NCBI GenBank assembly: GCA_964649245.1
Contig: CAZYOS010000001.1
Location: forward strand, 5,242-69,241
Length of the DNA stretch: 64,000 nt
Direction: 5' to 3'
Source: an uncultured Clostridium sp.
Lineage (GTDB): Bacteria > Bacillota_I > Bacilli_A > RF39 > UBA660
Both the position numbers and the translations under genes were made by a program. This document shows positions 1-64,000 of the stretch, piece by piece (positions within the stretch are counted from its first letter, which is position 1; every line of letters begins with the position of its first letter). The notes beneath the pieces were generated by a model. That model was given only the letters and a program-made list of their open reading frames with translations. It was not told where the DNA came from and did not search any database.

Positions 1-722
1 AGAGATAAATTATAATTTAATTCACTTTGTACTGCTATAGATATTCTTCCTGTTTCTTCGCTAACTACTAATGCAATTGCATCACTTACTTCACTTATTC
101 CAAGAGCAGCTCTATGTCTAGTACCTAATCTTTTTGAAATACTTTGATTCATACTAGTAGGAAATACACTTCCAGCACAAGTAATCTTATCCCCTTGTAT
201 TATAGCACCACCATCATGAAGTGGATTATTTGGAAAGAATATTGATATTAATAATTCACTACTTATATCAGCATATAATTTACTAGCAGGTTCAATATAT
301 TGTGCTAAACTATAGTCTCTTTCTATTACTATTAATGCTCCAATTCTATTTTTCTTTAAATAGTCAACTGCATTACATATTTCATATACTATTTTTTCTC
401 TTTCATCTACAGTAAGAGTCTTATGTCTTCCCAATAATTGAGTTCTACCTATGCTTTCAAGAACAGTCCTGATTTCAGGTTGAAATATAATTATTAAAGC
501 AAGAGGTCCCCAACTAATAACATACTCAAGAATAGTACCTACAGTATTTAAATTAAGCCAATCACTTAGTACTTTTAATAATATGATAATAATAACCCCT
601 TTAAATATAAGTGTCAATTTAAAATTATTTCTTGAATATTTTAATATTTGATAAAACATATACCAAACTATTGCTATATCAAGAACTTTAGTAAAAATTG
701 TAAATATAGTAGAATATATCAT
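1..722 (-). CDS. cdaA: diadenylate cyclase CdaA (c-di-AMP synthase), C-terminus cut by window edge
   Basis: Minus-strand ORF starting at the ATG whose complement is at 720-722 and running off the window. The N-terminus has three hydrophobic helices (MIYSTIFTIFTKVLDIAIVWYMF...). The DAC domain motifs are present: LHDGGAIIQ and LGTRHRAALGISEVSDA. It is missing from the ORF track only because it is truncated. Confidence 0.75.
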   Translation of the reverse strand, partial: MIYSTIFTIFTKVLDIAIVWYMFYQILKYSRNNFKLTLIFKGVIIIILLKVLSDWLNLNTVGTILEYVISWGPLALIIIFQPEIRTVLESIGRTQLLGRHKTLTVDEREKIVYEICNAVDYLKKNRIGALIVIERDYSLAQYIEPASKLYADISSELLISIFFPNNPLHDGGAIIQGDKITCAGSVFPTSMNQSISKRLGTRHRAALGISEVSDAIALVVSEETGRISIAVQSELNYNLS

Positions 723-869
723 ACGCACCTCCAATCGATACTATAACTAGTATACAATATTTTATAATCATTTGCCACACTTTTATGATACATATTTATA
801 ATATCATATTATGTTTTTATTATTTATAAGATATTTATTCTTTTACATTTTTTTGTAAAAAAAAAGAGA

Positions 870-1133
870 CTATCTAGTCTCAACAATCATCTTAATAGCT
901 GTTTTTTCTTTACCATCTATTACTACATCATAAAATGCAGGTGTGCATATTAAATTCATTCCTAAAGGTGCTAAATATCCTCTTGCTATTGAAATAGCTT
1001 TTAATCCTTGATTAACCGCACCAGCTCCTACAGTTTGAATTTCTACACTTTTACTACCTTCTCTAAAAGAATTAGCAATACTTCCTGCAACTTTTTGAGA
1101 AATACTTTTACTAGATACCTTAATAATATCCAT
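870..1133 (-). CDS. spoVS: stage V sporulation protein S
   Basis: 87 aa. MDIIKVSSKS...IQTVGAGAVNQGLKAISIARGYLAPLGMNLICTPAF is nearly collinear with SpoVS family proteins. Confidence 0.85.
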   Translation of the reverse strand: MDIIKVSSKSISQKVAGSIANSFREGSKSVEIQTVGAGAVNQGLKAISIARGYLAPLGMNLICTPAFYDVVIDGKEKTAIKMIVETR

Positions 1134-1178
1134 TTAATTATCACCTCTAATAATTTATATGATATATTAAATTAAATA

Positions 1179-2039
1179 TTATTCTTTTAATAAGAAATTC
1201 ATAATATCTTTTATAATAGTTTTAGTTTCTTTAATTATTAATAATTCATAATCATGACATAACTCATGGCCTATTATTAATGAAGAACTACTATTTTCAC
1301 ACTTATTAACAAATGAATCAAATTTAACAATATCAGGATATAATAATTCATTATCACTAGTAAAAATTAATAAATCACCTAGATTATTTAATTTATCATT
1401 TATTGGAGATACTATTTTACTAGTAGTTTTAATTCTACCAGCATATTCTTTACCGCACTTAACTAAATCATTATAATCTAATGTAAAATCTTTTGATAAT
1501 TGCTTTTTAATTAAAGGGTTACTCATAGATACATCTATCCATGGAGATAATAAAACAGATTTATTTACTATAATATCATTTTTATTAATAAGTTTTAACA
1601 TTCTTACAATAAGACCACATCCAGCAGAATCACCTATAAAATAGAATTTATCATTTTTATATTTCTTAATTAAATATTCATATGAATTGTAAACAAAAGA
1701 CTGAATACTAACATGATCATGTTCAGGTATTAGAGGATAATCTAAAAATGTTATCTTAACATTGTATTTTTTTAGTATTCTTTCGACAAATAATCTATGT
1801 ACTATTAAAGCTTCATCTCTAAATGAACCACCATGTAAATATATTATATGGTCGTTATAACTCCCATCCCTAGTTAAGGTAATAATTTGATGATTATCTA
1901 AATATTTTTCATTAATAATATATTTATTTTCGAACTTTTCTCTATTAAAATTATTAGTATTTCTAATAGGATTATTAATTATTTTATTAACAATTTCTTT
2001 AGCTTTAACTTTCTTTACTACTTTTAGTAATGTACTCAT
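1179..2039 (-). CDS. alpha/beta-hydrolase fold esterase/lipase (HSL-type)
   Basis: Oxyanion-hole motif HGGSF and nucleophile elbow GDSAGCG (GDSAG), characteristic of the hormone-sensitive-lipase-like esterase family. Confidence 0.7.
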   Translation of the reverse strand: MSTLLKVVKKVKAKEIVNKIINNPIRNTNNFNREKFENKYIINEKYLDNHQIITLTRDGSYNDHIIYLHGGSFRDEALIVHRLFVERILKKYNVKITFLDYPLIPEHDHVSIQSFVYNSYEYLIKKYKNDKFYFIGDSAGCGLIVRMLKLINKNDIIVNKSVLLSPWIDVSMSNPLIKKQLSKDFTLDYNDLVKCGKEYAGRIKTTSKIVSPINDKLNNLGDLLIFTSDNELLYPDIVKFDSFVNKCENSSSSLIIGHELCHDYELLIIKETKTIIKDIMNFLLKE

Positions 2040-2072
2040 ATTTTCTCCTAAATATTATTATAACAAAAAAAG

Positions 2073-2819
2073 TTATTTTTTAATAACTTTCTTAACAGTT
2101 TTTTTCTTATTAGTTGGTTTTTTAGTAGAATGCTTTTCTATAGTTTTAGTTTCTTCTTTATTCTCAAATTTTAATGATTTTTTATTTATGTTTTCAACAT
2201 CAACTTTTTTAATAGTTTTAGTTTCTCTTTTGTATTCCTCTTCTAATACATCCATTAAATACTTATTAATCTTTTTATTTTTAATAATTAGTGTCATAAA
2301 TGGTTCCATTAATGATATAGCTCCAAAGCATAAAAAATAGTACCCCAGTATTATTGTTTGCATAGTAATATTACTATATAAATTGTTTATAACAAGTGTT
2401 CCTAATAAAGTAAGTAATATTGTTACTGCAAATTTCGGAAACATCTTAATATCATTTGCCCTAGATAATCTAATACAATTCCATCCTTTGTTTAAAAGAA
2501 CAGCTATGGAATAAACCAATATAGTATTGCCTAATATAAAAGAAGTATTTGAATAATATGAATAGAATAATATATAAGAACCAGCTAATATGTTAATTAG
2601 TCCTAAAAATAATTCTTCATAATTATCTTCTTCTCTATGAATAAAATATATAATAATGCTTAAAAATCCTAATACATAAAATATAGGAGTACTATATCTC
2701 ATAGGCTCAAGCAACTCGATTTCAGGATATTTTAATAATATAATACCTATTATCACATAAATTGCATAAAAAATTATTTTAGCAATAAATGAAGCTTTTT
2801 CTATTTTCTTCTTTTTCAT
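2073..2819 (-). CDS. polytopic membrane protein with lysine-rich C-terminal tail, unknown function
   Basis: About 6 hydrophobic helices followed by a K/E-rich low-complexity tail. No recognisable catalytic motif. Confidence 0.4.
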   Translation of the reverse strand: MKKKKIEKASFIAKIIFYAIYVIIGIILLKYPEIELLEPMRYSTPIFYVLGFLSIIIYFIHREEDNYEELFLGLINILAGSYILFYSYYSNTSFILGNTILVYSIAVLLNKGWNCIRLSRANDIKMFPKFAVTILLTLLGTLVINNLYSNITMQTIILGYYFLCFGAISLMEPFMTLIIKNKKINKYLMDVLEEEYKRETKTIKKVDVENINKKSLKFENKEETKTIEKHSTKKPTNKKKTVKKVIKK

Positions 2820-2897
2820 ATTCTATCACCTACTATGTATTTATTGTATATCAACAAATACAAAGTGTCAAATAAAAAGTCTTGAAAATCAAAACTT

Positions 2898-4061
2898 CTA
2901 TTTATCTTCTTTTCTATATTCAAAGAAATGAAATTTTTCATCAAAGAATATATATATTATCTTTAATATAGCCATTATTGGTGTTGCAAAAACCACTCCA
3001 AGTATACCAAAGAAGTATCCAAATATTAATAAACTTAATATAATTGTTATTGGACTTAAATTCATCTTTTTACTCATTACGTATGGTTGTAATAAGTTTC
3101 CATCTATAGTTTGTACTATTAATATGAATATTAATGTTAAGATTCCAATTATTGGACTTTCTGCAAATCCTATAGCGCCAGCAACAGCTGCTCCCATGTA
3201 AGGACCAATATAAGGAATTAAATTAGTAATAACACAAATGAATGCAATTAGTACAGGAGCATTTAATCCAATTATTGAAAACCCTATTATTGATACAACA
3301 AATAATAATAATGATAACCAAAGTGTTCCATTAACAAATGAATATAATGAATCACTTAATCTTTTAGTCAAATCTTTTACATCATCCCTATATTTTTTAG
3401 GAAAAATTGAAATAAAATTTTGTTGGAATTTCTCATAATCAAATAAAATATAAAATCCAATAATTAAACTCAATAATATATTACCTATTCCACTAGCTAG
3501 AGAAGATACTAAATTAACTGCAGTACTTGGTAAACTCTTTTCTATTCCTGATGCAAATTCAGTAATTCTCTTTAAGAATGATGTTTTAACATTATCTAAA
3601 TTTTGTAATGTCATATTTGATAATTTAGAAAACAATTCATTTATCCATTTGTTAACATCAGCAACTATATCTGGTATAGCACTCACAATATCTGATATTT
3701 GATTTCCTAATGAAGGTATAGTAAATGCAAAAATTGCATATATTACGAGTAATAAAATAATATAAGCAACTATTACTGCAAGAGTTCTACTCATCTTTTT
3801 ACTAGATAATTTTTTAACTAATGGATTAAGTAACCAAGCAATAAAGAATCCTATAAATAATGGTGATATTATTGATATTAACTTACCTAAAAATGATAAT
3901 ACACCCCATTCTTTAAATATTAAACTAAATACATAAATTAATAAAAGTATAAATAAAACATTTAGTGCTTTCATAATAGTATTACTATGATTAACTAACT
4001 CATTAATTTTAGATACATTTATCTTTTTCTCATCTGAATCTTTTTTAGCCATCTTTATCAC
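2898..4061 (-). CDS. AI-2E family transporter (PerM/YdiK-like, UPF0118)
   Basis: 387 aa with 7-8 TM helices. Conserved C-terminal block GNLLQPYVMSKKMNLSPITIILSLLIFGYFFGILGVVFATP is typical of AI-2E transporters. Confidence 0.75.
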   Translation of the reverse strand: MIKMAKKDSDEKKINVSKINELVNHSNTIMKALNVLFILLLIYVFSLIFKEWGVLSFLGKLISIISPLFIGFFIAWLLNPLVKKLSSKKMSRTLAVIVAYIILLLVIYAIFAFTIPSLGNQISDIVSAIPDIVADVNKWINELFSKLSNMTLQNLDNVKTSFLKRITEFASGIEKSLPSTAVNLVSSLASGIGNILLSLIIGFYILFDYEKFQQNFISIFPKKYRDDVKDLTKRLSDSLYSFVNGTLWLSLLLFVVSIIGFSIIGLNAPVLIAFICVITNLIPYIGPYMGAAVAGAIGFAESPIIGILTLIFILIVQTIDGNLLQPYVMSKKMNLSPITIILSLLIFGYFFGILGVVFATPIMAILKIIYIFFDEKFHFFEYRKEDK

Positions 4062-4092
4062 ATCCTTGATTTAATATTATCACAATTTTATT

Positions 4093-4120
4093 AAAAAAAA
4101 TAGTTCTAGAGAACTATTTT
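4093..4120 (-). terminator. rho-independent terminator after recD2
   Basis: Perfect palindrome AAAATAGTTCTAGAGAACTATTTT followed on the minus strand by a T8 run. Confidence 0.6.
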
Positions 4121-4275
4121 ACTTCTTTTACTCTTTTATTAGATGCTTTAAAATATGATTTTATTTCACTATTATATTTTTGATACAATAATGTTCCTCC
4201 TATTCCACATCCCAAAGCAACCATAGGCGCTATAACTTTAATAATATCACTCTCCTTTGATATTATTAGTATTAG

Positions 4276-6480
4276 TTAATTTATATTATTTATACATCCT
4301 AATAAAGTTTTTCTATTAGTTGCATATAATGTTTTAATAGATGTATTAAATGCATCAAGACTTCCAATTATTACCAAACTTTTTTTTGCTCTAGTAACTG
4401 CTGTATATATTAATTTATTATAAAACATTCTATTAAAACCTTTAGATAATATTACTACTACATTATCATATTCACTACCTTGAGATTTATGTATACTAAT
4501 AGCATAAGCTAAGTTAAACTTATCAAATTCTCCACTATGATATAAAACAATATTAGAAGAATAGTCAATAGCTACAACAAGCTTTTTATTTTCATAATAT
4601 ATTGATTTAATATAACCTATATCACCATTATAAATATTATTATCAACATCATTTACTAATTGAATTACTTTATCCCCAACTCTATAATATTTATCATTAA
4701 TAACAAATTTCTGATTATTTGGATTAAAAATATCAGACATAATAATGTTTAAATTATCTATTCCATTTAATCCCTTATACATAGGAACTAATACTTGGAA
4801 ATTATCAATACTAACTCCTTTACTGTTGACCTTATTACATATTTGTACTAAGTAGTTTATTATATTATCTTCACTAGATTCTATAAATTTAAAATCATCA
4901 TAACTTTCAATTTTATCAAAATACTTAATATTTTTAATATCATTAGCTAAGTATGTAATATAACTTCCTTCTTTAACACGATATATTTCACTTAAGTATT
5001 TATATTTTACTTTATCACTATTAATTAAATTATTAAGAATATCACCAGGGCCTATGCTTGGTAATTGATTAGCATCTCCAACTAATATTAGTTTAATATT
5101 TGATTGTAATCCTTTTAATAATGATGAAAATAAAAATATATCTATCATACTTGATTCATCAACTATTATAACTCTCTCTTTACTTTTATTATTTTCATTT
5201 ATTTGAAAGTCATTAGTTTCTTTATTCCATTTAAGATACTTATGAATTGTATATGCTGGAAAGATAACAGATTCACTCATCCTTTTAGCACTTCTACCAG
5301 TTGGTGCAAGAAGAACTATATCCTCTTCCTTATATTCATTTAAATCAAGTAATATATCAACAATAGCTTTTATTATTGTAGTTTTTCCTGTTCCAGGACC
5401 ACCAGTTACTATATAAAAATTATTTATAATGCTTTCTTTAATAGCTTCCTTTTGATATTTAGAAAATTCAATAGCATTTCTCTTTTCATATTCATCCATA
5501 AAATGATCTATTCTATCAACATCATATTTATTTTTAATATTATTAAGTCTTTCAATATTATTAATAATAATATTCTCTGTTTCATAGAAGTCTCTTAAAA
5601 TAAGCATATTATTTACTTCAACTATTTCAGAGTTATTAATTAATTTATTTACATGAAGAAGAAAAGTATCTAAAGAAAATACAGCTGTAAAACATTTCTT
5701 CATTTTAATTAATAATTCTTCTTTGCTAACTAATGTATTACCTGTTTCATAACACATATTATAAATATTATGTTTAATAAGAGCTTCTATTCTTATACTA
5801 CTATCTTCTTTATTATTCTTTAGATACATTAAATCTAATTTATCAAAAGATACATATTCTACTAAATCATAAATATTATTATCAACAATACTAAATAGTC
5901 TACTCTTATATAATGTTAATAAATCTATTGCTTCTTTAATACTAAATCCTAATGAATTTAATTTAATTATATAATCCTGATTAAGTTCATTATCTACTAT
6001 AACATCATGTAACATTTTAGCTTTTTTAGATGTCATTCCATGAACTAAGCTTATCTTTTCATAATCATCTTTAATTATTTTAATGGTATCTTTGCCATAC
6101 TTTTCTACTATTTTTTTAGCAGTTACAAGCCCTATTCCTTTAAACATACCGCTACTTAAATATAAAATAAGACTATCATTATCATCAGGTTCTCTTATTT
6201 CATAAGAACTAACACTAAATTGTGTCCCATACTTAGGATGGTTAATAAGTTCTCCATAAAAAATATATTCTAAATCAACATTTAATTCAGCAAAAGATCC
6301 AGTAAAACTTATTATTTTATCTACATATTCATTTAGTTCTTCAATATTAGTTTCCCTAACTTTAAAAATTCCAACTTTGTATGGACTAGTATCACTTTCA
6401 TAAATAAGCTTTCTAATGTTTCCTCTTATATATTTCTTCATACATAATATAATACCATAATAAAAAAAATAATTATACAA
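4276..6480 (-). CDS. recD2: RecD2-like ATP-dependent DNA helicase (RecD/TraA family)
   Basis: 734 aa. Walker A VTGGPGTGKTT, helicase motif V/VI SIHKSQGSEYDNVVV, N-terminal HhH region. Size and order match RecD2. Confidence 0.8.
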   Translation of the reverse strand: MYNYFFYYGIILCMKKYIRGNIRKLIYESDTSPYKVGIFKVRETNIEELNEYVDKIISFTGSFAELNVDLEYIFYGELINHPKYGTQFSVSSYEIREPDDNDSLILYLSSGMFKGIGLVTAKKIVEKYGKDTIKIIKDDYEKISLVHGMTSKKAKMLHDVIVDNELNQDYIIKLNSLGFSIKEAIDLLTLYKSRLFSIVDNNIYDLVEYVSFDKLDLMYLKNNKEDSSIRIEALIKHNIYNMCYETGNTLVSKEELLIKMKKCFTAVFSLDTFLLHVNKLINNSEIVEVNNMLILRDFYETENIIINNIERLNNIKNKYDVDRIDHFMDEYEKRNAIEFSKYQKEAIKESIINNFYIVTGGPGTGKTTIIKAIVDILLDLNEYKEEDIVLLAPTGRSAKRMSESVIFPAYTIHKYLKWNKETNDFQINENNKSKERVIIVDESSMIDIFLFSSLLKGLQSNIKLILVGDANQLPSIGPGDILNNLINSDKVKYKYLSEIYRVKEGSYITYLANDIKNIKYFDKIESYDDFKFIESSEDNIINYLVQICNKVNSKGVSIDNFQVLVPMYKGLNGIDNLNIIMSDIFNPNNQKFVINDKYYRVGDKVIQLVNDVDNNIYNGDIGYIKSIYYENKKLVVAIDYSSNIVLYHSGEFDKFNLAYAISIHKSQGSEYDNVVVILSKGFNRMFYNKLIYTAVTRAKKSLVIIGSLDAFNTSIKTLYATNRKTLLGCINNIN

Positions 6481-6481
6481 A

Positions 6482-8992
6482 TTATTTTTTTCTATAATCT
6501 TCTATTATAAGCATCATTAAAACAATTAGTCCAATGAATGATATAATTACTCCTGATGTTTTAAAAGGTGACTTGTATGTAAATATAATATTATGATTTC
6601 CAGCACTAATTTTAAATCCTATAAATCCATCATTAACATTTTCATAAGTAATGTTCTTACCATCTAAAAATATTGTAAATCCTTTTTGATATGGAATAGT
6701 TGTTACAAAATATCCATCTTTTATTGTATTAACTGAAGCATATATGTTATCACCTTTAGTTTTATTCTTATCAATGATAACTTTAGTTACTTTTTTATTT
6801 ATATTCTTAATGTCATTATAATCAAGATAATATAGTTTAATATTACCAATACTATATTTACCTTCATAGAAACTAATATTAAGTTTATCTATATTTGTTT
6901 CAGATAATACATATGTAAATGTAGTATTCCCATTATAATATTTCCATTCTTCACATGTTAATTTATTAGATATATTATTTATTCTAATTACTTGATCACC
7001 TATTTCACATGATTGTTTCAATTTCATATCAAGTTTAATCATAATTATTTTGTTTTTTGCTTCATCAGGTAAATTTGCAATAATTATTGATTTCTTTGAA
7101 GCAAAAAATGAATAAGTTTCATCTATCTTTTCAATGATTAAATCATTATACATTACATCTTTGACATTAAATTCATGAATACTACTGTTAAAAGAATTAT
7201 CAATTCCATCTTCTACTACAACATTATTAAGTAATATTTCATTTGAATAAGGGAAACTAATAGTATCAAATATCCCTTTATTAAATGAATTATAACTTAC
7301 ATACATATAAGGTAATACATCTTCATTAACATAAGATATAATATTATCTTCTTTCTCATATTTTTTATATCCAAATAATTGTTTATTATCGCTTAATAAA
7401 TATTTATCAGATGAAAACATTAGGAATAAAATATTAGCACTTGCTGTAGTAAATACCCTATTTCTTGACTGCATAGGATTATTAAATACATCATAATAAA
7501 ATTTATTATAAGTAACACTATGAATAGAAGAATAAGAATAATTCTGGTACATATCAATATTTCCAAATATGTTATTAGAATTTTCACTTATATCAAATAG
7601 AGTTGTAATTTTATATGAATCAGAATCTTTAGATGTAATAGAATCAACTAATGCTTTTTCATTATCATAATTCTTATAAGATATGTCATTCTTTAATACT
7701 AAACTATCTAAAGAATTACAAGTATAGGATATTAAAAATAATGAAACAATTAAATATATACTTAATAAATAATATTTTTTATATTTAGAACATACATATA
7801 TTATTAATACTGTTAAAAATATATCAATATACATAAAGTTTAAATTACTATCACTTAATGGTAAAGAAAATAAACAAACTACTACTGTTATAATAGATAT
7901 ATATTTTATATTTATTTTATTATTTAATATATTATTAATAAATATTGCTATTACAAAAACAAATAATGGTAAAAAAGGTATTAATGCTTTAGAATCAATA
8001 TACATAGTTCCATTTAATAAATAATTAAATAATGGGAAAATAATTGATAAAGATAATATTATTCCTAAAAATCTATTTTCTTTTTTCTTTGAAAAAAATA
8101 AATTTATTAAGGCAATTATTGATATTCCGCTTAATCCTAATCCATAATGATTATATATTAAATATGTAAGATGAACTTTAGGAACTAATAATTCTAAAAC
8201 ACTAACTTTAACAATTGATTCCATTCTTCCATCAAGTATTGCATAGAATTCTGGTAATATTAATACACATGAAAGCATTACACCAACTAATATTGGTAAT
8301 ATAAACTTTATTCCATCTTTCATAAAGCTTTTAAATGTTATCTTTTTATTTAATGAAATATATTTATATATTCCATAAGTAATAATACATATAATAGCTG
8401 GTATGCTGTAATAATAACTCATTAAAATTATTAATAAAACTGAAACTGTTAATAATGACTTTTTATTATTTTTAAAGTAATTGTCAACTCCAAATAAAGC
8501 CATAATTAAAAATGGCATGTAGTTTATAAACATAATATGTCTATGTGAATGAAATAATAAAGGACTAGCAAACATAAAGCATAATGTTGATGCAAAAGAT
8601 ACTTTTGAATCAAATCCATTGCTTTTTAAAAAGAAATAAAACATAATTATTGAAGCATACACTAATAATAATGTTGATATCATTATATAATATTTCATAC
8701 TGATAAATGGGAATAAATATGATAAAAGTATAACAGGATTTATAAGTCCATAATATGCATAATTATATATATTTTGTCCAGATCCTAAATTAAGAGCTAA
8801 ATTTGGAAAAAGTTTATGTGTATCATAAAATAATGTTCTAAAGTATTCAGGTATAACACTATGCTGATTAATCCAATCTAAATTAGAACCCCATAAGTAT
8901 TTATTTTTTAATAATAAAAGAATCATAATAACAAATAAAACCGTTACAATCATTAGTTTAGCAATATCATTTTTACCTATCTTATTCTTCAT
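6482..8992 (-). CDS. yfhO: YfhO-family GT-C membrane glycosyltransferase
   Basis: 836 aa. The N-terminal polytopic block QHSVIPEYFRTLFYD...NIYNYAYYGLINPVILLSYLFP aligns with the B. subtilis YfhO N-terminus. It has a large extracytoplasmic domain and a final C-terminal TM helix (VIISFIGLIVLMMLII), the YfhO architecture. Confidence 0.7.
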   Translation of the reverse strand: MKNKIGKNDIAKLMIVTVLFVIMILLLLKNKYLWGSNLDWINQHSVIPEYFRTLFYDTHKLFPNLALNLGSGQNIYNYAYYGLINPVILLSYLFPFISMKYYIMISTLLLVYASIIMFYFFLKSNGFDSKVSFASTLCFMFASPLLFHSHRHIMFINYMPFLIMALFGVDNYFKNNKKSLLTVSVLLIILMSYYYSIPAIICIITYGIYKYISLNKKITFKSFMKDGIKFILPILVGVMLSCVLILPEFYAILDGRMESIVKVSVLELLVPKVHLTYLIYNHYGLGLSGISIIALINLFFSKKKENRFLGIILSLSIIFPLFNYLLNGTMYIDSKALIPFLPLFVFVIAIFINNILNNKINIKYISIITVVVCLFSLPLSDSNLNFMYIDIFLTVLIIYVCSKYKKYYLLSIYLIVSLFLISYTCNSLDSLVLKNDISYKNYDNEKALVDSITSKDSDSYKITTLFDISENSNNIFGNIDMYQNYSYSSIHSVTYNKFYYDVFNNPMQSRNRVFTTASANILFLMFSSDKYLLSDNKQLFGYKKYEKEDNIISYVNEDVLPYMYVSYNSFNKGIFDTISFPYSNEILLNNVVVEDGIDNSFNSSIHEFNVKDVMYNDLIIEKIDETYSFFASKKSIIIANLPDEAKNKIIMIKLDMKLKQSCEIGDQVIRINNISNKLTCEEWKYYNGNTTFTYVLSETNIDKLNISFYEGKYSIGNIKLYYLDYNDIKNINKKVTKVIIDKNKTKGDNIYASVNTIKDGYFVTTIPYQKGFTIFLDGKNITYENVNDGFIGFKISAGNHNIIFTYKSPFKTSGVIISFIGLIVLMMLIIEDYRKK

Positions 8993-9004
8993 ACTATATA
9001 TATT

Positions 9005-9274
9005 TTAACACTTAATATTATTCATGTCATTAGAAACTTTTTTATCCTTTGAATGGTCATTAATCATTTTTTCTATTGACTTTGGAGTTCTAAGAGATTT
9101 TCTATCAATTCTTGTTGGTTGTATTTCAATTCCTAAGTCTTCTAATTCAGTGAATAATTCAATAAAGGCATATGAATCTAATAGTCCACTTTCTATCAAA
9201 TCAAAATTAGGATTATATACATTTTCATCCTCACATATTTTATATAATAGTTCTGATACATTAATCATATTCAC
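9005..9274 (-). CDS. dltC: D-alanyl carrier protein (DltC-type)
   Basis: ESGLLDSYAFIELFTELEDLGIEI...LRTPKSIEKMIN matches DltC (EEGLLDSFGTVELL...W.TP..I), including the phosphopantetheinyl Ser in LLDS. Confidence 0.7.
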   Translation of the reverse strand: MNMINVSELLYKICEDENVYNPNFDLIESGLLDSYAFIELFTELEDLGIEIQPTRIDRKSLRTPKSIEKMINDHSKDKKVSNDMNNIKC

Positions 9275-9728
9275 TCAACTTCTTTCTATCTATCTTTAAA
9301 TTTTTATTAACAGGCATTTTGTCTAATAATATGATCTTTTTAGGTATCATATATGCAGGTAAACTTTTAGTTAATTCTTTCTTTATATATTTTTCATCAT
9401 AGCACGATTCCAATACAACAAAAGCTACTATACTTTTAACTATATTATTTTTATTTAGCTTGGCGCTAACAACACTATCTTTAACACCTTTAATAATATT
9501 AATATTTCTTTCTATATCTTCAAGTTCAATTCTATAACCATTATATTTAATTTGATTGTCTTTTCTACCTTTGCAATATAATTTATTATCTTTTATATAA
9601 CCTATATCACCAGTTCTATAGCAGTTAATATTATTTTCTTTTGCAGAAATGTATTTAAAATATATATTCATCATTTCATCATTGATGTTAAATCTTAAAT
9701 TACCTAAATTTTCTAAAATATCTTTCAA
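9261..9728 (-). CDS. DltA-like adenylation enzyme, C-terminal subdomain only (A8-A10 motifs); N-terminal core absent
   Basis: 155 aa. YRTGDIGYIKDNKLYCKGRKDNQIKYNGYRIELEDIE is the A8 hinge motif and MPVNKNLKIDRKKL is the A10 lysine motif, collinear with the last 115 aa or so of DltA. It has its own RBS (AAAGAGG) and a sigma-A-like promoter, and overlaps dltC by 14 nt. Confidence 0.6.
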   Translation of the reverse strand: MKDILENLGNLRFNINDEMMNIYFKYISAKENNINCYRTGDIGYIKDNKLYCKGRKDNQIKYNGYRIELEDIERNINIIKGVKDSVVSAKLNKNNIVKSIVAFVVLESCYDEKYIKKELTKSLPAYMIPKKIILLDKMPVNKNLKIDRKKLSEYD

Positions 9729-9788
9729 TTTTTAACCTCTTTTCTTTTGAAAACTTAAAATTTGTGCCTTTTTTATACTCAACTCTTA

Positions 9789-9817
9789 TTTATACCCTTT
9801 ATTTACTAGATAGTTAA
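9789..9817 (-). promoter_or_regulatory. putative sigma-A promoter for the dltA'-dltC-yfhO-recD2 operon
   Basis: On the minus strand: TTAACT, a 17-nt spacer, then TATAAA, about 55 nt upstream of the ATG at 9728. Confidence 0.4.
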
Positions 9818-9904
9818 CCCCTTTATAAGAGTGCCGAAAAAAGTGCCGAAAACAAAATCACTTTAAATCACTTTGTGATACTTTATAATACTTTCAAAAT
9901 ATAA

Positions 9905-9945
9905 AAAATCTTGAAAACATTGGGCTTTCAAGATTTTAATTAGTA
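9905..9945 (-). terminator. rho-independent terminator downstream of tRNA-Arg
   Basis: Minus strand: TCTTGAAAGCCCAATGTTTTCAAGA hairpin followed by TTTTTTATATTTT. Confidence 0.65.
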
Positions 9946-9951
9946 AAATAA

Positions 9952-10028
9952 TGGCGTCCTTGGGCAGATTCGAACTGCCGACTTACCGCTTAGGAGGCGA
10001 TTACTCTATCCTACTGAGTTACAAGGAC
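9952..10028 (-). tRNA. tRNA-Arg (anticodon CCU)
   Basis: Hand-folded cloverleaf: acceptor GTCCTTG/CAAGGAC, D-arm ACTC/GAGT, anticodon stem ATCGC/GCGGT with loop CTCCTAA, T-arm GGCAG-TTCGAAT-CTGCC, CCA encoded. Confidence 0.85.
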
Positions 10029-10070
10029 ATTTTAGGACATTTATATATGTCCTTTTCCCATAGCCTAATA

Positions 10071-10110
10071 CTTAGGAGGGAGGTGCTCTATACAGCTGAG
10101 CTACATAGAC
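10071..10110 (-). other. tRNA-like 5' half (acceptor + D-arm + anticodon stem-loop CCT) with no 3' half
   Basis: GTCTATG-TA-GCTC-AGCTGTATA-GAGC-A-CCTCC-CTCCTAA, then sequence that cannot close the anticodon stem and has no T-arm. Followed by hairpin GGACATTTATATATGTCC (10035-10052). Confidence 0.4.
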
Positions 10111-10119
10111 ATATAATTA

Positions 10120-10620
10120 TTAATTGTTAATCAAATTAATAACAAATATAATAAATAGATTAGTTGTTAATTTCACTTCATATCTAAAAAATTCATAAAT
10201 ACTAACTATTTTATCACACAAACAAACTACTTTTGATTCCGGATAATAAGGAACAACATGTGTTAAGGGAAACATATGTGTTTTAATTACATTTTCTTCG
10301 ACATCATTTACATTAAAATAATCAATAGAATTATTATATGCAATTAAAGGGTGATTTTTCAAGTATTTATTATATTCTTTTTTATTAACATCTTCTTTAA
10401 CAAAGAAATCATGCATCATTGCGCCTCTTGTGCATGATATATAATCTAAATGTAATTTTTTAGAAACAAAAAAACTCATCTTAGAAACTCTACTAATATG
10501 ATCTAATCTGTTATTACCATGATGTATAATAGATTTCATTTCTCTATATTTATTTACTTTATAAAATTCATTATAAATTTCATAATATTCTTTTATGTAC
10601 TTCTTCATAATTAAATCCAT
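10120..10620 (-). CDS. HD-domain phosphohydrolase (small, single domain)
   Basis: H..H...RV block (HHGNNRLDHISRV), HD dyad in GAMMHDFF, later His/Asp (THMFP, LCDKIV). Confidence 0.55.
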   Translation of the reverse strand: MDLIMKKYIKEYYEIYNEFYKVNKYREMKSIIHHGNNRLDHISRVSKMSFFVSKKLHLDYISCTRGAMMHDFFVKEDVNKKEYNKYLKNHPLIAYNNSIDYFNVNDVEENVIKTHMFPLTHVVPYYPESKVVCLCDKIVSIYEFFRYEVKLTTNLFIIFVINLINN

Positions 10621-10982
10621 TTAGGTATATATAAATTTCTTGTATATCCTTCCATATATCTTGCATAACTGTCTAGTATCATATTAACAATACGATTGAT
10701 GACATCAGTTGCTCCTTTTGGTACTTTTAGAGATTTCAAAGAATCAGATAAAATAATTCTAAAATCTCTATCATCAAAATACTTAACAATAGCTGAATTA
10801 AGAGATATTGCTCTTTTTAATTCACTTCTATTTCTTGGCTCAACAGAAAATATATATGTTTGATAAACTTTTATAACTTTATCACTCATATAATCTAAAC
10901 TACTAAATCTTTCATTTATTATTCTATAATAATCAGGACAATACTTGATTATAATCTTGTTTTTCAAGAAACTATTTTCCAT
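10611..10982 (-). CDS. hypothetical protein, overlaps HD gene by 10 nt
   Basis: 123 aa ORF with no recognisable motifs. Operon position between rseP and the HD gene. Confidence 0.35.
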   Translation of the reverse strand: MENSFLKNKIIIKYCPDYYRIINERFSSLDYMSDKVIKVYQTYIFSVEPRNRSELKRAISLNSAIVKYFDDRDFRIILSDSLKSLKVPKGATDVINRIVNMILDSYARYMEGYTRNLYIPKWI

Positions 10983-10986
10983 TAAA

Positions 10987-12042
10987 TCACCTAGTAAGCC
11001 TTATTATATCATTAAATGTTACATAAAGCATTAAAATTATCATAATAGAGAATCCAATATAATTTAATATATTTTCAATTTTATCACTAGATTTTTTCTT
11101 TGTTATTGCTTCAATTATAACTAATAATACTCTTCCACCATCAAATACTGGAATAGGAATTAAATTAATTATACCTACATTGATACTTAAATATGCAGTT
11201 AAGTATAAAATTGCACTTAATCCTTGAGATTTAAGAGTGTCAACTATTGAATATATTCCAACCGGACCACTAAGATTATCTAAAGAAACTTTTCCTACAA
11301 ATAATGATTCTAATACATTAAATATTGTTTTAAAAGTATCTCTAAATCCCTCAAAACCATAAATAACAGCATTTATAAATCCATATTTATATTCAGTCTT
11401 TCCACTGCCTATACCAAAGCTTCTAGTTTCAGTATCATTTTCAACTTTAACATTAGGAATAACATCATATGTAACTATAGAACCATCACTTTTTTCAATA
11501 ATAAATGAATAATTAGTTTCTGGTTTTTTAGCAGATATTTCAAGGATAATATCATCCCAATTATCTACTTTATGATTGTTAATAGAAAGTACAGAATCCC
11601 CTACTTCAAATCCAGCATTATATGCAGGACTGTCTTCAAGAACAGCACCAATAGTTGTATTAGTAATAGGTCTTCCATATAAAAGTCCACTAATAAAGAA
11701 TAAAACAATTGCTAAAATAAAATTCATTACTATTCCCATAAGTAAAACACATAGCTTTTGAATAGTAGTCTTATTTTCTAGTATTTGTTTCTTTTTAAGT
11801 TTTAATTCTTTAATATCTTTTTCAGCCATAGAAACAAATCCACCAATTGGAAATGCTCTTAAATTATAAGTTGTTTCACTGTTTTTAGGTTTATGTTTCC
11901 ATAATACAGGACCCATACCTAAAGCAAATTCATCAACATATACACCACATTTTTTAGCAGTAATAAAATGTCCAAATTCATGTATAGATATAATAACACT
12001 CAAAATAATAAATAGTAATAATAATGTAATAATAAAATTCAT
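10987..12042 (-). CDS. rseP: RIP zinc metalloprotease RseP (site-2 protease)
   Basis: HEFGHF zinc motif in the first TM helix, a PDZ segment, and the LDGG motif (PIPVFDGGRVLL). Sits downstream of cdsA as in Firmicutes. Confidence 0.85.
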   Translation of the reverse strand: MNFIITLLLLFIILSVIISIHEFGHFITAKKCGVYVDEFALGMGPVLWKHKPKNSETTYNLRAFPIGGFVSMAEKDIKELKLKKKQILENKTTIQKLCVLLMGIVMNFILAIVLFFISGLLYGRPITNTTIGAVLEDSPAYNAGFEVGDSVLSINNHKVDNWDDIILEISAKKPETNYSFIIEKSDGSIVTYDVIPNVKVENDTETRSFGIGSGKTEYKYGFINAVIYGFEGFRDTFKTIFNVLESLFVGKVSLDNLSGPVGIYSIVDTLKSQGLSAILYLTAYLSINVGIINLIPIPVFDGGRVLLVIIEAITKKKSSDKIENILNYIGFSIMIILMLYVTFNDIIRLTR

Positions 12043-12050
12043 CTTTTCTC

Positions 12051-12857
12051 CTATAAAAATCTTAATACTAAAGCTAATGCTATAGAAGCAAATATTATAC
12101 TATCTACTCTATCAAGAACACCGCCATGTCCAGGCATTATATTTCCAAAGTCTTTAACATCATAATGTCTTTTAATTGCTGAAAAAACTAAATCTCCAAG
12201 AGCTGACATTAATGATAACAATAAAGATATTAAAATAATAATAATAGCAGAATCACTAAAATCAAAAATAGTTACATAAAATATAGTCCCAATAAATGTT
12301 GCCATTACAGTACCACCAATTAAACCTTCTATAGTTTTATTTGGTGATATTGTAGGACATAATTTATACTTTCCAATTTGAGTTCCAAAAAAATGTGCAA
12401 ATGTATCACTCATAATAGTAATAAGTATTAAATATATAAAATAATATATATCTAGATTTCTAATAGTAATTAGTAAATTAAATGCTATTCCCAAAAAGAA
12501 TATAATTCCAATCAAATACATAGCATCATCAAAATCATATTTATTCTTATTATGATAGAACACTAATGGTATTAAGCATAATATAAAAGGTATCACTATG
12601 TAACAAAAATCCATATTAAATGAAATAGTATTTGTTACTGAAGACATCATAATTATTGCAAAAGATGCAATAGATAAGAATTTCATAAGTAAAGGTATCT
12701 TTTTTTTCTTTTCTCTTATTGTAAGTAACTCATTAAACCCAATCAATCCAATAAGCCCTGCTCCTAAATAGAAGTAAATTCCTCCTAATATTATCAATGG
12801 TATTATTATTGCAAGTGCAACTATAGCACTAATCACTCTTTTTTTCATATTTTTCAC
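12051..12857 (-). CDS. cdsA: phosphatidate cytidylyltransferase
   Basis: 268 aa polytopic protein with the CdsA signature GHGGVLDRVDS near the C-terminus. Confidence 0.85.
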   Translation of the reverse strand: MKNMKKRVISAIVALAIIIPLIILGGIYFYLGAGLIGLIGFNELLTIREKKKKIPLLMKFLSIASFAIIMMSSVTNTISFNMDFCYIVIPFILCLIPLVFYHNKNKYDFDDAMYLIGIIFFLGIAFNLLITIRNLDIYYFIYLILITIMSDTFAHFFGTQIGKYKLCPTISPNKTIEGLIGGTVMATFIGTIFYVTIFDFSDSAIIIILISLLLSLMSALGDLVFSAIKRHYDVKDFGNIMPGHGGVLDRVDSIIFASIALALVLRFL

Positions 12858-12915
12858 CTTAAATTAATTATAACACGGTGAATAATAATTAACAAGAAAA
12901 AGAAAAAGAGTATTT

Positions 12916-13635
12916 CTACTCTTCACATAAAGATTTTATTGCATCTTCAAGATAAACTAGTGTTGTATTTTGATATAAATTACACCATTTACTTTCCATC
13001 TTATATTTTGCAAAATTATCTTCACAATAGCCGTTAGTATATTTAGAATAACTTACATCTTCATCATCCTTTGACACACAATAGTACCCATCTTCATTTT
13101 CTTCATCATATGACCAAATATATGTATCACCTTTTTCAACAAAAGTTGGAAATGCTACAATTTGATATTCCTCTTTTTCTCCACTTATTGTACCTTCTTT
13201 TAAACCAATTCTTTTTGCAAAAGACTTACCGTAACTTTCAGCTACATATACTGCATTATCAACTTCACTTTGATTAGACATTATTTCAATCATTTCATTA
13301 GTATAAATATTATTATATGTCATCAAAAGTAAATCTCTTTTTTTAATATTTAATCCTGCACTATTAGTATAGTATCCATCTTTAAAAACATATGAAGAAG
13401 GACAAACAGGATTAGGATCACTATAATCACCTATTACTGTTGTTCCATCTGAATTACATTCCCAAACTTTATAAAATAAAGCTTTATAAACTGTCATATC
13501 ATTATTGTTAGATTTTATTGCTATTTTTGGAAGGCTATTTTTAGTTTTTACAAATACATAATCTATGTATGAAAGACCCCCAAGAACTACCACTATTATT
13601 AATAATGCTATTAATATATTTTTTACTACCTTCAC
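12916..13635 (-). CDS. membrane-anchored extracytoplasmic protein, unknown function
   Basis: N-terminal signal/anchor helix, a Cys-containing soluble domain, no known motifs. Confidence 0.35.
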   Translation of the reverse strand: MKVVKNILIALLIIVVVLGGLSYIDYVFVKTKNSLPKIAIKSNNNDMTVYKALFYKVWECNSDGTTVIGDYSDPNPVCPSSYVFKDGYYTNSAGLNIKKRDLLLMTYNNIYTNEMIEIMSNQSEVDNAVYVAESYGKSFAKRIGLKEGTISGEKEEYQIVAFPTFVEKGDTYIWSYDEENEDGYYCVSKDDEDVSYSKYTNGYCEDNFAKYKMESKWCNLYQNTTLVYLEDAIKSLCEE

Positions 13636-13644
13636 TTAAGACTC

Positions 13645-14640
13645 CTATTCTTTTAAAGTTGCATATATTACAGCCTTAATAGTATGCATTCTATTTTCAG
13701 CTTCATCAAATACAATTGATTGAGAAGATTCAAATACTTCATTAGTTACTTCCATTTCAGGAATACCAAATTTATTATTTATATCTACTGCTATAGATGT
13801 ATTTAAATCATGAAATGATGGTAATGCATGTAAGAATACAGCAGTATCTTTAGCATATCCCATTGTTTTTTTATTAACTTGATATGGTTTTAATAAATTA
13901 ATTCTTTGTTCCCAAATCTCATCTGGTTCTCCCATAGATACCCAAACATCAGCATATAATGCATCAGCATCTTTAAGTCCTTCTTTAATGTCATCAGTTT
14001 GAGAAATAGTGCATCCATTTTTCTTAGCTATTTTTTTACACTCATCTATTAATTCTTCATCAGGACACCATAATTCTTTAGGGCCACATGCTACAAAATT
14101 AACTCCCATCTTCGCACTCATAACCATTAATGATCTGGCAACATTATTTCTAGTATCTCCCATAAAAACCAATTTTAATCCTTTAAGACTTCCAAAATGT
14201 TCTTCCATTGTCATGAAATCTGCTAATACTTGAGTAGGATGAAATGAGTCAGTTAATCCATTCCATACAGGTACTCCAGAATATTTAGAAAGTTCTTCTA
14301 CTGCTGTTTGTTTAAATCCTCTAAACTCTATTCCTTCATACATTCTTCCAAGTACTCTAGCAGTATCTGCTATACTTTCTTTCTTTCCCAATTGACTTCC
14401 ACTTGAATCTAAATAAGTAACATTCATTCCTAAATCATATCCTGCTACTTCAAATGAACATCTTGTTCTAGTAGATGTCTTTTCAAATATTAAAGCAATA
14501 TTTTTTCCTCTTAGATATCTATGTGATTCGTGTGCATGTTTCTTCTTTTTAAAATCAATTGCTAAATCAAGTAAATATCTTATTTCTTCTTCATTGAAAT
14601 CTAATATTTTTAAAAAACTTTTTCCTCTTAAATCTATCAT
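13645..14640 (-). CDS. arcB: ornithine carbamoyltransferase (catabolic, ADI pathway)
   Basis: STRTRCSFE carbamoyl-phosphate binding motif and the HxLP-type motif (FLHALP). Immediately downstream of arcA. Confidence 0.85.
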   Translation of the reverse strand: MIDLRGKSFLKILDFNEEEIRYLLDLAIDFKKKKHAHESHRYLRGKNIALIFEKTSTRTRCSFEVAGYDLGMNVTYLDSSGSQLGKKESIADTARVLGRMYEGIEFRGFKQTAVEELSKYSGVPVWNGLTDSFHPTQVLADFMTMEEHFGSLKGLKLVFMGDTRNNVARSLMVMSAKMGVNFVACGPKELWCPDEELIDECKKIAKKNGCTISQTDDIKEGLKDADALYADVWVSMGEPDEIWEQRINLLKPYQVNKKTMGYAKDTAVFLHALPSFHDLNTSIAVDINNKFGIPEMEVTNEVFESSQSIVFDEAENRMHTIKAVIYATLKE

Positions 14641-15861
14641 TTAATCCTCTCTTTCTAGGGCCATACTCATACAATGAGGTCCCCCTCTACCACGTGATAG
14701 CTCTGAACTAGGTATTTCAATAACTTTTATTCCAGATTTTCTAAATACCTCATTTGATACATGATTTCTATCATACGCTACTACTACACCAGGTCTTATT
14801 GTTAATAAGTTAGCTCCATCACTCCATTGTTCTCTTTCAGCTGGTATTCTTTTTCCTCCACCACACTTAATTAGCTTTACGTCTTTGATATGTAAATATT
14901 TTTCAAGCACTTTGTCAATTGGAGTGTTAAGCTCTGTGATATTAATTTCTCCGTCTTTTCCCTTACTTATTTCAAATATTGTAGATACTTGCATTACTTG
15001 AGAATGAACTGCAAAAACATTTTCATCAACTCTAGTCATAACCGTATCTAAATGCATAAAACTTCTTTCATCTGGTATATCAATAGCCAATATATATTTA
15101 AATTTATTATTTAAATCACTAAATAAATTTTTAGCTAATAATGCTATCGCATCAGGTTCAGTCCTTTCCGATATTCCTATTGCTAATACTTCATCACTAA
15201 GCACTTGAATATCTCCACCTTCAATATGATATGCATTATATCTATCATAATATTTTGGTGCATCTTTATAATCAGGATGATATTTAAATATATATTCTGC
15301 TAATATTGTTTCTCTTTGTCTAGTAACAGAATACATTCTATGTAATGAAATTCCATCTCCTATACTTGCAAATGGATCTCTAGGTGCATATAAATTTGGA
15401 AGAGGATCAAGAATCATCTTTCCTATATCCCTAGTAGCAAAAAATCCACTACTTGGTCTATATCCTTCTAAATCTTCTGAATCAATACCAGCAATACATT
15501 TACTAATAAGTGTTCTACTATCTTCAAAGCTATTTAAATAATCATATACTAATTCAAATACTCTATCAGAAGTAACTCCACCCTCTCTTATAAATTGTCT
15601 TAAAAACTTTTCTCTAACTTTAGGATGTGTATCTAAAGCTTCTGCTGCTAAATCGACTAGATATACTACTTCCACCCCCTCAGCTCTTAAAGCACCAGCA
15701 AAAACATCATGCTCTTCTTGAGCTTTTTTCAAAAATGGAATATCATCAAATAATAATCTTTGTAATGTATTTGGTGTAAGGTTTAAAAATTCATCCCCTG
15801 GCCTATGTAATAAAACTTTTTTAAGTGGTTTAATTTCACTATAAACGCGAATTCCTGTCAT
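14641..15861 (-). CDS. arcA: arginine deiminase
   Basis: 406 aa. N-terminus MTGIRVYSEIKPLKKVLLHRPGDE and C-terminal catalytic Cys block GGPHCMSMALER are typical of ArcA. Confidence 0.9.
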   Translation of the reverse strand: MTGIRVYSEIKPLKKVLLHRPGDEFLNLTPNTLQRLLFDDIPFLKKAQEEHDVFAGALRAEGVEVVYLVDLAAEALDTHPKVREKFLRQFIREGGVTSDRVFELVYDYLNSFEDSRTLISKCIAGIDSEDLEGYRPSSGFFATRDIGKMILDPLPNLYAPRDPFASIGDGISLHRMYSVTRQRETILAEYIFKYHPDYKDAPKYYDRYNAYHIEGGDIQVLSDEVLAIGISERTEPDAIALLAKNLFSDLNNKFKYILAIDIPDERSFMHLDTVMTRVDENVFAVHSQVMQVSTIFEISKGKDGEINITELNTPIDKVLEKYLHIKDVKLIKCGGGKRIPAEREQWSDGANLLTIRPGVVVAYDRNHVSNEVFRKSGIKVIEIPSSELSRGRGGPHCMSMALERED

Positions 15862-15945
15862 ATTAAAATCTCCCTTCTATTCTTAACTTAGTTTAATTAT
15901 AACTTTAAATAAAAAAAAAGTAAATGATTATACAAGATTTACCTT
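15862..15945 (-). promoter_or_regulatory. arcAB leader: terminator-like hairpin plus extended -10 promoter and RBS
   Basis: Minus strand: GGTAAATC..GATTTAC hairpin followed by T9, TGTATAAT extended -10, AAGGGAG RBS 8 nt before the ATG. Confidence 0.4.
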
Positions 15946-16650
15946 TTATTTTAAAAAACTTTTTACCATTTCATTTTCACTATTTAATATTTTACTAGGT
16001 GTTCCATATTCTACTACTTTACCATCTCCTAGAAACAATACTTTAGTAGCAAAACTTTCTATTAATGACATTTCATGTGATACAACTATTATAGTCTTCT
16101 TTTTAGATAATTCCTTTAATAATTCAATAAAATCTTTTACGACCTCTGGATCTAATGCAGAAGTTGGTTCATCAAATAATAGAATATCAGGATTTATTGC
16201 AAGTGTTCTAGCGATAGCAACTCTTTGTTTTTCTCCACCACTTAATGTTTTGGGATATTCATTTGCTTTATCTAAAATATGTACTATCTCAAGTAAATTA
16301 TTTGCCTTTTCTGATATATCATCTTTAGTACCTTTTTTAAGTAACCTGGGTGCCAAAGTAACATTTTCTTTAGCTGTTAAATGAGGAAATAAATTATAGT
16401 TTTGAAAAACCATACCAACTTTAGTCCTTATATATATATCATCTAAATCTTTATAATTTTTATTGTTTAAATATATATTTCCACTAGTAGGAGTTTCAAA
16501 TTTATTAAGACATCTAAGTAAAGTAGTCTTACCGCCACCTGAAGGTCCAATGATTAATAATCTTTCTTTTTCTTTAACTTCAAAACTAATATTTTTAAAA
16601 ACTACTTGATTTCCAAATTTCTTACTTATATTATTTACTTTTAGCATCAA
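15946..16650 (-). CDS. amino-acid ABC transporter ATP-binding protein (GlnQ/HisP type)
   Basis: Walker A GPSGGGKTT, ABC signature LSGGEKQRVAIAR, Walker B ILLFDEPTSALD. Confidence 0.85.
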   Translation of the reverse strand: MMLKVNNISKKFGNQVVFKNISFEVKEKERLLIIGPSGGGKTTLLRCLNKFETPTSGNIYLNNKNYKDLDDIYIRTKVGMVFQNYNLFPHLTAKENVTLAPRLLKKGTKDDISEKANNLLEIVHILDKANEYPKTLSGGEKQRVAIARTLAINPDILLFDEPTSALDPEVVKDFIELLKELSKKKTIIVVSHEMSLIESFATKVLFLGDGKVVEYGTPSKILNSENEMVKSFLK

Positions 16651-17347
16651 TATCTAACCTTCTTTCTATTCTTTTCATAAGGCTACTTAATATTCCAGTT
16701 ATAAGTAAATAAATAATTGCTATTATAATTAATGGAAAGAAATAATCATATGTTCTAGATGCTATTATATCAGAAGACTTTGTTAAATCTATAATTCCAA
16801 TATACCCAGCAACAGCTGTTTCTTTAATTAAGGTAATAAATTCATTTCCCATCGAAGGCAATGTATTTTTAATTACTTGTGGAATAATTATTTTAAATAA
16901 TACGTGTTTGTATTTGAGTCCTAAAGAAAGTCCTGCTTCCATTTGACCATAGTCTAAATTATCAAAGCCACTTCTAAGTATTTCAGAAGAATATGCAGCG
17001 CTATTTATTCCAAATGCTATCATTCCAATAAATATAGGATTTATGTTAGAAGTTTTAAATATAATATAATATATTATCATTAATTGTAATACAGAAGGAG
17101 TTCCTCTTATTATAGTTACATAAAGTTTAGAAATAGAATTAAGTATTTTCATTTTGCCAGTAATCTTATTAGTGTATCTAATAATTGATATTAAACTTCC
17201 AAGAAAAACACCAATAGCAATAGCACCTAATGATATAATTAATGTGTTTTTTAAGCCACCTAAAATGAGCATATACCTATCTTCATATATAACAGTATAT
17301 CTAAAATTATCAATTACATCTAATAACCACCTAGCAAATGCTTCCAT
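16631..17347 (-). CDS. amino-acid ABC transporter permease (HisM/GlnP family)
   Basis: 238 aa, 5 TM helices, EAA-like loop. Its 3' end overlaps the ATPase gene start. Confidence 0.8.
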   Translation of the reverse strand: MEAFARWLLDVIDNFRYTVIYEDRYMLILGGLKNTLIISLGAIAIGVFLGSLISIIRYTNKITGKMKILNSISKLYVTIIRGTPSVLQLMIIYYIIFKTSNINPIFIGMIAFGINSAAYSSEILRSGFDNLDYGQMEAGLSLGLKYKHVLFKIIIPQVIKNTLPSMGNEFITLIKETAVAGYIGIIDLTKSSDIIASRTYDYFFPLIIIAIIYLLITGILSSLMKRIERRLDIDAKSK

Positions 17348-17350
17348 AAA

Positions 17351-18079
17351 TCATGAAGAATAATTTATAATATATTCTTCTATCTTCCCTTCATTTATTA
17401 ACTTTTCCAAAACAATATTTATTGAATTTAATAACTCAGTATTACCCTTTTTAACAGCAATAGCGTATTTATCAGTAAATACTTCTATATCTAATATTTT
17501 AAGTTCAGAATTGCTTTTAACTAGTTCTAAAGCTGGTAAATAATCCATAATAATAGCATCTGACTTTGATGCTTTTACATCTTCAGCAGCAGATAAAAAT
17601 TTCTTTTGAGTATTTATTTTAACATTAGGATACTTTTCAGATAACCATAAATCAGCAACGCTTCCTAATTGTACAGAAATAGTTTTATTATCTAAATCAT
17701 CCAAAGATTGTATTCCATTATAATCATTTTTAACAACAATTACTTGTTTACTAGTAGCATATTCTATAGAAAAATCAACGCTCTTTTTTCTTTGTTCGGT
17801 AATGCTCATACCAGCAGCAGCAAAATCAGCTTTATCGGAATTTAATTCATTAATTAAAGAATCAAAAGCAACATCTTTAACAACAAGTTTTTTCCCTAGA
17901 TAAGAAGCAATTTCATTAGCGACATCAATATCAACTCCTACTATTTCATTATTAACATAAAATTCATATGGAGCAAATCCTGCCTCAGTAACCATTACTA
18001 TTTCATCAGAATTCTTTTTACAACCAGTAATTATAAATGAACACAATATTATAACAATAAATAATATAATCTTTTTCAT
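17351..18079 (-). CDS. amino-acid ABC transporter substrate-binding lipoprotein
   Basis: Lipobox IITGC after a signal peptide. Type-3 SBP fold sequence (polar amino acid family). Confidence 0.75.
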   Translation of the reverse strand: MKKIILFIVIILCSFIITGCKKNSDEIVMVTEAGFAPYEFYVNNEIVGVDIDVANEIASYLGKKLVVKDVAFDSLINELNSDKADFAAAGMSITEQRKKSVDFSIEYATSKQVIVVKNDYNGIQSLDDLDNKTISVQLGSVADLWLSEKYPNVKINTQKKFLSAAEDVKASKSDAIIMDYLPALELVKSNSELKILDIEVFTDKYAIAVKKGNTELLNSINIVLEKLINEGKIEEYIINYSS

Positions 18080-18167
18080 ATATACTCCTATAATAAAATT
18101 ATATCATTATTAATAATAAAATCAAATAATAATTTTTATTTATGATATAATATTACAAGAGGTTTTT

Positions 18168-18818
18168 ATGAAAAAAATATTATTAATAATTTTATTATTT
18201 ATCCCTAGCACAATCTTTGCATACGAAAACGATTATTTCAATATAACAATACCAGACAATTATAAAGAAATCGCTTCAGATGAAGATTCAACATATAAAT
18301 GGAATAGTGATAATGAAAATGAACTACCTAGTATTATAATCACAGTTGCTAAAAATACTGAATCAAACAAACAAGATGTTACAAATTTCACAAGTGAATC
18401 TATGGAAAAATATAAGAATGAAATTAAAAGTACAATAGATAAAAGTTTAAAAGAATATAACTTAGAAGTACAAGTTAGTGATTTAAAAATAGAAAAATTA
18501 AATATTTATGATTCACTTACCTATACTACAATATGGCCAACAAATGATACATATGGTTATGATACTTATCAAAAAAGCTATGTAATAACAACAAATAAAT
18601 ATATTGTTACTCTTATATGTTCAGTATCAAATGAAGAAGATGAAAACTCAGAAGAAATTATGAATATTATAAACACATTAACTATAAATGATGAATTAAT
18701 TGAAAAAAAGGGTTTCTTTGAAAAAAGAACAAATCAAATAATTATAGTTGGAGTAATAGCGGGAATAATTGGTTATATATTATCAGTTATAACAGACAAA
18801 AAAAAGGCTAAAAAATAG
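18168..18818 (+). CDS. secreted protein with C-terminal TM anchor and K-rich tail, unknown function
   Basis: Signal peptide MKKILLIILLFIPSTIFA, a 170-aa soluble domain, C-terminal helix IIIVGVIAGIIGYILSVI followed by KKKAKK. Strong RBS AAGAGG and TGATATAAT extended -10 upstream. Confidence 0.4.
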   Translation: MKKILLIILLFIPSTIFAYENDYFNITIPDNYKEIASDEDSTYKWNSDNENELPSIIITVAKNTESNKQDVTNFTSESMEKYKNEIKSTIDKSLKEYNLEVQVSDLKIEKLNIYDSLTYTTIWPTNDTYGYDTYQKSYVITTNKYIVTLICSVSNEEDENSEEIMNIINTLTINDELIEKKGFFEKRTNQIIIVGVIAGIIGYILSVITDKKKAKK

Positions 18819-18825
18819 TCTTTTT

Positions 18826-19446
18826 TTATGCAATATTTCTTTTCATTAATTTTAATGCATTATTCTCCTCTCTAGATACTGTAGCTTGAGACATCTCCAT
18901 ACTTAGTGCAGTTTCTTGTTGAGACATTCCATAATAGTATCTATATCTTATAATAGATTTCATAGGTTCTTCTAAACTATCAATTTCACTATCTAAAAGA
19001 ATCTTTTCAAAGAATTTATTATTATCTTCAATATAACTTACATTATCATCTTCAAGTGTTTTAGTAAAAGCAGTTCTTTCAATTATAGAGGCTAATTTGT
19101 ATTCATCTATATCCATAAAACTAGCTATTTCAAAAAAACTTACTTCCCTATTATAACTTTTACATAATAGCTCTCTTGTTTTTTTATATCTCCTATATAT
19201 ATCATAATAATCAGAACTTATTTTAATGTTTCTATCATTTCTTATATAATCAATTATCTCTCCTAAAATATAATTATAAGCGTAAGTACTAAATTTAACA
19301 TTTAAACTTCCTTCAAAATTTCTATATGCCTTAATTACACCAACACAACCAGCTTGATAGAGATCCTCAAAATTATATCCATTTTTATATTTATTTGCTA
19401 TAGAATATATAATCCCTTCACATTCTTTAATTAGTTCATTTTTCAT
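18826..19446 (-). CDS. sigma-70 family sigma factor, SigF/SigG/SigB-like (group 3)
   Basis: 206 aa. Region 2 YQAGCVGVIKAYRNFEGSLNVKFSTYAYNYILGEI is collinear with B. subtilis SigF (FQIGCIGLLKSVDKF..RFSTYAVPMIIGEI). Region 4 HTH IIRYRYYYGMSQQETALSMEMSQATVSR. Confidence 0.75.
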   Translation of the reverse strand: MKNELIKECEGIIYSIANKYKNGYNFEDLYQAGCVGVIKAYRNFEGSLNVKFSTYAYNYILGEIIDYIRNDRNIKISSDYYDIYRRYKKTRELLCKSYNREVSFFEIASFMDIDEYKLASIIERTAFTKTLEDDNVSYIEDNNKFFEKILLDSEIDSLEEPMKSIIRYRYYYGMSQQETALSMEMSQATVSREENNALKLMKRNIA

Positions 19447-19784
19447 ATAGAAAACACCCCAAGATAAGTTAACTCATTCTTAGTTCTAAAGCAATACTCA
19501 AATATATTACTATTACTTATGTTACTTGATATATTATCATTAATTTCACATACAGCTAATTTTCCTTTATGATTATTGATAATATTTGATAATTTAATAA
19601 GAGAATCAATTCCTCTATTATCTATTAATGAAACATCATATAAATTAACAGTAACATTTTTAGCATCTAATCTTAATAATATTGGTATAACTTCTTCCTC
19701 AAATAATCTAACTCTACTACCTACTAATACACCTTTAATTCTAATAAATAATATTCCTTTCCTAAACTCAATGCTTGTAGTCAT
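19443..19784 (-). CDS. STAS-domain protein (SpoIIAA/RsbV-like anti-sigma-factor antagonist)
   Basis: 113 aa. Collinear with SpoIIAA (VNLYDVSLIDNRGIDSLIKL vs LNLEDLSFMDSSGLGVIL). The phosphorylatable Ser position appears to be occupied by Arg. Stop/start overlap ATGA with the sigma gene. Confidence 0.65.
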   Translation of the reverse strand: MTTSIEFRKGILFIRIKGVLVGSRVRLFEEEVIPILLRLDAKNVTVNLYDVSLIDNRGIDSLIKLSNIINNHKGKLAVCEINDNISSNISNSNIFEYCFRTKNELTYLGVFSI

Positions 19785-19846
19785 TTCATCACCTAAATAA
19801 ACTATACTAGAATTATTTTTTTTTAGTTGAATTCGACATATTTAGA

Positions 19847-20986
19847 TTATTTATTCATATGACATTTATCTACAATAATTTTAATTATTATTATTAAAAA
19901 GAATACACAAACAAGTATAATATTTAAATACTTATATATATCATCAGAAGTTTTAGGATTTATTTCAATATGTGATATTTCACTCACTTCACTTACCTCA
20001 CTAATTTTGCTTATCTTATCTTTTCTTTTAACATATTCACTAAAGCAAAAGTTTTTATAACAATATGGATCCCCCTCATCCATTAATTCACCTTTAATAT
20101 TGTAGATAACTAAACAATCATCAATATATCTATAGTAAGTAACAGAATCATTAACATCTTTAATATATCCATCATATTCAGTAAAATATCCTTCTACATA
20201 CTCTTTTTGTATAACATATGTTTTATATAATTTATCTCTATATTTAAATAGTGTAATAGTTTTTTCAAGATTAGAGCTAAATACATCACTATCATATTCT
20301 AAACTAATAGAACATCCAGAAGGACAATCACCTAAGGAAAGTCTTCCATAAAATATCTCATTATCTGGTCCTGCATTAAAAGCAAGAGTTAAATATTTAT
20401 ATCCAGATGTAACAGATTTATAATGAATTATAACTTCCAAATCACTAACATTATATTTTTTATTAAGATTCATTAAAACATTCATACTTCTACTTGTAGT
20501 AACATAATCCTCAAATAAATTATCATTTAAAATAGTAGGATCCAAATCATTATTAAGTACATTTCCAAATTCATAGTCTACTATAATATTTCTATTTTTA
20601 TCTTTAATATCTATTTCATATATATACACATTACTTATAAAAACAAAGTCTCTTAATTTAATATAATCAATATCAGTATTACTAAATGTATACAATTTAG
20701 TTTCAGATATTATCTCTCTTTCTTCTTTCATATCTGGTTCATATATACTTTCTTCACTATAATCACTATATTTAAAATCAGTAGAATCATAAATCTTTTC
20801 ACCAATAGATTCTTTAATTAAATATTCAATATTTATAATATTCTCTTTAAACCATCTATATCTAACTTCACTTTCTATAAATTTTTTATCTACATCATCT
20901 GGATATTCAGTACTCCATTCAGTGTAATTGTATGCTTTAATTGATGTAAAACTAAAGCATAATAATAACAATAATATTTTTTTCAT
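19847..20986 (-). CDS. secreted protein with C-terminal TM anchor, unknown function
   Basis: Signal peptide MKKILLLLLCFSFTSIKA, a 330-aa Cys-containing domain, an SKISEVSEVSEIS repeat, and C-terminal helix IILVCVFFLIIIIKIIV. Confidence 0.4.
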   Translation of the reverse strand: MKKILLLLLCFSFTSIKAYNYTEWSTEYPDDVDKKFIESEVRYRWFKENIINIEYLIKESIGEKIYDSTDFKYSDYSEESIYEPDMKEEREIISETKLYTFSNTDIDYIKLRDFVFISNVYIYEIDIKDKNRNIIVDYEFGNVLNNDLDPTILNDNLFEDYVTTSRSMNVLMNLNKKYNVSDLEVIIHYKSVTSGYKYLTLAFNAGPDNEIFYGRLSLGDCPSGCSISLEYDSDVFSSNLEKTITLFKYRDKLYKTYVIQKEYVEGYFTEYDGYIKDVNDSVTYYRYIDDCLVIYNIKGELMDEGDPYCYKNFCFSEYVKRKDKISKISEVSEVSEISHIEINPKTSDDIYKYLNIILVCVFFLIIIIKIIVDKCHMNK

Positions 20987-21061
20987 TTTATCTCCTTCTA
21001 ATATAATTATTATTAATTACTATACAAAACACTTGTATTTATAATACTTTTTAATGACAAA

Positions 21062-21090
21062 ACAAAACCCTTAAAAAAGGGGTTTATAAT
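21062..21090 (-). terminator. putative terminator after FNT-like gene
   Basis: AAACCC/GGGTTT stem with a T-rich tail on the minus strand. Confidence 0.45.
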
Positions 21091-21108
21091 TTTAATTGTT
21101 AATATAGG

Positions 21109-21777
21109 TTAATTTTTATAATATTTGTTATAAAAGAATGCAATAATTAATGATCCAGCACTATTTCCAAGAATCATAATAAGCAAATATAAAAATGTTT
21201 TCATACTCCATACACCTGCAACAGTAAAATAATACATATTAGCTACACAGTGCTCAAATCCACATAAAATAAATACCATTACGCATAGAAATATTCCAAT
21301 ATATTTGCCAACATCTCCAGATACCTTCTTATAATTATTAACTGCTATATACATAAGCATTCCACAAAACAATGATAATATAAATATACTAATTAAACTA
21401 TCATTTAATTTAATATTAGATATTGCTAATGCTTTTTCGGAGTAAGTAACAAATCTAGTCTGTCTAATTAAAAATCCTACTAAATAAGTACCAATAAAAT
21501 TACCAATTAAGCTGTATAATAATTCCCATAAATAATTAACTTTATTAATTAATAAATATCCAACTTTTCCAGTAAATAGATTCATACCATACATACATAT
21601 CATAAGTAAACCAATAGAAAATAGAAATGAACCAGCAATCTTATTATCAAGTGCTAAAAATATAGTTCCACCTATGCCTATCATAATACCAGCATATATA
21701 CCCTTTAATAAATAATCTAAATATTTGCTTCCCTTCAAATTAGTAAAAAATCTTTTAACATTACTTTTTTTAAACAT
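21109..21777 (-). CDS. formate/nitrite transporter (FNT) family channel, short form
   Basis: 222 aa, 6 TM helices. FNT signature loops YGMNLFTGKVGY and GFEHCVANMYYF (compare FocA GAELFTGN / EHSIANM). Confidence 0.55.
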   Translation of the reverse strand: MFKKSNVKRFFTNLKGSKYLDYLLKGIYAGIMIGIGGTIFLALDNKIAGSFLFSIGLLMICMYGMNLFTGKVGYLLINKVNYLWELLYSLIGNFIGTYLVGFLIRQTRFVTYSEKALAISNIKLNDSLISIFILSLFCGMLMYIAVNNYKKVSGDVGKYIGIFLCVMVFILCGFEHCVANMYYFTVAGVWSMKTFLYLLIMILGNSAGSLIIAFFYNKYYKN

Positions 21778-21847
21778 ATTATTCCTCCATATAAATTATA
21801 GCATTATATATAAAACTAGTAAATTATTATAATTAAAAAGTATTAAG

Positions 21848-22666
21848 TTATTTAGTAACACTCAATACTATGTCTTCAAGATATAAATCATTGTAAAATT
21901 TATTAGAAGTTAATTGATTTAGATATTTTTGAATTAAACTTTTCGTTTCTTTGCATGATTTTCTATAGCATACTCTTAAAAACATACCGATAATTGGAAA
22001 ATCATCAATTATCTTAATTAAATCTAAATCATGATATACTTCTATAATAGACTTAATAATTAAGAATGCACTATAATAATCTTCAAAAGAAATATAATTT
22101 TTAACATCAAACAAATAATCTTTTATACAATCATTTTCAACAAGATCAGTGCTACAAATATTATATAAATTATTATAATAATATTCATATTCTTGCTTAG
22201 GTGCATATTTTATAAAATCTTTTTCTAACCTATTTTCATCAATTCTAATTACATTTTTATTTTTATCATTAATTATATATTCTTTAATTTCTCCTGCAGG
22301 TATTAATTCTAATAATTTGTGAGTACTTATCTTCTTTTTGATTATATGAGGCATTAATTTAACATTAGTATAATCTCCATCATCTATTGCAAGTAAAGTT
22401 GCATATTCATGCTTACAAAAATATTCATAAGGACATGTGCAGTCCATTACAAGTTCATTATTTTTTTCTTCAATTGTAATATTATAATTATGATCTCCAT
22501 TAACAGTTGCGTAATACACTCCATCAGACTTAATACAATTTAATATTTTACCATCTTCATAATAATCTTCTCCCCTATCCCTAATTATACGAGAAAAAAG
22601 ATTACCATATTTTTCTACTAAACCCTTATTAACAATTTCTTTTGTTTTTGCACTCATTTTAATCAC
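21848..22666 (-). CDS. SWIM zinc-finger domain protein
   Basis: C-x-C-x(n)-C-x-H arrangement in MDCTCPYEYFCKHEYATLLAI. Confidence 0.45.
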   Translation of the reverse strand: MIKMSAKTKEIVNKGLVEKYGNLFSRIIRDRGEDYYEDGKILNCIKSDGVYYATVNGDHNYNITIEEKNNELVMDCTCPYEYFCKHEYATLLAIDDGDYTNVKLMPHIIKKKISTHKLLELIPAGEIKEYIINDKNKNVIRIDENRLEKDFIKYAPKQEYEYYYNNLYNICSTDLVENDCIKDYLFDVKNYISFEDYYSAFLIIKSIIEVYHDLDLIKIIDDFPIIGMFLRVCYRKSCKETKSLIQKYLNQLTSNKFYNDLYLEDIVLSVTK

Positions 22667-22697
22667 CTATTATATATTCATTATATCATAAAAAAAA

Positions 22698-23843
22698 TTA
22701 ATATAGAATATTAATTTTTCCATTTATAACATCTTTTATTTGATTTACAAAAGTATTAAAATAATTAGATTTTTTAACGCATTCTTTTACTATTAAATCA
22801 TATGAATACATTTCATCATTATATGTTAATTTAAGTTTACCAATAACACTATTATTATCTAAAGGAGCTTTTACAGGTAACATTTCTTCTTCTATTTTAT
22901 AATTAACATTATCAGTATTCTTATCAACTATAATATTAACATCATCTTTTAAATAATATTTAACATTTCTCAATTTAGAATTAGGTATATAAATATTACC
23001 ACTATACTTTTCTTTACTAACTATATTTTTACTTCCATACATACTATACCCATATTCAAGTAGATTAATAGTATCAGTACTTCTATTATCTTTAGTATCA
23101 ACTCCCATAACTATACTAATAAGTCTCATATTATTCTTTTTCATAGTAGCTGTTAAACAATATAAAGCATTATCAGTATAACCTGTTTTAAGACCATCTA
23201 TGCCGTTATAAAACTTAACCAACTTATTTGTATTAACAAGCCAATGATTAACATCAGAAACCATAATATAGTCCTCATAAGTACTAGTTATTTTTAAAAT
23301 ATAATCATAAGTAACAAGTTTTTTAGCAATTAAACTTAAATCATATGCAGTACTATAATGATTCTCTTCATCCAAACCATGAGGATTCATAAAATTAGTA
23401 TTTTTACATCCAAGTTCCTTAGCCCTCTTGTTCATCATACTAACAAAATTTTCCTCGGTACCACCAATATACTCAGCCATAGCACTAGCAGCATCATTAG
23501 CAGAAGCAATACCCATACCCTTAATTAAATTTTCAGCACTAACATAAGTATTCTCTTTAGCAAATATTTGAGTACCACCTTTACTAGAAGCATTCTTCGA
23601 TATAAAAACTTGATCCTCTAAAGATATTTTATTCTTTTCAAGAGCTTCCATAGTAAGTAATAAAGTCATCATTTTAGTCATAGATGCAGGGCTTCTCTTT
23701 TCATGAATGTTGTTTTCATAAAGTATTTTCCCAGTAGAACTCTCTATCAAAATAGAACTCTTAGAATACTTAGTAATTTCTTCAGCATTTATTATACATA
23801 TAGATAAGAACACCATAATAATAATTAATATAATCTTTTTCAT
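22698..23843 (-). CDS. D-alanyl-D-alanine carboxypeptidase (PBP5/DacF-type, S11 peptidase)
   Basis: Signal peptide. SxxK (SPASMTKMMT), SxN (ASANDAA), KTG (KTGYT). C-terminal beta-sandwich region. Confidence 0.85.
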   Translation of the reverse strand: MKKIILIIIMVFLSICIINAEEITKYSKSSILIESSTGKILYENNIHEKRSPASMTKMMTLLLTMEALEKNKISLEDQVFISKNASSKGGTQIFAKENTYVSAENLIKGMGIASANDAASAMAEYIGGTEENFVSMMNKRAKELGCKNTNFMNPHGLDEENHYSTAYDLSLIAKKLVTYDYILKITSTYEDYIMVSDVNHWLVNTNKLVKFYNGIDGLKTGYTDNALYCLTATMKKNNMRLISIVMGVDTKDNRSTDTINLLEYGYSMYGSKNIVSKEKYSGNIYIPNSKLRNVKYYLKDDVNIIVDKNTDNVNYKIEEEMLPVKAPLDNNSVIGKLKLTYNDEMYSYDLIVKECVKKSNYFNTFVNQIKDVINGKINILY

Positions 23844-24404
23844 TTATTCACCACTAAAGTATATGATTAGTTAATAAATTTATGTTTGAAATTAATATAT
23901 TTTATTCTAATAATATAACTAAAAAATTATTTTCCTAAATTGTTTTTTTAATCACTATACGTAATTGTAACATAATATGTAGAGAGAAAAGAATTATGAG
24001 GTATAAACAAATATTTATAAATGTCCAAAAGGAGCAATGGAATTAATACTTGTATTACTAACTCCAGAAAAATCACTTGTTATTATAGGAAATGATGGTG
24101 TAAGAAAAATAGTTATCGTAGAAGGGCTTGCTTACCTAATAAAAATAAAAAAGCACCAAAATGTTAAACAACTATACTATTACAAAAATAGATATAACTT
24201 CATTTGCGTGTATAGCATTAAATAGCTCTTCAAGAGTAAAACCAAAACACGTAATAAAAGCTATAAATTATTGTAAAAAAATAAAAGAATCGCAATAAAC
24301 AAATGCATTGATTTAACTACAACAATAATTACATGAATTAAAAGAATAACCACGAGATAAAATATTACAATTTAAACGAAATTAATAAATAAAAATCCTT
24401 CAAT

Positions 24405-25568
24405 CTATTTTGAAGGATTTTGTTTATCATGACAAATTATTTTTTTAATAATTTGCTTACTTTTAATAATAATTCTAGTATACAAAGACTTAGTTGCATA
24501 TTTTTTTGATAATTTATCAAAAGATGTATTATTCAAATCTTTAAAAAATTTTTTTCTGTTTTTTGGTGATTTAGATGATAACTTCAAACTACTATTATTT
24601 TTTAATATCTCATCAATACTACATTTCTTATATACTAAATCTTTTTTAATACAATCAAATATTTCTTTTCCAATATTCGTATTAATAATTATCGCTGATA
24701 CGCCTTCTTTATTATATATCTCAGGATAATAACTCTTTACACCCCAAAAATCTCCAAGAGTAATATCCGAATATTTATTATCCAATTTAAAATTACAATT
24801 ATAACAACTTTCTCTAAGTGCAACATCACATAAAAATAATTTCATATATGAATTTTCAGATGCTAATTCACATATATTTTTTTTCTTAAATTTAGCTGTA
24901 TTAGAGTATGTATCCCATCCAGTTGAATTATCCCTAAAATTATATTCAATTAATTTGTCATTATTATTAAGTTCTAATTCATCAACATATTTTTTATATA
25001 ATTTTGGACTTGGAACACCATGACAAAATAAATCAATGCAAATTAAATTACTATTCTCTTCTCTAATAAAAGACTTTAGTCCTGCTACTTGACAAGGAGT
25101 CCCTACAAACAATACTTTTCTAGTTTTTATATTTGATTTAATCTCAATAAAAATGTTTTTTAAATCGCTTTGTAAATATTTTGAACCTTTTAATTTTTCA
25201 AGATTTTTAATATCTTTTACAATATAATGCTCCAGTCTATTATTATTAAAAGCAGCACCAACTACAATACCATTATCAGATAAAATATTTTTTGCAATTA
25301 ATTCAAATATCCCTCCAGAAGAAGATGTCTTTCTACTATTAATATTTTTATTATATCCAGCATAACAAATATTTATAGATTTATTATTATTTTTATTTAT
25401 TACTGGACACTTCTTTTTGCATAAACCACAATTAATACATTTTTTTTCATCAATATTAGGATAACTAAAACCATCTATATCCTCTATCATACTAATTGCC
25501 CTCTTAGGGCAAGAATTATAGCAAGCACCACAACCAGTACAACACTTTTTATTTACTATCTCTTTCAT
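24405..25568 (-). CDS. Fe-S flavoprotein of the coenzyme F420 hydrogenase/dehydrogenase beta-subunit (FrhB/FdhB-like) family, polysaccharide-modification associated
   Basis: N-terminal 2x[4Fe-4S] ferredoxin motifs (CCTGCGACYNSCP, CINCGLCKKKCP), then an FrhB-like body. Last gene of the glycan operon, adjacent to the pyruvyl transferase. Confidence 0.55.
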   Translation of the reverse strand: MKEIVNKKCCTGCGACYNSCPKRAISMIEDIDGFSYPNIDEKKCINCGLCKKKCPVINKNNNKSINICYAGYNKNINSRKTSSSGGIFELIAKNILSDNGIVVGAAFNNNRLEHYIVKDIKNLEKLKGSKYLQSDLKNIFIEIKSNIKTRKVLFVGTPCQVAGLKSFIREENSNLICIDLFCHGVPSPKLYKKYVDELELNNNDKLIEYNFRDNSTGWDTYSNTAKFKKKNICELASENSYMKLFLCDVALRESCYNCNFKLDNKYSDITLGDFWGVKSYYPEIYNKEGVSAIIINTNIGKEIFDCIKKDLVYKKCSIDEILKNNSSLKLSSKSPKNRKKFFKDLNNTSFDKLSKKYATKSLYTRIIIKSKQIIKKIICHDKQNPSK

Positions 25569-25585
25569 ATATTATCACCTCATAT

Positions 25586-27115
25586 TTATTTTTTACTTGT
25601 AATCATTTTAATTTTATCTAATAATAGTTTAACATATTTCTTTTCATATGAATTAAATTCTAAGAAATATAAAAGTAAAAAATAAATAATAGAATAAATA
25701 ATAATATATAAGATAAATATAAATCCAGAATCAACTAACAAGTATTGTTTAAAAATTAAAGCACCTATAGTAATAAGAATTATTATTATAAACATTTTTC
25801 CTATTTTTTTGAAAAACTTTATCATATTTAAATTTAATGATTTTTGATAATAAATATTTCTTATGATAACATTACATAATATTAATGAAAGTGATGTACC
25901 TATGGCTGCGCCTAATCCACTATATAGTTTTATCAGTGGTATACTAATAATTACATTTAAAATTGAAGATAAAAATAAAATTATAGACATAAATTTTTGT
26001 TTCTTTTTTGCTTGCATAATACTAATTCCGACATTTTGTACTAGGGGAATTATCACTGGTATCATAAGTGCTAAAGCAATAAAATATGATTCGTAATATT
26101 TTTTTCCAACCCAATATAATATGAACTTTTCACCAAATATAATAAATCCACTTAATATTAGACCAACTACAATTAATTGTATTCTACCTGTTCTAATCAT
26201 CATGTTAGTTAAATCATCATCACTACATCCATTATCAATCATTTTTGTAACTTTAGGTAATAAAACTCCCGAAATAGCCGTTGAAAAAGAAATATATATT
26301 TGATTTATTTGAGATGCTATTGAATATATCGATACGCTTACTGTACCAGTAATCGTACCTAATAAAAAATTATCTAAACTCCAATTTATTTTATCAACAA
26401 ATGAATTTAAAAACATCCAGAAAGATAAAGAAAAAATTTCAATTATTAACAACTTATTCAATTTGCATTTTTTTATAGATATTTTTAATTTTTTCTTACA
26501 AAATATATAATTAGAAACATTACACGCAATATTTAATATTGTTAGTACAATACACAATGCTATTGATCTAAAACCAAAATATAGTAATGGTATCATTATA
26601 CATGGTGTAATAATAATTCTAATTATATTAACTATTTTAGCATATATAAATTTCTCATAAGAAGTAATTATTGAGTTATAGATACTAAAAGCAAATGTTA
26701 TAACTAAATTAATAATAAGTATAATCATTAATTTTCTTGCTAATATAATTTCAATTACATCTAATGAATTTTTAAATATATTTCCTATATTAAAATAAAT
26801 AATAATTCCTAATATTAAAGCAACAATTCCTGTAATTAAATATAATAAAGCAAAAGTACCATATAACTTTTCTTCTCCGATTTTATCATTTTTTTTCTTA
26901 TATCTTGTAGAAAAAATTACTATTGCATTTCCAAAGCCAAAATCAAGTAACATTAAATATGATATTACAGATGTAACTAAAGAATACAATCCATATTCTG
27001 ATTGCCCTAATTTACCTGTCAATATGGGCGTATAGATTAATGCTACTAATAAGTTTAAAAAAATAATAATATAGGATAACACTGCACCTATTTTTCTTTG
27101 TTTACTATCACTCAT
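25586..27115 (-). CDS. wzx: Wzx-type oligosaccharide flippase (MOP superfamily polysaccharide biosynthesis protein)
   Basis: 509 aa, about 14 TM helices, no soluble domain. Position inside the glycan operon. Confidence 0.7.
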   Translation of the reverse strand: MSDSKQRKIGAVLSYIIIFLNLLVALIYTPILTGKLGQSEYGLYSLVTSVISYLMLLDFGFGNAIVIFSTRYKKKNDKIGEEKLYGTFALLYLITGIVALILGIIIYFNIGNIFKNSLDVIEIILARKLMIILIINLVITFAFSIYNSIITSYEKFIYAKIVNIIRIIITPCIMIPLLYFGFRSIALCIVLTILNIACNVSNYIFCKKKLKISIKKCKLNKLLIIEIFSLSFWMFLNSFVDKINWSLDNFLLGTITGTVSVSIYSIASQINQIYISFSTAISGVLLPKVTKMIDNGCSDDDLTNMMIRTGRIQLIVVGLILSGFIIFGEKFILYWVGKKYYESYFIALALMIPVIIPLVQNVGISIMQAKKKQKFMSIILFLSSILNVIISIPLIKLYSGLGAAIGTSLSLILCNVIIRNIYYQKSLNLNMIKFFKKIGKMFIIIILITIGALIFKQYLLVDSGFIFILYIIIYSIIYFLLLYFLEFNSYEKKYVKLLLDKIKMITSKK

Positions 27116-27130
27116 TAACTTCTCTTTCCA

Positions 27131-28186
27131 TTATTTTAATGCTTTAGTTAAAAAGTCTTCACTTTTCTTTCTTTCATTAGCAAGTATTTTGTATGATTTT
27201 TCATAGTTGCATTCTAAATCAACTTTTTTAATTTTACCAGAAAACCTTCTATTATTCAAATCAAACTTATTAAGAAGCGTATCAATTCTAGAAGTCATGC
27301 TCTTAAGATTATTTTGTTTCCTATCAAAAACTATAAATGGTCTATTATATAATATTGCAAATACACAAGAATGAAATGAATCAGTACATATCAAAAAAGC
27401 ATGTTTCTCTAAATATAGAAATTCACTTGGCCCACATACATAATATTTGCTTTTTAGATCCAATATATTAATTATTTCACATCCATTTTCTTTTGCTACT
27501 CTTTCTATTTCAACTTTCTTATCATTAGATAATTCTCCTAAAAAATAATTTAATATATATTTTTTACAATCTAGCATTTTAGGTTTAATAGACACTTTGT
27601 CCCAATCTTTAGATGTTAATAACATTGTAGGATCTACAAGAACTTCAACATCATTTCTTCCTGTTAAATCTTCAACTATTTTCTTACCAGCATCCTCTCT
27701 AACAGAAATTGCTTTAAACTTAATTAACTCTTTGCTTGCTTGTTTCTTAATATTATCTGGTAATTCACTTACTCCAAAGCTTGCAGAAAAAGATATTTTA
27801 TTTCCATTAATATTGGTTAATAAATCTAACTTACTCATCCTTTTAATGCATGGATTCCATACTTGATCACTTCCAACAACATAATTATTAAATCCTGATA
27901 TCTTTTTAGGAGAATAATAGTTATATATTCTTTTTGAAAACACCATATTTGATTCATTAAATTTTTTAAATTTTTTTTCTCTTAATATTTGTTTTTCACT
28001 TTTTTGTTTATAATTTAATATTTTTTTCACAATTATTTTAAATTTAGTAATTAATTGAAAATCATCATTTCTAATAATTTCACAACCTAAACCCAATTTT
28101 TTTATAAATATATACAAAGCATAATTTTGTAATCTGTTTCCAAAATTATTTAAATCATAAATGCTGATTAATGCGACATTTTTCAT
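27131..28186 (-). CDS. polysaccharide pyruvyl transferase (CsaB/WcaK family)
   Basis: N-terminus MKNVALISIYDLNNFGNRLQNYAL is typical of the PS_pyruv_trans family (G-x-x-N-x-G-D/N). Confidence 0.7.
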   Translation of the reverse strand: MKNVALISIYDLNNFGNRLQNYALYIFIKKLGLGCEIIRNDDFQLITKFKIIVKKILNYKQKSEKQILREKKFKKFNESNMVFSKRIYNYYSPKKISGFNNYVVGSDQVWNPCIKRMSKLDLLTNINGNKISFSASFGVSELPDNIKKQASKELIKFKAISVREDAGKKIVEDLTGRNDVEVLVDPTMLLTSKDWDKVSIKPKMLDCKKYILNYFLGELSNDKKVEIERVAKENGCEIINILDLKSKYYVCGPSEFLYLEKHAFLICTDSFHSCVFAILYNRPFIVFDRKQNNLKSMTSRIDTLLNKFDLNNRRFSGKIKKVDLECNYEKSYKILANERKKSEDFLTKALK

Positions 28187-29100
28187 TTTTTCACCTTATT
28201 TTTAATATAATTAATCGAAATATAAAGTTTTATACTTCTAATACCATTGACAAATTTAAATTTATTTATTGCTTTTTCATATTTCGAATAATATTTTTTA
28301 ATTTCATTTATACTTAATCCTTGTCTATATGCATCTTTTAATCTATAAACTATTAATGCTGGTAGTCTATAATTCAATAGTGCTGATTTTTCGCTTTTAG
28401 ATAATTGCATCTCTTTAATGATCTTATTTATTACAAAATAATCATCATCTATTTTATTTATTTTAAAATTTGACAATTTTACATTAGATGCGTTATTGTT
28501 GTATAATACTAAATTTTCTTTCAAAAATATTATTTTTTTACTATGGAAAATTGCTTTGCTAAAAAATTCAAAATCCTCTCCCCAGCTTAGTTTATCCGTA
28601 AATGAAAGTTTGTTTTTTTGTATAATACTATTTCTTATAACAAAGCAAGATGTCTGCAATTTTAATTTATTCAAAAAATAGTATTTTAAGCATTCTTCTT
28701 TATAATATTCTTTTGTAATCTTTGTACTATTATTACTTAAAAATGAACTATATCCACAATAACATAAATCTGCATCTTCTTTAATTAATTTATTATTAAT
28801 TTTCAACAAAAAACCTTGCTCATATTTATCATCAGAATCTAAAAAGCAAATAAAGTCCCCTGATGCTTTTTTTAATCCAAAGTTTCTTGCACTAGAAACT
28901 CCACCATTTTTTTTATTTAATAAAGTTATTTGATCATATTTTTTTTTCATTTTTTTGCATATATTAATTGAATTATCTGTTGAACCATCATTTACTATAA
29001 TTATTTCATAGTTAATATATGATTGCAAAACTACAGATTCTATTGTATTTTCAATTGTCTTTTCAGCATTATACATTGGGATAATTATTGAATATCGCAT
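28183..29100 (-). CDS. family 2 glycosyltransferase
   Basis: IIIPMYNAEKTIENTIESVVLQSY..YEIIIVNDGSTDNS GT-A fold N-terminal motif, DxD (LDSDD). Confidence 0.8.
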   Translation of the reverse strand: MRYSIIIPMYNAEKTIENTIESVVLQSYINYEIIIVNDGSTDNSINICKKMKKKYDQITLLNKKNGGVSSARNFGLKKASGDFICFLDSDDKYEQGFLLKINNKLIKEDADLCYCGYSSFLSNNSTKITKEYYKEECLKYYFLNKLKLQTSCFVIRNSIIQKNKLSFTDKLSWGEDFEFFSKAIFHSKKIIFLKENLVLYNNNASNVKLSNFKINKIDDDYFVINKIIKEMQLSKSEKSALLNYRLPALIVYRLKDAYRQGLSINEIKKYYSKYEKAINKFKFVNGIRSIKLYISINYIKNKVKK

Positions 29101-29114
29101 ATTTTTACTCTCCT

Positions 29115-30101
29115 TTATAATTTTATAATTCCCTTATTTTTTAAAAATACATAACTTTTTAATATATATCTACCAAGACTAATTCCAAATATTTTAAATA
29201 TTATATTACACATTTTTACTTTATGGCTTTCACTATTTTCTAATACATATTTGTATGTTAATATTTCTTTATATTTTTTTCTACTACAATTTTGCTTATT
29301 TATCAATGCTAGTAATATAGTATATTGATAAGCAAGATAATTTAAATAAATATTTTTTAATTTTAAATTATTATATTCTTTTTCACTCCAAAATTTTATT
29401 ATATAAAATAATGAATCAATATTATTCTTGCTTAAATTTGTAGTAACTGAACCTTCTCTTTGTTGCCTATAAACATATATATCTTCATTTATTAACTTTA
29501 TTGAATTACAATGAGAATATAATTTTAATGACCAGTCTATATCTTCTAATAATATCTTCTCATCAAAGAAAATTTTATTTTCAATTACTATACTTCTTTT
29601 TACAAATTTATTACATGGTGATATTGATAAGTCTTCACTTTTTACTAATTCATTCAAAATATCTAGATAATTTTCACATTTCACATTATAATTTCTTAAA
29701 TATATGTATTTATTTAATTTTTCATAATAATACATCATCTTATATTGTACTATGTCATCATTTAATTTTATGGATAAAAAATTGATTTTGTTTGAAATAA
29801 AATCATCACTATCAATAAACATTAAATATTCTCCGGATGAATGATTAATTCCGCAGTTTCTTGCACTTGATGCTCCTCCATTTTTTTTATGAAAAACACT
29901 TATTTCATTATATTTATCACTATATTCATCACATATTTTTCCACTATTATCTGTTGAACCGTCATCTACTAATATAATCTCGTAGTTTTCAATATTTGCA
30001 TGTAAAATGCTATCAACACATTTATTTATATATTTATCAACATTATAAACAGGTATAATAATACTTAATTTTTTCATATTTCCTCCTAGAATAAATAGCA
30101 C
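29115..30101 (-). CDS. family 2 glycosyltransferase
   Basis: LSIIIPVYNVDKYINKCVDSIL..YEIILVDDGSTDNS, DxD (IDSDD). Confidence 0.8.
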   Translation of the reverse strand: MLFILGGNMKKLSIIIPVYNVDKYINKCVDSILHANIENYEIILVDDGSTDNSGKICDEYSDKYNEISVFHKKNGGASSARNCGINHSSGEYLMFIDSDDFISNKINFLSIKLNDDIVQYKMMYYYEKLNKYIYLRNYNVKCENYLDILNELVKSEDLSISPCNKFVKRSIVIENKIFFDEKILLEDIDWSLKLYSHCNSIKLINEDIYVYRQQREGSVTTNLSKNNIDSLFYIIKFWSEKEYNNLKLKNIYLNYLAYQYTILLALINKQNCSRKKYKEILTYKYVLENSESHKVKMCNIIFKIFGISLGRYILKSYVFLKNKGIIKL

Positions 30102-31099
30102 AATATTAATAACGAAGCAATAAAAACATAATAATATTTTTTATATTTTTTATCAAAAATCACATAAGATAGTGGTACATTAACTATTAAAGCAGGAAGG
30201 AAGTAAGGAAGTAATCTGTGAAATAAAATATCATTAGTAGCATTAAAAGATACTATAACTAATAGTAGTAAATAATTAAAATAAACATTGTAATTATCTA
30301 TTTTACTATATTTTTTATAGAAAAACAAAATAATAATTAATATTACAAAACAAAAGAAAAAATTTGTATAATTAGATACTTGATTGAATTTGTCTATTGC
30401 TACTACATATCTATAATAATAACCGCTATCAATTAAAGTAAATATTTTAAAAACTATTTTTGAATTAAAAAACAATTTGATAAATAATGATAAAGAGACT
30501 GTAATAATAAGCTTTAATTTAAGACTAAATTTTACATTCAAAATAGGATAAATAAGAAATAATAATAATGCACTAATATGAAAACAACTTGCTATAATTA
30601 TGCAAATAATATATTTAAGCAACTTTTTTTTAATAATATATTTAAAAGAATAAAGAAAAATAGCGCAAGCTATCCATTGCCGTATTATATTATAACTTGG
30701 CATTAGCATTCCAAAAGTTATAAATACTAATATTCCAAAATCATAATCATCAACGTTTTCTCTAGCAAATATGTATGTAAAATAAGATATTATGAAAGAA
30801 GAAACTAGAAAAAAAGAAAAGTGACTTCTAAATAATGCTCTTAAAGTTATAATTAAAACATTATACCCTATATTAATAAAAGAAGTAATTGCCGTTGTAC
30901 TATAAAAAAGATTCTTGTATACTTCATAATCAGTACCAATAATTTTAGAATCAAAAAGCAACTCTCTAAAACCAGAAAATACTATTAATGAAAATAAAGA
31001 AAAAAACATTAAATATTTTTTGTCTTTACTATTATTACATCTTTTGGACAAAAATAATGGAATAAAAACAAATAATATTAGAATTATTTTTAAAATCAC
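30086..31099 (-). CDS. wzy: Wzy/EpsG-type oligosaccharide repeat-unit polymerase
   Basis: 337 aa, about 10 TM helices with one larger loop. Located between the GT genes of the operon. Confidence 0.5.
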   Translation of the reverse strand: MILKIILILFVFIPLFLSKRCNNSKDKKYLMFFSLFSLIVFSGFRELLFDSKIIGTDYEVYKNLFYSTTAITSFINIGYNVLIITLRALFRSHFSFFLVSSFIISYFTYIFARENVDDYDFGILVFITFGMLMPSYNIIRQWIACAIFLYSFKYIIKKKLLKYIICIIIASCFHISALLLFLIYPILNVKFSLKLKLIITVSLSLFIKLFFNSKIVFKIFTLIDSGYYYRYVVAIDKFNQVSNYTNFFFCFVILIIILFFYKKYSKIDNYNVYFNYLLLLVIVSFNATNDILFHRLLPYFLPALIVNVPLSYVIFDKKYKKYYYVFIASLLILCYLF

Positions 31100-31105
31100 A
31101 ACTTA

Positions 31106-32221
31106 TTAACACTCCCTTTCATATATTTTTTTATAATATTCTAAAGTAATATTTAAGTCATAAATAGCAGACTTTTTTATATTACTTTTTTTCATCAAAT
31201 TAACATTTACCTTTTTATTATAAATTTTATTTATAGAATCTATAAAGTTTACTGAATCATTTTGATTAACAATAAATCCATTTATACCATTTTCAACTAA
31301 ATCTCTATTTCCCCTACAATTAGTAGCTACTATTGGAAGTCCAGAAGCCATAGCTTCAATTATATTTACAGGAAGTCCCTCACTTTTGCTTGAAGATAAT
31401 GCTAAATCAGATATCTTTAATAGTTCTGGAATATCTGTCCTAAATCCAAGTAAATGAACATTAGATAAGTTAAGTTTGTTAATAAGTAAACCAATTTTAT
31501 TATCTAAATCGTCTCTTCCAGCTAATAACAAATGCATATTTGAGTTATTTGAAAGAGGATTTTTTAATGTATTAATAAGCCACTCTTGATTTTTCCTATT
31601 TGTCAATTCAGCAGTATATATCATAACAAAATCATCTTTATTAATTCCTAATGATTTTCTTATGCTAACTCTTTTTTCTTCACTCATAATAATATTGAAT
31701 CTACTAATGACTATTCCAACTCCTCCAGGAATATATTCTATTCTACTATGGAAATGTTTTTTTGCTCTATTATAATCTTCTTTATTTATCGTTATTATAG
31801 TATCAGTATATCTAGATAAAAATTTTTCAATATTATAAAAAATTATCCAGTAGAATAATGATGCACCTTTATAAAAATGAAAACCATGAGCAGTATAAAT
31901 AACTCTAGTTTTATTTACTTTTCTAGTCCTTATAGATGCTAAACGAGTAATGACTCCTCCAACTGGAGTATGACAATGAATAATGTCAAATTTTTCTTCA
32001 TTGATGATCTTTCTCAAGTTAATTAATGCTTTTATATTCCTTAATTTAAAGGGACTTCTTTCAAAAAAGATACAATGCTTTACATCACAATACGGAATGG
32101 TATCACTACCATTCGTTGCAACATGTACTTCATACCCTTTATCCTTAAAATATTTTAAATATGGAATATGAAAACATTTAATATGTGAGTCTACAGTGGC
32201 TGTAAATAATACTTTTTTCAT
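31106..32221 (-). CDS. family 4 (GT-B) glycosyltransferase
   Basis: C-terminal EX7E-type block SKSEGLPVNIIEAMASGLPIVATNCRGNRDLV. Confidence 0.8.
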   Translation of the reverse strand: MKKVLFTATVDSHIKCFHIPYLKYFKDKGYEVHVATNGSDTIPYCDVKHCIFFERSPFKLRNIKALINLRKIINEEKFDIIHCHTPVGGVITRLASIRTRKVNKTRVIYTAHGFHFYKGASLFYWIIFYNIEKFLSRYTDTIITINKEDYNRAKKHFHSRIEYIPGGVGIVISRFNIIMSEEKRVSIRKSLGINKDDFVMIYTAELTNRKNQEWLINTLKNPLSNNSNMHLLLAGRDDLDNKIGLLINKLNLSNVHLLGFRTDIPELLKISDLALSSSKSEGLPVNIIEAMASGLPIVATNCRGNRDLVENGINGFIVNQNDSVNFIDSINKIYNKKVNVNLMKKSNIKKSAIYDLNITLEYYKKIYEREC

Positions 32222-32838
32222 TACTTTTCCTTTTTATTACTTTTTTTTAACCATGCTATTTCTTCTTGAATAGATGATTTAGATGTTGATACGCCTTTAC
32301 CATCAAACAGTTGAACTAATGTCTTAAAAAATATTTTTATATCTAATCCAAAACTAAAATGTTCTACATAAAAAACATCATAGTTTATTCTATCACTTAG
32401 AGTCAATCTATTTCTTCCACTACATTGTGCCAGTCCCGTTATTCCAGGTAACACTTCACATCTTCTTTTTTGAGAAGCATTAAAATTATTATAATAATCA
32501 GTTATCCATGGCCTAGGTCCTATAAAGGACATATCGCCTTTTATAATATTTAAGACTTGAGGCAATTCATCAAATGATAATTTTCTTAAAATTAAACCTA
32601 TTTTAGTTTTTTTATCTTCACATGAAGTATCATATACATCATTGTCTAGCATCATACTTCTAAATTTATATAAAGTAAATATTTTACCATTTAATCCATT
32701 TCTCTCTTGTTTAAATATTATTGGCCCTTTTGATTCAATTTTGATAGATATAGCAATAATTAATAACAAAGGCCAAAAAATAATCAAAAAAAGAATTGAA
32801 ATTAATATATCAATTATACGTTTTATATATTTATACAT
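32221..32838 (-). CDS. undecaprenyl-phosphate sugar phosphotransferase (bacterial sugar transferase, WbaP/CpsE C-terminal domain type)
   Basis: Single N-terminal TM helix, then DELPQVLNIIKGDMSFIGPRP and RCEVLPGITGLAQ motifs. Confidence 0.85.
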   Translation of the reverse strand: MYKYIKRIIDILISILFLIIFWPLLLIIAISIKIESKGPIIFKQERNGLNGKIFTLYKFRSMMLDNDVYDTSCEDKKTKIGLILRKLSFDELPQVLNIIKGDMSFIGPRPWITDYYNNFNASQKRRCEVLPGITGLAQCSGRNRLTLSDRINYDVFYVEHFSFGLDIKIFFKTLVQLFDGKGVSTSKSSIQEEIAWLKKSNKKEK

Positions 32839-32985
32839 TGAAAATCACCTTAATTGTTAAAAAGCATAAATGAGACATAGCAAAACCTTTCAATTATAAC
32901 AATAAAATATCAAGACTGATACTTCTTACTTAATGTTATCATAAAAGAATATTTTAGTAAAGAAATTGTCATAAAATGTGTACAT

Positions 32986-33011
32986 TAAAAAGGACTATAT
33001 TATATAGTCCT
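32986..33011 (-). terminator. rho-independent terminator after the LCP gene
   Basis: AGGACTATATAATATAGTCCT palindrome followed by T5 on the minus strand. Confidence 0.6.
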
Positions 33012-33108
33012 ACTTTACATCACTTTTGCTTGCAGAAACACACGATGCAAAAACAAACAACATTAATAATATTATAATCATATCTTATTATATGATTATA
33101 GCGTTACA

Positions 33109-34578
33109 TTATTCTGTCACTAAGAAATTATTCAATTCAACTTTTACTTCTTCAACATCACTTTCATTTGGGATCATAACATAAAGTTCCTGATTTGGAT
33201 AACTATATGTTTTTTGCTTTGAATCAGAACCGGTTACATTGTGAGTAGATATTGTCCATGAAGGCATACTATTAATTTGCATCTTAGCAAGTGATGTTAT
33301 TTCATTAGTAGTAATATTAGTTTGAAATGTTCCCTCTAGTGCTTTTAATATATCAGTGTAAGAACTAATAAGGGTTTTAGAACTAGTTAATTTCTCTATT
33401 ATTTTAGATATAACTTGTTCCTGATTTTCACCTCTATGTCTATCTCCTGTAATATAGGCATGTCTTTCACGAGCAAAGGCCAAAGCACAATAGCCATCTA
33501 AATCATTGTATCCAGGTTTAATTCTGCAAGATGTGCCATTACATTTAAATGAATAATTAACATCAGAGTATACAGTTATTCCACCAATAGCATCAACTAG
33601 ATTAGTAAGTGCATTAAAGTTAACTCTTACATAATATTTAATATCAGTTTCATACAAATCATTTAATGTTGACATAGATAATTCATAACCACCTTGTAAA
33701 CCTGCATGAGTTAGTTTATCTTTAAGACCAGTTGTACCATGTAATTGAACAAAATAATCTCTAGGAGTATTTACCATTAATATTTGATGTGTTGTTGGAT
33801 TAACAGCCATAATAATGTTAACATCACTTAAGCTATTAGTAGGTAGTTTATCCGTTCTTGTATCTATTCCGCTAATATATATTAAGAATGGATCTTCAGT
33901 TACATCTATACCCGTTTCTTTATTAACAAGAGTAAAACTTATTTCAATTGTATCTAATTTCTTTGTTGTTTCTGAAAATTTAACAGTACTTTCTAATAGT
34001 GTATCATTTTCAACCATAGCATCATAATTACCTGAATTAACAAATAATATTTTTTCTTTATCAGTTTCAACTTCATACATTAATTCACTCATGTTAGTGA
34101 CATATTCTAATGAAACAGTCATTTTTTTTCTTATATTTCTTTCTAATGTATCTTTATCATTAATATCATTTAAAAGATAAACTTTTTTATCTTTTATATC
34201 ATCTAATGTATTATATTTTGAATCTTTATTAACAATTACATAATATATGTTTGTATCATATTTAGCTCCTAAATTTGCTTCTAAAAATGTCATAAGAGTA
34301 TTTATTTCAATAGAAGCAAATATACTTATACCTGATATTATTATAAAAAACAAATCAGTAACTACTAAAATACCTTTCTTTGTTCTTTTATTTTTAATAA
34401 ATATTAAATATATTATTATTAAAACAAAAAACAATACACCTATATAAACAAAATATTTCATTGGTAATACATTTGCATTAAATATTTGAAGTGTTAAATA
34501 TAATAATGAAATTATTGATACTGCCCATAGCATTTTACTTAATATGTGTTTCTTATTCTTATTCTTACTTTTTGACAT
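33109..34578 (-). CDS. LytR-CpsA-Psr (LCP) family cell-wall polymer phosphotransferase
   Basis: N-terminal TM helix. LCP domain blocks YISGIDTRTD..SDVNIIMAVNPTTHQILMVNTPRDYFV and GGYELSMSTLNDLY..DIKYYVRVNF. Confidence 0.8.
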   Translation of the reverse strand: MSKSKNKNKKHILSKMLWAVSIISLLYLTLQIFNANVLPMKYFVYIGVLFFVLIIIYLIFIKNKRTKKGILVVTDLFFIIISGISIFASIEINTLMTFLEANLGAKYDTNIYYVIVNKDSKYNTLDDIKDKKVYLLNDINDKDTLERNIRKKMTVSLEYVTNMSELMYEVETDKEKILFVNSGNYDAMVENDTLLESTVKFSETTKKLDTIEISFTLVNKETGIDVTEDPFLIYISGIDTRTDKLPTNSLSDVNIIMAVNPTTHQILMVNTPRDYFVQLHGTTGLKDKLTHAGLQGGYELSMSTLNDLYETDIKYYVRVNFNALTNLVDAIGGITVYSDVNYSFKCNGTSCRIKPGYNDLDGYCALAFARERHAYITGDRHRGENQEQVISKIIEKLTSSKTLISSYTDILKALEGTFQTNITTNEITSLAKMQINSMPSWTISTHNVTGSDSKQKTYSYPNQELYVMIPNESDVEEVKVELNNFLVTE

Positions 34579-34743
34579 ACTAATACCTCAAAAACATTCT
34601 AACATATTTTATTTATTTGTTAAAGTAGAAAGATAATAAAAATAACTTAGTATACAAAAAAATGCTTATTACAAAGCATTAATTTTTCTGATATAGTTTT
34701 AATAAATTATTAAAAAAAATCATATGATTTCTCATATAATCTT

Positions 34744-35529
34744 TTACATAGTATCCTTATGATCAGTTATTTTTTTAATAATATCTGTTCCATTACTTTT
34801 AGAAAATGCATTCATTATTTCAAGTGGTATACAGAATATTAAAGTATTTGATTGATCACTACTTACATCATTTATTGTTGATAATGTTCTTAGATGCATT
34901 GCACCTGGTGTTTCCGCCATAGTTTTAGCAGCAATTGATAAGTTCTTTGAAGCTTCAACTTCTCCTTCTGCTTTTGTAATAACAGCAATTTTTTCTCTTT
35001 CAGCTTCAGCTACTTTAGCTATAACTCTCTTCATATCTTCAGGAAGTGATACATCTTTTAATTCTACATTTTCAACTTTAACTCCCCAAGGATCTGTTGC
35101 TTCATCAATTATTTTACAAATTGATTCTGATAATTTTTCTCTTTCAGTTAATAATTCATCAAGAGATACTGATCCTACTACATTTCTCATTGTAGTTTGT
35201 GCTAATTGACTAACTGCATAAAAGAAATCTTCAACTTCTAATATAGCCTTAGATGCATCAAAGATTTTATAATATATAACTGCATTAATTTTAACAGATA
35301 CATTATCTTTTGTTATAGCTTCTTGTTCAGGAACATCAACAGCTTTAACTCTTACATCTATCTTTTTATAAGATTGAAATATAGGCCATACAATATTCCA
35401 TCCGGGTTCCATTATTTCAGTAAACTTACCTTTAGTAAATTTAATACCCCTTTCATATTGATTAATTTGAACTATGCTTTTTAATAATACTATTACAAAT
35501 ATTATTATTAGTGTAAATGTAAATCCCAT
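34744..35529 (-). CDS. SPFH/band-7 (stomatin-like) membrane protein
   Basis: N-terminal TM helix plus SPFH domain (IKFTKGKFTEIMEPGWNIVWPIFQSYKKIDVRVKAVDVPEQEAITKDNVSVKINAVIYYKI) and a C-terminal coiled-coil with an AEAEREK stretch. Confidence 0.75.
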   Translation of the reverse strand: MGFTFTLIIIFVIVLLKSIVQINQYERGIKFTKGKFTEIMEPGWNIVWPIFQSYKKIDVRVKAVDVPEQEAITKDNVSVKINAVIYYKIFDASKAILEVEDFFYAVSQLAQTTMRNVVGSVSLDELLTEREKLSESICKIIDEATDPWGVKVENVELKDVSLPEDMKRVIAKVAEAEREKIAVITKAEGEVEASKNLSIAAKTMAETPGAMHLRTLSTINDVSSDQSNTLIFCIPLEIMNAFSKSNGTDIIKKITDHKDTM

Positions 35530-35583
35530 AAACTAATACTCCTTTCATATTAATTATACTATATAAAAAAGAATAACTATATA

Positions 35584-35916
35584 TTATTCTTTATTTTCAC
35601 AATCTTTTTCTATAGTATATTCATCTACAAGAATTTTATTTATCATTTTAACGTCTTTAATGCAATATTTTTCTATATTATCATCTTTATCGATATATTT
35701 TTCTTCTATTAATTCTTTAATATATATTACTTGAGACTCATTAATATTAGGCACTAATTTTTTATCTTTTAAATATTCTCTTGCAGAAGTTTTAATATTT
35801 TTTTCTAATTTATATAAAGTATAATCACTACCAATATTACCTAGTATTATTAAACATGCACATATTATAGTAATAATGAATCCCCATATAATCATTATTT
35901 TACTATTCATTACCAA
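35584..35916 (-). CDS. small N-terminally anchored protein, unknown
   Basis: 110 aa, one TM helix, overlaps the upstream ORF by 7 nt. Confidence 0.3.
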   Translation of the reverse strand: MVMNSKIMIIWGFIITIICACLIILGNIGSDYTLYKLEKNIKTSAREYLKDKKLVPNINESQVIYIKELIEEKYIDKDDNIEKYCIKDVKMINKILVDEYTIEKDCENKE

Positions 35917-36326
35917 TCCTTACTAGATTCATATCCACTAGTCTTATATCTATTGCATTTTAAATATGGTTTATATATAAGCACTGAATTAGTATTAGTT
36001 ACTGTTACATATCCACTACATTCATTTCCAGTACTATCAACTAATTTTTCCATATAATTATTATAATATAATGTAAAGTATTTAATATTTATTTCATCTT
36101 TAATACTATCTCCACCATAATATTTATTTACATATTCTTTAGCACCTACTACTAATTTAAGTTCCATGTCAGAATAACTTCCACTACTTTGTACAGTGCT
36201 TATTGAATTTGGATTTACATCTAATAATCCCATCTGATTAAGTCCAATAGTAGATACTACTAAACACATTAAAAATAATAAAATAAATAATAATTCTTTT
36301 CTTAATCCCCAACCATGTTTATTCAT
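35910..36326 (-). CDS. small N-terminally anchored protein, unknown
   Basis: 138 aa, one TM helix, Cys-containing soluble part. Confidence 0.3.
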   Translation of the reverse strand: MNKHGWGLRKELLFILLFLMCLVVSTIGLNQMGLLDVNPNSISTVQSSGSYSDMELKLVVGAKEYVNKYYGGDSIKDEINIKYFTLYYNNYMEKLVDSTGNECSGYVTVTNTNSVLIYKPYLKCNRYKTSGYESSKDW

Positions 36327-36360
36327 ATAATCACCTTACTATTTTATTATAATATATTTC

Positions 36361-36657
36361 TTATAATAATTCATCTATTTTTTCTAATAACTCTTTATTA
36401 TTATATTCTTCTAGTATTTTTCTAATTCTTTTATGATTTTCATTTATTTTTAATTTTTCTTCATAATCATATAATTTATTACTTACAGTATTTAATACTT
36501 TACTTACATTAGCTTTAGATACATCATGGTTTAAAGCTATTTCTGAAAGTGAATAATCTTCATAATAATAGTATTCAAAATAAGCTCTTTCATTATTTGT
36601 TAATAGTCCACCATATATTAAATATAATAATACTAGTTTTTCTCTATTTTCCATCAA
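36361..36657 (-). CDS. ylxM: YlxM/UPF0122 helix-turn-helix protein (ffh-operon associated)
   Basis: 98 aa. LYLIYGGLLTNNERAYFEYYYYEDYSLSEIALNHDVSKANVSKVL matches the YlxM family. Lies directly after ftsY as in B. subtilis (ftsY-ylxM-ffh). Confidence 0.7.
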   Translation of the reverse strand: MMENREKLVLLYLIYGGLLTNNERAYFEYYYYEDYSLSEIALNHDVSKANVSKVLNTVSNKLYDYEEKLKINENHKRIRKILEEYNNKELLEKIDELL

Positions 36658-37643
36658 AACTCCTTAAATAGTCCATATATATATTTTTCTATATCAAATG
36701 TTATTAAATCGTCTTCTTTTTCGCCTAATCCTACATACTTAACTGGAATGTTTACTAATTCTTTAATAGCTAATACTATTCCTCCCTTAGCAGTTCCATC
36801 TAATTTAGTTAGTATTATACCTGTTATATTAGTTATATCTTTAAAACTTTTAGCTTGACTTATACCATTTTGTCCAGTAGTTGCGTCTATTACAAGTAAT
36901 GTTTCACAAGGGTTACCTGGTACTTCATTTTCAATTACTCTATTCATTTTTTCTAATTCACTCATCAAGTTAGCTTTATTTTGTAATCTTCCAGCAGTAT
37001 CTATTAATACTACATCTATTTTATCTTCTCTTGCTTTTTTAAGTCCATCATATATAACCGCAGAAGGATCTGTTCTATTATCTCCATAAAACTCTGCTCT
37101 TACTCTTTTACTCCATTCTTCCAATTGATTAACTGCTCCAGCTCTAAAAGTATCTCCTGCTATAAACATAACCTTTTTACCTGATTTAATGAGTCTTTTA
37201 CCTATTTTAGCGATACTTGTAGTTTTACCTACTCCATTAACACCTATAAATAGTATTACATTTAATTCATTATCTTTTATATTTAATTTAGTAGTTAATA
37301 TCTCATCATTAACATATATCATAAATAATTCGTCAACTATTACTTCTTTTAAATATTCAAAATCACTTATGTTTTCTTGTTTAACTCTTTTTTTTAATCT
37401 ATCAACAAAATCAATAACAGTATTTACTCCAATATCAGCACTTATAAGTATTTCTTCTAATTCATCATAAAATGAATCATTAATTTTAGTATACTTTATA
37501 CCTAATAATGATAATTTACTTACAAATTCTTCTCTTGTTTTAGAAAGACCTTCTTCATATTTATCTGTTTCTTCTATTACAGACTCTTTTTTTTCCTTTT
37601 TAAATAATTCTTTTACTTTACTAAATAGTCCCATTTTCATCAC
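36654..37643 (-). CDS. ftsY: signal recognition particle receptor FtsY
   Basis: 329 aa. NG domain with GVNGVGKTTSIAKIG (G1), DTAGR (G3), TKLDGTAKGG (G4). Confidence 0.9.
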   Translation of the reverse strand: MMKMGLFSKVKELFKKEKKESVIEETDKYEEGLSKTREEFVSKLSLLGIKYTKINDSFYDELEEILISADIGVNTVIDFVDRLKKRVKQENISDFEYLKEVIVDELFMIYVNDEILTTKLNIKDNELNVILFIGVNGVGKTTSIAKIGKRLIKSGKKVMFIAGDTFRAGAVNQLEEWSKRVRAEFYGDNRTDPSAVIYDGLKKAREDKIDVVLIDTAGRLQNKANLMSELEKMNRVIENEVPGNPCETLLVIDATTGQNGISQAKSFKDITNITGIILTKLDGTAKGGIVLAIKELVNIPVKYVGLGEKEDDLITFDIEKYIYGLFKEF

Positions 37644-37744
37644 CTAAATGTATTATACTAAATAATATGTTTAAATTCTAGACAAACAATAAAAAATGTG
37701 CTATAATTTTAATACAAATTTAACATTTCGAAGGGATGAATAAT

Positions 37745-39430
37745 ATGAAAAGTGATAACAAAGAAACTTTAGTTTGTGCTTTAGGTGGCTTAGGCGAAGT
37801 TGGAAAAAATATGTATGTAATAATGCATGAAGATGAATTATTTGTAATAGATTGTGGAGTAATGTTTCCTGAAGATAGTTTATTAGGTATAGACTATGTA
37901 TTAGCGGATTATTCTCATTTAAAAGCATTAGAAGGTAAGATTAAAGGATTAATAATAACTCATGGTCATGAAGATCATATAGGAGGTATTCCTTTCTTAT
38001 TACAAAGTATAAATATTCCAGTTATATATACACCTAATATAGCAGAAAAACTAATAAGGAATAAACTTGAAGAAAGAAATATTCCTATGCCAAAAGTAAT
38101 AACTGTTAATGAAGATTTACATATTCAAACTAAACATTTTAATATTGAATTCTTTACAACAACACACTCAATACCTGATTCATTTGGTATGGCTATTAAA
38201 ACTGTTAATGGCACTATAGTTGAAACAGGCGATTTTAAAATGGATTTAACTCCAATTGGTCCAGTTGCTAATTTAGGCAAAATGGCCGCTATTGGTAATG
38301 AAGGAGTAACTTTATTATTAAGTGACTCAACTAATGCTTTAGTACCAGGATTTTCAAATAGTGAATCAGTTGTTGATGAAGCTTTAGGTGAAATATTTGC
38401 TTCTTCTACTAAATCAAGAATAATTTTAGCTACATTTGCTAGTAATATATATAGATTAACTCATATAGTAGAAACTTGTAAGGAAAATAATAGAAAAATA
38501 GTTGTTTTTGGAAGAAGTATGGTTAATAATATTGAAATAGCTAAACAATGTGGTTATATCAAAAACACTGATTTATTTATTTCAAGTGAAGAAGCTAATA
38601 AAATGGATCCAAGTAAAGTATGTTTATTATGTACTGGTTCTCAGGGTGAACCACTTGCTGCATTATCAAGAATAGCTAATGGTGCTGATAAAAATATTAC
38701 TTTAATGAGTGATGATGTTGTAATTTTTTCTTCTTCTCCTATTCCTGGAAATGCTCTTTCAATAAATAGAATAATTAATAAACTATATTTAAAGGGTGCT
38801 AAAGTATATACTAATACAAGTGAATATGATGTTCACACTTCAGGACACGCTAAACAAGAAGAATTAAAACTATTAATAAGACTAATAAGGCCAAAATATT
38901 TTATGCCAATGCATGGTGAATATAGAATGCTTAAAAGTCATGCTGAATTAGGAATATTATGTGATATTCCAGAAGAAAATACATTTATATTGAAAAATGG
39001 CGATGTACTAGCATTAAAAGATGGTAAAGTATATAAGAAAACATCTATTAATATTAATGATATTTATGTTGATGGAAACAGAGTTGGTGATGTTGGTACT
39101 TCATTAATAAAAGATAGAAAAATTATGTCTACTGATGGTGTATTGATTGTAATATTAAATCTAGATGTTAAAAACAAAAAAATGTTAATTGAACCAAATA
39201 TTACAACAAGAGGATTTGTTATAGTAAATGACAATCAAGATTTAATAAAGAAAATACAAGATAAAACAAGTATTATTACATTAAATGAATTAGAAAAAGA
39301 TAGTTTCAATGTAACAGATCTTAAAAATAGAATTATTTTAGATATTAATACTTATATTATTGAATTAACTGGTAGAAGACCTATTATTATTCCAATGACA
39401 TTAGATAACAAAAAAGATATTAATTACTAA
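37745..39430 (+). CDS. rnj: ribonuclease J (metallo-beta-lactamase/beta-CASP RNase)
   Basis: HGHEDHIGG motif, beta-CASP region and C-terminal domain. The ORF track starts at 37736 (MNNMKSD), but the ATG at 37745 gives MKSDNKETLVCALGGLGEVGKNMY, matching the canonical RNase J N-terminus, and has better RBS spacing. Confidence 0.85.
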   Translation: MKSDNKETLVCALGGLGEVGKNMYVIMHEDELFVIDCGVMFPEDSLLGIDYVLADYSHLKALEGKIKGLIITHGHEDHIGGIPFLLQSINIPVIYTPNIAEKLIRNKLEERNIPMPKVITVNEDLHIQTKHFNIEFFTTTHSIPDSFGMAIKTVNGTIVETGDFKMDLTPIGPVANLGKMAAIGNEGVTLLLSDSTNALVPGFSNSESVVDEALGEIFASSTKSRIILATFASNIYRLTHIVETCKENNRKIVVFGRSMVNNIEIAKQCGYIKNTDLFISSEEANKMDPSKVCLLCTGSQGEPLAALSRIANGADKNITLMSDDVVIFSSSPIPGNALSINRIINKLYLKGAKVYTNTSEYDVHTSGHAKQEELKLLIRLIRPKYFMPMHGEYRMLKSHAELGILCDIPEENTFILKNGDVLALKDGKVYKKTSININDIYVDGNRVGDVGTSLIKDRKIMSTDGVLIVILNLDVKNKKMLIEPNITTRGFVIVNDNQDLIKKIQDKTSIITLNELEKDSFNVTDLKNRIILDINTYIIELTGRRPIIIPMTLDNKKDINY

Positions 39431-40662
39431 TATCCTTTTTTATTTGTTAAACACATTTCTAATTCTTTTTTTTGCTCATGATCAGCTGGAACAAAATTAA
39501 CTCTTATATTAACAGCGTTTCCATTTTCAAACCATATTTCTGCATCAAGAAATCCCTTATTTGTTATTTGAGTTGAACTAGGCATATTGTCACTTAATGT
39601 AGGAATTCTAAAAAACGCTTTATCATCTCTATTATATGATAAGTACTGATGTGAATGACCATTAAATGATAACATTGTTTGATAATCTTTCATATAATTT
39701 AATACTCTAGGCACTTCATGCTTTATACCAATATATTCATTTCCACATTTAATATATGCTTTTTTATACCCCAATGGAATAAAGTCATCTCTATATTGTA
39801 ATTTATCATATAAATCAATATAATCACTTAAAAACAAACTGGAATCATGATTACCAAGCAATATATAATTATCAATGTTTTTATCATAGCAATAATCATC
39901 TAATACATGATCTACTTGTGCCTCTGCGCTTTTATACTCATCTTTACATTTAGCATAATTACTTACGCTTCCTTCAAGCAAATCTCCTCCATGAATTATA
40001 ATACTTATTCCATTTTTACTAGCATACTCATATGCCTCACTTAAATAATCTAAATTTTCATCTTCACTGCCTAAGTGTGAATCAGCTATTACAATAAATC
40101 TTAAATAATCTCTTTGTCCAAAATCTTCAACTTCTCTTAAAGGAGCAGTAGATGCTAAAGCAGTTTTAATATCGTATCCAATAAGAATAGGTCTATCATC
40201 ATTTGGAATATTTTTTTGAGAATTATATTTATAATCTTTTGCTTTTAATATTGAATCTATTTCACTTATTTTACTTTTTAATAGTCCCAAATATCTTCTT
40301 TCATCTTTAGTTCCATATAAACATATGTGAATAAATATTCCTTTTAACATAAAATTAAAAGAATATGAATTTGTTTTAATATGAGGGCGTATAGTCTTAT
40401 CAGGAATATTTCCACTGACTATATTAAGAACATCAGAATAACTTTGTCTAATTTGATACTCACCTATCAAATTATTAATTATTCCAATTAGCCTAATATT
40501 TCTTTTGTCAAACCTATATATAAGATCTCTACGTATTTCCCTTAAATTTTCTATTACTAAGGCAATATTCAGGTTCATAATATTAGCAATATCTATTATA
40601 CTATAGCCATTTAAAACAAGTTTTACCATTTGTTCATGAATATTAAACTCTATTTTTCTCAT
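39427..40662 (-). CDS. two-domain protein: N-terminal HTH (sigma-70 region-4/LuxR-like) fused to a calcineurin-like metallophosphoesterase
   Basis: N-terminus YSIIDIANIMNLNIALVIENLREIRRDL (HTH). C-terminal MPE motifs IADSHLG, IIHGGDLLEG, LLGNHDS, GHSH. Confidence 0.55.
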   Translation of the reverse strand: MRKIEFNIHEQMVKLVLNGYSIIDIANIMNLNIALVIENLREIRRDLIYRFDKRNIRLIGIINNLIGEYQIRQSYSDVLNIVSGNIPDKTIRPHIKTNSYSFNFMLKGIFIHICLYGTKDERRYLGLLKSKISEIDSILKAKDYKYNSQKNIPNDDRPILIGYDIKTALASTAPLREVEDFGQRDYLRFIVIADSHLGSEDENLDYLSEAYEYASKNGISIIIHGGDLLEGSVSNYAKCKDEYKSAEAQVDHVLDDYCYDKNIDNYILLGNHDSSLFLSDYIDLYDKLQYRDDFIPLGYKKAYIKCGNEYIGIKHEVPRVLNYMKDYQTMLSFNGHSHQYLSYNRDDKAFFRIPTLSDNMPSSTQITNKGFLDAEIWFENGNAVNIRVNFVPADHEQKKELEMCLTNKKGY

Positions 40663-40684
40663 AAATATCCCCCTAAAAATAATA

Positions 40685-42016
40685 TTATAATTCTTTTATC
40701 TTATTTCCTAAATCTATAAAGTTCATTCTCTTAGATGCTTTGACTAAAATAACATCATTTTTAAGAACAATAGACTTAATATATTCTAAACATTCATCAT
40801 TACTTTCAAAATGTTTAGAAATGCCTTTAAATTTATTATCTAATGCATTAGTATTTATGTATTTAGAATAGTCTCCTACCGTAACTAAAATATCTATATT
40901 ACTTGAAGAAATCTTTTTACCTACATCTTTATGAAGTTTTTCACTATAGTCTCCAAGTTCCAACATATCACCTAATATAATAATTTTTCTATTTTTAAAT
41001 TTAGATAAGTAGTCTATAGCAAGAGATATAGAATCAAAACAAGCATTAAAAGCATCATTAATTATAGTGAATCCTCTTTTAGCAGTTTCTTCTTTTAATC
41101 TATTTCCTAATTGCTTAAAATTAATAAAAGCGTTATTTATTAATTCATCATCTACATCTAATATTTTACCGACTGCATATGCTAATGTAGCATCTATTAT
41201 TAAAGGCTCTTCATTGCTAAAAATATTAAATATTTTATTATTAATACTAAAACTATTTTTATCAATACTTTTAATATTATAATCTGATTCATTATTTATT
41301 CCTACTGTAATATTTTTGTTGTTAATATTATATTTATGTAAAAGATCATTATCATTGTTAATAATTAGTTTTTTATCTTTCATTCCATCTAATATTTCGA
41401 GTTTAGCTTTTAATATATCTTCTCTAGATCCAAGAATGCCTATATGAGAAGTACCTATATTTGTAATAATAGAATAATGAGGTCTTACAATTTTAGATAA
41501 GAAACTTATTTCTCCAAAGTTATTCATTCCCATCTCTATTACCCATACGTCAGCGTCTTTCCCATTTACAATACATAATGGAAGTCCTATATTATTATTT
41601 GAACTTCCTTCTGTTTTAAGTACACTATATTTTGTTTCTAATACAGATGTTACTAAATCTTTTGTAGTAGTTTTTCCAACACTTCCAGTTATTCCAATTA
41701 CTATTCCTTTATAGTTATCTCTTTTATATCTAGCTAAATCACATAATGCATCTATACTATTTTTAACTAATATAATAGTTTTATTTTTAAATTTATTAAT
41801 AACTATATTTTCATTATCAGTAATAGCTGCTCCTGCTCCATTTTCAAACGCAACATCTATAAAACTATTGCCATCAAATTTATCACCTTTGATAGCTATA
41901 TATAATTCATTTTGTTTAATGGTTCTTGTGTCTTTTGAAATTGATTCTATTAATATATTGTCATCTCCACATAATAGTTTCCCCTTACATACTTTAAGAA
42001 TCTCTTTAATACTCAT
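40685..42016 (-). CDS. murF: UDP-N-acetylmuramoyl-tripeptide--D-alanyl-D-alanine ligase
   Basis: 443 aa Mur ligase with P-loop GITGSVGKTTTKD. N-terminal MSIKEILKVCKGKLL is typical of MurF. Confidence 0.8.
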   Translation of the reverse strand: MSIKEILKVCKGKLLCGDDNILIESISKDTRTIKQNELYIAIKGDKFDGNSFIDVAFENGAGAAITDNENIVINKFKNKTIILVKNSIDALCDLARYKRDNYKGIVIGITGSVGKTTTKDLVTSVLETKYSVLKTEGSSNNNIGLPLCIVNGKDADVWVIEMGMNNFGEISFLSKIVRPHYSIITNIGTSHIGILGSREDILKAKLEILDGMKDKKLIINNDNDLLHKYNINNKNITVGINNESDYNIKSIDKNSFSINNKIFNIFSNEEPLIIDATLAYAVGKILDVDDELINNAFINFKQLGNRLKEETAKRGFTIINDAFNACFDSISLAIDYLSKFKNRKIIILGDMLELGDYSEKLHKDVGKKISSSNIDILVTVGDYSKYINTNALDNKFKGISKHFESNDECLEYIKSIVLKNDVILVKASKRMNFIDLGNKIKEL

Positions 42017-42079
42017 AAAACACCTCTATTAACATTATACTTTAAAATATCAAAAAAAAATATAATTTTTGATAATTAA

Positions 42080-42847
42080 TTATATTTTTAAGTCAAATAT
42101 TTTAATTAATGAATTAGCAACACCATCAAAATTATTTGAGTCTGTGATAATGGAAGCTTTATTTTTAACTTCAGTTGTTGCATTTCCCATTGCAATAGAC
42201 AGTGATACATTATCAAACATAGATATATCATTAAAACTATCCCCAATCGCAACTGCTTTACTTTTATTAATATTTAAATACTTATTTAATTGATATATTC
42301 CATATCCTTTAGAAGTATTATATTTACCAATATCAATAAAATAATAGCCATAAAATTCAAATTTAGAATCCACTAAGCACTTAGATTGATTTACTATTTT
42401 AATGTCTTTATTTAATGAAATGAATTCTTTTATTTTTCTTATTTTTTTTATATCTGGAGTATTAATAACACACTGACATATATTTTCATGATAATTGTCC
42501 ACCTTATTACCATTTGTAAATGCATAACATTTAACATCAATCATTTTAGACAAGTTAAAAATATCTTCACATATTTTGTTATTAATTAAATTATAAAAAA
42601 TAACTTTATCTTCATTATAATCATATACATCAGACCCATTAGTTGCTACTACATAGTTGCTAGCATTACATTCTTTACTTATTCTCATACAGTAGTTTCT
42701 ATTTCTACCACTGCAAATAACTACTAAAACTCCATTATCAGTTAAAGTTTTAATAACGTTTTTAGTTCTATCACTTATTTCACATGAATCATTTCTTATT
42801 GTTCCGTCTATATCTAAATATACTATCTTATATTTACTCTTCATCAT
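42080..42847 (-). CDS. HAD-IIB (Cof-type) sugar-phosphate phosphatase
   Basis: YKIVYLDIDGTIRND motif I, and Cof-type cap and motif IV (AIGDSFNDISMF). Confidence 0.75.
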   Translation of the reverse strand: MMKSKYKIVYLDIDGTIRNDSCEISDRTKNVIKTLTDNGVLVVICSGRNRNYCMRISKECNASNYVVATNGSDVYDYNEDKVIFYNLINNKICEDIFNLSKMIDVKCYAFTNGNKVDNYHENICQCVINTPDIKKIRKIKEFISLNKDIKIVNQSKCLVDSKFEFYGYYFIDIGKYNTSKGYGIYQLNKYLNINKSKAVAIGDSFNDISMFDNVSLSIAMGNATTEVKNKASIITDSNNFDGVANSLIKIFDLKI

Positions 42848-43367
42848 TATTTAACATTTTAATAATTTTATTTTGATTTGAATTTAGTTTTTTAATTTGT
42901 TCATGTAATTCTTCAAGAATAAGTTCACTTTTTAAATCAGCCTTATAATCATTTTTACTTCTAAGTGTATCTCTTTTAGCACTTCTATTTTGACTCATCA
43001 TAATTATTGGTGCTTGTAAAGCAGCTACACAAGATAAAAACAAATTTAGTAAAATAAATGGATATGGATCAAAAGCACTATCCGGACTTACTTTAGCTAA
43101 CATTACATTTAAAAATATCCAAAAAAGTAATATTACTATAAATGATAATATAAATCTCCAACTACCAGCTACTGCTGTTATTTTATCAGCTATTCTATCA
43201 GCAGTTGTTTCACTATCAGACATTTGTTTATCTACATCTATTGATATTGGTTCATTAAACAATATTTCTAATAATTGTTCTTCATCTTCATTTTCTAATT
43301 CTTTGTTTTTAAGTAACATCCTTACTATATCTTTTTTTGTTTTAGGCTGTCCCTGTAATTGTCCCAT
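42834..43367 (-). CDS. DUF1003 family membrane protein
   Basis: ADRIADKITAVAGSWRFI...FDPYPFILLNLFLSCVAALQAPIIMMSQNR is the conserved DUF1003 core. Confidence 0.55.
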   Translation of the reverse strand: MGQLQGQPKTKKDIVRMLLKNKELENEDEEQLLEILFNEPISIDVDKQMSDSETTADRIADKITAVAGSWRFILSFIVILLFWIFLNVMLAKVSPDSAFDPYPFILLNLFLSCVAALQAPIIMMSQNRSAKRDTLRSKNDYKADLKSELILEELHEQIKKLNSNQNKIIKMLNNDEE

Positions 43368-43474
43368 AATTGCACCTCTTTCTTACATACTTATAGTATA
43401 TACCATTTTACATAAAAAAAAGATTATTTTAATTTTAAAGTGTAAAATGAAAGTAAAACATATGTATAGTGTAT

Positions 43475-43954
43475 TTAATTATTAATAGACACTTTTATAT
43501 TGTTATTTCCTAAATCATCTTTTAAATTAGTAGTATCAACTATTTTTCCTATTCTAGTATAACTATATGAAGTATTAAAGTCATCATAAAATATTACTAA
43601 GCAATTATTTCCGTAAAGCATTATATCCCCTGCTTTAATACTATTTACTTTTTCACTATTTATTTGTAATTCACTATCTAAATAATAATATTTTTCGTTA
43701 CTATTTAAATCATTCATTTCAATCTCTAATGGCAATAGTTTTAATAGTTCTTTTACAGTATTATTATCTTCTAAGTTAACAGTATATTTATTGTTATTTA
43801 TAATTAAATTCATTGTACTCATTGATTCATTCCCACCTACGCTTTTTCCTTTTATATTACTTATTTCATTAGATCCATTATTATTTATTAATATGCAACC
43901 ATTTAATATAATTAATAATACAAATATCATATTAAATCTTAATATTTTTTTCAT
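43475..43954 (-). CDS. lipoprotein with cyclophilin-like-fold domain
   Basis: Lipobox ILNGC. C-terminal AGDIMLYGNNCLVIFYDDFNTSYSYTRIGKI resembles the cyclophilin-like domain family motif (GDIAYW..G..LAIFYG). Confidence 0.4.
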   Translation of the reverse strand: MKKILRFNMIFVLLIILNGCILINNNGSNEISNIKGKSVGGNESMSTMNLIINNNKYTVNLEDNNTVKELLKLLPLEIEMNDLNSNEKYYYLDSELQINSEKVNSIKAGDIMLYGNNCLVIFYDDFNTSYSYTRIGKIVDTTNLKDDLGNNNIKVSINN

Positions 43955-43956
43955 AT

Positions 43957-44436
43957 TTAATTCTCCCGACTTTTTTTACCAGATTGTTTCCATGCTCTAT
44001 ATTCTTTTTTCATAAATACAGCACAAGGTCTATAACCCGCTTCTATTGCTGTTCCTTCGTCAGAGAAAAACACTCTTTGGTCGACATAATATTCCTTAGC
44101 AATCCACTTTAATGCATTTGGGCAATCAAACTCACCATATATTTTTAACTTTTTATGTCCACCAATCGTACCCGGTATTTTAGTACAATATTCATTATTC
44201 TTTTTATCTCTTAATCTATAACTTGTCATTCCATATTTTATAAAGTTGTCTTTTGTGTTTTTTTCACTTATATATGAACTATATCTTGTAACTACACCAA
44301 ATTTATTTAATATAATTTTGTCTATCTCTTTTTCATTAAATTGATTTGAAGAATAATCAAAAGCAGAAACGTGTGCTAAAACTAGCTCTAAATAATATTC
44401 AGCATATTTTTTGTTTTTTTCACGTTTTTTTTAAAT
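43957..44436 (-). pseudogene. decayed gene: 90-aa ORF whose frame stays open 69 codons upstream without a start, joined through a T8 homopolymer frameshift to a further open segment. The C-terminal part carries an Ada-Zn-binding-like motif.
   Basis: The frame of ORF 43957-44229 has no stop and no ATG, GTG or TTG back to 44436. At plus-strand T8 (44425-44432) a +/-1 shift continues into ITEEFYKRLEDANRKSISNYLEENEDYLKK, which begins immediately after the stop of ORF 44516-44893. FFSDEGTAIEAGYRPCAVF resembles Ada F..AL.AGFRPCKRC, with 2 of the 4 Cys lost. Confidence 0.4.
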
Positions 44437-44515
44437 AATCCTCATTTTCTTCTAAATAATTACTTATACTTTTTCTATTTGCATCTTCTAATCTTTTATA
44501 AAATTCTTCAGTAAT

Positions 44516-44893
44516 TTAATTATCTCCTTTAATATTACCTCTTATGTGTAGTGTTATACCATTATTACCTCTAGTTATATATTCATCTGGTTCTGTATAA
44601 GTGTGTTCTTGCTTTCCACAAATTGTACAATGTCTATCATAATACCAAGATCTGTCTAAATATCTATCTTCTTTTTCTTCCCATTCAGTAAACTCATGCC
44701 CGAATATGGAACATATTTGAGTATTAATCTCATCTAATTCCCTCCTTTTAGCTTCTATTTTCTTATTATAAGCTGCAATAGAATTAATATCTTTATTTCT
44801 AAGTAACATTAGCTTTTGTTTTAATTCTAATGATTGTTTTTTTTGTTCTTCTTCCAATTGATATAATTTTTGTTTTTCTTCATTTATATCCAT
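44516..44893 (-). CDS. coiled-coil plus Cys/His-containing small protein, unknown (possibly the N-terminal piece of the decayed gene downstream)
   Basis: 125 aa. A K/E/Q-rich coiled-coil, then HEFTEW...HCTICGKQEH. Confidence 0.35.
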   Translation of the reverse strand: MDINEEKQKLYQLEEEQKKQSLELKQKLMLLRNKDINSIAAYNKKIEAKRRELDEINTQICSIFGHEFTEWEEKEDRYLDRSWYYDRHCTICGKQEHTYTEPDEYITRGNNGITLHIRGNIKGDN

Positions 44894-44926
44894 ATAACCC
44901 TCCTATATTCATTATATCACAACATT

Positions 44927-44951
44927 AAAAAAACTTGTACACAAGTACAAG
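44927..44951 (-). terminator. rho-independent terminator after tRNA-Ala
   Basis: CTTGTAC-ACAA-GTACAAG perfect hairpin followed by T7 on the minus strand. Confidence 0.6.
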
Positions 44952-44962
44952 TAGTTAACTAA

Positions 44963-45039
44963 TGGTGGAGAATGTGGGACTTGAACCCGCGACCCCCTGC
45001 GTGCAAGGCAGGTGCTCTAGCCAACTGAGCTAATTCCCC
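44963..45039 (-). tRNA. tRNA-Ala (anticodon UGC)
   Basis: Hand fold: acceptor GGGGAAT/ATTCTCC with the G3:U70 alanine identity pair, D-arm GCTC-AGTTGGCTA-GAGC, anticodon stem CCTGC/GCAGG with loop CTTGCAC, T-loop TTCAAGT, CCA encoded. One T-stem mismatch. Confidence 0.8.
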
Positions 45040-45142
45040 ATAGGTAGGCACTTGATTATAAGATAAAAAATAATCAAGCGTATTCATAGTACCATAAAAA
45101 ACGTTCTCATGTCAAGCAAATTATTGATTTTATACGTTAAAT

Positions 45143-46084
45143 TCACTTAATAAGATAATTTAATAATTCTAATCCTAATTTTATATTATCATGTTTTAAT
45201 GTATTGTCTTCCGCAACAACTAATAATGGTTTGCTTATTATTGTAGTTTTAATATTCTCTTTATCTAAAATAACAGGATCTTTTTGTTCAAGGGTCTGAT
45301 ATTTTTTTAAGAAAGTTTTACTTATTTTTTGATTATTAACTATTACAGAATCTATCTTTCTCTTACCTAGATAACTATTTAATAATTTAATATGATCACT
45401 TACTTTAAAATTATCGGTTTCTCCTGGTTGTGTCATTATATTACAAGCATATATTATTTTTGCATTACTTGAATCAATTGCTTTTATAACATCCTTACAT
45501 ATTAAATTAGGTATTACACTTGTAAATAAACTTCCCATACTTAATATAATTGCATCAGAGTCTTTAATGGCGTCAATTACTTCATCATTTATTTTTGGTG
45601 TCTTTTTATAATATACTTTCTTAATTCCAAGACCAGATTCAGTTATATTATGTTCTCCTTCAATTACACTTCCATTAGACATTTTACCCATGAGAATTAC
45701 ATTATCATCAGTTAATGGTAATACTTTTCCTTTTAAATTTAATATTTTACTAACTTCTTTAACACCTGAAGATAAATTTCCATACATGTTTGATAATGCT
45801 GTAAGCATAATATTACCTACAGTATGACCATAAAATTCTCCTTCTTCTTTAAAACGATAATTAAATAATTTATCAACAACTTCCTCTGTTTCTGATAAAG
45901 CTATTAATACTCTTCTTATATCTCCAACTGCCGGTGTATTAAACATCTCTCTTAATTTTCCAGAACTTCTTCCATCATCAGCAACAGACACTACGGCAGT
46001 AATATCAATAGGAAACATCTTTAATCCTCTTAATAAATTTGATTGCCCTGTTCCACCACCAAGAACGACAACTTTTTTATTCAT
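45143..46084 (-). CDS. yvcK: gluconeogenesis factor YvcK (UPF0052/CofD-like)
   Basis: VVVLGGGTGQSNLLRGL...ITAVVSVADDGRSSGKLR N-terminal signature of the YvcK family. Confidence 0.8.
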   Translation of the reverse strand: MNKKVVVLGGGTGQSNLLRGLKMFPIDITAVVSVADDGRSSGKLREMFNTPAVGDIRRVLIALSETEEVVDKLFNYRFKEEGEFYGHTVGNIMLTALSNMYGNLSSGVKEVSKILNLKGKVLPLTDDNVILMGKMSNGSVIEGEHNITESGLGIKKVYYKKTPKINDEVIDAIKDSDAIILSMGSLFTSVIPNLICKDVIKAIDSSNAKIIYACNIMTQPGETDNFKVSDHIKLLNSYLGKRKIDSVIVNNQKISKTFLKKYQTLEQKDPVILDKENIKTTIISKPLLVVAEDNTLKHDNIKLGLELLNYLIK

Positions 46085-47070
46085 TATTTATCTCCTATAA
46101 CATAATAAGCGTAATACTCTTCAAAAGTAATATTTTCATCATATATAATTTTAGCAGCTTCTTTACCAACATATCTAATTCGCCAAGCAGAAGCATTAAA
46201 ACCAGTTATATCTTCAGTTCCTTTTTGAAACCTTAAAATAAATCCATATTTATAGGCATTATCCTTTAACCACTTATATTCATCACTTGAATAAGCATCA
46301 TCAAATACCTTATTATATGGTTGAAAATCAAATGAAATTCCTGTTTGATATTCAGAATGACCAGGCTTAGCAACAATTTTATCAGCTTCACTTTCACCAT
46401 AACTATCAGCATAATTATTATACATTTTTTCCTGATCAGAGTATGACCTGTAACCAGATGATACTAAAAAAGTATATCCACTTTCACCACCAGCACCATT
46501 TAAATCTATAATATTTTCTAATATAAAGCCGCTTATTTTATTACCACTATATGCATATCTTAATGGTACACTAACTAAATCAGATGGCTCAAAGTCACTT
46601 GATAATCCATATAATCTATTAACAAGCATTAGTTCATTCTTACTAGTATCAGTATCTTTATTAATATCTATCCATTCAATATTAGCTTCACTATTAATAA
46701 TTGAAACTATGTTAGAATAGTTTTCTTTATTATTATCTTTTTTATATTCCAAATAACTATTCAAATTTTTATATAAGAAATATTTTTCTTTAACAAAATC
46801 ATCAATGTCAGAATCATATTTTTTACTTAATAATTCATTTAATTCTTTTTCTTTTAAACTCCCCTCTAATACCTTTTCTTCATCCAAAGAGTATCCAATA
46901 CTAATAAATTTATATTCAAATGTTTTTTTATATTCTATATTGTTAATTAAAGAAACAATGCCAAATATTATTCCTCCTATTATAAGAAGAACTACTAAGC
47001 AAAAAGCACCAAATTTATAATAATTAAATTTTTTACCTGGCATATATTTTCTCCTAATTATATTATACAC
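46084..47070 (-). CDS. D-Ala-D-Ala carboxypeptidase, VanY/M15B family, membrane-anchored
   Basis: N-terminal TM helix. SGYRSYSDQ and KPGHSEYQTG...D Zn-binding blocks of peptidase M15B. Confidence 0.75.
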   Translation of the reverse strand: MYNIIRRKYMPGKKFNYYKFGAFCLVVLLIIGGIIFGIVSLINNIEYKKTFEYKFISIGYSLDEEKVLEGSLKEKELNELLSKKYDSDIDDFVKEKYFLYKNLNSYLEYKKDNNKENYSNIVSIINSEANIEWIDINKDTDTSKNELMLVNRLYGLSSDFEPSDLVSVPLRYAYSGNKISGFILENIIDLNGAGGESGYTFLVSSGYRSYSDQEKMYNNYADSYGESEADKIVAKPGHSEYQTGISFDFQPYNKVFDDAYSSDEYKWLKDNAYKYGFILRFQKGTEDITGFNASAWRIRYVGKEAAKIIYDENITFEEYYAYYVIGDK

Positions 47071-47120
47071 TAATAATTTAATTATTCAAATATTAAAATA
47101 TAATAAAAAATATTGAAAAA

Positions 47121-48551
47121 TCAATATTTCTTAGTATAATTTGTGCCTTCTCTAGTATCCTTAATTTCTACGCCTAATTCTAACAATTTGTCTCTTATTT
47201 CATCGGACACATCAAATCTTTTTTCACTCCTAAATTTGTCTCTTAATTCTAATATGTATTCAATATATTTGTCAGTGTTTTCGTTTTTGACTTTAGATTC
47301 AAATGATAATCCCAAGACAGGATTAACTACATTATCAATAAAATTTTTAGCACTTAAAAGTATATTTTTATCTTCTGTTTTATTTATTAGTTTTGAAAGT
47401 TCATATAGATAGCTAATTGCCAAAGAAGTATTAAAGTCATCATCCATTGCTTCTTCAAATTGTTTTTTAATTTCTTCGACTTCATTTGAAGAATTAAAAC
47501 TATCTTCATCTAACATTCTTACTTTATTAAATGAATTACATAAAGATTCGTAACTCTTTTTTGCTTCATTTATTTTTTCTTCATCAAAATCAGTAGGTCT
47601 TCTATAATGAGATGTTAATGTATAGAATCTAATTATTAGTGGATCGTATATTTTAAATAAATCTGGTAAACTAGCAAAATTTTTAAGAGATTTTCCCATT
47701 TTTTGTCCACTAACTGTTACTAGATTATTATGCATAAAATATTTAACAAATTTGCATCCATTAGCACATTCAGATTGAGCAGTTTCACATTCATGATGTG
47801 GAAATACATTGTCCATTCCGCCACCATGTATATCAAAAGTATCACCTAAATATTTTTTTGACATAACAGAACATTCTATATGCCATCCAGGATAACCTTC
47901 TCCCCAAGGACTAGGCCATTTCATTAAATGTCCAGCATCAGCACTTTTCCAAAGAGCAAAGTCTTCAGGCCTCTTTTTATCATCAGCCACATTAATTCTT
48001 TCTCCACTAACCGTCTCTTCAATACTTCTATGAGATAAACTTCCATACTTTGGAAATTTACTTACATCAAAATAAACATTATTTTCTTTAGTTACATAAG
48101 CAAATCCTTTATCAACTAATGTTTTTATCATATCTATTATTTCAATTATATGTCCAGTTGCTCTACAAGAAATATCAGGTCTTAACACATTTAGCTCTTT
48201 CATACAATCAAAATATGTCTTTTCATATTTATATGCTATTTGATAAGGATCAACTTTCTCTATTTTAGCTTGTTTTTCAACTTTAGATTCACCCTCATCA
48301 GCATCTCCTACTAAATGTCCAACATCAGTTATATTTTGAACATATTTAACATTATATCCTTTATATTTTAAATATCTATATATTACATCAAAACTAATAT
48401 AACTTTTTGCGTGTCCTAAATGAGGATCTCCATAAACTGTAGGCCCACATACATACATGCCAACATTGTTTCCATGTAATGGAACAAATTCTTCTTTGTC
48501 TCTTGTTATTGTATTATACACCTTAAGTGCCATATGCTTCACCTCTTTCAT
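47121..48551 (-). CDS. cysS: cysteinyl-tRNA synthetase
   Basis: Class I HIGH (HLGHAKS) and KMSKS (KMGKSLKNF). Cys-binding residues and the C-terminal anticodon-binding helix bundle. Confidence 0.9.
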   Translation of the reverse strand: MKEVKHMALKVYNTITRDKEEFVPLHGNNVGMYVCGPTVYGDPHLGHAKSYISFDVIYRYLKYKGYNVKYVQNITDVGHLVGDADEGESKVEKQAKIEKVDPYQIAYKYEKTYFDCMKELNVLRPDISCRATGHIIEIIDMIKTLVDKGFAYVTKENNVYFDVSKFPKYGSLSHRSIEETVSGERINVADDKKRPEDFALWKSADAGHLMKWPSPWGEGYPGWHIECSVMSKKYLGDTFDIHGGGMDNVFPHHECETAQSECANGCKFVKYFMHNNLVTVSGQKMGKSLKNFASLPDLFKIYDPLIIRFYTLTSHYRRPTDFDEEKINEAKKSYESLCNSFNKVRMLDEDSFNSSNEVEEIKKQFEEAMDDDFNTSLAISYLYELSKLINKTEDKNILLSAKNFIDNVVNPVLGLSFESKVKNENTDKYIEYILELRDKFRSEKRFDVSDEIRDKLLELGVEIKDTREGTNYTKKY

Positions 48552-48625
48552 AGATAAGATTCTACCATATTTTTATTAATTATTCTATTAATTATATGAA
48601 ATATGTTTTTATAATAAGACATGTA

Positions 48626-48967
48626 TTATTTTACTAAATATTCTAAAATTGTACAAACGCCTTCAACTAGAGAAATCAGGAAACCTATAACTGCTCCTAA
48701 TAAAAAATATGATGGCTGCCAAGTATATTTTTTATTGTCCTTAAGAATAAAATATAAAGATAATCCAACAAGAAAATTAAGCACTCCTGTTATTATAAAA
48801 ATAATTTTTTGAATAATAGGATAGTCATCATTATTAACTGTATTTCCTAAATCACAAAAGTCTTCTTTATATTCATTATATTCAATCTTAATTTTTTCTT
48901 GCTCAGTCAATTCTTTTTCAGTTTTGTTTTTAGTTTTATTATTACTTTTTTCCATTCTTTCCTCCAA
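48626..48967 (-). CDS. small two-TM membrane protein, unknown
   Basis: 113 aa. K/E-rich N-terminus, then two hydrophobic helices. Confidence 0.35.
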   Translation of the reverse strand: MEERMEKSNNKTKNKTEKELTEQEKIKIEYNEYKEDFCDLGNTVNNDDYPIIQKIIFIITGVLNFLVGLSLYFILKDNKKYTWQPSYFLLGAVIGFLISLVEGVCTILEYLVK

Positions 48968-49016
48968 ATAAATAATATCATATTAATAATTATTTGTAAA
49001 TTATTAAAACAGGAGA

Positions 49017-50051
49017 CTACTTGTCTCCTGTTTTCTTAACTACTTTTTCATCTTTATTTGCATCATTAATACTAAATAAATCTTTCCTTACTTTTTCTTC
49101 TATTTCATTAAATAATTTAGGATTATTTTTAAATAATATTTTAACATTTTCTTTGCCTTGGCCTATCTTTTCACCTTTATAACTAAACCATGCACCACTT
49201 TTATCAATTATACCTAAATTAGATGCTATATCAACTACTTCTCCTGTCCTAGATATACCTTCTCCATACATGATTTCAACTTCAGCAACTTTAAATGGAG
49301 GAGCAACTTTATTTTTAACTACTTTAATATTAGTTTTATTACCAATTATGTCCGTTCCAACTTTAATTTGTTCTCCACGTCTAACATCTAATCTAACTGA
49401 AGAATAAAATTTAAGAGCTCTTCCTCCCGGTGTAGTTTCAGGATTTCCAAACATAATTCCAACTTTTTCTCTTAATTGATTTATAAATATACATATTGTA
49501 TTAGTCTTACTTATAACACCGCTTAATTTTCTAAGAGCTTGAGACATTAATCTTGCTTGAAGACCAACATGAGCATCTCCCATTTCTCCTTCTATTTCAG
49601 CTTGTGGAACTAATGCAGCAACTGAATCTACAACAACGATGCTCATTGCTTCACTTCTAACTAAAGCTTCAACAATTTCTAATGCTTGTTCACCAGTATC
49701 AGGTTGAGATAACAATAGTTCATCAATATCAACTCCTAATTTTTTAGCATATACTGGATCTAATGCATGTTCAGCATCAATAAATGCAGCTTTTCCCCCC
49801 GACTTTTGTACTTCAGCTATAGCGTGTAATGCTATCGTAGTTTTACCACTAGACTCAGGACCAAATATTTCTATTATTCTTCCCTTTGGATACCCTCCAA
49901 CTCCTAATGCTTGATCTAATGCAATAGAACCACTAGATATAACATCTATATTTTTAATACCTCTTTCTCCTAATTTCATAATGGCACCTTTTCCAAATTG
50001 TTTCTCAATATCTGCCATTACTTGTTCAAGTGCTTTGTCTTTATCTTTCAT
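49017..50051 (-). CDS. recA: recombinase RecA
   Basis: 344 aa. Walker [10 protein letters not shown]. Full-length collinearity with RecA (L1/L2 loops, [15 protein letters not shown]). Confidence 0.95.
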
Positions 50052-50073
50052 ATGTTTTCTCCTTCATAACTTA

Positions 50074-50126
50074 ATTGTAATTCAAAAAAATATCTTTGTC
50101 AACACTTTTTTACAAACATTTGTTTG
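50074..50126 (-). promoter_or_regulatory. recA promoter (TTGACA-17-TACAAT) with upstream LexA/Cheo-like palindrome CAAAC-N4-GTTTG
   Basis: Minus strand: CAAACAAATGTTTG (plus 50113-50126), then 10 nt, then TTGACA (50097-50102), a 17-nt spacer, TACAAT (50074-50079), and RBS GAAGGAG before the ATG at 50051. Confidence 0.5.
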
Positions 50127-50247
50127 ACATATTTTATTTTTAGATATTAATAGATTTTAATAATTAAATTTATAATTAAATACTTAGTTATTTCTACCAT
50201 TTTTATAGTAATTAAAAAAGCTAAAATTAAATTTTAACTTTTATACT

Positions 50248-50853
50248 TTATTTTACATCAGCAAAATATTTTTTATTTTTAACATAATATTCTATACCAC
50301 TATATACGGATAATACTGTTGCAATTAATACTAATACTGAAGCAACATCTATATTCCATAACTCAAATGGTAAATTATAGAAGAACATTAAAGTTAATCC
50401 CACTAACATAATAGCTGTTTTCCATTTACCTGCTTTTGATGCTCCTACTACTCCAGACTTTTGCCCTGCTATCATTTTTATTGAATCGACTATAGTATCT
50501 CTAGATATAACCACAACAGGTATTATAGGACTAATATATCCATTAACAGCAAACATTATTAATACACCATTAACAAGTACTTTATCAGCAATAGCATCTA
50601 ATACTTTACCAAAGTCAGTAACTAAATTATATTTTCTTGCTAAATAGCCATCTAAATAATCAGTTAAAGCTGCTACTAAAAACATAATACCACATATTAT
50701 ATATTTACTATCAACGATTATAGTTCCTTTAGATGCCACTATTTCAAATGCTGGAAAATCAATACCTATTCTTTCTATTGGGAATACCATTAACAGTATT
50801 AGTAACACCGATAAAATTATTCTACACATTGTTATTTTATTAGGAACGTTCAT
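50248..50853 (-). CDS. pgsA: CDP-diacylglycerol--glycerol-3-phosphate 3-phosphatidyltransferase
   Basis: CDP-alcohol phosphatidyltransferase motif DYLDGYLARKYNLVTDFGKVLDAIADKV. Order rodZ-pgsA-(cinA)-recA as in Bacillus. Confidence 0.85.
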   Translation of the reverse strand: MNVPNKITMCRIILSVLLILLMVFPIERIGIDFPAFEIVASKGTIIVDSKYIICGIMFLVAALTDYLDGYLARKYNLVTDFGKVLDAIADKVLVNGVLIMFAVNGYISPIIPVVVISRDTIVDSIKMIAGQKSGVVGASKAGKWKTAIMLVGLTLMFFYNLPFELWNIDVASVLVLIATVLSVYSGIEYYVKNKKYFADVK

Positions 50854-50855
50854 TA

Positions 50856-51344
50856 TTAGTTTCTCCTTTCACTTATAACATAATTTACACTATTCATATT
50901 AATTTTATTATTTAAGTAAGCTACCATTAAGTACACTATTACTATTAGTAAAAGTATACCACTAACATATAATAATACATACTTAGTTTTTTTAGGTTTA
51001 TTAACTTTTGTATAGGGAGATATTACCTTTTCAACATTAGATTTCTTTTCAAGTATATTTATTTCTCTAGTTTGTTCAAGTATATCTTCTACTGGTATTC
51101 TTGATGTATATCCAAATATAAAATCATTAAATGTATTCATAATATCGTCTTCATCTAAATTAAGATATTTAGCATACTTTTTAACTAAGTCTTTTAGAAA
51201 GAAAACATCTTTAAACGCATTAGCATTACCATCTTCAAGATTTTCTAATTGTCCTGAAGTAATATTTAAGTCTTTCATTACTTCTTCTTCAGATATACCA
51301 ATACTTTCTCTTGCTAATCTGAAGCTTTCACCTATGTCCTTCAC
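50856..51344 (-). CDS. RodZ-like XRE-HTH membrane protein (short form)
   Basis: N-terminal HTH (FRLARESIGISEEEVMKDLNITSGQLENLE), one TM helix near the C-terminus. Position immediately upstream of pgsA, as for ymfM/rodZ. Confidence 0.5.
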   Translation of the reverse strand: MKDIGESFRLARESIGISEEEVMKDLNITSGQLENLEDGNANAFKDVFFLKDLVKKYAKYLNLDEDDIMNTFNDFIFGYTSRIPVEDILEQTREINILEKKSNVEKVISPYTKVNKPKKTKYVLLYVSGILLLIVIVYLMVAYLNNKINMNSVNYVISERRN

Positions 51345-51361
51345 TATATCTCCTTATTAAT

Positions 51362-51724
51362 TGTAAATAAATAATCTTTAATAAGCCATGTTCTGTACCA
51401 CAAGGGTGACAAACATCTATCTAAGATTTCTCTTTCTTTACTCTTTTATTATTCATTCGTAAAAATTCCCCTACCAATTTTGGGTTTCTCACTCGCGGGG
51501 TTTACCACGTTCCACTCTAAGTATCCCTACCTAGTATCGTCACTTTGGCACTTTTATATTTACTTTAATCAGTTCTTGATTATTTCAAAGCCGTTAATCA
51601 AAAAGATTACCTAAGGTTATTTTTTCCCTTAGCGCGATCATTACGTCCATTACAGGTCCGTGTGAGCATGGACTTTCCTCTACATAATAATATGCAGCGT
51701 TTGTCTAAAAAATTATTTATTCAC
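51362..51724 (-). ncRNA. rnpB: RNase P RNA, type B (Firmicutes)
   Basis: The minus-strand transcript contains GAGGAAAGTCCATGCTCACACGG, AAAGTGCCAAAGTGACGA, AGAGTGGAACGTGGTAAACCCCGCGAGTGAGAAACCCAAAATTGGTAGGGGAA and ACAGAACATGGCTTA, collinear with B. subtilis rnpB. P1 helix AATAAATAAT/ATTATTTATT. Confidence 0.85.
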
Positions 51725-52031
51725 CATATACTACTTTTTCTAAGTCACTAATTCTTTTTAATAAGTCAACATTAGTAACACTCTTATTAGAGCCGGCTAT
51801 TTCTAATTTAAATTTAAGATTTCTTATTTCAGCTTTAAGTTTAGAATTATCATCTTCTAATACTTTAATTTCATTTACTAATCTCTTAGTTGTTGTTTCA
51901 AAATCAAGATAGTCTTTTATTATTAGATCAAGAAACTGGTCAACTTCTTGTGGCCTATATCCCCTAGCATCTATTTTAAAGTCTTTATCCAATATTTCTT
52001 TAGCAGTTAAAAATCTTTTTTCCTCATACAT
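51717..52031 (-). CDS. gpsB: cell-cycle protein GpsB (DivIVA-domain)
   Basis: 104 aa. LTAKEILDKDFKIDARGYRPQEVDQFLD DivIVA N-domain plus a C-terminal coiled-coil. Adjacent to rnpB as in B. subtilis. Confidence 0.75.
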   Translation of the reverse strand: MYEEKRFLTAKEILDKDFKIDARGYRPQEVDQFLDLIIKDYLDFETTTKRLVNEIKVLEDDNSKLKAEIRNLKFKLEIAGSNKSVTNVDLLKRISDLEKVVYGE

Positions 52032-52092
52032 CTTTATAGCCTCTCTTCCAGTCTAATTATACAAAATATTGTAGTGTTTTGTCAATTATATA

Positions 52093-52821
52093 CTACTCTG
52101 TAAAATAATTATTAAAATAATCTTCAATTGATGAAAAATTATTTGCATTTATGTTTCCAAATTCAATTGTATATGCATAATTTTCATATTCAGAATTATT
52201 AAAATATTTATCAACATTTTTATAATCTATTTCAATTGAATCTATCATTACATTTTTTAATACTATTTTTATAGGTATTTCTGTTTCTTCACTTGTTACT
52301 TCGCTTTTATTATATATTTTATTGTATTCATCTAAATAATTCTTTAGTGATATATGTGCATATATAGTATTATCTTTAGTCTCTTCTCTCTCAGATTTTT
52401 CAACGATTGCTTTTAACATGTCTATATCATAGTATAAACTTTCAAAATTTGAAATTAATTTTTCATCATTAGTTTCAATTAAAGAAGACTCATCATAATC
52501 AGAAACTGATGATAAAGTATACCATTTGTCACTATAATTTAATAATCCTTCATCTAAAAAAGTATCACTAGTATATATACAAGCTCCATTTCCACAGTTA
52601 ATTTCAAGCTTGCTTTCAGCACCATTAAGATTCTTATTAACTCTAATAGTATAGTTATCTACAAGAAGATCTAATCTATCTTTTAATGACACAGTAGCAA
52701 CATTAGTATTATTGTCTCTAATGCTATATGCATTTTCTAAAACAAAATAACCTATTAATATAAATACTATGATTATAATAATTAATTCTTCTTTAAATTT
52801 TTTATCAACTTTTTTTAACAT
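52093..52821 (-). CDS. N-terminally anchored extracytoplasmic protein, unknown
   Basis: 242 aa, one TM helix, acidic, N/Y-rich. Overlaps the fmt stop. Confidence 0.35.
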   Translation of the reverse strand: MLKKVDKKFKEELIIIIIVFILIGYFVLENAYSIRDNNTNVATVSLKDRLDLLVDNYTIRVNKNLNGAESKLEINCGNGACIYTSDTFLDEGLLNYSDKWYTLSSVSDYDESSLIETNDEKLISNFESLYYDIDMLKAIVEKSEREETKDNTIYAHISLKNYLDEYNKIYNKSEVTSEETEIPIKIVLKNVMIDSIEIDYKNVDKYFNNSEYENYAYTIEFGNINANNFSSIEDYFNNYFTE

Positions 52822-53744
52822 AATATTTCTCCTAATAAATTTCTTTTTCCATTAAGATATTCACTTGCATACATTTCTTTTTTACCAGATGGTTTAACTT
52901 TAGTAATTATTATTTCTCCATCTTTAGTCTTAACTCCAAATCCGTCTTTATATATATTTATTACTTCTCCTATTTTCCCTTTAGCTGAAAAGTTTCCTAT
53001 TCTAGATTCACATATTTTCAGAACTTCATTATTTATATTTGCATATGATACCGGAAATGGATATAACCCTCTTATTAAGTTATATATATTTTTAGTAGTA
53101 TTATTAAAATCAATATGTTCTTCATCATGTTTAATAACGTATGCATAAGTTACTTCATCTTCATTTTGTTTTATTCTAGTATTTGTATTATTGAATATAC
53201 TTGGTAGTGTTTCCTTTAATAAATCTCTTCCTAATTCACTAAGCTTATCGTGTATATTACCTACATTATCATTTTCTAAAATAGGAATAGATTTTTGAAC
53301 TATTATATCTCCATCATCCATTCCAGGAGCCATATACATAATTGTAACTCCAGTTTCTTTATACCCATTAATTATAGATCTATGAAGTGGTGCTCCACCT
53401 CTTAATTTTGGTAATAGTGATGCATGCACATTAATTGCCTTATACAAAGGTGTATATAATAATTCATTAGGTACTATTTGTCCATAAGCACAAGTTATTA
53501 TAATATCCGGATTAGATTCTAGTATATGCTCATATTCACTTCTAATTTTATTTGGTTGGAATACTTCTATATTATTGTCTAAAGCAACTTGTTTAACAGG
53601 AGAAAAAGTTATTTCTTGTTTTCTTCCTACTAAAGAATCTTTTTGAGTAACTACCATTATAACATTGGTTTCTTTTATAAGCATTTTTAGAACTGGTACA
53701 CTGAACAAAGGTGTGCCCATAAAAACTACTCTTTTATCTTTCAT
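52815..53744 (-). CDS. fmt: methionyl-tRNA formyltransferase
   Basis: RVVFMGTPLFSVPVLKML, a formyltransferase core with HASLLP and LRGGAPL motifs, C-terminal domain. Confidence 0.9.
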   Translation of the reverse strand: MKDKRVVFMGTPLFSVPVLKMLIKETNVIMVVTQKDSLVGRKQEITFSPVKQVALDNNIEVFQPNKIRSEYEHILESNPDIIITCAYGQIVPNELLYTPLYKAINVHASLLPKLRGGAPLHRSIINGYKETGVTIMYMAPGMDDGDIIVQKSIPILENDNVGNIHDKLSELGRDLLKETLPSIFNNTNTRIKQNEDEVTYAYVIKHDEEHIDFNNTTKNIYNLIRGLYPFPVSYANINNEVLKICESRIGNFSAKGKIGEVINIYKDGFGVKTKDGEIIITKVKPSGKKEMYASEYLNGKRNLLGEILC

Positions 53745-53775
53745 GATTATCTCCTTCTAAACTTATTAAATTATA

Positions 53776-55932
53776 TCAAATATTAATATTAATATCTAGT
53801 TTCAACTTATTAGTAGTAAAATTATCATTAATATTATTAAGTACGTCAATCAAGTTCTTAATTTGTTTATATTTTATCATTATTACAAAATGATATTTGT
53901 TTTTGAGTCTAAATATTCCCGCCATAGCAGGACCAAGTATTATAAAATTATTATTCAAATTACTATCTAAATATTTTTTTACTGTATTAGAACTTTTAAG
54001 AGCTAAATCATAATCTTCACTTATTATTTCAATACTACATATGTAAAAATATGGAGGATATTTAAGATTCATTCTTATATTCATTTCATAATTATAGAAC
54101 TCTTCATAATTATTCTTAATTACTGATTTATATACATAATTATTAGTATTGTATGTTTGAATAAGAACTTTCCCCGGTATATTAAACCTACCAACTCTAC
54201 CAGATGTTTGACTAAGTAATTCATATGTCCTTTCACCACTTCTAAAATCAGGTATTGAAAGAGATGAATCCGCATTTATTATTCCAACTAATGATACATT
54301 TTCAAAATTAAGTCCTTTTGATATCATTTGAGTTCCAACTAAAATATTATACTTTTTTGTAGCAAATTCATTTATTAATATTTGATGTGCATTTTTATGA
54401 CTAGTAGTATCCGCATCCATTCTAAGAACAGATGTATTATATTTTTCTTTTAATAATTGTTCTAATTTTTCAGTACCTAATCCTAAATCTTTTATAGCTT
54501 CTTCATGACATTTAGGACATATATTACTGCTTTTAGTTCTATATCCACAATAATGGCAAGAATAACTATCAGAGCTTTTATGGTAGATTAAAGATATATC
54601 ACAATTAGGACACTTATAAACATATCCACAATTAGTACAAGAAAGGAACGTACTATATCCTCTTCTATTAAGAAGAATAATTATCTGTTCATTCTTTTCT
54701 AATGCACTTTTTATTTCATAATCTAGTTTACTACTAATGATATAATTATGCTTTTTAGCTTCTTTTTCCATATCAACAAGCTCTATTTTAGGAAAACTTC
54801 CACTAATTCTAGATTTAAGTTCAATGAATTCATATACACCCTTTTTAGCTCTCGCAAACTGCTCCAATGAAGGAGTTGCACTACCTAATATAACTTTTGA
54901 ACTATTAAATTTTCCCCTTTCAAAAGCTATATCAATAGCATTATATTTAGGATTATTTTCTTGTTTATAGGTAGCACTTTGGCATTCATCTATTATTATT
55001 AATCCTATATTTTTTAACGGCATAAATATAGCACTTCTAGCTCCTACCACTACACTAATTTCGCCTCTCATTATTTTTCTATATTCATCATACTTTTCGC
55101 CTTCACTTAATGCACTATGAAAAATAGCGACATCACTTTTAAATACGCTCTTAAATCTAGCTACTATTTGTGGCGTAAGTGATATTTCAGGTACTAGTAC
55201 GATAGATGTTTTTTTATTATTTAAAGCATCTTCAATAAGTTTAATATATATTTCAGTCTTTCCGCTTCCGGTAACCCCATATAATAAGAATTTATCTGAA
55301 CAACTATTTATTATTTTATTATATGATTCTAACTGATCATTAGTAAGAATAATATTTTTTTTATTTTGTTCTATTATATTTGTTTCGCGGTATAATTCCT
55401 GTATTCTTTCATTAACAATTCCTTTTAATATAAGTTTTTTAACAGCCGAACTATTTAAATCTTTTTTATTGCATTCGCCATCTAGTAGTTTATTAATAAT
55501 ATCTATTTCAGCTGTATTTCTTTTATGTGATAAAATATATGAAGAAACATCAAAATCTTTATTTAATGAAATAATATAATTATATTTTCTATTTATGGTT
55601 GTTTTTTTACTTGCTTTTAGTGCTTTAGGAAGCATTGATTGATAGCAGGATATTAAATTGCATACTAAAGACTTACTCATTGTCTTTCCTAACATAAGTA
55701 GTTCATCATTTAAATAAAAATCACTCTCAACTATTTTAATAATTTCTCTATATTCAATACTATCATCATAATTATTATGTATTTTAAGTACAAATCCTTC
55801 TACTTCTTTACTTGCAAAAGGGACAATAACTTTGTGTCCTACTTTTAAATTCATAATAGAACTAGGTATTTTATAATCAAATACCTTATTAAGTGATTTA
55901 ACAGAATATTCTATTAATACACTTGCTAACAT
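53776..55932 (-). CDS. priA: primosomal protein N' (PriA helicase)
   Basis: 718 aa. Walker A GVTGSGKTE, DEAH-like IIDECQ, Cys-rich zinc insert CTNCGYVYKCPNCDISLIYHKSSDSYSCHYCGY. Confidence 0.9.
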   Translation of the reverse strand: MLASVLIEYSVKSLNKVFDYKIPSSIMNLKVGHKVIVPFASKEVEGFVLKIHNNYDDSIEYREIIKIVESDFYLNDELLMLGKTMSKSLVCNLISCYQSMLPKALKASKKTTINRKYNYIISLNKDFDVSSYILSHKRNTAEIDIINKLLDGECNKKDLNSSAVKKLILKGIVNERIQELYRETNIIEQNKKNIILTNDQLESYNKIINSCSDKFLLYGVTGSGKTEIYIKLIEDALNNKKTSIVLVPEISLTPQIVARFKSVFKSDVAIFHSALSEGEKYDEYRKIMRGEISVVVGARSAIFMPLKNIGLIIIDECQSATYKQENNPKYNAIDIAFERGKFNSSKVILGSATPSLEQFARAKKGVYEFIELKSRISGSFPKIELVDMEKEAKKHNYIISSKLDYEIKSALEKNEQIIILLNRRGYSTFLSCTNCGYVYKCPNCDISLIYHKSSDSYSCHYCGYRTKSSNICPKCHEEAIKDLGLGTEKLEQLLKEKYNTSVLRMDADTTSHKNAHQILINEFATKKYNILVGTQMISKGLNFENVSLVGIINADSSLSIPDFRSGERTYELLSQTSGRVGRFNIPGKVLIQTYNTNNYVYKSVIKNNYEEFYNYEMNIRMNLKYPPYFYICSIEIISEDYDLALKSSNTVKKYLDSNLNNNFIILGPAMAGIFRLKNKYHFVIMIKYKQIKNLIDVLNNINDNFTTNKLKLDININI

Positions 55933-55933
55933 A

Positions 55934-56464
55934 TTATATACCTTTTAAAAAAGGATTATTTGCTAATTCATTTTTAACATTTGTAATCTCACCATGTCCA
56001 GGATATATAATAGTTCCTATAGGTAAATATTTAATTATTTTTAAACTCTTTAACATGTCTTCTTCATTATCATCATCATCATTACCAATAGTATCTTTAA
56101 ATATAAAGTCTCCACTAAAAAATATATTTTCACGATTAAAATAATAAGAACAACTGTCTAATGTATGTCCTAATGTTTCAACCACTTTAAAACTGAATGT
56201 ATCTATTATTACATCATCTTTATTTTTATAATCTATTATTTTAGCATCAGGATACATATTTTTCATATATTCTAATGCACCTACATGATCAAAATGATAA
56301 TGTGTTATTAATATACCTTTAATTTTTAATTTAAGTTTATTTATTTCAAAAATAATCTTTTCAGGATCACTTCCGGGATCAATTATTAGTCCAGATATTT
56401 CATCATGTATAATATAACAATTTTCATTTAGATATCCAGTCACTACCTTACTTACTTTTAACAT
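55934..56464 (-). CDS. metallo-beta-lactamase fold hydrolase (glyoxalase II-like)
   Basis: ILITHYHFDHVGAL (HxHxDH), downstream His/Asp ligands. Confidence 0.7.
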   Translation of the reverse strand: MLKVSKVVTGYLNENCYIIHDEISGLIIDPGSDPEKIIFEINKLKLKIKGILITHYHFDHVGALEYMKNMYPDAKIIDYKNKDDVIIDTFSFKVVETLGHTLDSCSYYFNRENIFFSGDFIFKDTIGNDDDDNEEDMLKSLKIIKYLPIGTIIYPGHGEITNVKNELANNPFLKGI

Positions 56465-56967
56465 TATTCCTCCTTAAACATATCAATTAACATATTTAAT
56501 TTATCTATTACTAAAAATCCATGAGATTCAAGTGTTTTAGAAAATCTTACTCCTATTCCACCTTTAGACTCCCATTCAGTTAAATTACCAGCATAATCAT
56601 CAACTAAAATAGCTCCCTCACAGTGTATTATTTCAGTCTTTTGAATACTTTTAGGAACTATTATCACTGTTAAATCACTAAAATATTTTTTGATGTATTT
56701 GATTTTGACTTCCGCTTCACTTAATGAATTTACATGAGTCAATATACTTACTTCAAAAAGATCACTTTCTAGCACTTCTTTAATACAATTAATAGAATCA
56801 TTTAAAATATATTTATCATTTACTATATTATTAAAATCATATTTGCTAATAAAATCGCATGATTCTTTTGTCCATTTTGGATCTATTCCATTTTTATTCA
56901 ATTCTTTATATAATGGAGGAATTGTATCAAGTATTACTCCATCAAAATCAATATATAATCTTTTCAT
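56464..56967 (-). CDS. HAD-superfamily hydrolase (5'(3')-deoxyribonucleotidase-like)
   Basis: N-terminal DxD motif YIDFDGVILDT. Small 167-aa HAD core. Confidence 0.5.
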   Translation of the reverse strand: MKRLYIDFDGVILDTIPPLYKELNKNGIDPKWTKESCDFISKYDFNNIVNDKYILNDSINCIKEVLESDLFEVSILTHVNSLSEAEVKIKYIKKYFSDLTVIIVPKSIQKTEIIHCEGAILVDDYAGNLTEWESKGGIGVRFSKTLESHGFLVIDKLNMLIDMFKEE

Positions 56968-57021
56968 TTTATACCTCTAAACATATTATACTATAATAAA
57001 AAATTATTGGAAATAAAAATG

Positions 57022-57618
57022 TTATTCAGAAATAACATTTTCATTCACTAAGAACTTTTCGACTTTATTATCCTTTGTTTTAGCATATATTTCAGTAGTA
57101 GAACATAAATAATCAGTCTTATTTAACTTGACCATAAAATTACTATATAATGAATCTCTATTAAGTTCACCAAATGCTTTATTAGCAAGTATACCATTAT
57201 GATAATCACTTACATATATTTTTCCTTTGTCAGTAAGTATTAAATATATGAATTCATCAGCACATGATTCAGTAGATACTTCAACAGAAGTTACTTTACC
57301 ATCAATATAATCATATTCCATTATTTCATTATTTTCAGAATCAACAAATACTAATATGTCATCTACTATTTCAAGAGTTCCGCTAACCATAGCATCAGTA
57401 TCATAATTGTATACATTTATGACGCTAATCTTATCTTTTTTAGTCCATTCATATGAAACTTTATCAATAGTTTCACAAGTATATCCACTTGTACATTCTA
57501 TTTCATTTATAGTGTTATCTTCCAATTTTTCTTTATTAGGTATAACTTCATAATAATATACAAAACCTCCTAATAAAAATAATACAATTATAAATACAAT
57601 TAATTTAATATTTTTCAT
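57022..57618 (-). CDS. N-terminally anchored extracytoplasmic protein, unknown
   Basis: 198 aa. Signal/anchor helix, Cys-containing. Confidence 0.35.
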   Translation of the reverse strand: MKNIKLIVFIIVLFLLGGFVYYYEVIPNKEKLEDNTINEIECTSGYTCETIDKVSYEWTKKDKISVINVYNYDTDAMVSGTLEIVDDILVFVDSENNEIMEYDYIDGKVTSVEVSTESCADEFIYLILTDKGKIYVSDYHNGILANKAFGELNRDSLYSNFMVKLNKTDYLCSTTEIYAKTKDNKVEKFLVNENVISE

Positions 57619-57633
57619 TATTCCTCCAAAATA

Positions 57634-59043
57634 TTACTTTACAATCTCTCCGTCAAGTGAAAAACTTTTTGCATCAGTTATTTTTACATCAATTATTTTT
57701 CCAATTGTTGACATTGGAGCATCTATATTAACAAGTTTCATGTTTTCTGTATATCCACTTACTTTAGTGTTATCTTTATCACTCTTTCCAATAATTAAGC
57801 ACTTTTGAACAGTATTAAGCATTCTCTTGTTAGACTCATTACTATATTTATTTATAACTTCATTTAATCTATGTAGTCTATCCATCTTAGTTTCTTCATT
57901 TACAGTTTCTTTCATTAACATAGCAGGCGTATTTTCACGGGGAGAAAATGCAAATGTAAACGCTCCATCAAATTTACACTCATTTACAATGCTTAATGTC
58001 TCTTCAAAATCTTCTTCAGTTTCTCCAGGGAATCCTACAATTATATCTGTTGTAATAGAAACATTCTTAACTTTATTTCTTATCTGATTATATAATTTCA
58101 TATATTCTTCTCTTGAATATCTTCTATTCATTAATTTTAATATTTTATTACTACCAGATTGAATAGGTAAATGAATATATGGCATTACATTTTTCTTTTC
58201 AGCAATAACATCAACCATGCTATCAGTAAAGTCCCAAGGATGAGATGTAACAAATCTAATTCTATCAATACCTATATCACTAACATCAGATAATAAGTTT
58301 GCTAAATTATAATTATCATATAAATCTTTACCATAGGCATTAACATTTTGTCCAAGTAAAGTTACTTCTTTATATCCATCTTCTTTTAATTTCTTAATTT
58401 CTTTAAGTATTTCTTCTTTCTTTCTGCTTCTTTCACATCCTCTAGTATAAGGGACTATACAATAAGTACAGAATTTATCACATCCAAGTATAATATTAAC
58501 CCAAGCACTATATTTTTCTTCCCTAACCATCGGAATATTTTCAACAACATCTCCTTCAAAACTTATTGATTCAACTTGTTGCTTTTTATCATTAATTGAA
58601 TTATATATTATATTAGGTAAATTATATAATTCATGCGTTCCACATATAAAATCAACATATTTATATTTATTCATAAGTTCAGTAACAACACTTTTTTCTT
58701 GACACATACAACCACAAATTCCTATAACGAGATTTTTATTTTCTTTCTTCATGTGATTTAAAACACCTAAAAAACCAAATACTTTATCGTGTGCATTTTC
58801 TCTAATTGCACAAGTATTTAAAATAATTATATCACTACCTTCAATAGTATTATTTTCTATATAACCAACAGATTCTAGCATTCCTTTAATGTTTTCAGAA
58901 TCATGTTTATTCATTTGACAACCGTATGTTCTTACATAATATTTTTTATTACTTCCATACTTTATTCCATTATATTCATAATCTTTATATATAACGGATG
59001 ATTTATGTCTTACTTTTGCTTTATTCATATCAGGTATATTCAT
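57634..59043 (-). CDS. miaB: tRNA-i6A37 methylthiotransferase MiaB (radical SAM MTTase)
   Basis: MTTase N-domain YVRTYGCQMNKHDSE, radical SAM CDKFCTYC, C-terminal TRAM domain. Confidence 0.85.
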   Translation of the reverse strand: MNIPDMNKAKVRHKSSVIYKDYEYNGIKYGSNKKYYVRTYGCQMNKHDSENIKGMLESVGYIENNTIEGSDIIILNTCAIRENAHDKVFGFLGVLNHMKKENKNLVIGICGCMCQEKSVVTELMNKYKYVDFICGTHELYNLPNIIYNSINDKKQQVESISFEGDVVENIPMVREEKYSAWVNIILGCDKFCTYCIVPYTRGCERSRKKEEILKEIKKLKEDGYKEVTLLGQNVNAYGKDLYDNYNLANLLSDVSDIGIDRIRFVTSHPWDFTDSMVDVIAEKKNVMPYIHLPIQSGSNKILKLMNRRYSREEYMKLYNQIRNKVKNVSITTDIIVGFPGETEEDFEETLSIVNECKFDGAFTFAFSPRENTPAMLMKETVNEETKMDRLHRLNEVINKYSNESNKRMLNTVQKCLIIGKSDKDNTKVSGYTENMKLVNIDAPMSTIGKIIDVKITDAKSFSLDGEIVK

Positions 59044-59102
59044 ATTTCTTCAACTCCATTGATATTATATCATGTATAGAAAAAAATGCATAACTAAATG
59101 CA

Positions 59103-59606
59103 TTATTTCATTAAAAGTTGTTGAGTACTTCCATCAGGATGAGTACATGTATAATTTTCAAAACTATATATAGAACCAGGAATGTTTGTTTCACATAAAT
59201 ATTTCATTGTAAGTTTTTTTTCAACTGGTAATATTAAAAATATAAATATTACTGCAGCTAACCCATAAGTACAAAGTCCAAATATCGCTCCTTCTAAAGC
59301 AGTCTTTGCTCTTACAGGTGTATCTTTTTTGCTCAGGAAATAAAATATTAATCCAACTGGTGGCAAAAAGAATCCAGTAGCGGCCATCCCTCTTGTTGAA
59401 GTATCATAATTTTTATGATTACTTTTAACAGTATTTGTATTATTAGCTTCTGGTTCTACATTTCTATTTATTATTTCATCATCTATACTAGCTTTTTGAA
59501 TAATTGTCTCATTACAATTAGGACATATTGTGGAGCCATCAGGTATTTCATTTCCACATTTAATACAATACATTAATATCACTCCTATTCTTTTTAATAA
59601 TATCAT
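59103..59606 (-). CDS. zinc-ribbon domain membrane protein
   Basis: N-terminal CIKCGNEIPDGSTICPNCNE zinc ribbon, then two TM helices. Confidence 0.45.
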   Translation of the reverse strand: MILLKRIGVILMYCIKCGNEIPDGSTICPNCNETIIQKASIDDEIINRNVEPEANNTNTVKSNHKNYDTSTRGMAATGFFLPPVGLIFYFLSKKDTPVRAKTALEGAIFGLCTYGLAAVIFIFLILPVEKKLTMKYLCETNIPGSIYSFENYTCTHPDGSTQQLLMK

Positions 59607-59648
59607 ATATTAATTTAATATTCAATAATTAATAATGATTATAATTTC

Positions 59649-61661
59649 TTAAAATTTAATTTCACTTTCTTCCAAAACAACTTTGTTATCTACTATTTCA
59701 CGACATTTTTTTTCTAATTTTTTTAAAAATTCATCTGCAAAGTTCATATCTCTTTTGAAAGATTCTATCACATTAATATAATGTAACTTTTTCTCGATAT
59801 TAATACATTCAAACAGTTCATTATAAGATGCATATGCTAAAGATTCTAATGTTTTACTATATCTTAAGCTTAATCTCGAAGCATCTAGCCCTCCCCCACT
59901 ATCTAAACCTAAAGGATCAAGCCTTACCCTATCTAATTTGTCTGCATCTTTTAATATAAATAATAATTTTGTATATCTTTCTCTATATTTAGGGTCGATC
60001 ATCATTAAATTTCTATTATTTTCCTTAGTGGATAAAGAATGATTTTTAATAATAAACATTATTTCTTTTCTTTCCACTTCAGAAAATCCATCTAAAAGAG
60101 AAGAATCGCCCTCTAATTTTTCAATAGATTTTGTTCCATGTAAATCATCCTCATCATCATGTGTTCTTCCAATATCATGGTATTTTACTGCTGCTAGTAA
60201 TACTCTTTCATCACTTGCATCAAGTCCAAGATATTTATTATTTAATAAAGTATGCATCAAAAAATTTACTCTTCTAGTATGACTTACGCCATGCAATTCA
60301 CTCCTGTATTGATTATTATCATTTAATATTTCATCATCACTATTAAGCAAAGACTCTCTTTTTTCTGGAGATAATGATTTAAAAGCATGTGATACTGTAT
60401 CATAATCAGCATTTTTCTTTAATAGTTCATCTTCTTTAGAAATTAACTTGCTTCTTATAGTTTTAATTATTTCTTTATCGTATGACTCCAATTTAATACC
60501 TATTAACCATTTTTTAATATTGTCTTTTTCAGAATTAAAAGTTTCACTAAATCTATCATAAATCAAATTCATATCAGCATCATTATCTATGCCACCAATA
60601 CATTCTATTAGTTCTTCAATATTAGCTGGTCTTATATATTGACAAGTTTTATATGAAACTACGTCTCCTATCTTATATCCATGTTCCAAAGCAAACTTTT
60701 GCTTAATATCAAAAGAATCAAGAACATCAACAATACTAATTGCTTCTAGTGGTATTTCATTAGAATTTAAAGGTATATTATCTAATTCATTATCTTCAGT
60801 TTCATCTCTAGATTCATGAGAAAAAAAGTCATCATATTTTTTATATTTTTTTAATCCCTTTTTAATTTTATCTCCCAAAGTATCAGAATTAAATGAGCCC
60901 TGGAAAGATGATCTAACTTCATCATCTATAATATCTTTTATCCTAACAAGAGCAAATGATGGATTAAGTGTACAGTACTCTTCTGCTACCATTTGAGCAT
61001 ACTCATAAGCTTCTTTATAGCCTGAAGAAGATCCACTGAACTTTTCTTTGATTTTATTTCTTAATACTCTTAAAGTATAAGAATATTTACTTTCACCCAC
61101 TATAAAAGGTGCTTCATTCCCATTTTGATTCATAGGGCCTTCATATAATCTTTCAGGTGAGTTGCCTAAAGCATAATGAAATGTTTTAGTTCCTGGGCTA
61201 CTTAAATAAGTTAGTTGCAAATCAGCACAATAAACATAATCATCAATAAAGAAAGAAATGCCCAGATCAGATTCTAAATTATTAAGAGCATCTCTTATTC
61301 TTAATATATGTTCACGTTCATCAATATCAAGATTATTAAGATAAGAAAATCCATGTTTAGATACATTCTTTCTTTTATGTCCATTAAAGGCATGAGTTAA
61401 ATATTGACTATTAATAATATAATTAATAAAAACATCTGAAGTACTAAAATTTTTATTTAATTTTTTATATTTTCTAATTATATCTAAATAAGTACAATCA
61501 GTATTTTTATCATTTGTAACTAAATAATATTTTAAAACAATAGCTAATCTTCTATTTATTTCATTACTATCATATTCATACATACCTACAAATAAGCTCT
61601 TAATAAAGTCACTGTTATTAAATATTGTTGTTAATATATTGTTTATATCACTTTTTTCCAT
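59649..61661 (-). CDS. large (670 aa) protein with C-terminal HD phosphohydrolase domain; N-terminal about 450 aa unassigned
   Basis: HD signature: HGVSHTRRV ... VKYHDIGR ... LHGTKS ... NHS ... DADKLDRVRL. Nothing recognisable in the N-terminal two-thirds. Confidence 0.5.
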   Translation of the reverse strand: MEKSDINNILTTIFNNSDFIKSLFVGMYEYDSNEINRRLAIVLKYYLVTNDKNTDCTYLDIIRKYKKLNKNFSTSDVFINYIINSQYLTHAFNGHKRKNVSKHGFSYLNNLDIDEREHILRIRDALNNLESDLGISFFIDDYVYCADLQLTYLSSPGTKTFHYALGNSPERLYEGPMNQNGNEAPFIVGESKYSYTLRVLRNKIKEKFSGSSSGYKEAYEYAQMVAEEYCTLNPSFALVRIKDIIDDEVRSSFQGSFNSDTLGDKIKKGLKKYKKYDDFFSHESRDETEDNELDNIPLNSNEIPLEAISIVDVLDSFDIKQKFALEHGYKIGDVVSYKTCQYIRPANIEELIECIGGIDNDADMNLIYDRFSETFNSEKDNIKKWLIGIKLESYDKEIIKTIRSKLISKEDELLKKNADYDTVSHAFKSLSPEKRESLLNSDDEILNDNNQYRSELHGVSHTRRVNFLMHTLLNNKYLGLDASDERVLLAAVKYHDIGRTHDDEDDLHGTKSIEKLEGDSSLLDGFSEVERKEIMFIIKNHSLSTKENNRNLMMIDPKYRERYTKLLFILKDADKLDRVRLDPLGLDSGGGLDASRLSLRYSKTLESLAYASYNELFECINIEKKLHYINVIESFKRDMNFADEFLKKLEKKCREIVDNKVVLEESEIKF

Positions 61662-61675
61662 TACTACTCCATATA

Positions 61676-63631
61676 TTATTTATTATTTAAACTCTTAAGC
61701 TCAAACATGATGTCTCTTAATTCAGTCGCCCTTTCAAAATCGAGTTTAGAAGCCGCTTCTCTCATTTCTACTTCAAGTTTCTTAATCATGTCCCTTAACT
61801 CTTTATTTGAATATTTTTTATTTTCATTATTTTCATCACTAACAATAGTACTTACTACCTCCTTTATATTTTTAACAATAGTAGTTGGTATTATATTATT
61901 ATCATTATTATATTTTTCTTGTATCTTTCTTCTTCTATTAGTTTCACTTATTGCTTTTTTCATAGCATCACTTTCATAGTCAGCATACATTATAACATGT
62001 CCATTACTATTTCTGGCTGCTCTTCCTATAGTTTGTATTAAACTTCTATCACTTCTTAAGAATCCCTGTTTATCAGCATCCATAATGCATATTAATGATA
62101 CTTCTGGAATATCTAATCCTTCTCTTAAAAGATTAATGCCTACAAGAACATCTATTTTACCGAGTCTTAAGTTCCTAATAATATTTAATCTTTCCAAAGT
62201 CTTAATTTCATTATGTAAGTACGTAACCTTATACCCAAGTTCTTTTAAATATGCTGTTAGTTCTTCACTCATTCTAATTGTAAGAGTAGTAATAAGTACT
62301 CTTTCGTTTTTTTCAATTCTTTTGTTAATTTCACTAATTATATCATCAATTTGATTTTTAGAAGGTCTTACCTCTAATGAAGGGTCAAGAAGTCCTGTTG
62401 GTCTTATTATTTGTTCAACAGGTTTCTTAACAAGTGATAATTCATAATCACCAGGAGTTGCACTTACATAAATAACTTGATTTAATTTGTTTTTAAATTC
62501 ATCAAATTGAAGAGGCCTATTATCCAAAGCACTAGGCAATCTAAATCCATAGTCTACAAGTGTTTGCTTTCTCATATGATCCCCATTATACATTCCTCTA
62601 ACTTGTGGAAGAGTAACATGGCTTTCATCTATAACAAGTAAAAAATCTTCAGGAAAGAAATCAATTAAAGTCGTTGGTGTTTCTCCTTTATCTCTTAAAG
62701 ATAAATGTCTACTATAGTTTTCAATGCCATGACAAAACCCTGTTTCTTTTAACATTTCCAAATCATACATTGTTCTTTCTTTAAGCCTTTGTTCTTCTAA
62801 TAGTTTTCCACTATTATGTAATTCTTCAAGTCTTATATTTAATTCATTCTCAATTCTTACTATAGCTTTTTTAAGCTTTTCATCACTTGTAACAAATAAA
62901 GATGCAGGAGAAATATTAACGGTTCTTAAACTATTAATTGTATGACCAGTTACAGGATCAAAAATACTTATCTTATCAATAGTATCACCAAACATATCTA
63001 TTCTGATACCATTCTTTTTTTCAGCAACAGGTATTAATTCAATAATATCACCTTTTGCTCTAAAGGATCCTCTTTTTAAATCATATATGCTTCTTTCATA
63101 TTGCATTTCAATAAGCTTTTCTAGTATTGCATCTCTATCAATATTATCATTTATAGATAAGTTTAACATTTTATTTTTATATTCTTCTTTTTCACCAATA
63201 TTATAAATACATGATACAGAAGAAACAACTATTACATCATCTCTATTTATTAAAGCCATAGTAGCTGAATGTCTAAGTTCATCTATTTCATCATTAATAG
63301 AGGAATCTTTTTCAATATATAAATCTTTACTAGGCACATATGCTTCAGGTTGATAATAATCGTAATAAGATACAAAATATTCAACTCTATTTTCAGGAAA
63401 CAATTCTTTAAATTCAGCATATAATTGTCCCGCAAGTGTTTTATTATGAGCAAGAACTAATGTTGGTTTTTGAACACGTTCAATAACATTAGCTATTGTA
63501 AATGTTTTACCAGTTCCAGTAGCACCTAAAAGGACCTGGTTCTTTTCACCAGATTTAATACCATTAACTAATTCGTTTATTGCTTCTGGTTGATCTCCAG
63601 AAGGTTTGTATTCCGAATGTATCTTAAACAT
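61676..63631 (-). CDS. uvrB: excinuclease ABC subunit B
   Basis: 651 aa. Walker [11 protein letters not shown], helicase motifs, beta-hairpin region, C-terminal UvrB/UvrC interaction domain (ATELRD). Confidence 0.95.
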
Positions 63632-64000
63632 ATTATCTCCTTATATTTTCTATAATTATTCATCATTTTTCGCTTTGCCTTTTTTAATGATATTAATTTG
63701 ATGTCACTTTTATTATTCTCTTTAACTAATTATAACATACATATTTACACATTAAAATAATTTAAAACTAATAAAGAATCTATTTTATTATAATAAAAAC
63801 AAAAAAATGATGTGTTGATAATGATAGATTATTATAATAATTATTTAAAAATAGCAAACAATCATTGTTAGGCAAAAAAGATAAACTATCTAAAATGAAA
63901 AAGATTGAAATATAAATAGAAAAAATTAAAATGATAATTTTTCTATAAAACAATTTGTTTCTTACTCATAACATAATCTATAGCGCATATTATATAGCCT

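Follow-up and report, generated by a model that had tools for sequence, protein, structure and literature searches.

The adenylating enzymes of the DltA type bind ATP and the amino acid with their N-terminal core, within which the specificity pocket also lies, and YfhO-type enzymes use lipid-linked sugars and not acyl-carrier thioesters. Teichoic acids are the substrates of YfhO-family enzymes in other Firmicutes (PMC5836110), and YfhO-type enzymes form part of multi-component transmembrane glycosylation systems (PMC8035078). We compared the locus described here, which lies in a window of 64 kb (the whole stretch of DNA that was analysed), to the systems that resemble it most. It resembles the dltABCD operon in that DltA and DltC are the best-scoring families and in that it has motifs A7, A8 and A10 as well as the serine motif of the carrier, but it differs in that only positions 370-504 of the DltA profile are represented and in that its cassette relatives contain neither MBOAT (DltB) nor DltD. 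It resembles the 3' end of cassettes that encode a VanW-domain protein, a DltA-like enzyme and a DltC-like carrier (VanW / DltA-like / DltC-like cassettes, of which no description was found in the literature), but the window contains no VanW, full adenylating enzyme, Sfp-type transferase or TraX/Wzy_C protein. With the YfhO/CsbB/GtcA glycosylation of B. subtilis and Listeria (PMC5836110, PMC7389260 and PMC8035078) it shares a YfhO that matches the full family, but no CsbB-like or GtcA-like partner was identified beside yfhO. Finally, like the genomic-island hot spots adjacent to tRNA genes, it has a partial tRNA copy, a complete tRNA and lineage-specific cargo just downstream, but neither an integrase nor a direct att repeat was found at the tRNA locus and here the whole functional tRNA is of a foreign type.

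We consider it very probable (roughly 0.85) that the truncated DltA-like ORF and the carrier ORF are the leftover 3' piece of such a cassette beside a damaged tRNA, and most likely a non-functional remnant. The finding itself matters little: it is the remnant of a gene, in the variable DNA beside a tRNA, of a rare gut Firmicute with a small genome.

The truncated DltA-like ORF and the carrier ORF

The 155-aa ORF at 9261-9728 on the minus strand matches Pfam AMP-binding_C (E 9.4e-7, 30.1 bits vs. a cut-off of 24.5), and the AMP-binding core (PF00501) that would complete the ANL fold was not found in it. With the NCBIfam DltA models only profile positions 370-504 of 504 are covered (E 7e-35), i.e. 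the last quarter of the DltA-type adenylating enzymes, and the score of 120.5 bits stays below the DltA cut-off of 559.85 (TIGR01734 / NF003417). The A8 hinge (GRKDNQIKYNGYRIELEDIE) and the A10 motif (NLKIDRKKL) both align with the relatives, the signatures of the C-terminal subdomain being recognizable as GRKDNQIKY and K(I)DRKKL, and the A10 glycine is substituted (NGK to NLK). The preliminary description had recognized a C-terminal-only ORF of the DltA type with A8 and A10, and had named similarity to the ANL C-terminal subdomain as a check; both are borne out by the profile matches. That it consists of the C-terminal subdomain alone is correct in that only the C-terminal part is present, but the homologous part begins before A7 (YRTGD) and is slightly longer than the subdomain. 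It comprises 126 codons with the A7, A8 and A10 motifs (9264..9641, minus strand) and starts at codon 30 of the ORF (window position 9641), the first 29 codons not being DltA-like. The homology to DltA-like relatives is confined to 9038-9641, with a left edge at exactly 9641 in ~10 of 21 nucleotide alignments and in 4 of the 4 protein alignments shown; protein identity to the C-termini of full-length relatives amounts to 59-68%, and nucleotide identity to the cassette 3' ends to 69-74%. Even the nearest relatives are no more than 62-68% identical, and synonymous sites are saturated at this distance.

The ORF starts with a TTG (9728) and not with the ATG that had been assigned to it, the first ATG being codon 19; the proximity to the tRNA-Arg(CCT) gene, at 223 nt, was described correctly. 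An AGAGG ribosome-binding site (9740-9736) with a 7-nt spacer to the TTG is usable, and a promoter-like motif (TTAACT-17-TATAAA) occurs at 9817-9789. Both elements had been pointed out before, but since 48 promoter-like matches were found in this DNA of 25% G+C and 47.0 ± 7.9 are expected, the motif ahead of the fragment is no better than chance.

The DltC-like carrier ORF (9005..9268, minus strand; 87 aa from the ATG at 9268), identified by its NCBIfam DltC match and by alignment with relatives, shares 8 nt with the 155-aa ORF. The overlap and DltC as the best match (NF003464, E 1.2e-9, below cut-off) agree with the earlier assignment of a bona fide DltC carrier, but the scores fall short of the TIGR01688 / NF003464 cut-offs (38.0 bits vs. 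68 and 36.1 bits vs. 52.35); DltA and DltC are the top-scoring NCBIfam families for the two ORFs, and both ORFs remain below the cut-offs. The carrier ORF has the LLDS serine, in line with the (I/L)DS pattern, keeps all family-conserved positions and aligns collinearly with 13 relatives, the homology extending over 9038-9268. With the loss of its stop codon it gained a non-homologous read-through tail of 10 codons (9008-9037), and it exceeds every aligned relative in length. In most of the close cassette loci the carrier is 63-73% identical to it (56% in L055 and 55% in L056).

Both ORFs are intact, with no frameshift and no stop codon, and the fragment carries 2 lineage-specific changes at 50 conserved positions (intact relatives 0-12), one of which falls on the A10 glycine. 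Single substitutions that create a stop amount to ~6.4%, and the probability that the fragment would still be open is 0.35 at 2.5% and 0.12 at 5% neutral divergence, so that the intactness is weak evidence only; the chance that the 29 non-homologous codons stay open at the local base composition is ~0.07.

The N-terminal core was found by tblastn in no frame upstream of 9641 and nowhere else in the 64 kb, which confirms its reported absence. A core hidden in another frame by a sequencing error, which had been named as a possible objection, was ruled out, as four longer relatives used as tblastn queries under very permissive settings matched nothing upstream of 9641. Likewise, the 64-kb window contains no VanW, TraX or Sfp-type phosphopantetheinyl transferase, and no dltB (MBOAT) or dltD was recognized in it when the translated ORFs were inspected and 10 further ORFs were scanned against Pfam, in agreement with what had been stated for the region after the carrier. 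Because the N-terminal core is gone, the product of the fragment cannot adenylate or load the carrier, and because of that the pair is most likely a non-functional remnant.

Intact cassettes and other C-terminal-only sequences

The intact relatives of the fragment are VanW / DltA-like / DltC-like cassettes, in which MBOAT and DltD are lacking. They encode a soluble VanW-domain protein and an adenylating enzyme of 461-475 aa, often together with an Sfp-type phosphopantetheinyl transferase and sometimes with a TraX-family or Wzy_C membrane protein. With 406-424 bits the full-length DltA-like relatives reach neither of the DltA cut-offs (476 and 559.85), and the carriers of the cassette type, at 28-38 bits, also stay below theirs (52 and 68). 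Canonical operon partners were seen only in L127, a far more remotely related locus with the order dltA-dltB-dltC-dltD. The core lies directly upstream in 72 of the 80 metagenomic DltA-like loci; of 7 others that were checked again, 6 lie on a contig that runs out 25-370 nt 5' of the match. A yfhO homologue occurs in none of the 80 loci, and none of the 15 cassette loci considered as possible donors has a tRNA gene adjoining the cassette.

The seventh of these, L065, consists of a WecE-like gene joined to a DltA-like gene at a shared YKE(N/K)GI motif. The parent genes each exist separately (95% and 93% identity), and the G+C content of its first 3.9 kb is about twice that of the last 0.5 kb. 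The similarity between its upstream DNA and that of the window is not significant (z = 1.8, the observed score being reached in 26 of 500 shuffles), and neither is the protein comparison. A set of proteins of 107-108 aa (P0168-P0183) had likewise suggested a recurrent family of stand-alone C-terminal subdomains, but those of 107 aa correspond to the second half of a gene split by a frameshift and directly follow its core; such a family was ruled out on the basis of these genes and of the join in L065. All other short database proteins with AMP-binding_C only that were followed up ended at a contig end, at a scaffold N-gap or at a frameshift beside the core. Proteins with a C-terminal domain only in metagenome catalogues call for caution, as nearly all of them trace back to a contig end, a gap in a scaffold, a frameshift or a chimera.

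The tRNA scar and the resident yfhO-recD2 genes

The locus was compared among 39 related species, of which ~25 retain it, with the gene order: rseP, a gene of 123 aa, an HD gene, tRNA-Arg(CCT), variable DNA, yfhO, recD2 and an AI-2E permease gene. The variable DNA between tRNA-Arg and yfhO measures 0.1-6 kb and its cargo differs by lineage; in the nearest species (L005 and L124) it comprises ~180 bp, in which the tRNA is followed by a terminator, a promoter and yfhO. Neither dltA nor dltC is found at the locus in any of the ~25 species, so the synteny check that had been proposed turned out negative. Since no examined relative has a dlt operon at the locus, the fragment was brought in and did not decay from a resident operon. 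The earlier suggestion that a rearrangement at the tRNA locus produced a stump can be retained as far as the sharp boundary inside the gene and the tRNA scar are concerned, but no examined relative has a resident dlt operon that could have been destroyed, and the parent was not a canonical dltABCD operon.

The scar comprises a truncated 5' half of a native-type tRNA-Arg(CCT) (10071..10111, minus strand; positions 1 to ~40, through the anticodon loop), a pseudogene. It shares 38 of 40 positions with the tRNA of L124, a close species, and 37 of 40 with those of L004 and L024 (blastn E 8e-10 and 2e-11, respectively), and was called by neither ARAGORN nor Rfam, being too short for the latter to score. 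A junction filler of 42 nt (10029..10070, minus strand) separates it from a complete tRNA-Arg(CCT) (9952..10028, minus strand; called by ARAGORN and, as the only Rfam match, with 63.4 bits); the filler has no counterpart in the relatives, whose HD-family gene directly adjoins the tRNA or extends into it. The complete tRNA is of a distant-relative sequence type, with 89.7% identity to L008, 88.9% to L017 and only 72.8% to the close relative L004. Judged by sequence, the tRNA half with a complete tRNA of another type is a rearrangement scar, and it is not a case of simple site-specific integration, because the foreign type extends over the whole functional tRNA instead of being limited to the 3' end.

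The complete tRNA is followed by an intrinsic terminator (9905..9937, minus strand; a 14-pair stem and then a T run; 3 terminator-like sites were observed in the scan vs. 0.3 expected) and by a block (9642..9904, minus strand) that contains two short tandem repeats (TTTTCGGCACT x2 at 9852-9830 and AAAGTGATTT x2), the promoter-like motif, the ribosome-binding site, the TTG start and the 29 non-homologous codons. The block showed no similarity to the ~130 fetched loci, nor to phage records, plasmid records or viral contigs. A phage or plasmid origin was considered and rejected: phage and plasmid records match at the level of the tRNA only, the 23-nt repeat has no match in the viral contigs, and among viral sequences the closest DltA-like relative reaches 44% identity. 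The base composition is 20-24% G+C throughout and therefore uninformative on a foreign origin.

The gene yfhO (6482..8992, minus strand) encodes an 836-aa member of a GT-C-type membrane glycosyltransferase family and starts 12 nt after the carrier stop, as had been described. It matches Pfam PF09586 from end to end (E 1.2e-47, 163.3 bits vs. a gathering score of 28.5; residues 20-818, profile positions 6-835 of 835) and is resident and vertically inherited, orthologues of 48-59% identity occupying the same position before recD2 in ~20 related species. A promoter-like site with an extended -10 (ATGACA-17-TGtTAAAAT; 9002..9030, minus strand; 10/12 matches, TG present) lies 9 nt ahead of the yfhO ATG, inside the 10-codon carrier tail, and the same arrangement (TTGACx-17-TGTAAAAT or TGnTATAAT, at 7-18 nt from the ATG) recurs 5' of yfhO in L004, L005, L009-L011, L018 and L041. 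In all likelihood yfhO retains its own clade-typical extended -10 promoter. The downstream gene (4276..6480, minus strand) is a recD2 helicase gene, as had been reported (TIGR01448, 646 bits, above the equivalog cut-off of 500; synteny in 39 species), but the gap of 1 nt to yfhO requires an upstream TTG; the conserved RecD2 N-terminus lies near ATG 6441, the likely true start, which makes the gap ~40 nt. The linkage of yfhO and recD2 is, by all the gene orders compared, ancestral and independent of any carrier gene. The proposal of a single operon with recD2 has to be abandoned, given that ~25 species keep yfhO-recD2 with no dlt gene and that yfhO has its own predicted promoter; a functional dltA'-dltC-yfhO-recD2 operon has a neighbourhood that does not recur among the ~20 yfhO-recD2 loci and the 80 DltA-like loci. 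More generally, where a genome is AT-rich and strongly strand-biased, closely spaced genes on one strand do not for that reason form an operon. No CsbB-like or GtcA-like gene was identified adjoining yfhO. Two GT2 genes are present at 28183-30101, within a Wzx/Wzy polysaccharide cluster.

Origin of the fragment and alternative readings

In the proposed course of events a cassette fragment of ~604 bp (9038-9641), which comprises the complete carrier gene and, ahead of it, the final 126 codons for the adenylating enzyme, would have landed in the variable spot between tRNA-Arg(CCT) and yfhO, alongside ~0.3 kb of unassigned DNA and a replacement tRNA-Arg gene, and the same event would have cut the resident tRNA within its anticodon loop. 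As to the order of events, we infer either an import followed by deletion or the import of an already truncated piece. We further infer that the fragment and the carrier are without function and without expression; the fragment happens to be still open and to have a plausible ribosome-binding site, and the closeness of yfhO-recD2 to it is an accident of the landing site.

Alternatively, the rearrangement itself might be an assembly artefact, in which the 604-bp piece was spliced in at short shared A-rich words, as apparently occurred in L065, where chimeric joins prove possible at this motif (AAAGAAAAT / YKENGI). This is very unlikely: two false joins 600 bp apart would be needed in an otherwise collinear locus, the tRNA half and the second tRNA are an independent sign of a real rearrangement, and both joins are also contained, with 100% protein identity, in a Logan contig that was assembled separately (L003, 989 bp); this contig, possibly from the same sample, and one genome are what the databases hold of the source species. 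If the rearrangement is real, the carrier, and perhaps the C-terminal piece as well, could still work in trans with a complete enzyme or cassette elsewhere, the locus being a partial duplicate. The intact carrier ORF with all conserved residues including the LLDS serine, the lack of an excess of changes at the conserved sites of the fragment and the coverage of the comparison, which is 64 kb of the genome, are compatible with such a role; nevertheless we regard it as unlikely, as VanW, an Sfp-type phosphopantetheinyl transferase and an adenylation core are all missing from the window, the carrier has lost its stop codon and acquired an odd 10-residue tail, the promoter evidence does not go beyond chance, and no near-identical second copy was found in the protein database (where the next match, from other samples, reaches 67% identity).

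It is decidedly improbable that the truncated piece and the carrier have been kept for a function, be it as a trans-loaded carrier feeding a surface modification that involves YfhO or with the C-terminal subdomain as a carrier-binding or regulatory protein. The preliminary description had raised the possibility that YfhO and a D-alanyl-type carrier cooperate in a new decoration system; the 12-nt spacing, the location of all genes on one strand and the action of YfhO-family enzymes on teichoic acids in other Firmicutes (PMC5836110) would speak for it. This can hardly be upheld, the ancestral linkage being that of yfhO and recD2: the carrier gene occurs in 0 of ~20 yfhO-recD2 loci and yfhO in 0 of the 80 DltA-like loci, the putative promoter of yfhO is conserved, nothing within the window is able to load the carrier, and the YfhO-type enzymes are described as working in multi-component transmembrane glycosylation systems (PMC8035078). 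We therefore retain the imported, most likely non-functional cassette remnant as the preferred reading.

Outside the window, the VanW / DltA-like / DltC-like cassette was observed as a conserved unit of uncultured gut Firmicutes, and it may indicate that VanW domains act in acyl transfer in the cytoplasm.

Gene order and extent of the homology

Within the window, which has a G+C content of 24.6% and carries nearly every gene on the minus strand, the locus reads on that strand from 10620 to 4276 as follows: an HD-family gene (10120-10620), a complete tRNA-Arg(CCT) gene (10028-9952), followed by a strong terminator hairpin (9937-9905), a 155-aa ORF (9728-9261) that matches the Pfam domain AMP-binding_C, an overlapping 87-89-aa carrier ORF (9268/9274-9005) with DltC as its best match, below the cut-off, and finally yfhO (8992-6482) and recD2 (6480-4276), both full-length family members above threshold. 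These Pfam and NCBIfam matches bear out the preliminary description of the sequence (a C-terminal piece, a DltC-type carrier, YfhO and recD2) except on minor points; the start codon of the 155-aa ORF, given there as ATG, is TTG (9728). The NCBIfam DltA models cover this ORF over profile positions 370-504 of 504 only. By descent the two ORFs, together called the fragment here, belong to the ANL adenylating-enzyme and carrier-protein families, with DltA and DltC as closest named relatives, but they fail membership of both DltA and DltC: the N-terminal AMP/amino-acid-binding core is missing, the scores are sub-threshold and no DltB or DltD was recognised among the ORF translations of the window.

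The similarity to DltA-like and DltC-like genes was confined to positions 9038-9641 (tblastn searches with the nearest full-length relatives and blastn comparisons with every fetched locus), and about 10 of the 21 nucleotide alignments and all four displayed protein alignments end exactly at 9641 (codon 30, KENNINCY). It had been considered that the core might sit upstream in another frame through a sequencing error; tblastn recovered no core-like sequence upstream of 9641 in any frame, nor elsewhere in the whole 64 kb. Among ~130 loci, phage and plasmid records and viral contigs, nothing matched codons 1-29 of the ORF, its ribosome-binding site or the 223 nt that separate it from the tRNA. 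At the other edge, the carrier gene of the relatives is matched as far as its last sense codon, beyond which the window ORF continues for 10 codons; the end position of this ORF follows from its running into the yfhO promoter region.

Two short tandem direct repeats lie on the minus strand in the unassigned stretch that separates the tRNA terminator from the 155-aa ORF: TTTTCGGCACT, present twice with a 12-nt period (9830-9852), and AAAGTGATTT, also present twice (~9860-9880). The former, a 23-nt double repeat, had no match in viral contigs, and a different repeat pair lies at the same place after the tRNA in the related locus L021. A mobile element that has since been lost could have left the repeats behind as protein-binding sites.

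Intact relatives and other isolated C-terminal pieces

The closest homologue (67% identity) was found on metagenome scaffold L001, where the adenylating gene is broken only by a run of N. The metagenome scan for relatives returned 80 loci, 72 of which have the core immediately upstream of the matched region; among the seven remaining re-listed loci, six have a contig end 25-370 nt upstream of the match and the seventh is L065. Members of the close subfamily, at 59-68% identity, share a conserved cassette of three genes, encoding: a VanW-domain protein (275-297 aa, without a transmembrane-like segment, with a GGGxCQ motif), a DltA-like adenylating enzyme (461-475 aa) and a DltC-like carrier (74-83 aa). 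It was recovered in L001 (6196-9514), L043 (854-3325), L045 (47-2521), L046 (1109-3604), L048 (4002-6425), L050 (6140-8593), L051 (3962-6437), L054 (6140-8590) and L135-L139. The cassette is often preceded by a divergently oriented gene for an Sfp-type phosphopantetheinyl transferase, and in some cases a membrane protein (TraX family or Wzy_C) is encoded close by. Because MBOAT and DltD are absent from the cassette loci of the close subfamily and the full-length enzymes reach 406-424 bits on the DltA models, against cut-offs of 476 and 559.85, the parent of the fragment is DltA/DltC-like, yet not a canonical dlt operon. Work from 2024 (PMC11348318) showed that VanW domains act as L,D-transpeptidase catalytic domains that depend on a cysteine, and our literature search retrieved no report tying VanW to an adenylating enzyme plus carrier. 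The cassette may be a small cytoplasmic acyl-transfer system, passing a carrier thioester via the VanW cysteine to an amine acceptor.

Short proteins with AMP-binding_C only are frequent in the protein catalogue, and every case traced adjoins its core. A contig end, 100-nt scaffold gaps (L001, L138, L139) or a frameshift (L002, L126, L127) accounts for the split. The widespread 107-108-aa proteins of L135-L137 likewise adjoin their core. In these three loci (~5850-6000), from one widespread gut species, a frameshift divides the DltA-like cassette gene into ORFs of 321 aa (core) and 107 aa (C-terminal); it falls between EYLPV and G, recurs in tens of contigs (clusters P0168-P0183) assembled independently from different samples, and is either a fixed pseudogene or a read-through frameshift. 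In L002 (5614-12909), a small NRPS-like cluster of a spore-former, the adenylation domain is divided between a core ORF of 417 aa and a C-terminal ORF of 140 aa that lie 1 nt apart, a split that could be natural or due to a frameshift.

L065 was considered as a second orphan with the same boundary and rejected, as a WecE-like piece is there joined to a DltA-like piece. Its upstream part encodes a 62-residue WecE-like fragment (TIGR02379, E 2.4e-14), the join, within the stretch ~3900-4424, lies at a YKE(N/K)GI motif common to both genes, and both AT-rich parents are intact elsewhere (P0148 at 95% and P0147 at 93% identity). The G+C content of its first 3.9 kb, with a GC-rich part of 46-58%, is about twice that of its last 0.5 kb; its upstream DNA has no significant similarity to that of the window, and the two sequences are each nearer in identity to the intact gene L044 than to each other. 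L065 is best taken as a chimeric join, probably an assembly chimera that mimics an orphan C-terminal domain. Since the other cases adjoin cores, the window holds the sole true orphan C-terminal piece among those followed up.

The tRNA-Arg/yfhO interval in related genomes

A genome scan with RecD2 recovered 39 species, all uncultured gut Bacilli and variously filed as "Clostridium sp.", Bacilli, Erysipelotrichaceae or Mollicutes; ~25 of them share the order rseP, 123-aa gene, HD gene, tRNA-Arg(CCT), yfhO, recD2 and AI-2E-type permease. None of these ~25 has dltA or dltC at the locus, and the yfhO-recD2 linkage is therefore ancestral and unrelated to any carrier protein; yfhO is missing altogether in two species (L007 and L008). 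The tRNA-yfhO interval is a variable stretch of 0.1-6 kb with lineage-specific cargo. In the closest species, L005 and L124 (YfhO ~57% identical; RecD2 76%, L005), tRNA, terminator, promoter and yfhO follow each other within ~180 bp; L018 also has an empty interval. An LPG_synthase_TM-family gene occupies it in L004 (3468-5118), and cargo lies downstream of the tRNA in L009-L014, L019 and L027, where the L009 group has small genes of unknown function and a 420-460-aa gene. Further variable intervals occur in L021-L023 and L042 (~1500-7500) and in L017 (4212-10001); by eye, the ORFs of L021-L023 resemble tRNA synthetase and P-type ATPase.

In the window, a second tRNA-Arg(CCT) is represented by its 5' half alone, which breaks off past the anticodon loop and lies directly upstream of the functional tRNA (10111-10071). 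This half is of the closest relatives' type, matching the tRNA of L124 at 38/40 positions and the tRNAs of L004 and L024 at 37/40, whereas the complete tRNA shares 87-90% identity with its counterparts in the more distant L008, L017 and L022 and only 73% with that of L004; the resident tRNA was therefore broken and replaced by one of another sequence type. The two differences in 40 positions are compatible, as a rough estimate, with a moderately recent event. In the relatives, the yfhO promoter has a -35 box separated by 17 nt from an extended -10 that lies only 7-18 nt ahead of the ATG; the window keeps this layout (ATGACA-17-TGtTAAAAT, 9030-9002), within the non-homologous tail of the carrier ORF. 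With this clade-type promoter retained, yfhO is predicted to need no transcription from the fragment. The extended -10 promoter without Shine-Dalgarno was seen at 9002-9030 and in L004, L005, L009-L011, L018 and L041, and its short distance to the ATG suggests that yfhO mRNAs in the clade are leaderless or have a very short leader. The recD2 ORF as listed has a TTG start 1 nt past yfhO; because orthologues mostly align only from residue ~11-14, and recD2 is called 36 nt past yfhO in L124, the true start is probably ATG 6441 (region 6441-6480).

Origin of the fragment

We consider the fragment, with a probability of about 0.85, to be a gene remnant of the cassette that recombined in beside tRNA-Arg and is incapable of amino-acid activation, an ordinary kind of finding for a variable spot adjacent to a tRNA. 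DNA with a tRNA-Arg gene and, directly or via later deletion, the 3' end of the cassette would have recombined into the tRNA-Arg/yfhO spacer, with the left join inside the anticodon loop of the resident tRNA and the right join just upstream of the yfhO promoter. Either the cassette arrived whole, with VanW and the 5' 70% of the adenylating gene disappearing afterwards, or it came pre-truncated; the outcome would be a remnant unable to activate an amino acid. Of the earlier proposal of a dlt-operon stump rearranged at a tRNA locus, the remnant and its place stand (tRNA half, edge at 9641) and the canonical dlt parentage does not. An assembly artefact is very improbable, because an independently assembled contig (L003) covers both joins; the species is known from one strain in the databases.

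That the carrier is still in use, served in trans, is unlikely. It retains every conserved position, both ORFs are open, the fragment has only two private changes at 50 conserved positions, one of which hits the glycine of the C-terminal motif A10, and a reasonable ribosome-binding site precedes the 155-aa ORF; against function stand the missing catalytic core and the lost carrier stop codon. A strong terminator separates the fragment from upstream transcription, and no promoter for it rose above chance (48 promoter-like sites versus 47 ± 7.9 expected). The open frames are weak evidence of function because only 6.4% of substitutions create a stop codon, the chance of staying open being 0.35 at 2.5% and 0.12 at 5% neutral divergence. 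The proposed decoration system of YfhO and a D-alanyl carrier is the least credible reading: the YfhO of the window is an ordinary member of its family, whose enzymes are described as glycosylating lipoteichoic or wall teichoic acid in B. subtilis and Listeria (PMC5836110, PMC7389260, PMC8035078), but none of the 80 DltA-like loci has a yfhO homologue, nor do the ~25 conserved yfhO-recD2 loci have a carrier gene.

A cluster for a cell-surface polysaccharide, of Wzx/Wzy type, occupies positions 24405-34578 on the minus strand of the window and encodes: an LCP-family (LytR_cpsA_psr) protein, a Bac_transf priming transferase, a GT4, an EpsG-family polymerase, two GT2, a pyruvyl transferase, a Polysacc_synt flippase and an FrhB/FdhB-like iron-sulfur protein. 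This cluster shows the organism to be walled, even though its G+C content is very low and some relatives bear "Mollicutes/Tenericutes" labels.

Follow-up and report, generated by a model that had tools for sequence, protein, structure and literature searches.

SigF is the earliest of the spore-specific sigma factors, and the textbook account of its forespore-only activity is a kinase/phosphatase partner switch. In B. subtilis and the Clostridia the spoIIA operon (spoIIAA-spoIIAB-sigF) serves this switch together with SpoIIE, and the RsbV-RsbW-SigB system is similar in that its STAS antagonist and its group-3 sigma factor share an operon, with the RsbW kinase between them and the phosphatases RsbU/RsbP in addition. 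How, then, is a SigF-type sigma factor controlled when its operon contains a SpoIIAA-type STAS gene and no kinase gene? Such a pair had been proposed in a preliminary description of the window, by which we mean the whole 64-kb stretch of DNA that was analysed, and both ORFs were found as described, with one ATGA shared between them. The same description called the arrangement an undescribed wiring. This is true of only a part of it: a reduced presence or a lack of spoIIAB and spoIIE has already been reported for order RF39 (Field, Bowerman, Hugenholtz 2024, PMC10868615), whereas the literature searched appears to contain no description of how the operon is built, of the freed phospho-site or of the Spo0A boxes that have been retained.

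The reading that we favour is that this is a spoIIA operon without spoIIAB, belonging to a clade of uncultured, cell-walled Bacilli with small, AT-rich genomes, and that the STAS protein is probably a kinase-independent modulator. The gene content of the clade fits the reports on order RF39, which like the bacteria studied here are small-genome, gut-associated, uncultured Bacilli that have kept other sporulation genes. Unlike the present analysis, the RF39 report gives presence and absence only, with no operon anatomy, no statement on the SpoIIAA phospho-site and no 0A boxes (PMC10868615).

The STAS and sigma genes and the missing kinase

The spoIIAA-like STAS gene is on the minus strand at 19443..19784 and, in the ORF list, encodes 113 aa. 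Its Shine-Dalgarno sequence, AGGTGA, can be read at 19789..19794 of the same strand. The ORF had been described as SpoIIAA-type, which is supported by a Pfam STAS match (E = 4e-9) and by a profile search of the PDB, in which the best matches are the SpoIIAA chains 1TH8_B, 1TID_B and 1AUZ_A. An AlphaFold2 run from a 13-sequence alignment was unusable (pLDDT 45); the model from a 96-sequence alignment, used instead, has a pLDDT of 91.9. Compared by Foldseek with the SpoIIAA of the SpoIIAA:SpoIIAB complex (1THN_B), this model gives a TM of 0.91 and an rmsd of 1.7 A. Judged by profile and model, the product of the window STAS gene is a SpoIIAA fold.

The second gene, at 18826..19446 on the minus strand, encodes a group-3 sigma factor of 206 aa. 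Pfam Sigma70_r2 and Sigma70_r4 match it, and the top NCBIfam model is SigF, at 135 bits over model positions 13-231 of 231, against 77 bits for the SigB model. The earlier comparison with SigF agrees with this ranking, though 135 bits is far under the 321-bit SigF equivalog cut-off. The protein aligns end to end with the group-3 SigF/G/B models, region 3 included. It differs from the SigF of B. subtilis and the Clostridia in a shorter region 3.2 and an altered region 2.3/2.4, which reads AYKYILGE where canonical SigF has AVPMIIGE; region 4.2 is also altered in the window's sub-clade. About 35 N-terminal residues had been described as missing. This is correct in comparison with B. subtilis SigF only and is no truncation, such a length being ordinary among short SigF proteins; the N-terminus is about 8 residues shorter than that of canonical Oscillospiraceae SigF, which has spoIIAB upstream. 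A contig scan with the sigma sequence gave, among the matches listed, mostly Clostridia SigF and SigG. The kinase-less sigma factors form one neighbour-joining clade, apart from Clostridia SigF and SigG, which supports a single origin.

The stop codon of the STAS gene and the start codon of the sigma gene overlap by 4 nt (ATGA at 19443-19446, minus strand), so there is no space for a kinase gene between them. The pairing of STAS and sigma genes without a kinase gene recurs in 15 distinct lineages, all of them uncultured AT-rich Bacilli, and none of the 15 has a kinase gene in or near the operon; a sixteenth lineage, L017, has the sigma gene alone. The overlap is replaced by a gap of 5-8 nt in L093, L095 and L098 and, because it is not universal in the clade, provides no evidence of complex formation. 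A SpoIIAB HMM trained on 13 canonical proteins, which scores 222-259 bits on canonical loci, had no match in the 64-kb window and none around the related loci, within flanks of up to 10 kb where the contig allowed. The window operon differs in this from both the spoIIA and the RsbV-RsbW-SigB systems. Likewise no HATPase or PP2C domain was found among the approximately 67 window ORFs scanned, and no SpoIIE (PP2C) was seen in the 64 kb.

Could partner switching of the classical kind still operate, with spoIIAB and spoIIE unlinked and elsewhere in the genome and the STAS protein still the antagonist of an anti-sigma kinase? The window covers 64 kb of the source genome, while contigs as long as 1.1-1.4 Mb are available from related lineages, and the words 'reduced presence or complete absence' used of RF39 suggest that some of those genomes may have a match (PMC10868615). 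This explanation is opposed by the absence of SpoIIAB from the window and from the flanks of the related loci, and by the canonical SigF loci of the sample, in every one of which spoIIAB separates the STAS gene from the sigma gene.

The phospho-site of the STAS protein bears on this question as well. A PDB profile alignment without gaps places Arg57 on B. subtilis Ser58, and the motif in the window reads L-I-D-N-R-G with Arg57 in the phospho-serine place, as the replacement had been described. A threshold of E <= 1e-3 gives 352 cluster representatives for the STAS family. In 141 family representatives, position 57 is Ser in 20 (14%), including L095 and L098 with the motif SSG, and 17 different residues are found at the site across the family; D55 is kept in 137/141 and G58 in 130/141. 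The alignment indicates that the phospho-serine position is freed from constraint in the family. Because the Asp and Gly on either side persist, yet Ser is present in only 14% of the 141, phospho-control of the STAS protein appears to have been lost clade-wide. An unlinked kinase would find in this alignment a conserved D55 and G58 of the kinase-docking loop, and a Ser kept by 14% of the family. However, 17 residues at the phospho-site, with Arg in the window, are incompatible with kinase control. In addition, the sigma gene remains intact where the STAS gene is lost or decaying, and an anti-sigma factor without its antagonist would silence the sigma factor for good. We consider retained classical partner switching to be improbable.

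Thr2/Thr3 was considered as an alternative phospho-acceptor and rejected, since it is invariant in the close clade only and is not kept in the wider family.

That the pair could be a frameshifted remnant of a normal spoIIA operon had also been raised as a possibility. The conservation of the operon contradicts this. Its ORFs are intact across 15 lineages, with sigma identity down to 37%, and the ribosome-binding sites are conserved in the clade. The dN/dS values (NG86, three closest pairs) are 0.13-0.20 for the STAS gene and 0.19-0.36 for the sigma gene. As read from these sequences, the kinase-less pair is neither an assembly artefact nor a decaying remnant, and both genes are under purifying selection. 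The same values, together with the conserved ribosome-binding sites and upstream 0A boxes and the 352 family representatives, make it most improbable that the operon is a non-functional relic in a lineage that has given up sporulation. Such a relic would agree with the lack of other sporulation genes among the approximately 67 window ORFs, with the stepwise loss of sporulation genes in related orders (PMC10868615), and with the state of the STAS gene in two branches of the clade. In one of these, L010/L011, the STAS gene has no ATG/GTG/TTG start and shows 2 non-synonymous and 0 synonymous changes, the sigma gene showing 0 non-synonymous and 2 synonymous (very small counts in both genes). In the other, L017, the sigma gene and a 0A box are present and the STAS gene is absent. 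Because the sigma gene is intact in both, the STAS protein would not be needed to release the sigma factor.

Relationship to spoIIA and the upstream Spo0A boxes

Is this the spoIIA locus itself or a copy of it? In common with the spoIIA operon of B. subtilis and the Clostridia, the SpoIIAA-fold STAS gene is first, the SigF-type sigma gene is last and the genes are tightly packed. A dacF-like gene for a D-Ala-D-Ala carboxypeptidase of the PBP5 type lies upstream, as had been noted, at 22698..23843 on the minus strand (Peptidase_S11, E = 7e-77, with PBP5_C), and the same neighbour is present in L002, L003, L005, L013 and L014. In deeper relatives spoVA genes follow the sigma gene. SpoVAC-SpoVAD-SpoVAEB come directly after it in L093 and L095 by Pfam, and spoVA genes also follow it in L016 and L018, as inferred from ORF size and sequence; they do not adjoin the sigma gene in the window or its sub-clade. 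The spoVAC of L016, L018 and L093 keeps a classical forespore promoter, GTATA-N17-CAnAATA. The dacF-like gene upstream, spoVAC-AD-AEb after the sigma gene and the Spo0A box in front together identify a spoIIA orthologue. By sequence, predicted fold and synteny the locus is shown to be the orthologous spoIIA locus and not a paralogous copy. Of the earlier suggestion of a degenerate or paralogous spoIIA copy, the derivation from spoIIA therefore stands; the locus is not paralogous, and being conserved and under selection it is not degenerate either.

A weaker pattern, nnATA-N15-CATAnTA, precedes the dacF-like gene in the window, L002 and L014. It was rejected as a forespore promoter, having the wrong spacing and being unconvincing in DNA of 24% GC.

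An exact Spo0A-box core, TGTCGAA, is found 47 nt upstream of the STAS start codon (19832..19838, minus strand) within a conserved block, TCTArnTTTGTCGAA. The core of the 0A consensus has this sequence, and spoIIAA is among the direct targets of Spo0A (PMC3485338). A second, degenerate 0A-like box, TGTCATA, lies 26 nt upstream of the first (19858..19864, minus strand), within the 3' end of gene X, the next gene upstream. In L001, L002, L010, L012, L014, L016 and L095 a TGTC(G/A)nA or AGTC(G/A)nA element stands at the same distance of 26 nt. Exact forward TGTCGAA occurs 46-62 nt upstream of the operon in 14/16 lineages (11/13 lineages plus L093, L095 and L097/L098). The window box is one of three copies in 64 kb. 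Over 242 kb of DNA (485 kb when both strands are counted) there are 21 copies, of which 13 stand at this place upstream of the operon. The motif is kept in two reading frames (L008, L013) and in non-coding DNA alike. These observations and the analogy with known targets point to a putative Spo0A box. Neither the conserved boxes nor the clade-wide loss of Ser had figured in the preliminary description. The positive control was weak: forward TGNCGAA was present within 200 nt in 2/13 canonical Clostridia spoIIAA loci, or 4/13 with reverse-strand matches included. Since known Spo0A targets often have degenerate boxes (PMC3485338), a weak control among the canonical loci is to be expected. The window itself contains no Spo0A gene.

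A sigma-H reading of the upstream motif, with GTCGAAT as the -10 element, was rejected, as there is no AGGA-type -35 element at the right distance.

The flanking genes X and Y

Two genes for secreted proteins enclose the pair. Gene X (19847..20986, minus strand; ORF list and alignment of 11 orthologues) encodes a protein of 379 aa ending in NPKTSD, a TM segment and a basic tail, which together resemble a sortase-B sorting signal. It matches no Pfam or NCBIfam family, is fast-evolving (dN/dS 0.35-0.96), and its homologue search returned only 4 database matches, too few for a structure. The convergent gene Y (18168..18818, plus strand; ORF list) encodes a protein of 216 aa with a C-terminal TM anchor, has a dN/dS of 0.20-0.47 and is a syntenic neighbour in the window's sub-clade. 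The order X-STAS-sigma-Y is kept in 10 lineages.

The preliminary description had proposed these genes as members of the regulon of the sigma factor. Both genes exist with the signal peptide, C-terminal TM segment and basic tail ascribed to them; no evidence for regulon membership was found. A search for promoters ahead of them gave for gene Y a sigma-A-like extended -10, TGATATAAT, at 18143-18151 on the plus strand, and a sigma-A-type extended -10 precedes gene Y in most lineages. Ahead of gene X, by about 45 nt, is the conserved motif AAGTGTTTT (21026..21034, minus strand), a candidate promoter or operator, followed after 17-18 nt by a TATAAT-like box. This motif is found in the window, L001, L002, L006, L008, L010, L012, L013 and L015, and as AAGTGTTC in L014. 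Genes X and Y have no promoter motif in common. Forespore-type promoters (G[TCA]ATA-N15-18-CAnA[ACT]TA) gave 5 matches in the window where 5.8 were expected, none of them before a gene.

A regulon of this kind is nonetheless the substance of a further explanation, compatible with the one that we favour. The sigma factor of the window's sub-clade might be a repurposed SigF descendant with a small, non-sporulation regulon, for example X and Y. The conserved synteny in 10 lineages, the spoVA genes no longer adjoining the operon in the sub-clade, the differences in region 2.3/2.4 and region 4.2, and the non-sigma-A-like character of the motif at the -35 position of gene X would all agree with repurposing. 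Against it are the sigma-A-type -10 of gene Y, the lack of a common motif, the retained 0A boxes and the forespore promoter retained by spoVAC in L016, L018 and L093. The AYKYILGE hallmark is present in spoVA-linked lineages as well. On this evidence we think repurposing rather unlikely.

Gene X was also considered as an anti-sigma factor and ruled out by topology; X and Y each start with a signal peptide and leave no more than a short tail in the cytoplasm. The arrangement is not that of an ECF sigma/membrane anti-sigma pair, since the sigma factor has region 3 and neither X nor Y has an N-terminal cytoplasmic domain.

Proposed SigF control without the partner switch

The spoIIA operon without spoIIAB, which remains the favoured reading, would have arisen by a clean loss of spoIIAB in the ancestor of the clade, joining spoIIAA to sigF. 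Spo0A~P would turn the operon on, and the activity of sigma-F would therefore be set mainly by transcription and not by a kinase/phosphatase partner switch. Of the two proteins the STAS protein is the more conserved. Not phosphorylatable at the classical site, that of the window would persist as a kinase-independent modulator. We tentatively put forward, as its likeliest action, direct binding to the sigma factor expressed with it, which would hold or tune that factor. A negative or tuning role fits better than the classical anti-anti-sigma role because the STAS protein would not be required for sigma release. In a more specific form, which is possible but doubtful, the STAS protein would have changed partner to become a stoichiometric anti-sigma or holding factor for the SigF-type sigma factor, the two proteins making a phosphorylation-free switch downstream of Spo0A.

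The group in question, one of gut Bacilli, is large and abundant: it has no fewer than a hundred clusters at 50% identity, and one of its sigma variants alone was seen on >250 contigs. It keeps SigF, SpoIIAA, the Spo0A boxes and, in many members, spoVA, while the kinase gene has gone from the operon and the phospho-serine has drifted. With the kinase missing from the operon, the switch must work differently. Either compartment-specific activation of SigF is achieved in another way, or the cascade from Spo0A to SigF is simplified, and under either reading SpoIIAA must have a function independent of SpoIIAB. This bears on whether RF39-like gut bacteria sporulate, and so on models of their transmission.

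We know of no characterised STAS protein that binds a sigma factor directly; direct binding, if true, would be the first case in which a STAS protein acts on a sigma factor with no GHKL protein in between. HsbA of Pseudomonas aeruginosa is a STAS protein with a partner, FlgM, other than an anti-sigma factor of the GHKL kinase type, but it is still phosphorylated by HsbR; its organism and sigma class are unrelated to those of the window. In the SsdA/SipA system of Actinoplanes missouriensis a STAS module is physically tied to a sigma factor and is the regulatory contact point, but there STAS domain and sigma factor form a single fused protein, and it is to the STAS part that the anti-sigma domain of SipA binds (PMC10733313). 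The window in comparison has two separate proteins and no anti-sigma gene nearby. Since both are small proteins that can readily be synthesised, the proposed interaction is directly testable.

The spoIIA operon and its missing kinase gene

Two genes on the minus strand of the window, in DNA of about 24% GC, encode a STAS-domain protein and a sigma factor. The STAS gene (19443-19784) is a 113-aa ORF with a Pfam STAS match of E = 4e-9, and the sigma gene (18826-19446, 206 aa) contains Sigma70 regions 2 and 4 (Pfam), so that HMM searching bears out the families proposed for both. The 3' end of the STAS ORF and the 5' end of the sigma ORF have the sequence ATGA in common, which confirms that the two are coupled with no kinase gene between them. 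In searches with a profile of close relatives, the best solved structures for the STAS protein are the SpoIIAA chains 1TH8_B, 1TID_B and 1AUZ_A. Its AlphaFold model (96-sequence alignment, pLDDT 91.9) superposes on SpoIIAA of the SpoIIAA:SpoIIAB complex with a TM score of 0.91 and an rmsd of 1.7 Å. The sigma factor aligns end to end with the SigF model at 135 bits, a score far under the 321-bit cut-off; scores were lower on SigG (119 and 107 bits), SigB (77 bits) and FliA models.

The surroundings are also those of spoIIA. As in B. subtilis, where dacF is upstream of the operon, a PBP5-type D-Ala-D-Ala carboxypeptidase gene (22698-23843, -) is found upstream here, as the preliminary description had noted, and likewise in the related loci L002, L013 and L014; in L014 only one gene, an orthologue of the window's upstream neighbour gene X, intervenes before the STAS gene. 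Directly after the sigma gene, L093 and L095 have SpoVAC_SpoVAEB, SpoVAD and SpoVAC_SpoVAEB genes (Pfam), and the same three spoVA ORFs, judged by size and sequence, follow sigma in L016 and L018. The STAS-sigma locus is the spoIIA locus. Before spoVAC in L016 (~8610-8660), L018 (~3300-3340) and L093 (~2125-2165) is the sequence GTATA-N17-CA(T/C/A)AATA, the classical forespore (SigF/SigG-type) promoter pattern; from this pattern, forespore-sigma promoter specificity seems to be conserved in the clade.

A word-indexed search returned only 14 close STAS relatives. Sigma relatives (49-67% identity) number in the hundreds and come from 'Bacilli bacterium' MAGs with contigs of up to 1.1-1.4 Mb. In all 15 distinct STAS-sigma loci (the window, L001, L002, L006, L008, L010, L012-L016, L018, L093, L095 and L098) the STAS gene overlaps or abuts the sigma gene with no gene between. 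Short gaps replace the overlap in L093, L095 and L098, so translational overlap is no evidence that the two proteins bind each other. A SpoIIAB HMM was built from 13 canonical proteins of Clostridia loci in the same scan, picked out by comparison with the B. subtilis SpoIIAB sequence. This model gives 222-259 bits for the canonical loci, and nothing in the 64-kb window or the flanks of the related loci (up to 10 kb, as the contigs permitted) rises above noise. The STAS loci of the sample split cleanly into 13 Clostridia loci with spoIIAB and an AT-rich Bacilli group. Because all 16 kinase-less sigma factors form one clade in a crude neighbour-joining tree, apart from Clostridia SigF and SigG, these sequences suggest that spoIIAB was lost once.

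The canonical trio is present in Turicibacter (PMC13492147). For RF39, the reduction or absence of spoIIAB and spoIIE has been reported in one sentence by Field et al. 2024 (PMC10868615). The gene loss itself is therefore already published, and the wiring is in that respect not undescribed as had been supposed. The papers searched contain no account of how the operon is built, of a SpoIIAA that is kept under strong constraint, of its freed phospho-site or of the Spo0A boxes. A spoIIA operon with no kinase gene runs counter to the assumption that the SpoIIAB/SpoIIE switch is universal. It raises a well-defined question that can be tested: what does SpoIIAA do without SpoIIAB?

Constraint, the phospho-site and the role of the STAS protein

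Is the gene pair a frameshifted or degenerate remnant of a spoIIA operon, as was first considered? Its layout recurs in the 15 distinct loci, and dN/dS (Nei-Gojobori, three closest pairs) is 0.13-0.20 for STAS and 0.19-0.36 for sigma. Conservation is stronger in STAS, which is 75% identical between the window and L002 as against 59% for sigma. The pair is a real, conserved operon, neither artefact nor relic.

The preliminary description held that the phosphorylated serine had been replaced, and a gapless alignment of the profile with the SpoIIAA chains agrees, since Arg57 pairs there with Ser58 of the B. subtilis protein. When 1.84 billion cluster representatives were searched exhaustively with HMMER, 352 matched the STAS family at E <= 1e-3, all of them AT-rich-type proteins in which F, Y, I, N and K make up a median 42% of residues. 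Among the 141 near-full-length matches, D55 is kept in 137 and G58 in 130. At position 57 between them, Ser is present in 20, the others having Lys (28), Tyr (17), Glu (13), Ile (11), Asn (9) and further residues. The kinase gene is absent also from L095 and L098, the two Ser members that could be placed (motif D-S-S-G). The presence of 17 different residues at this position across the family argues that it is not a kinase substrate and that the phospho-site is unconstrained throughout the clade.

The classical role of SpoIIAA is to release sigma from SpoIIAB. Were this role retained, loss of STAS would silence sigma, which would then decay; the opposite is seen. In L017 STAS is absent and an intact sigma gene, with its own Spo0A-type box, directly follows a 6S RNA gene (7693-7877, +; Rfam RF00013, 57.8 bits). 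In L010 and L011, the most abundant lineage (its sigma, P0029, is listed for 228 blocks of the collection), STAS has an open frame but no ATG, GTG or TTG start, with ATA at the expected place. Between these two loci STAS has two non-synonymous and no synonymous differences and sigma none and two, which are tiny numbers. An intact sigma where STAS is absent or startless fits a STAS role that is negative or tuning, or unrelated to sigma; elsewhere STAS is more constrained than sigma and therefore has some function. Direct binding of the co-expressed sigma is our best guess, though a tentative one, and action on an unlinked partner is a nearly equal candidate.

Putative Spo0A boxes upstream of the operon

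A TCTArnTTTGTCGAA block is found just 5' of the STAS gene across lineages. It is kept whether it is intergenic or falls within the upstream gene's 3' end, where it occurs in two different reading frames (L008, L013), which argues that the signal is in the DNA and not in the peptide encoded there. The core of the Spo0A box is TGTCGAA; in B. subtilis Spo0A targets spoIIAA directly, and Spo0A of C. difficile binds the region upstream of spoIIAA (PMC3485338). In 14 of 16 lineages, counting the sigma-only L017 and three loci picked by STAS similarity alone, the exact forward heptamer is 46-62 nt ahead of the first codon. There are 21 copies in 485 kb of strand sequence (242 kb of DNA), and 13 of them are at this place. 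A further box, 26 nt upstream of the first and more degenerate, is present in many of the lineages (TGTCATA in the window, 19858-19864). We regard TGTCGAA as a conserved putative Spo0A box. Few canonical Clostridia loci in the sample match it, a weak control that is consistent with the remark that genuine targets often have degenerate boxes (PMC3485338). The 64-kb window contains no spo0A gene.

Flanking genes and the rest of the window

Gene X (19847-20986, -) is fast-evolving, and its product has a signal peptide and the conserved motifs YSEWS, RYxWYKE and YKYxDKLYKTY. The protein ends in NPKT(S/G/L/Y)D, then a hydrophobic stretch and a basic tail, an arrangement that is conserved in the L001-L016 orthologues and resembles a sortase-B-type cell-wall sorting signal; the window showed no sortase gene. 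A conserved AAGTGTTTT motif upstream of gene X stands where the -35 element to a TATAAT-like box would be. The invariant AAGTGTTT(T) motif (21026-21034, -) is ~45 nt upstream of the gene, with the TATAAT-like box 17-18 nt on, and has the same place in L001, L002, L006, L008, L010, L012, L013, L014 and L015. It is unlike the -35 consensus of sigma-A, of sigma-H or of the forespore type. The convergent gene Y (18168-18818, +) has a sigma-A-type extended -10. Both neighbours had been put forward as regulon members, but a scan of the window found no forespore-type promoter before any gene and so lends this no support. In L010/L011 an IS605 OrfB/TnpB gene is inserted between sigma and gene Y; the startless STAS frame and this gene are at 5665-6003 and 6685-7809 there.

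Upstream of the dacF-like gene (~23850-23900), ACATA-N15-CATATAC stands just 5' of the ribosome-binding site, and L002 and L014 have a similar nnATA-N15-CATAnTA. The pattern is suggestive of a forespore-type promoter, with a spacing 2-3 nt short in very AT-rich DNA. Between this gene and a formate/nitrite transporter gene is a 272-aa ORF (21848-22666, -) that weakly matches a SWIM zinc finger (E = 0.003, short of the cut-off) and is absent from that place in L002, L013 and L014.

No sporulation-specific family is encoded in the remaining window, whose genes have housekeeping, cell-wall, EPS and arginine-deiminase functions. Genes for arginine deiminase and ornithine carbamoyltransferase stand beside an amino-acid ABC transporter (13645-18079, -); most relatives likewise have this block after their STAS-sigma cassette, and the whole region is therefore syntenic across the clade. 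An EPS cluster (24405-34578, -) encodes a sugar transferase, GT1, an EpsG-like polymerase, two GT2, a pyruvyl transferase, a flippase, an FrhB-like Fe-S protein and an LCP-family protein. A 155-aa ORF (9261-9728, -) matches the C-terminal domain of AMP-binding enzymes only and may be a truncated gene remnant. Genes for tRNA-Arg(CCT) (9952-10028, -) and tRNA-Ala(TGC) (44963-45039, -) are present, as is a class B RNase P RNA (51377-51712, -; 244 bits), which is consistent with a low-GC Gram-positive origin.
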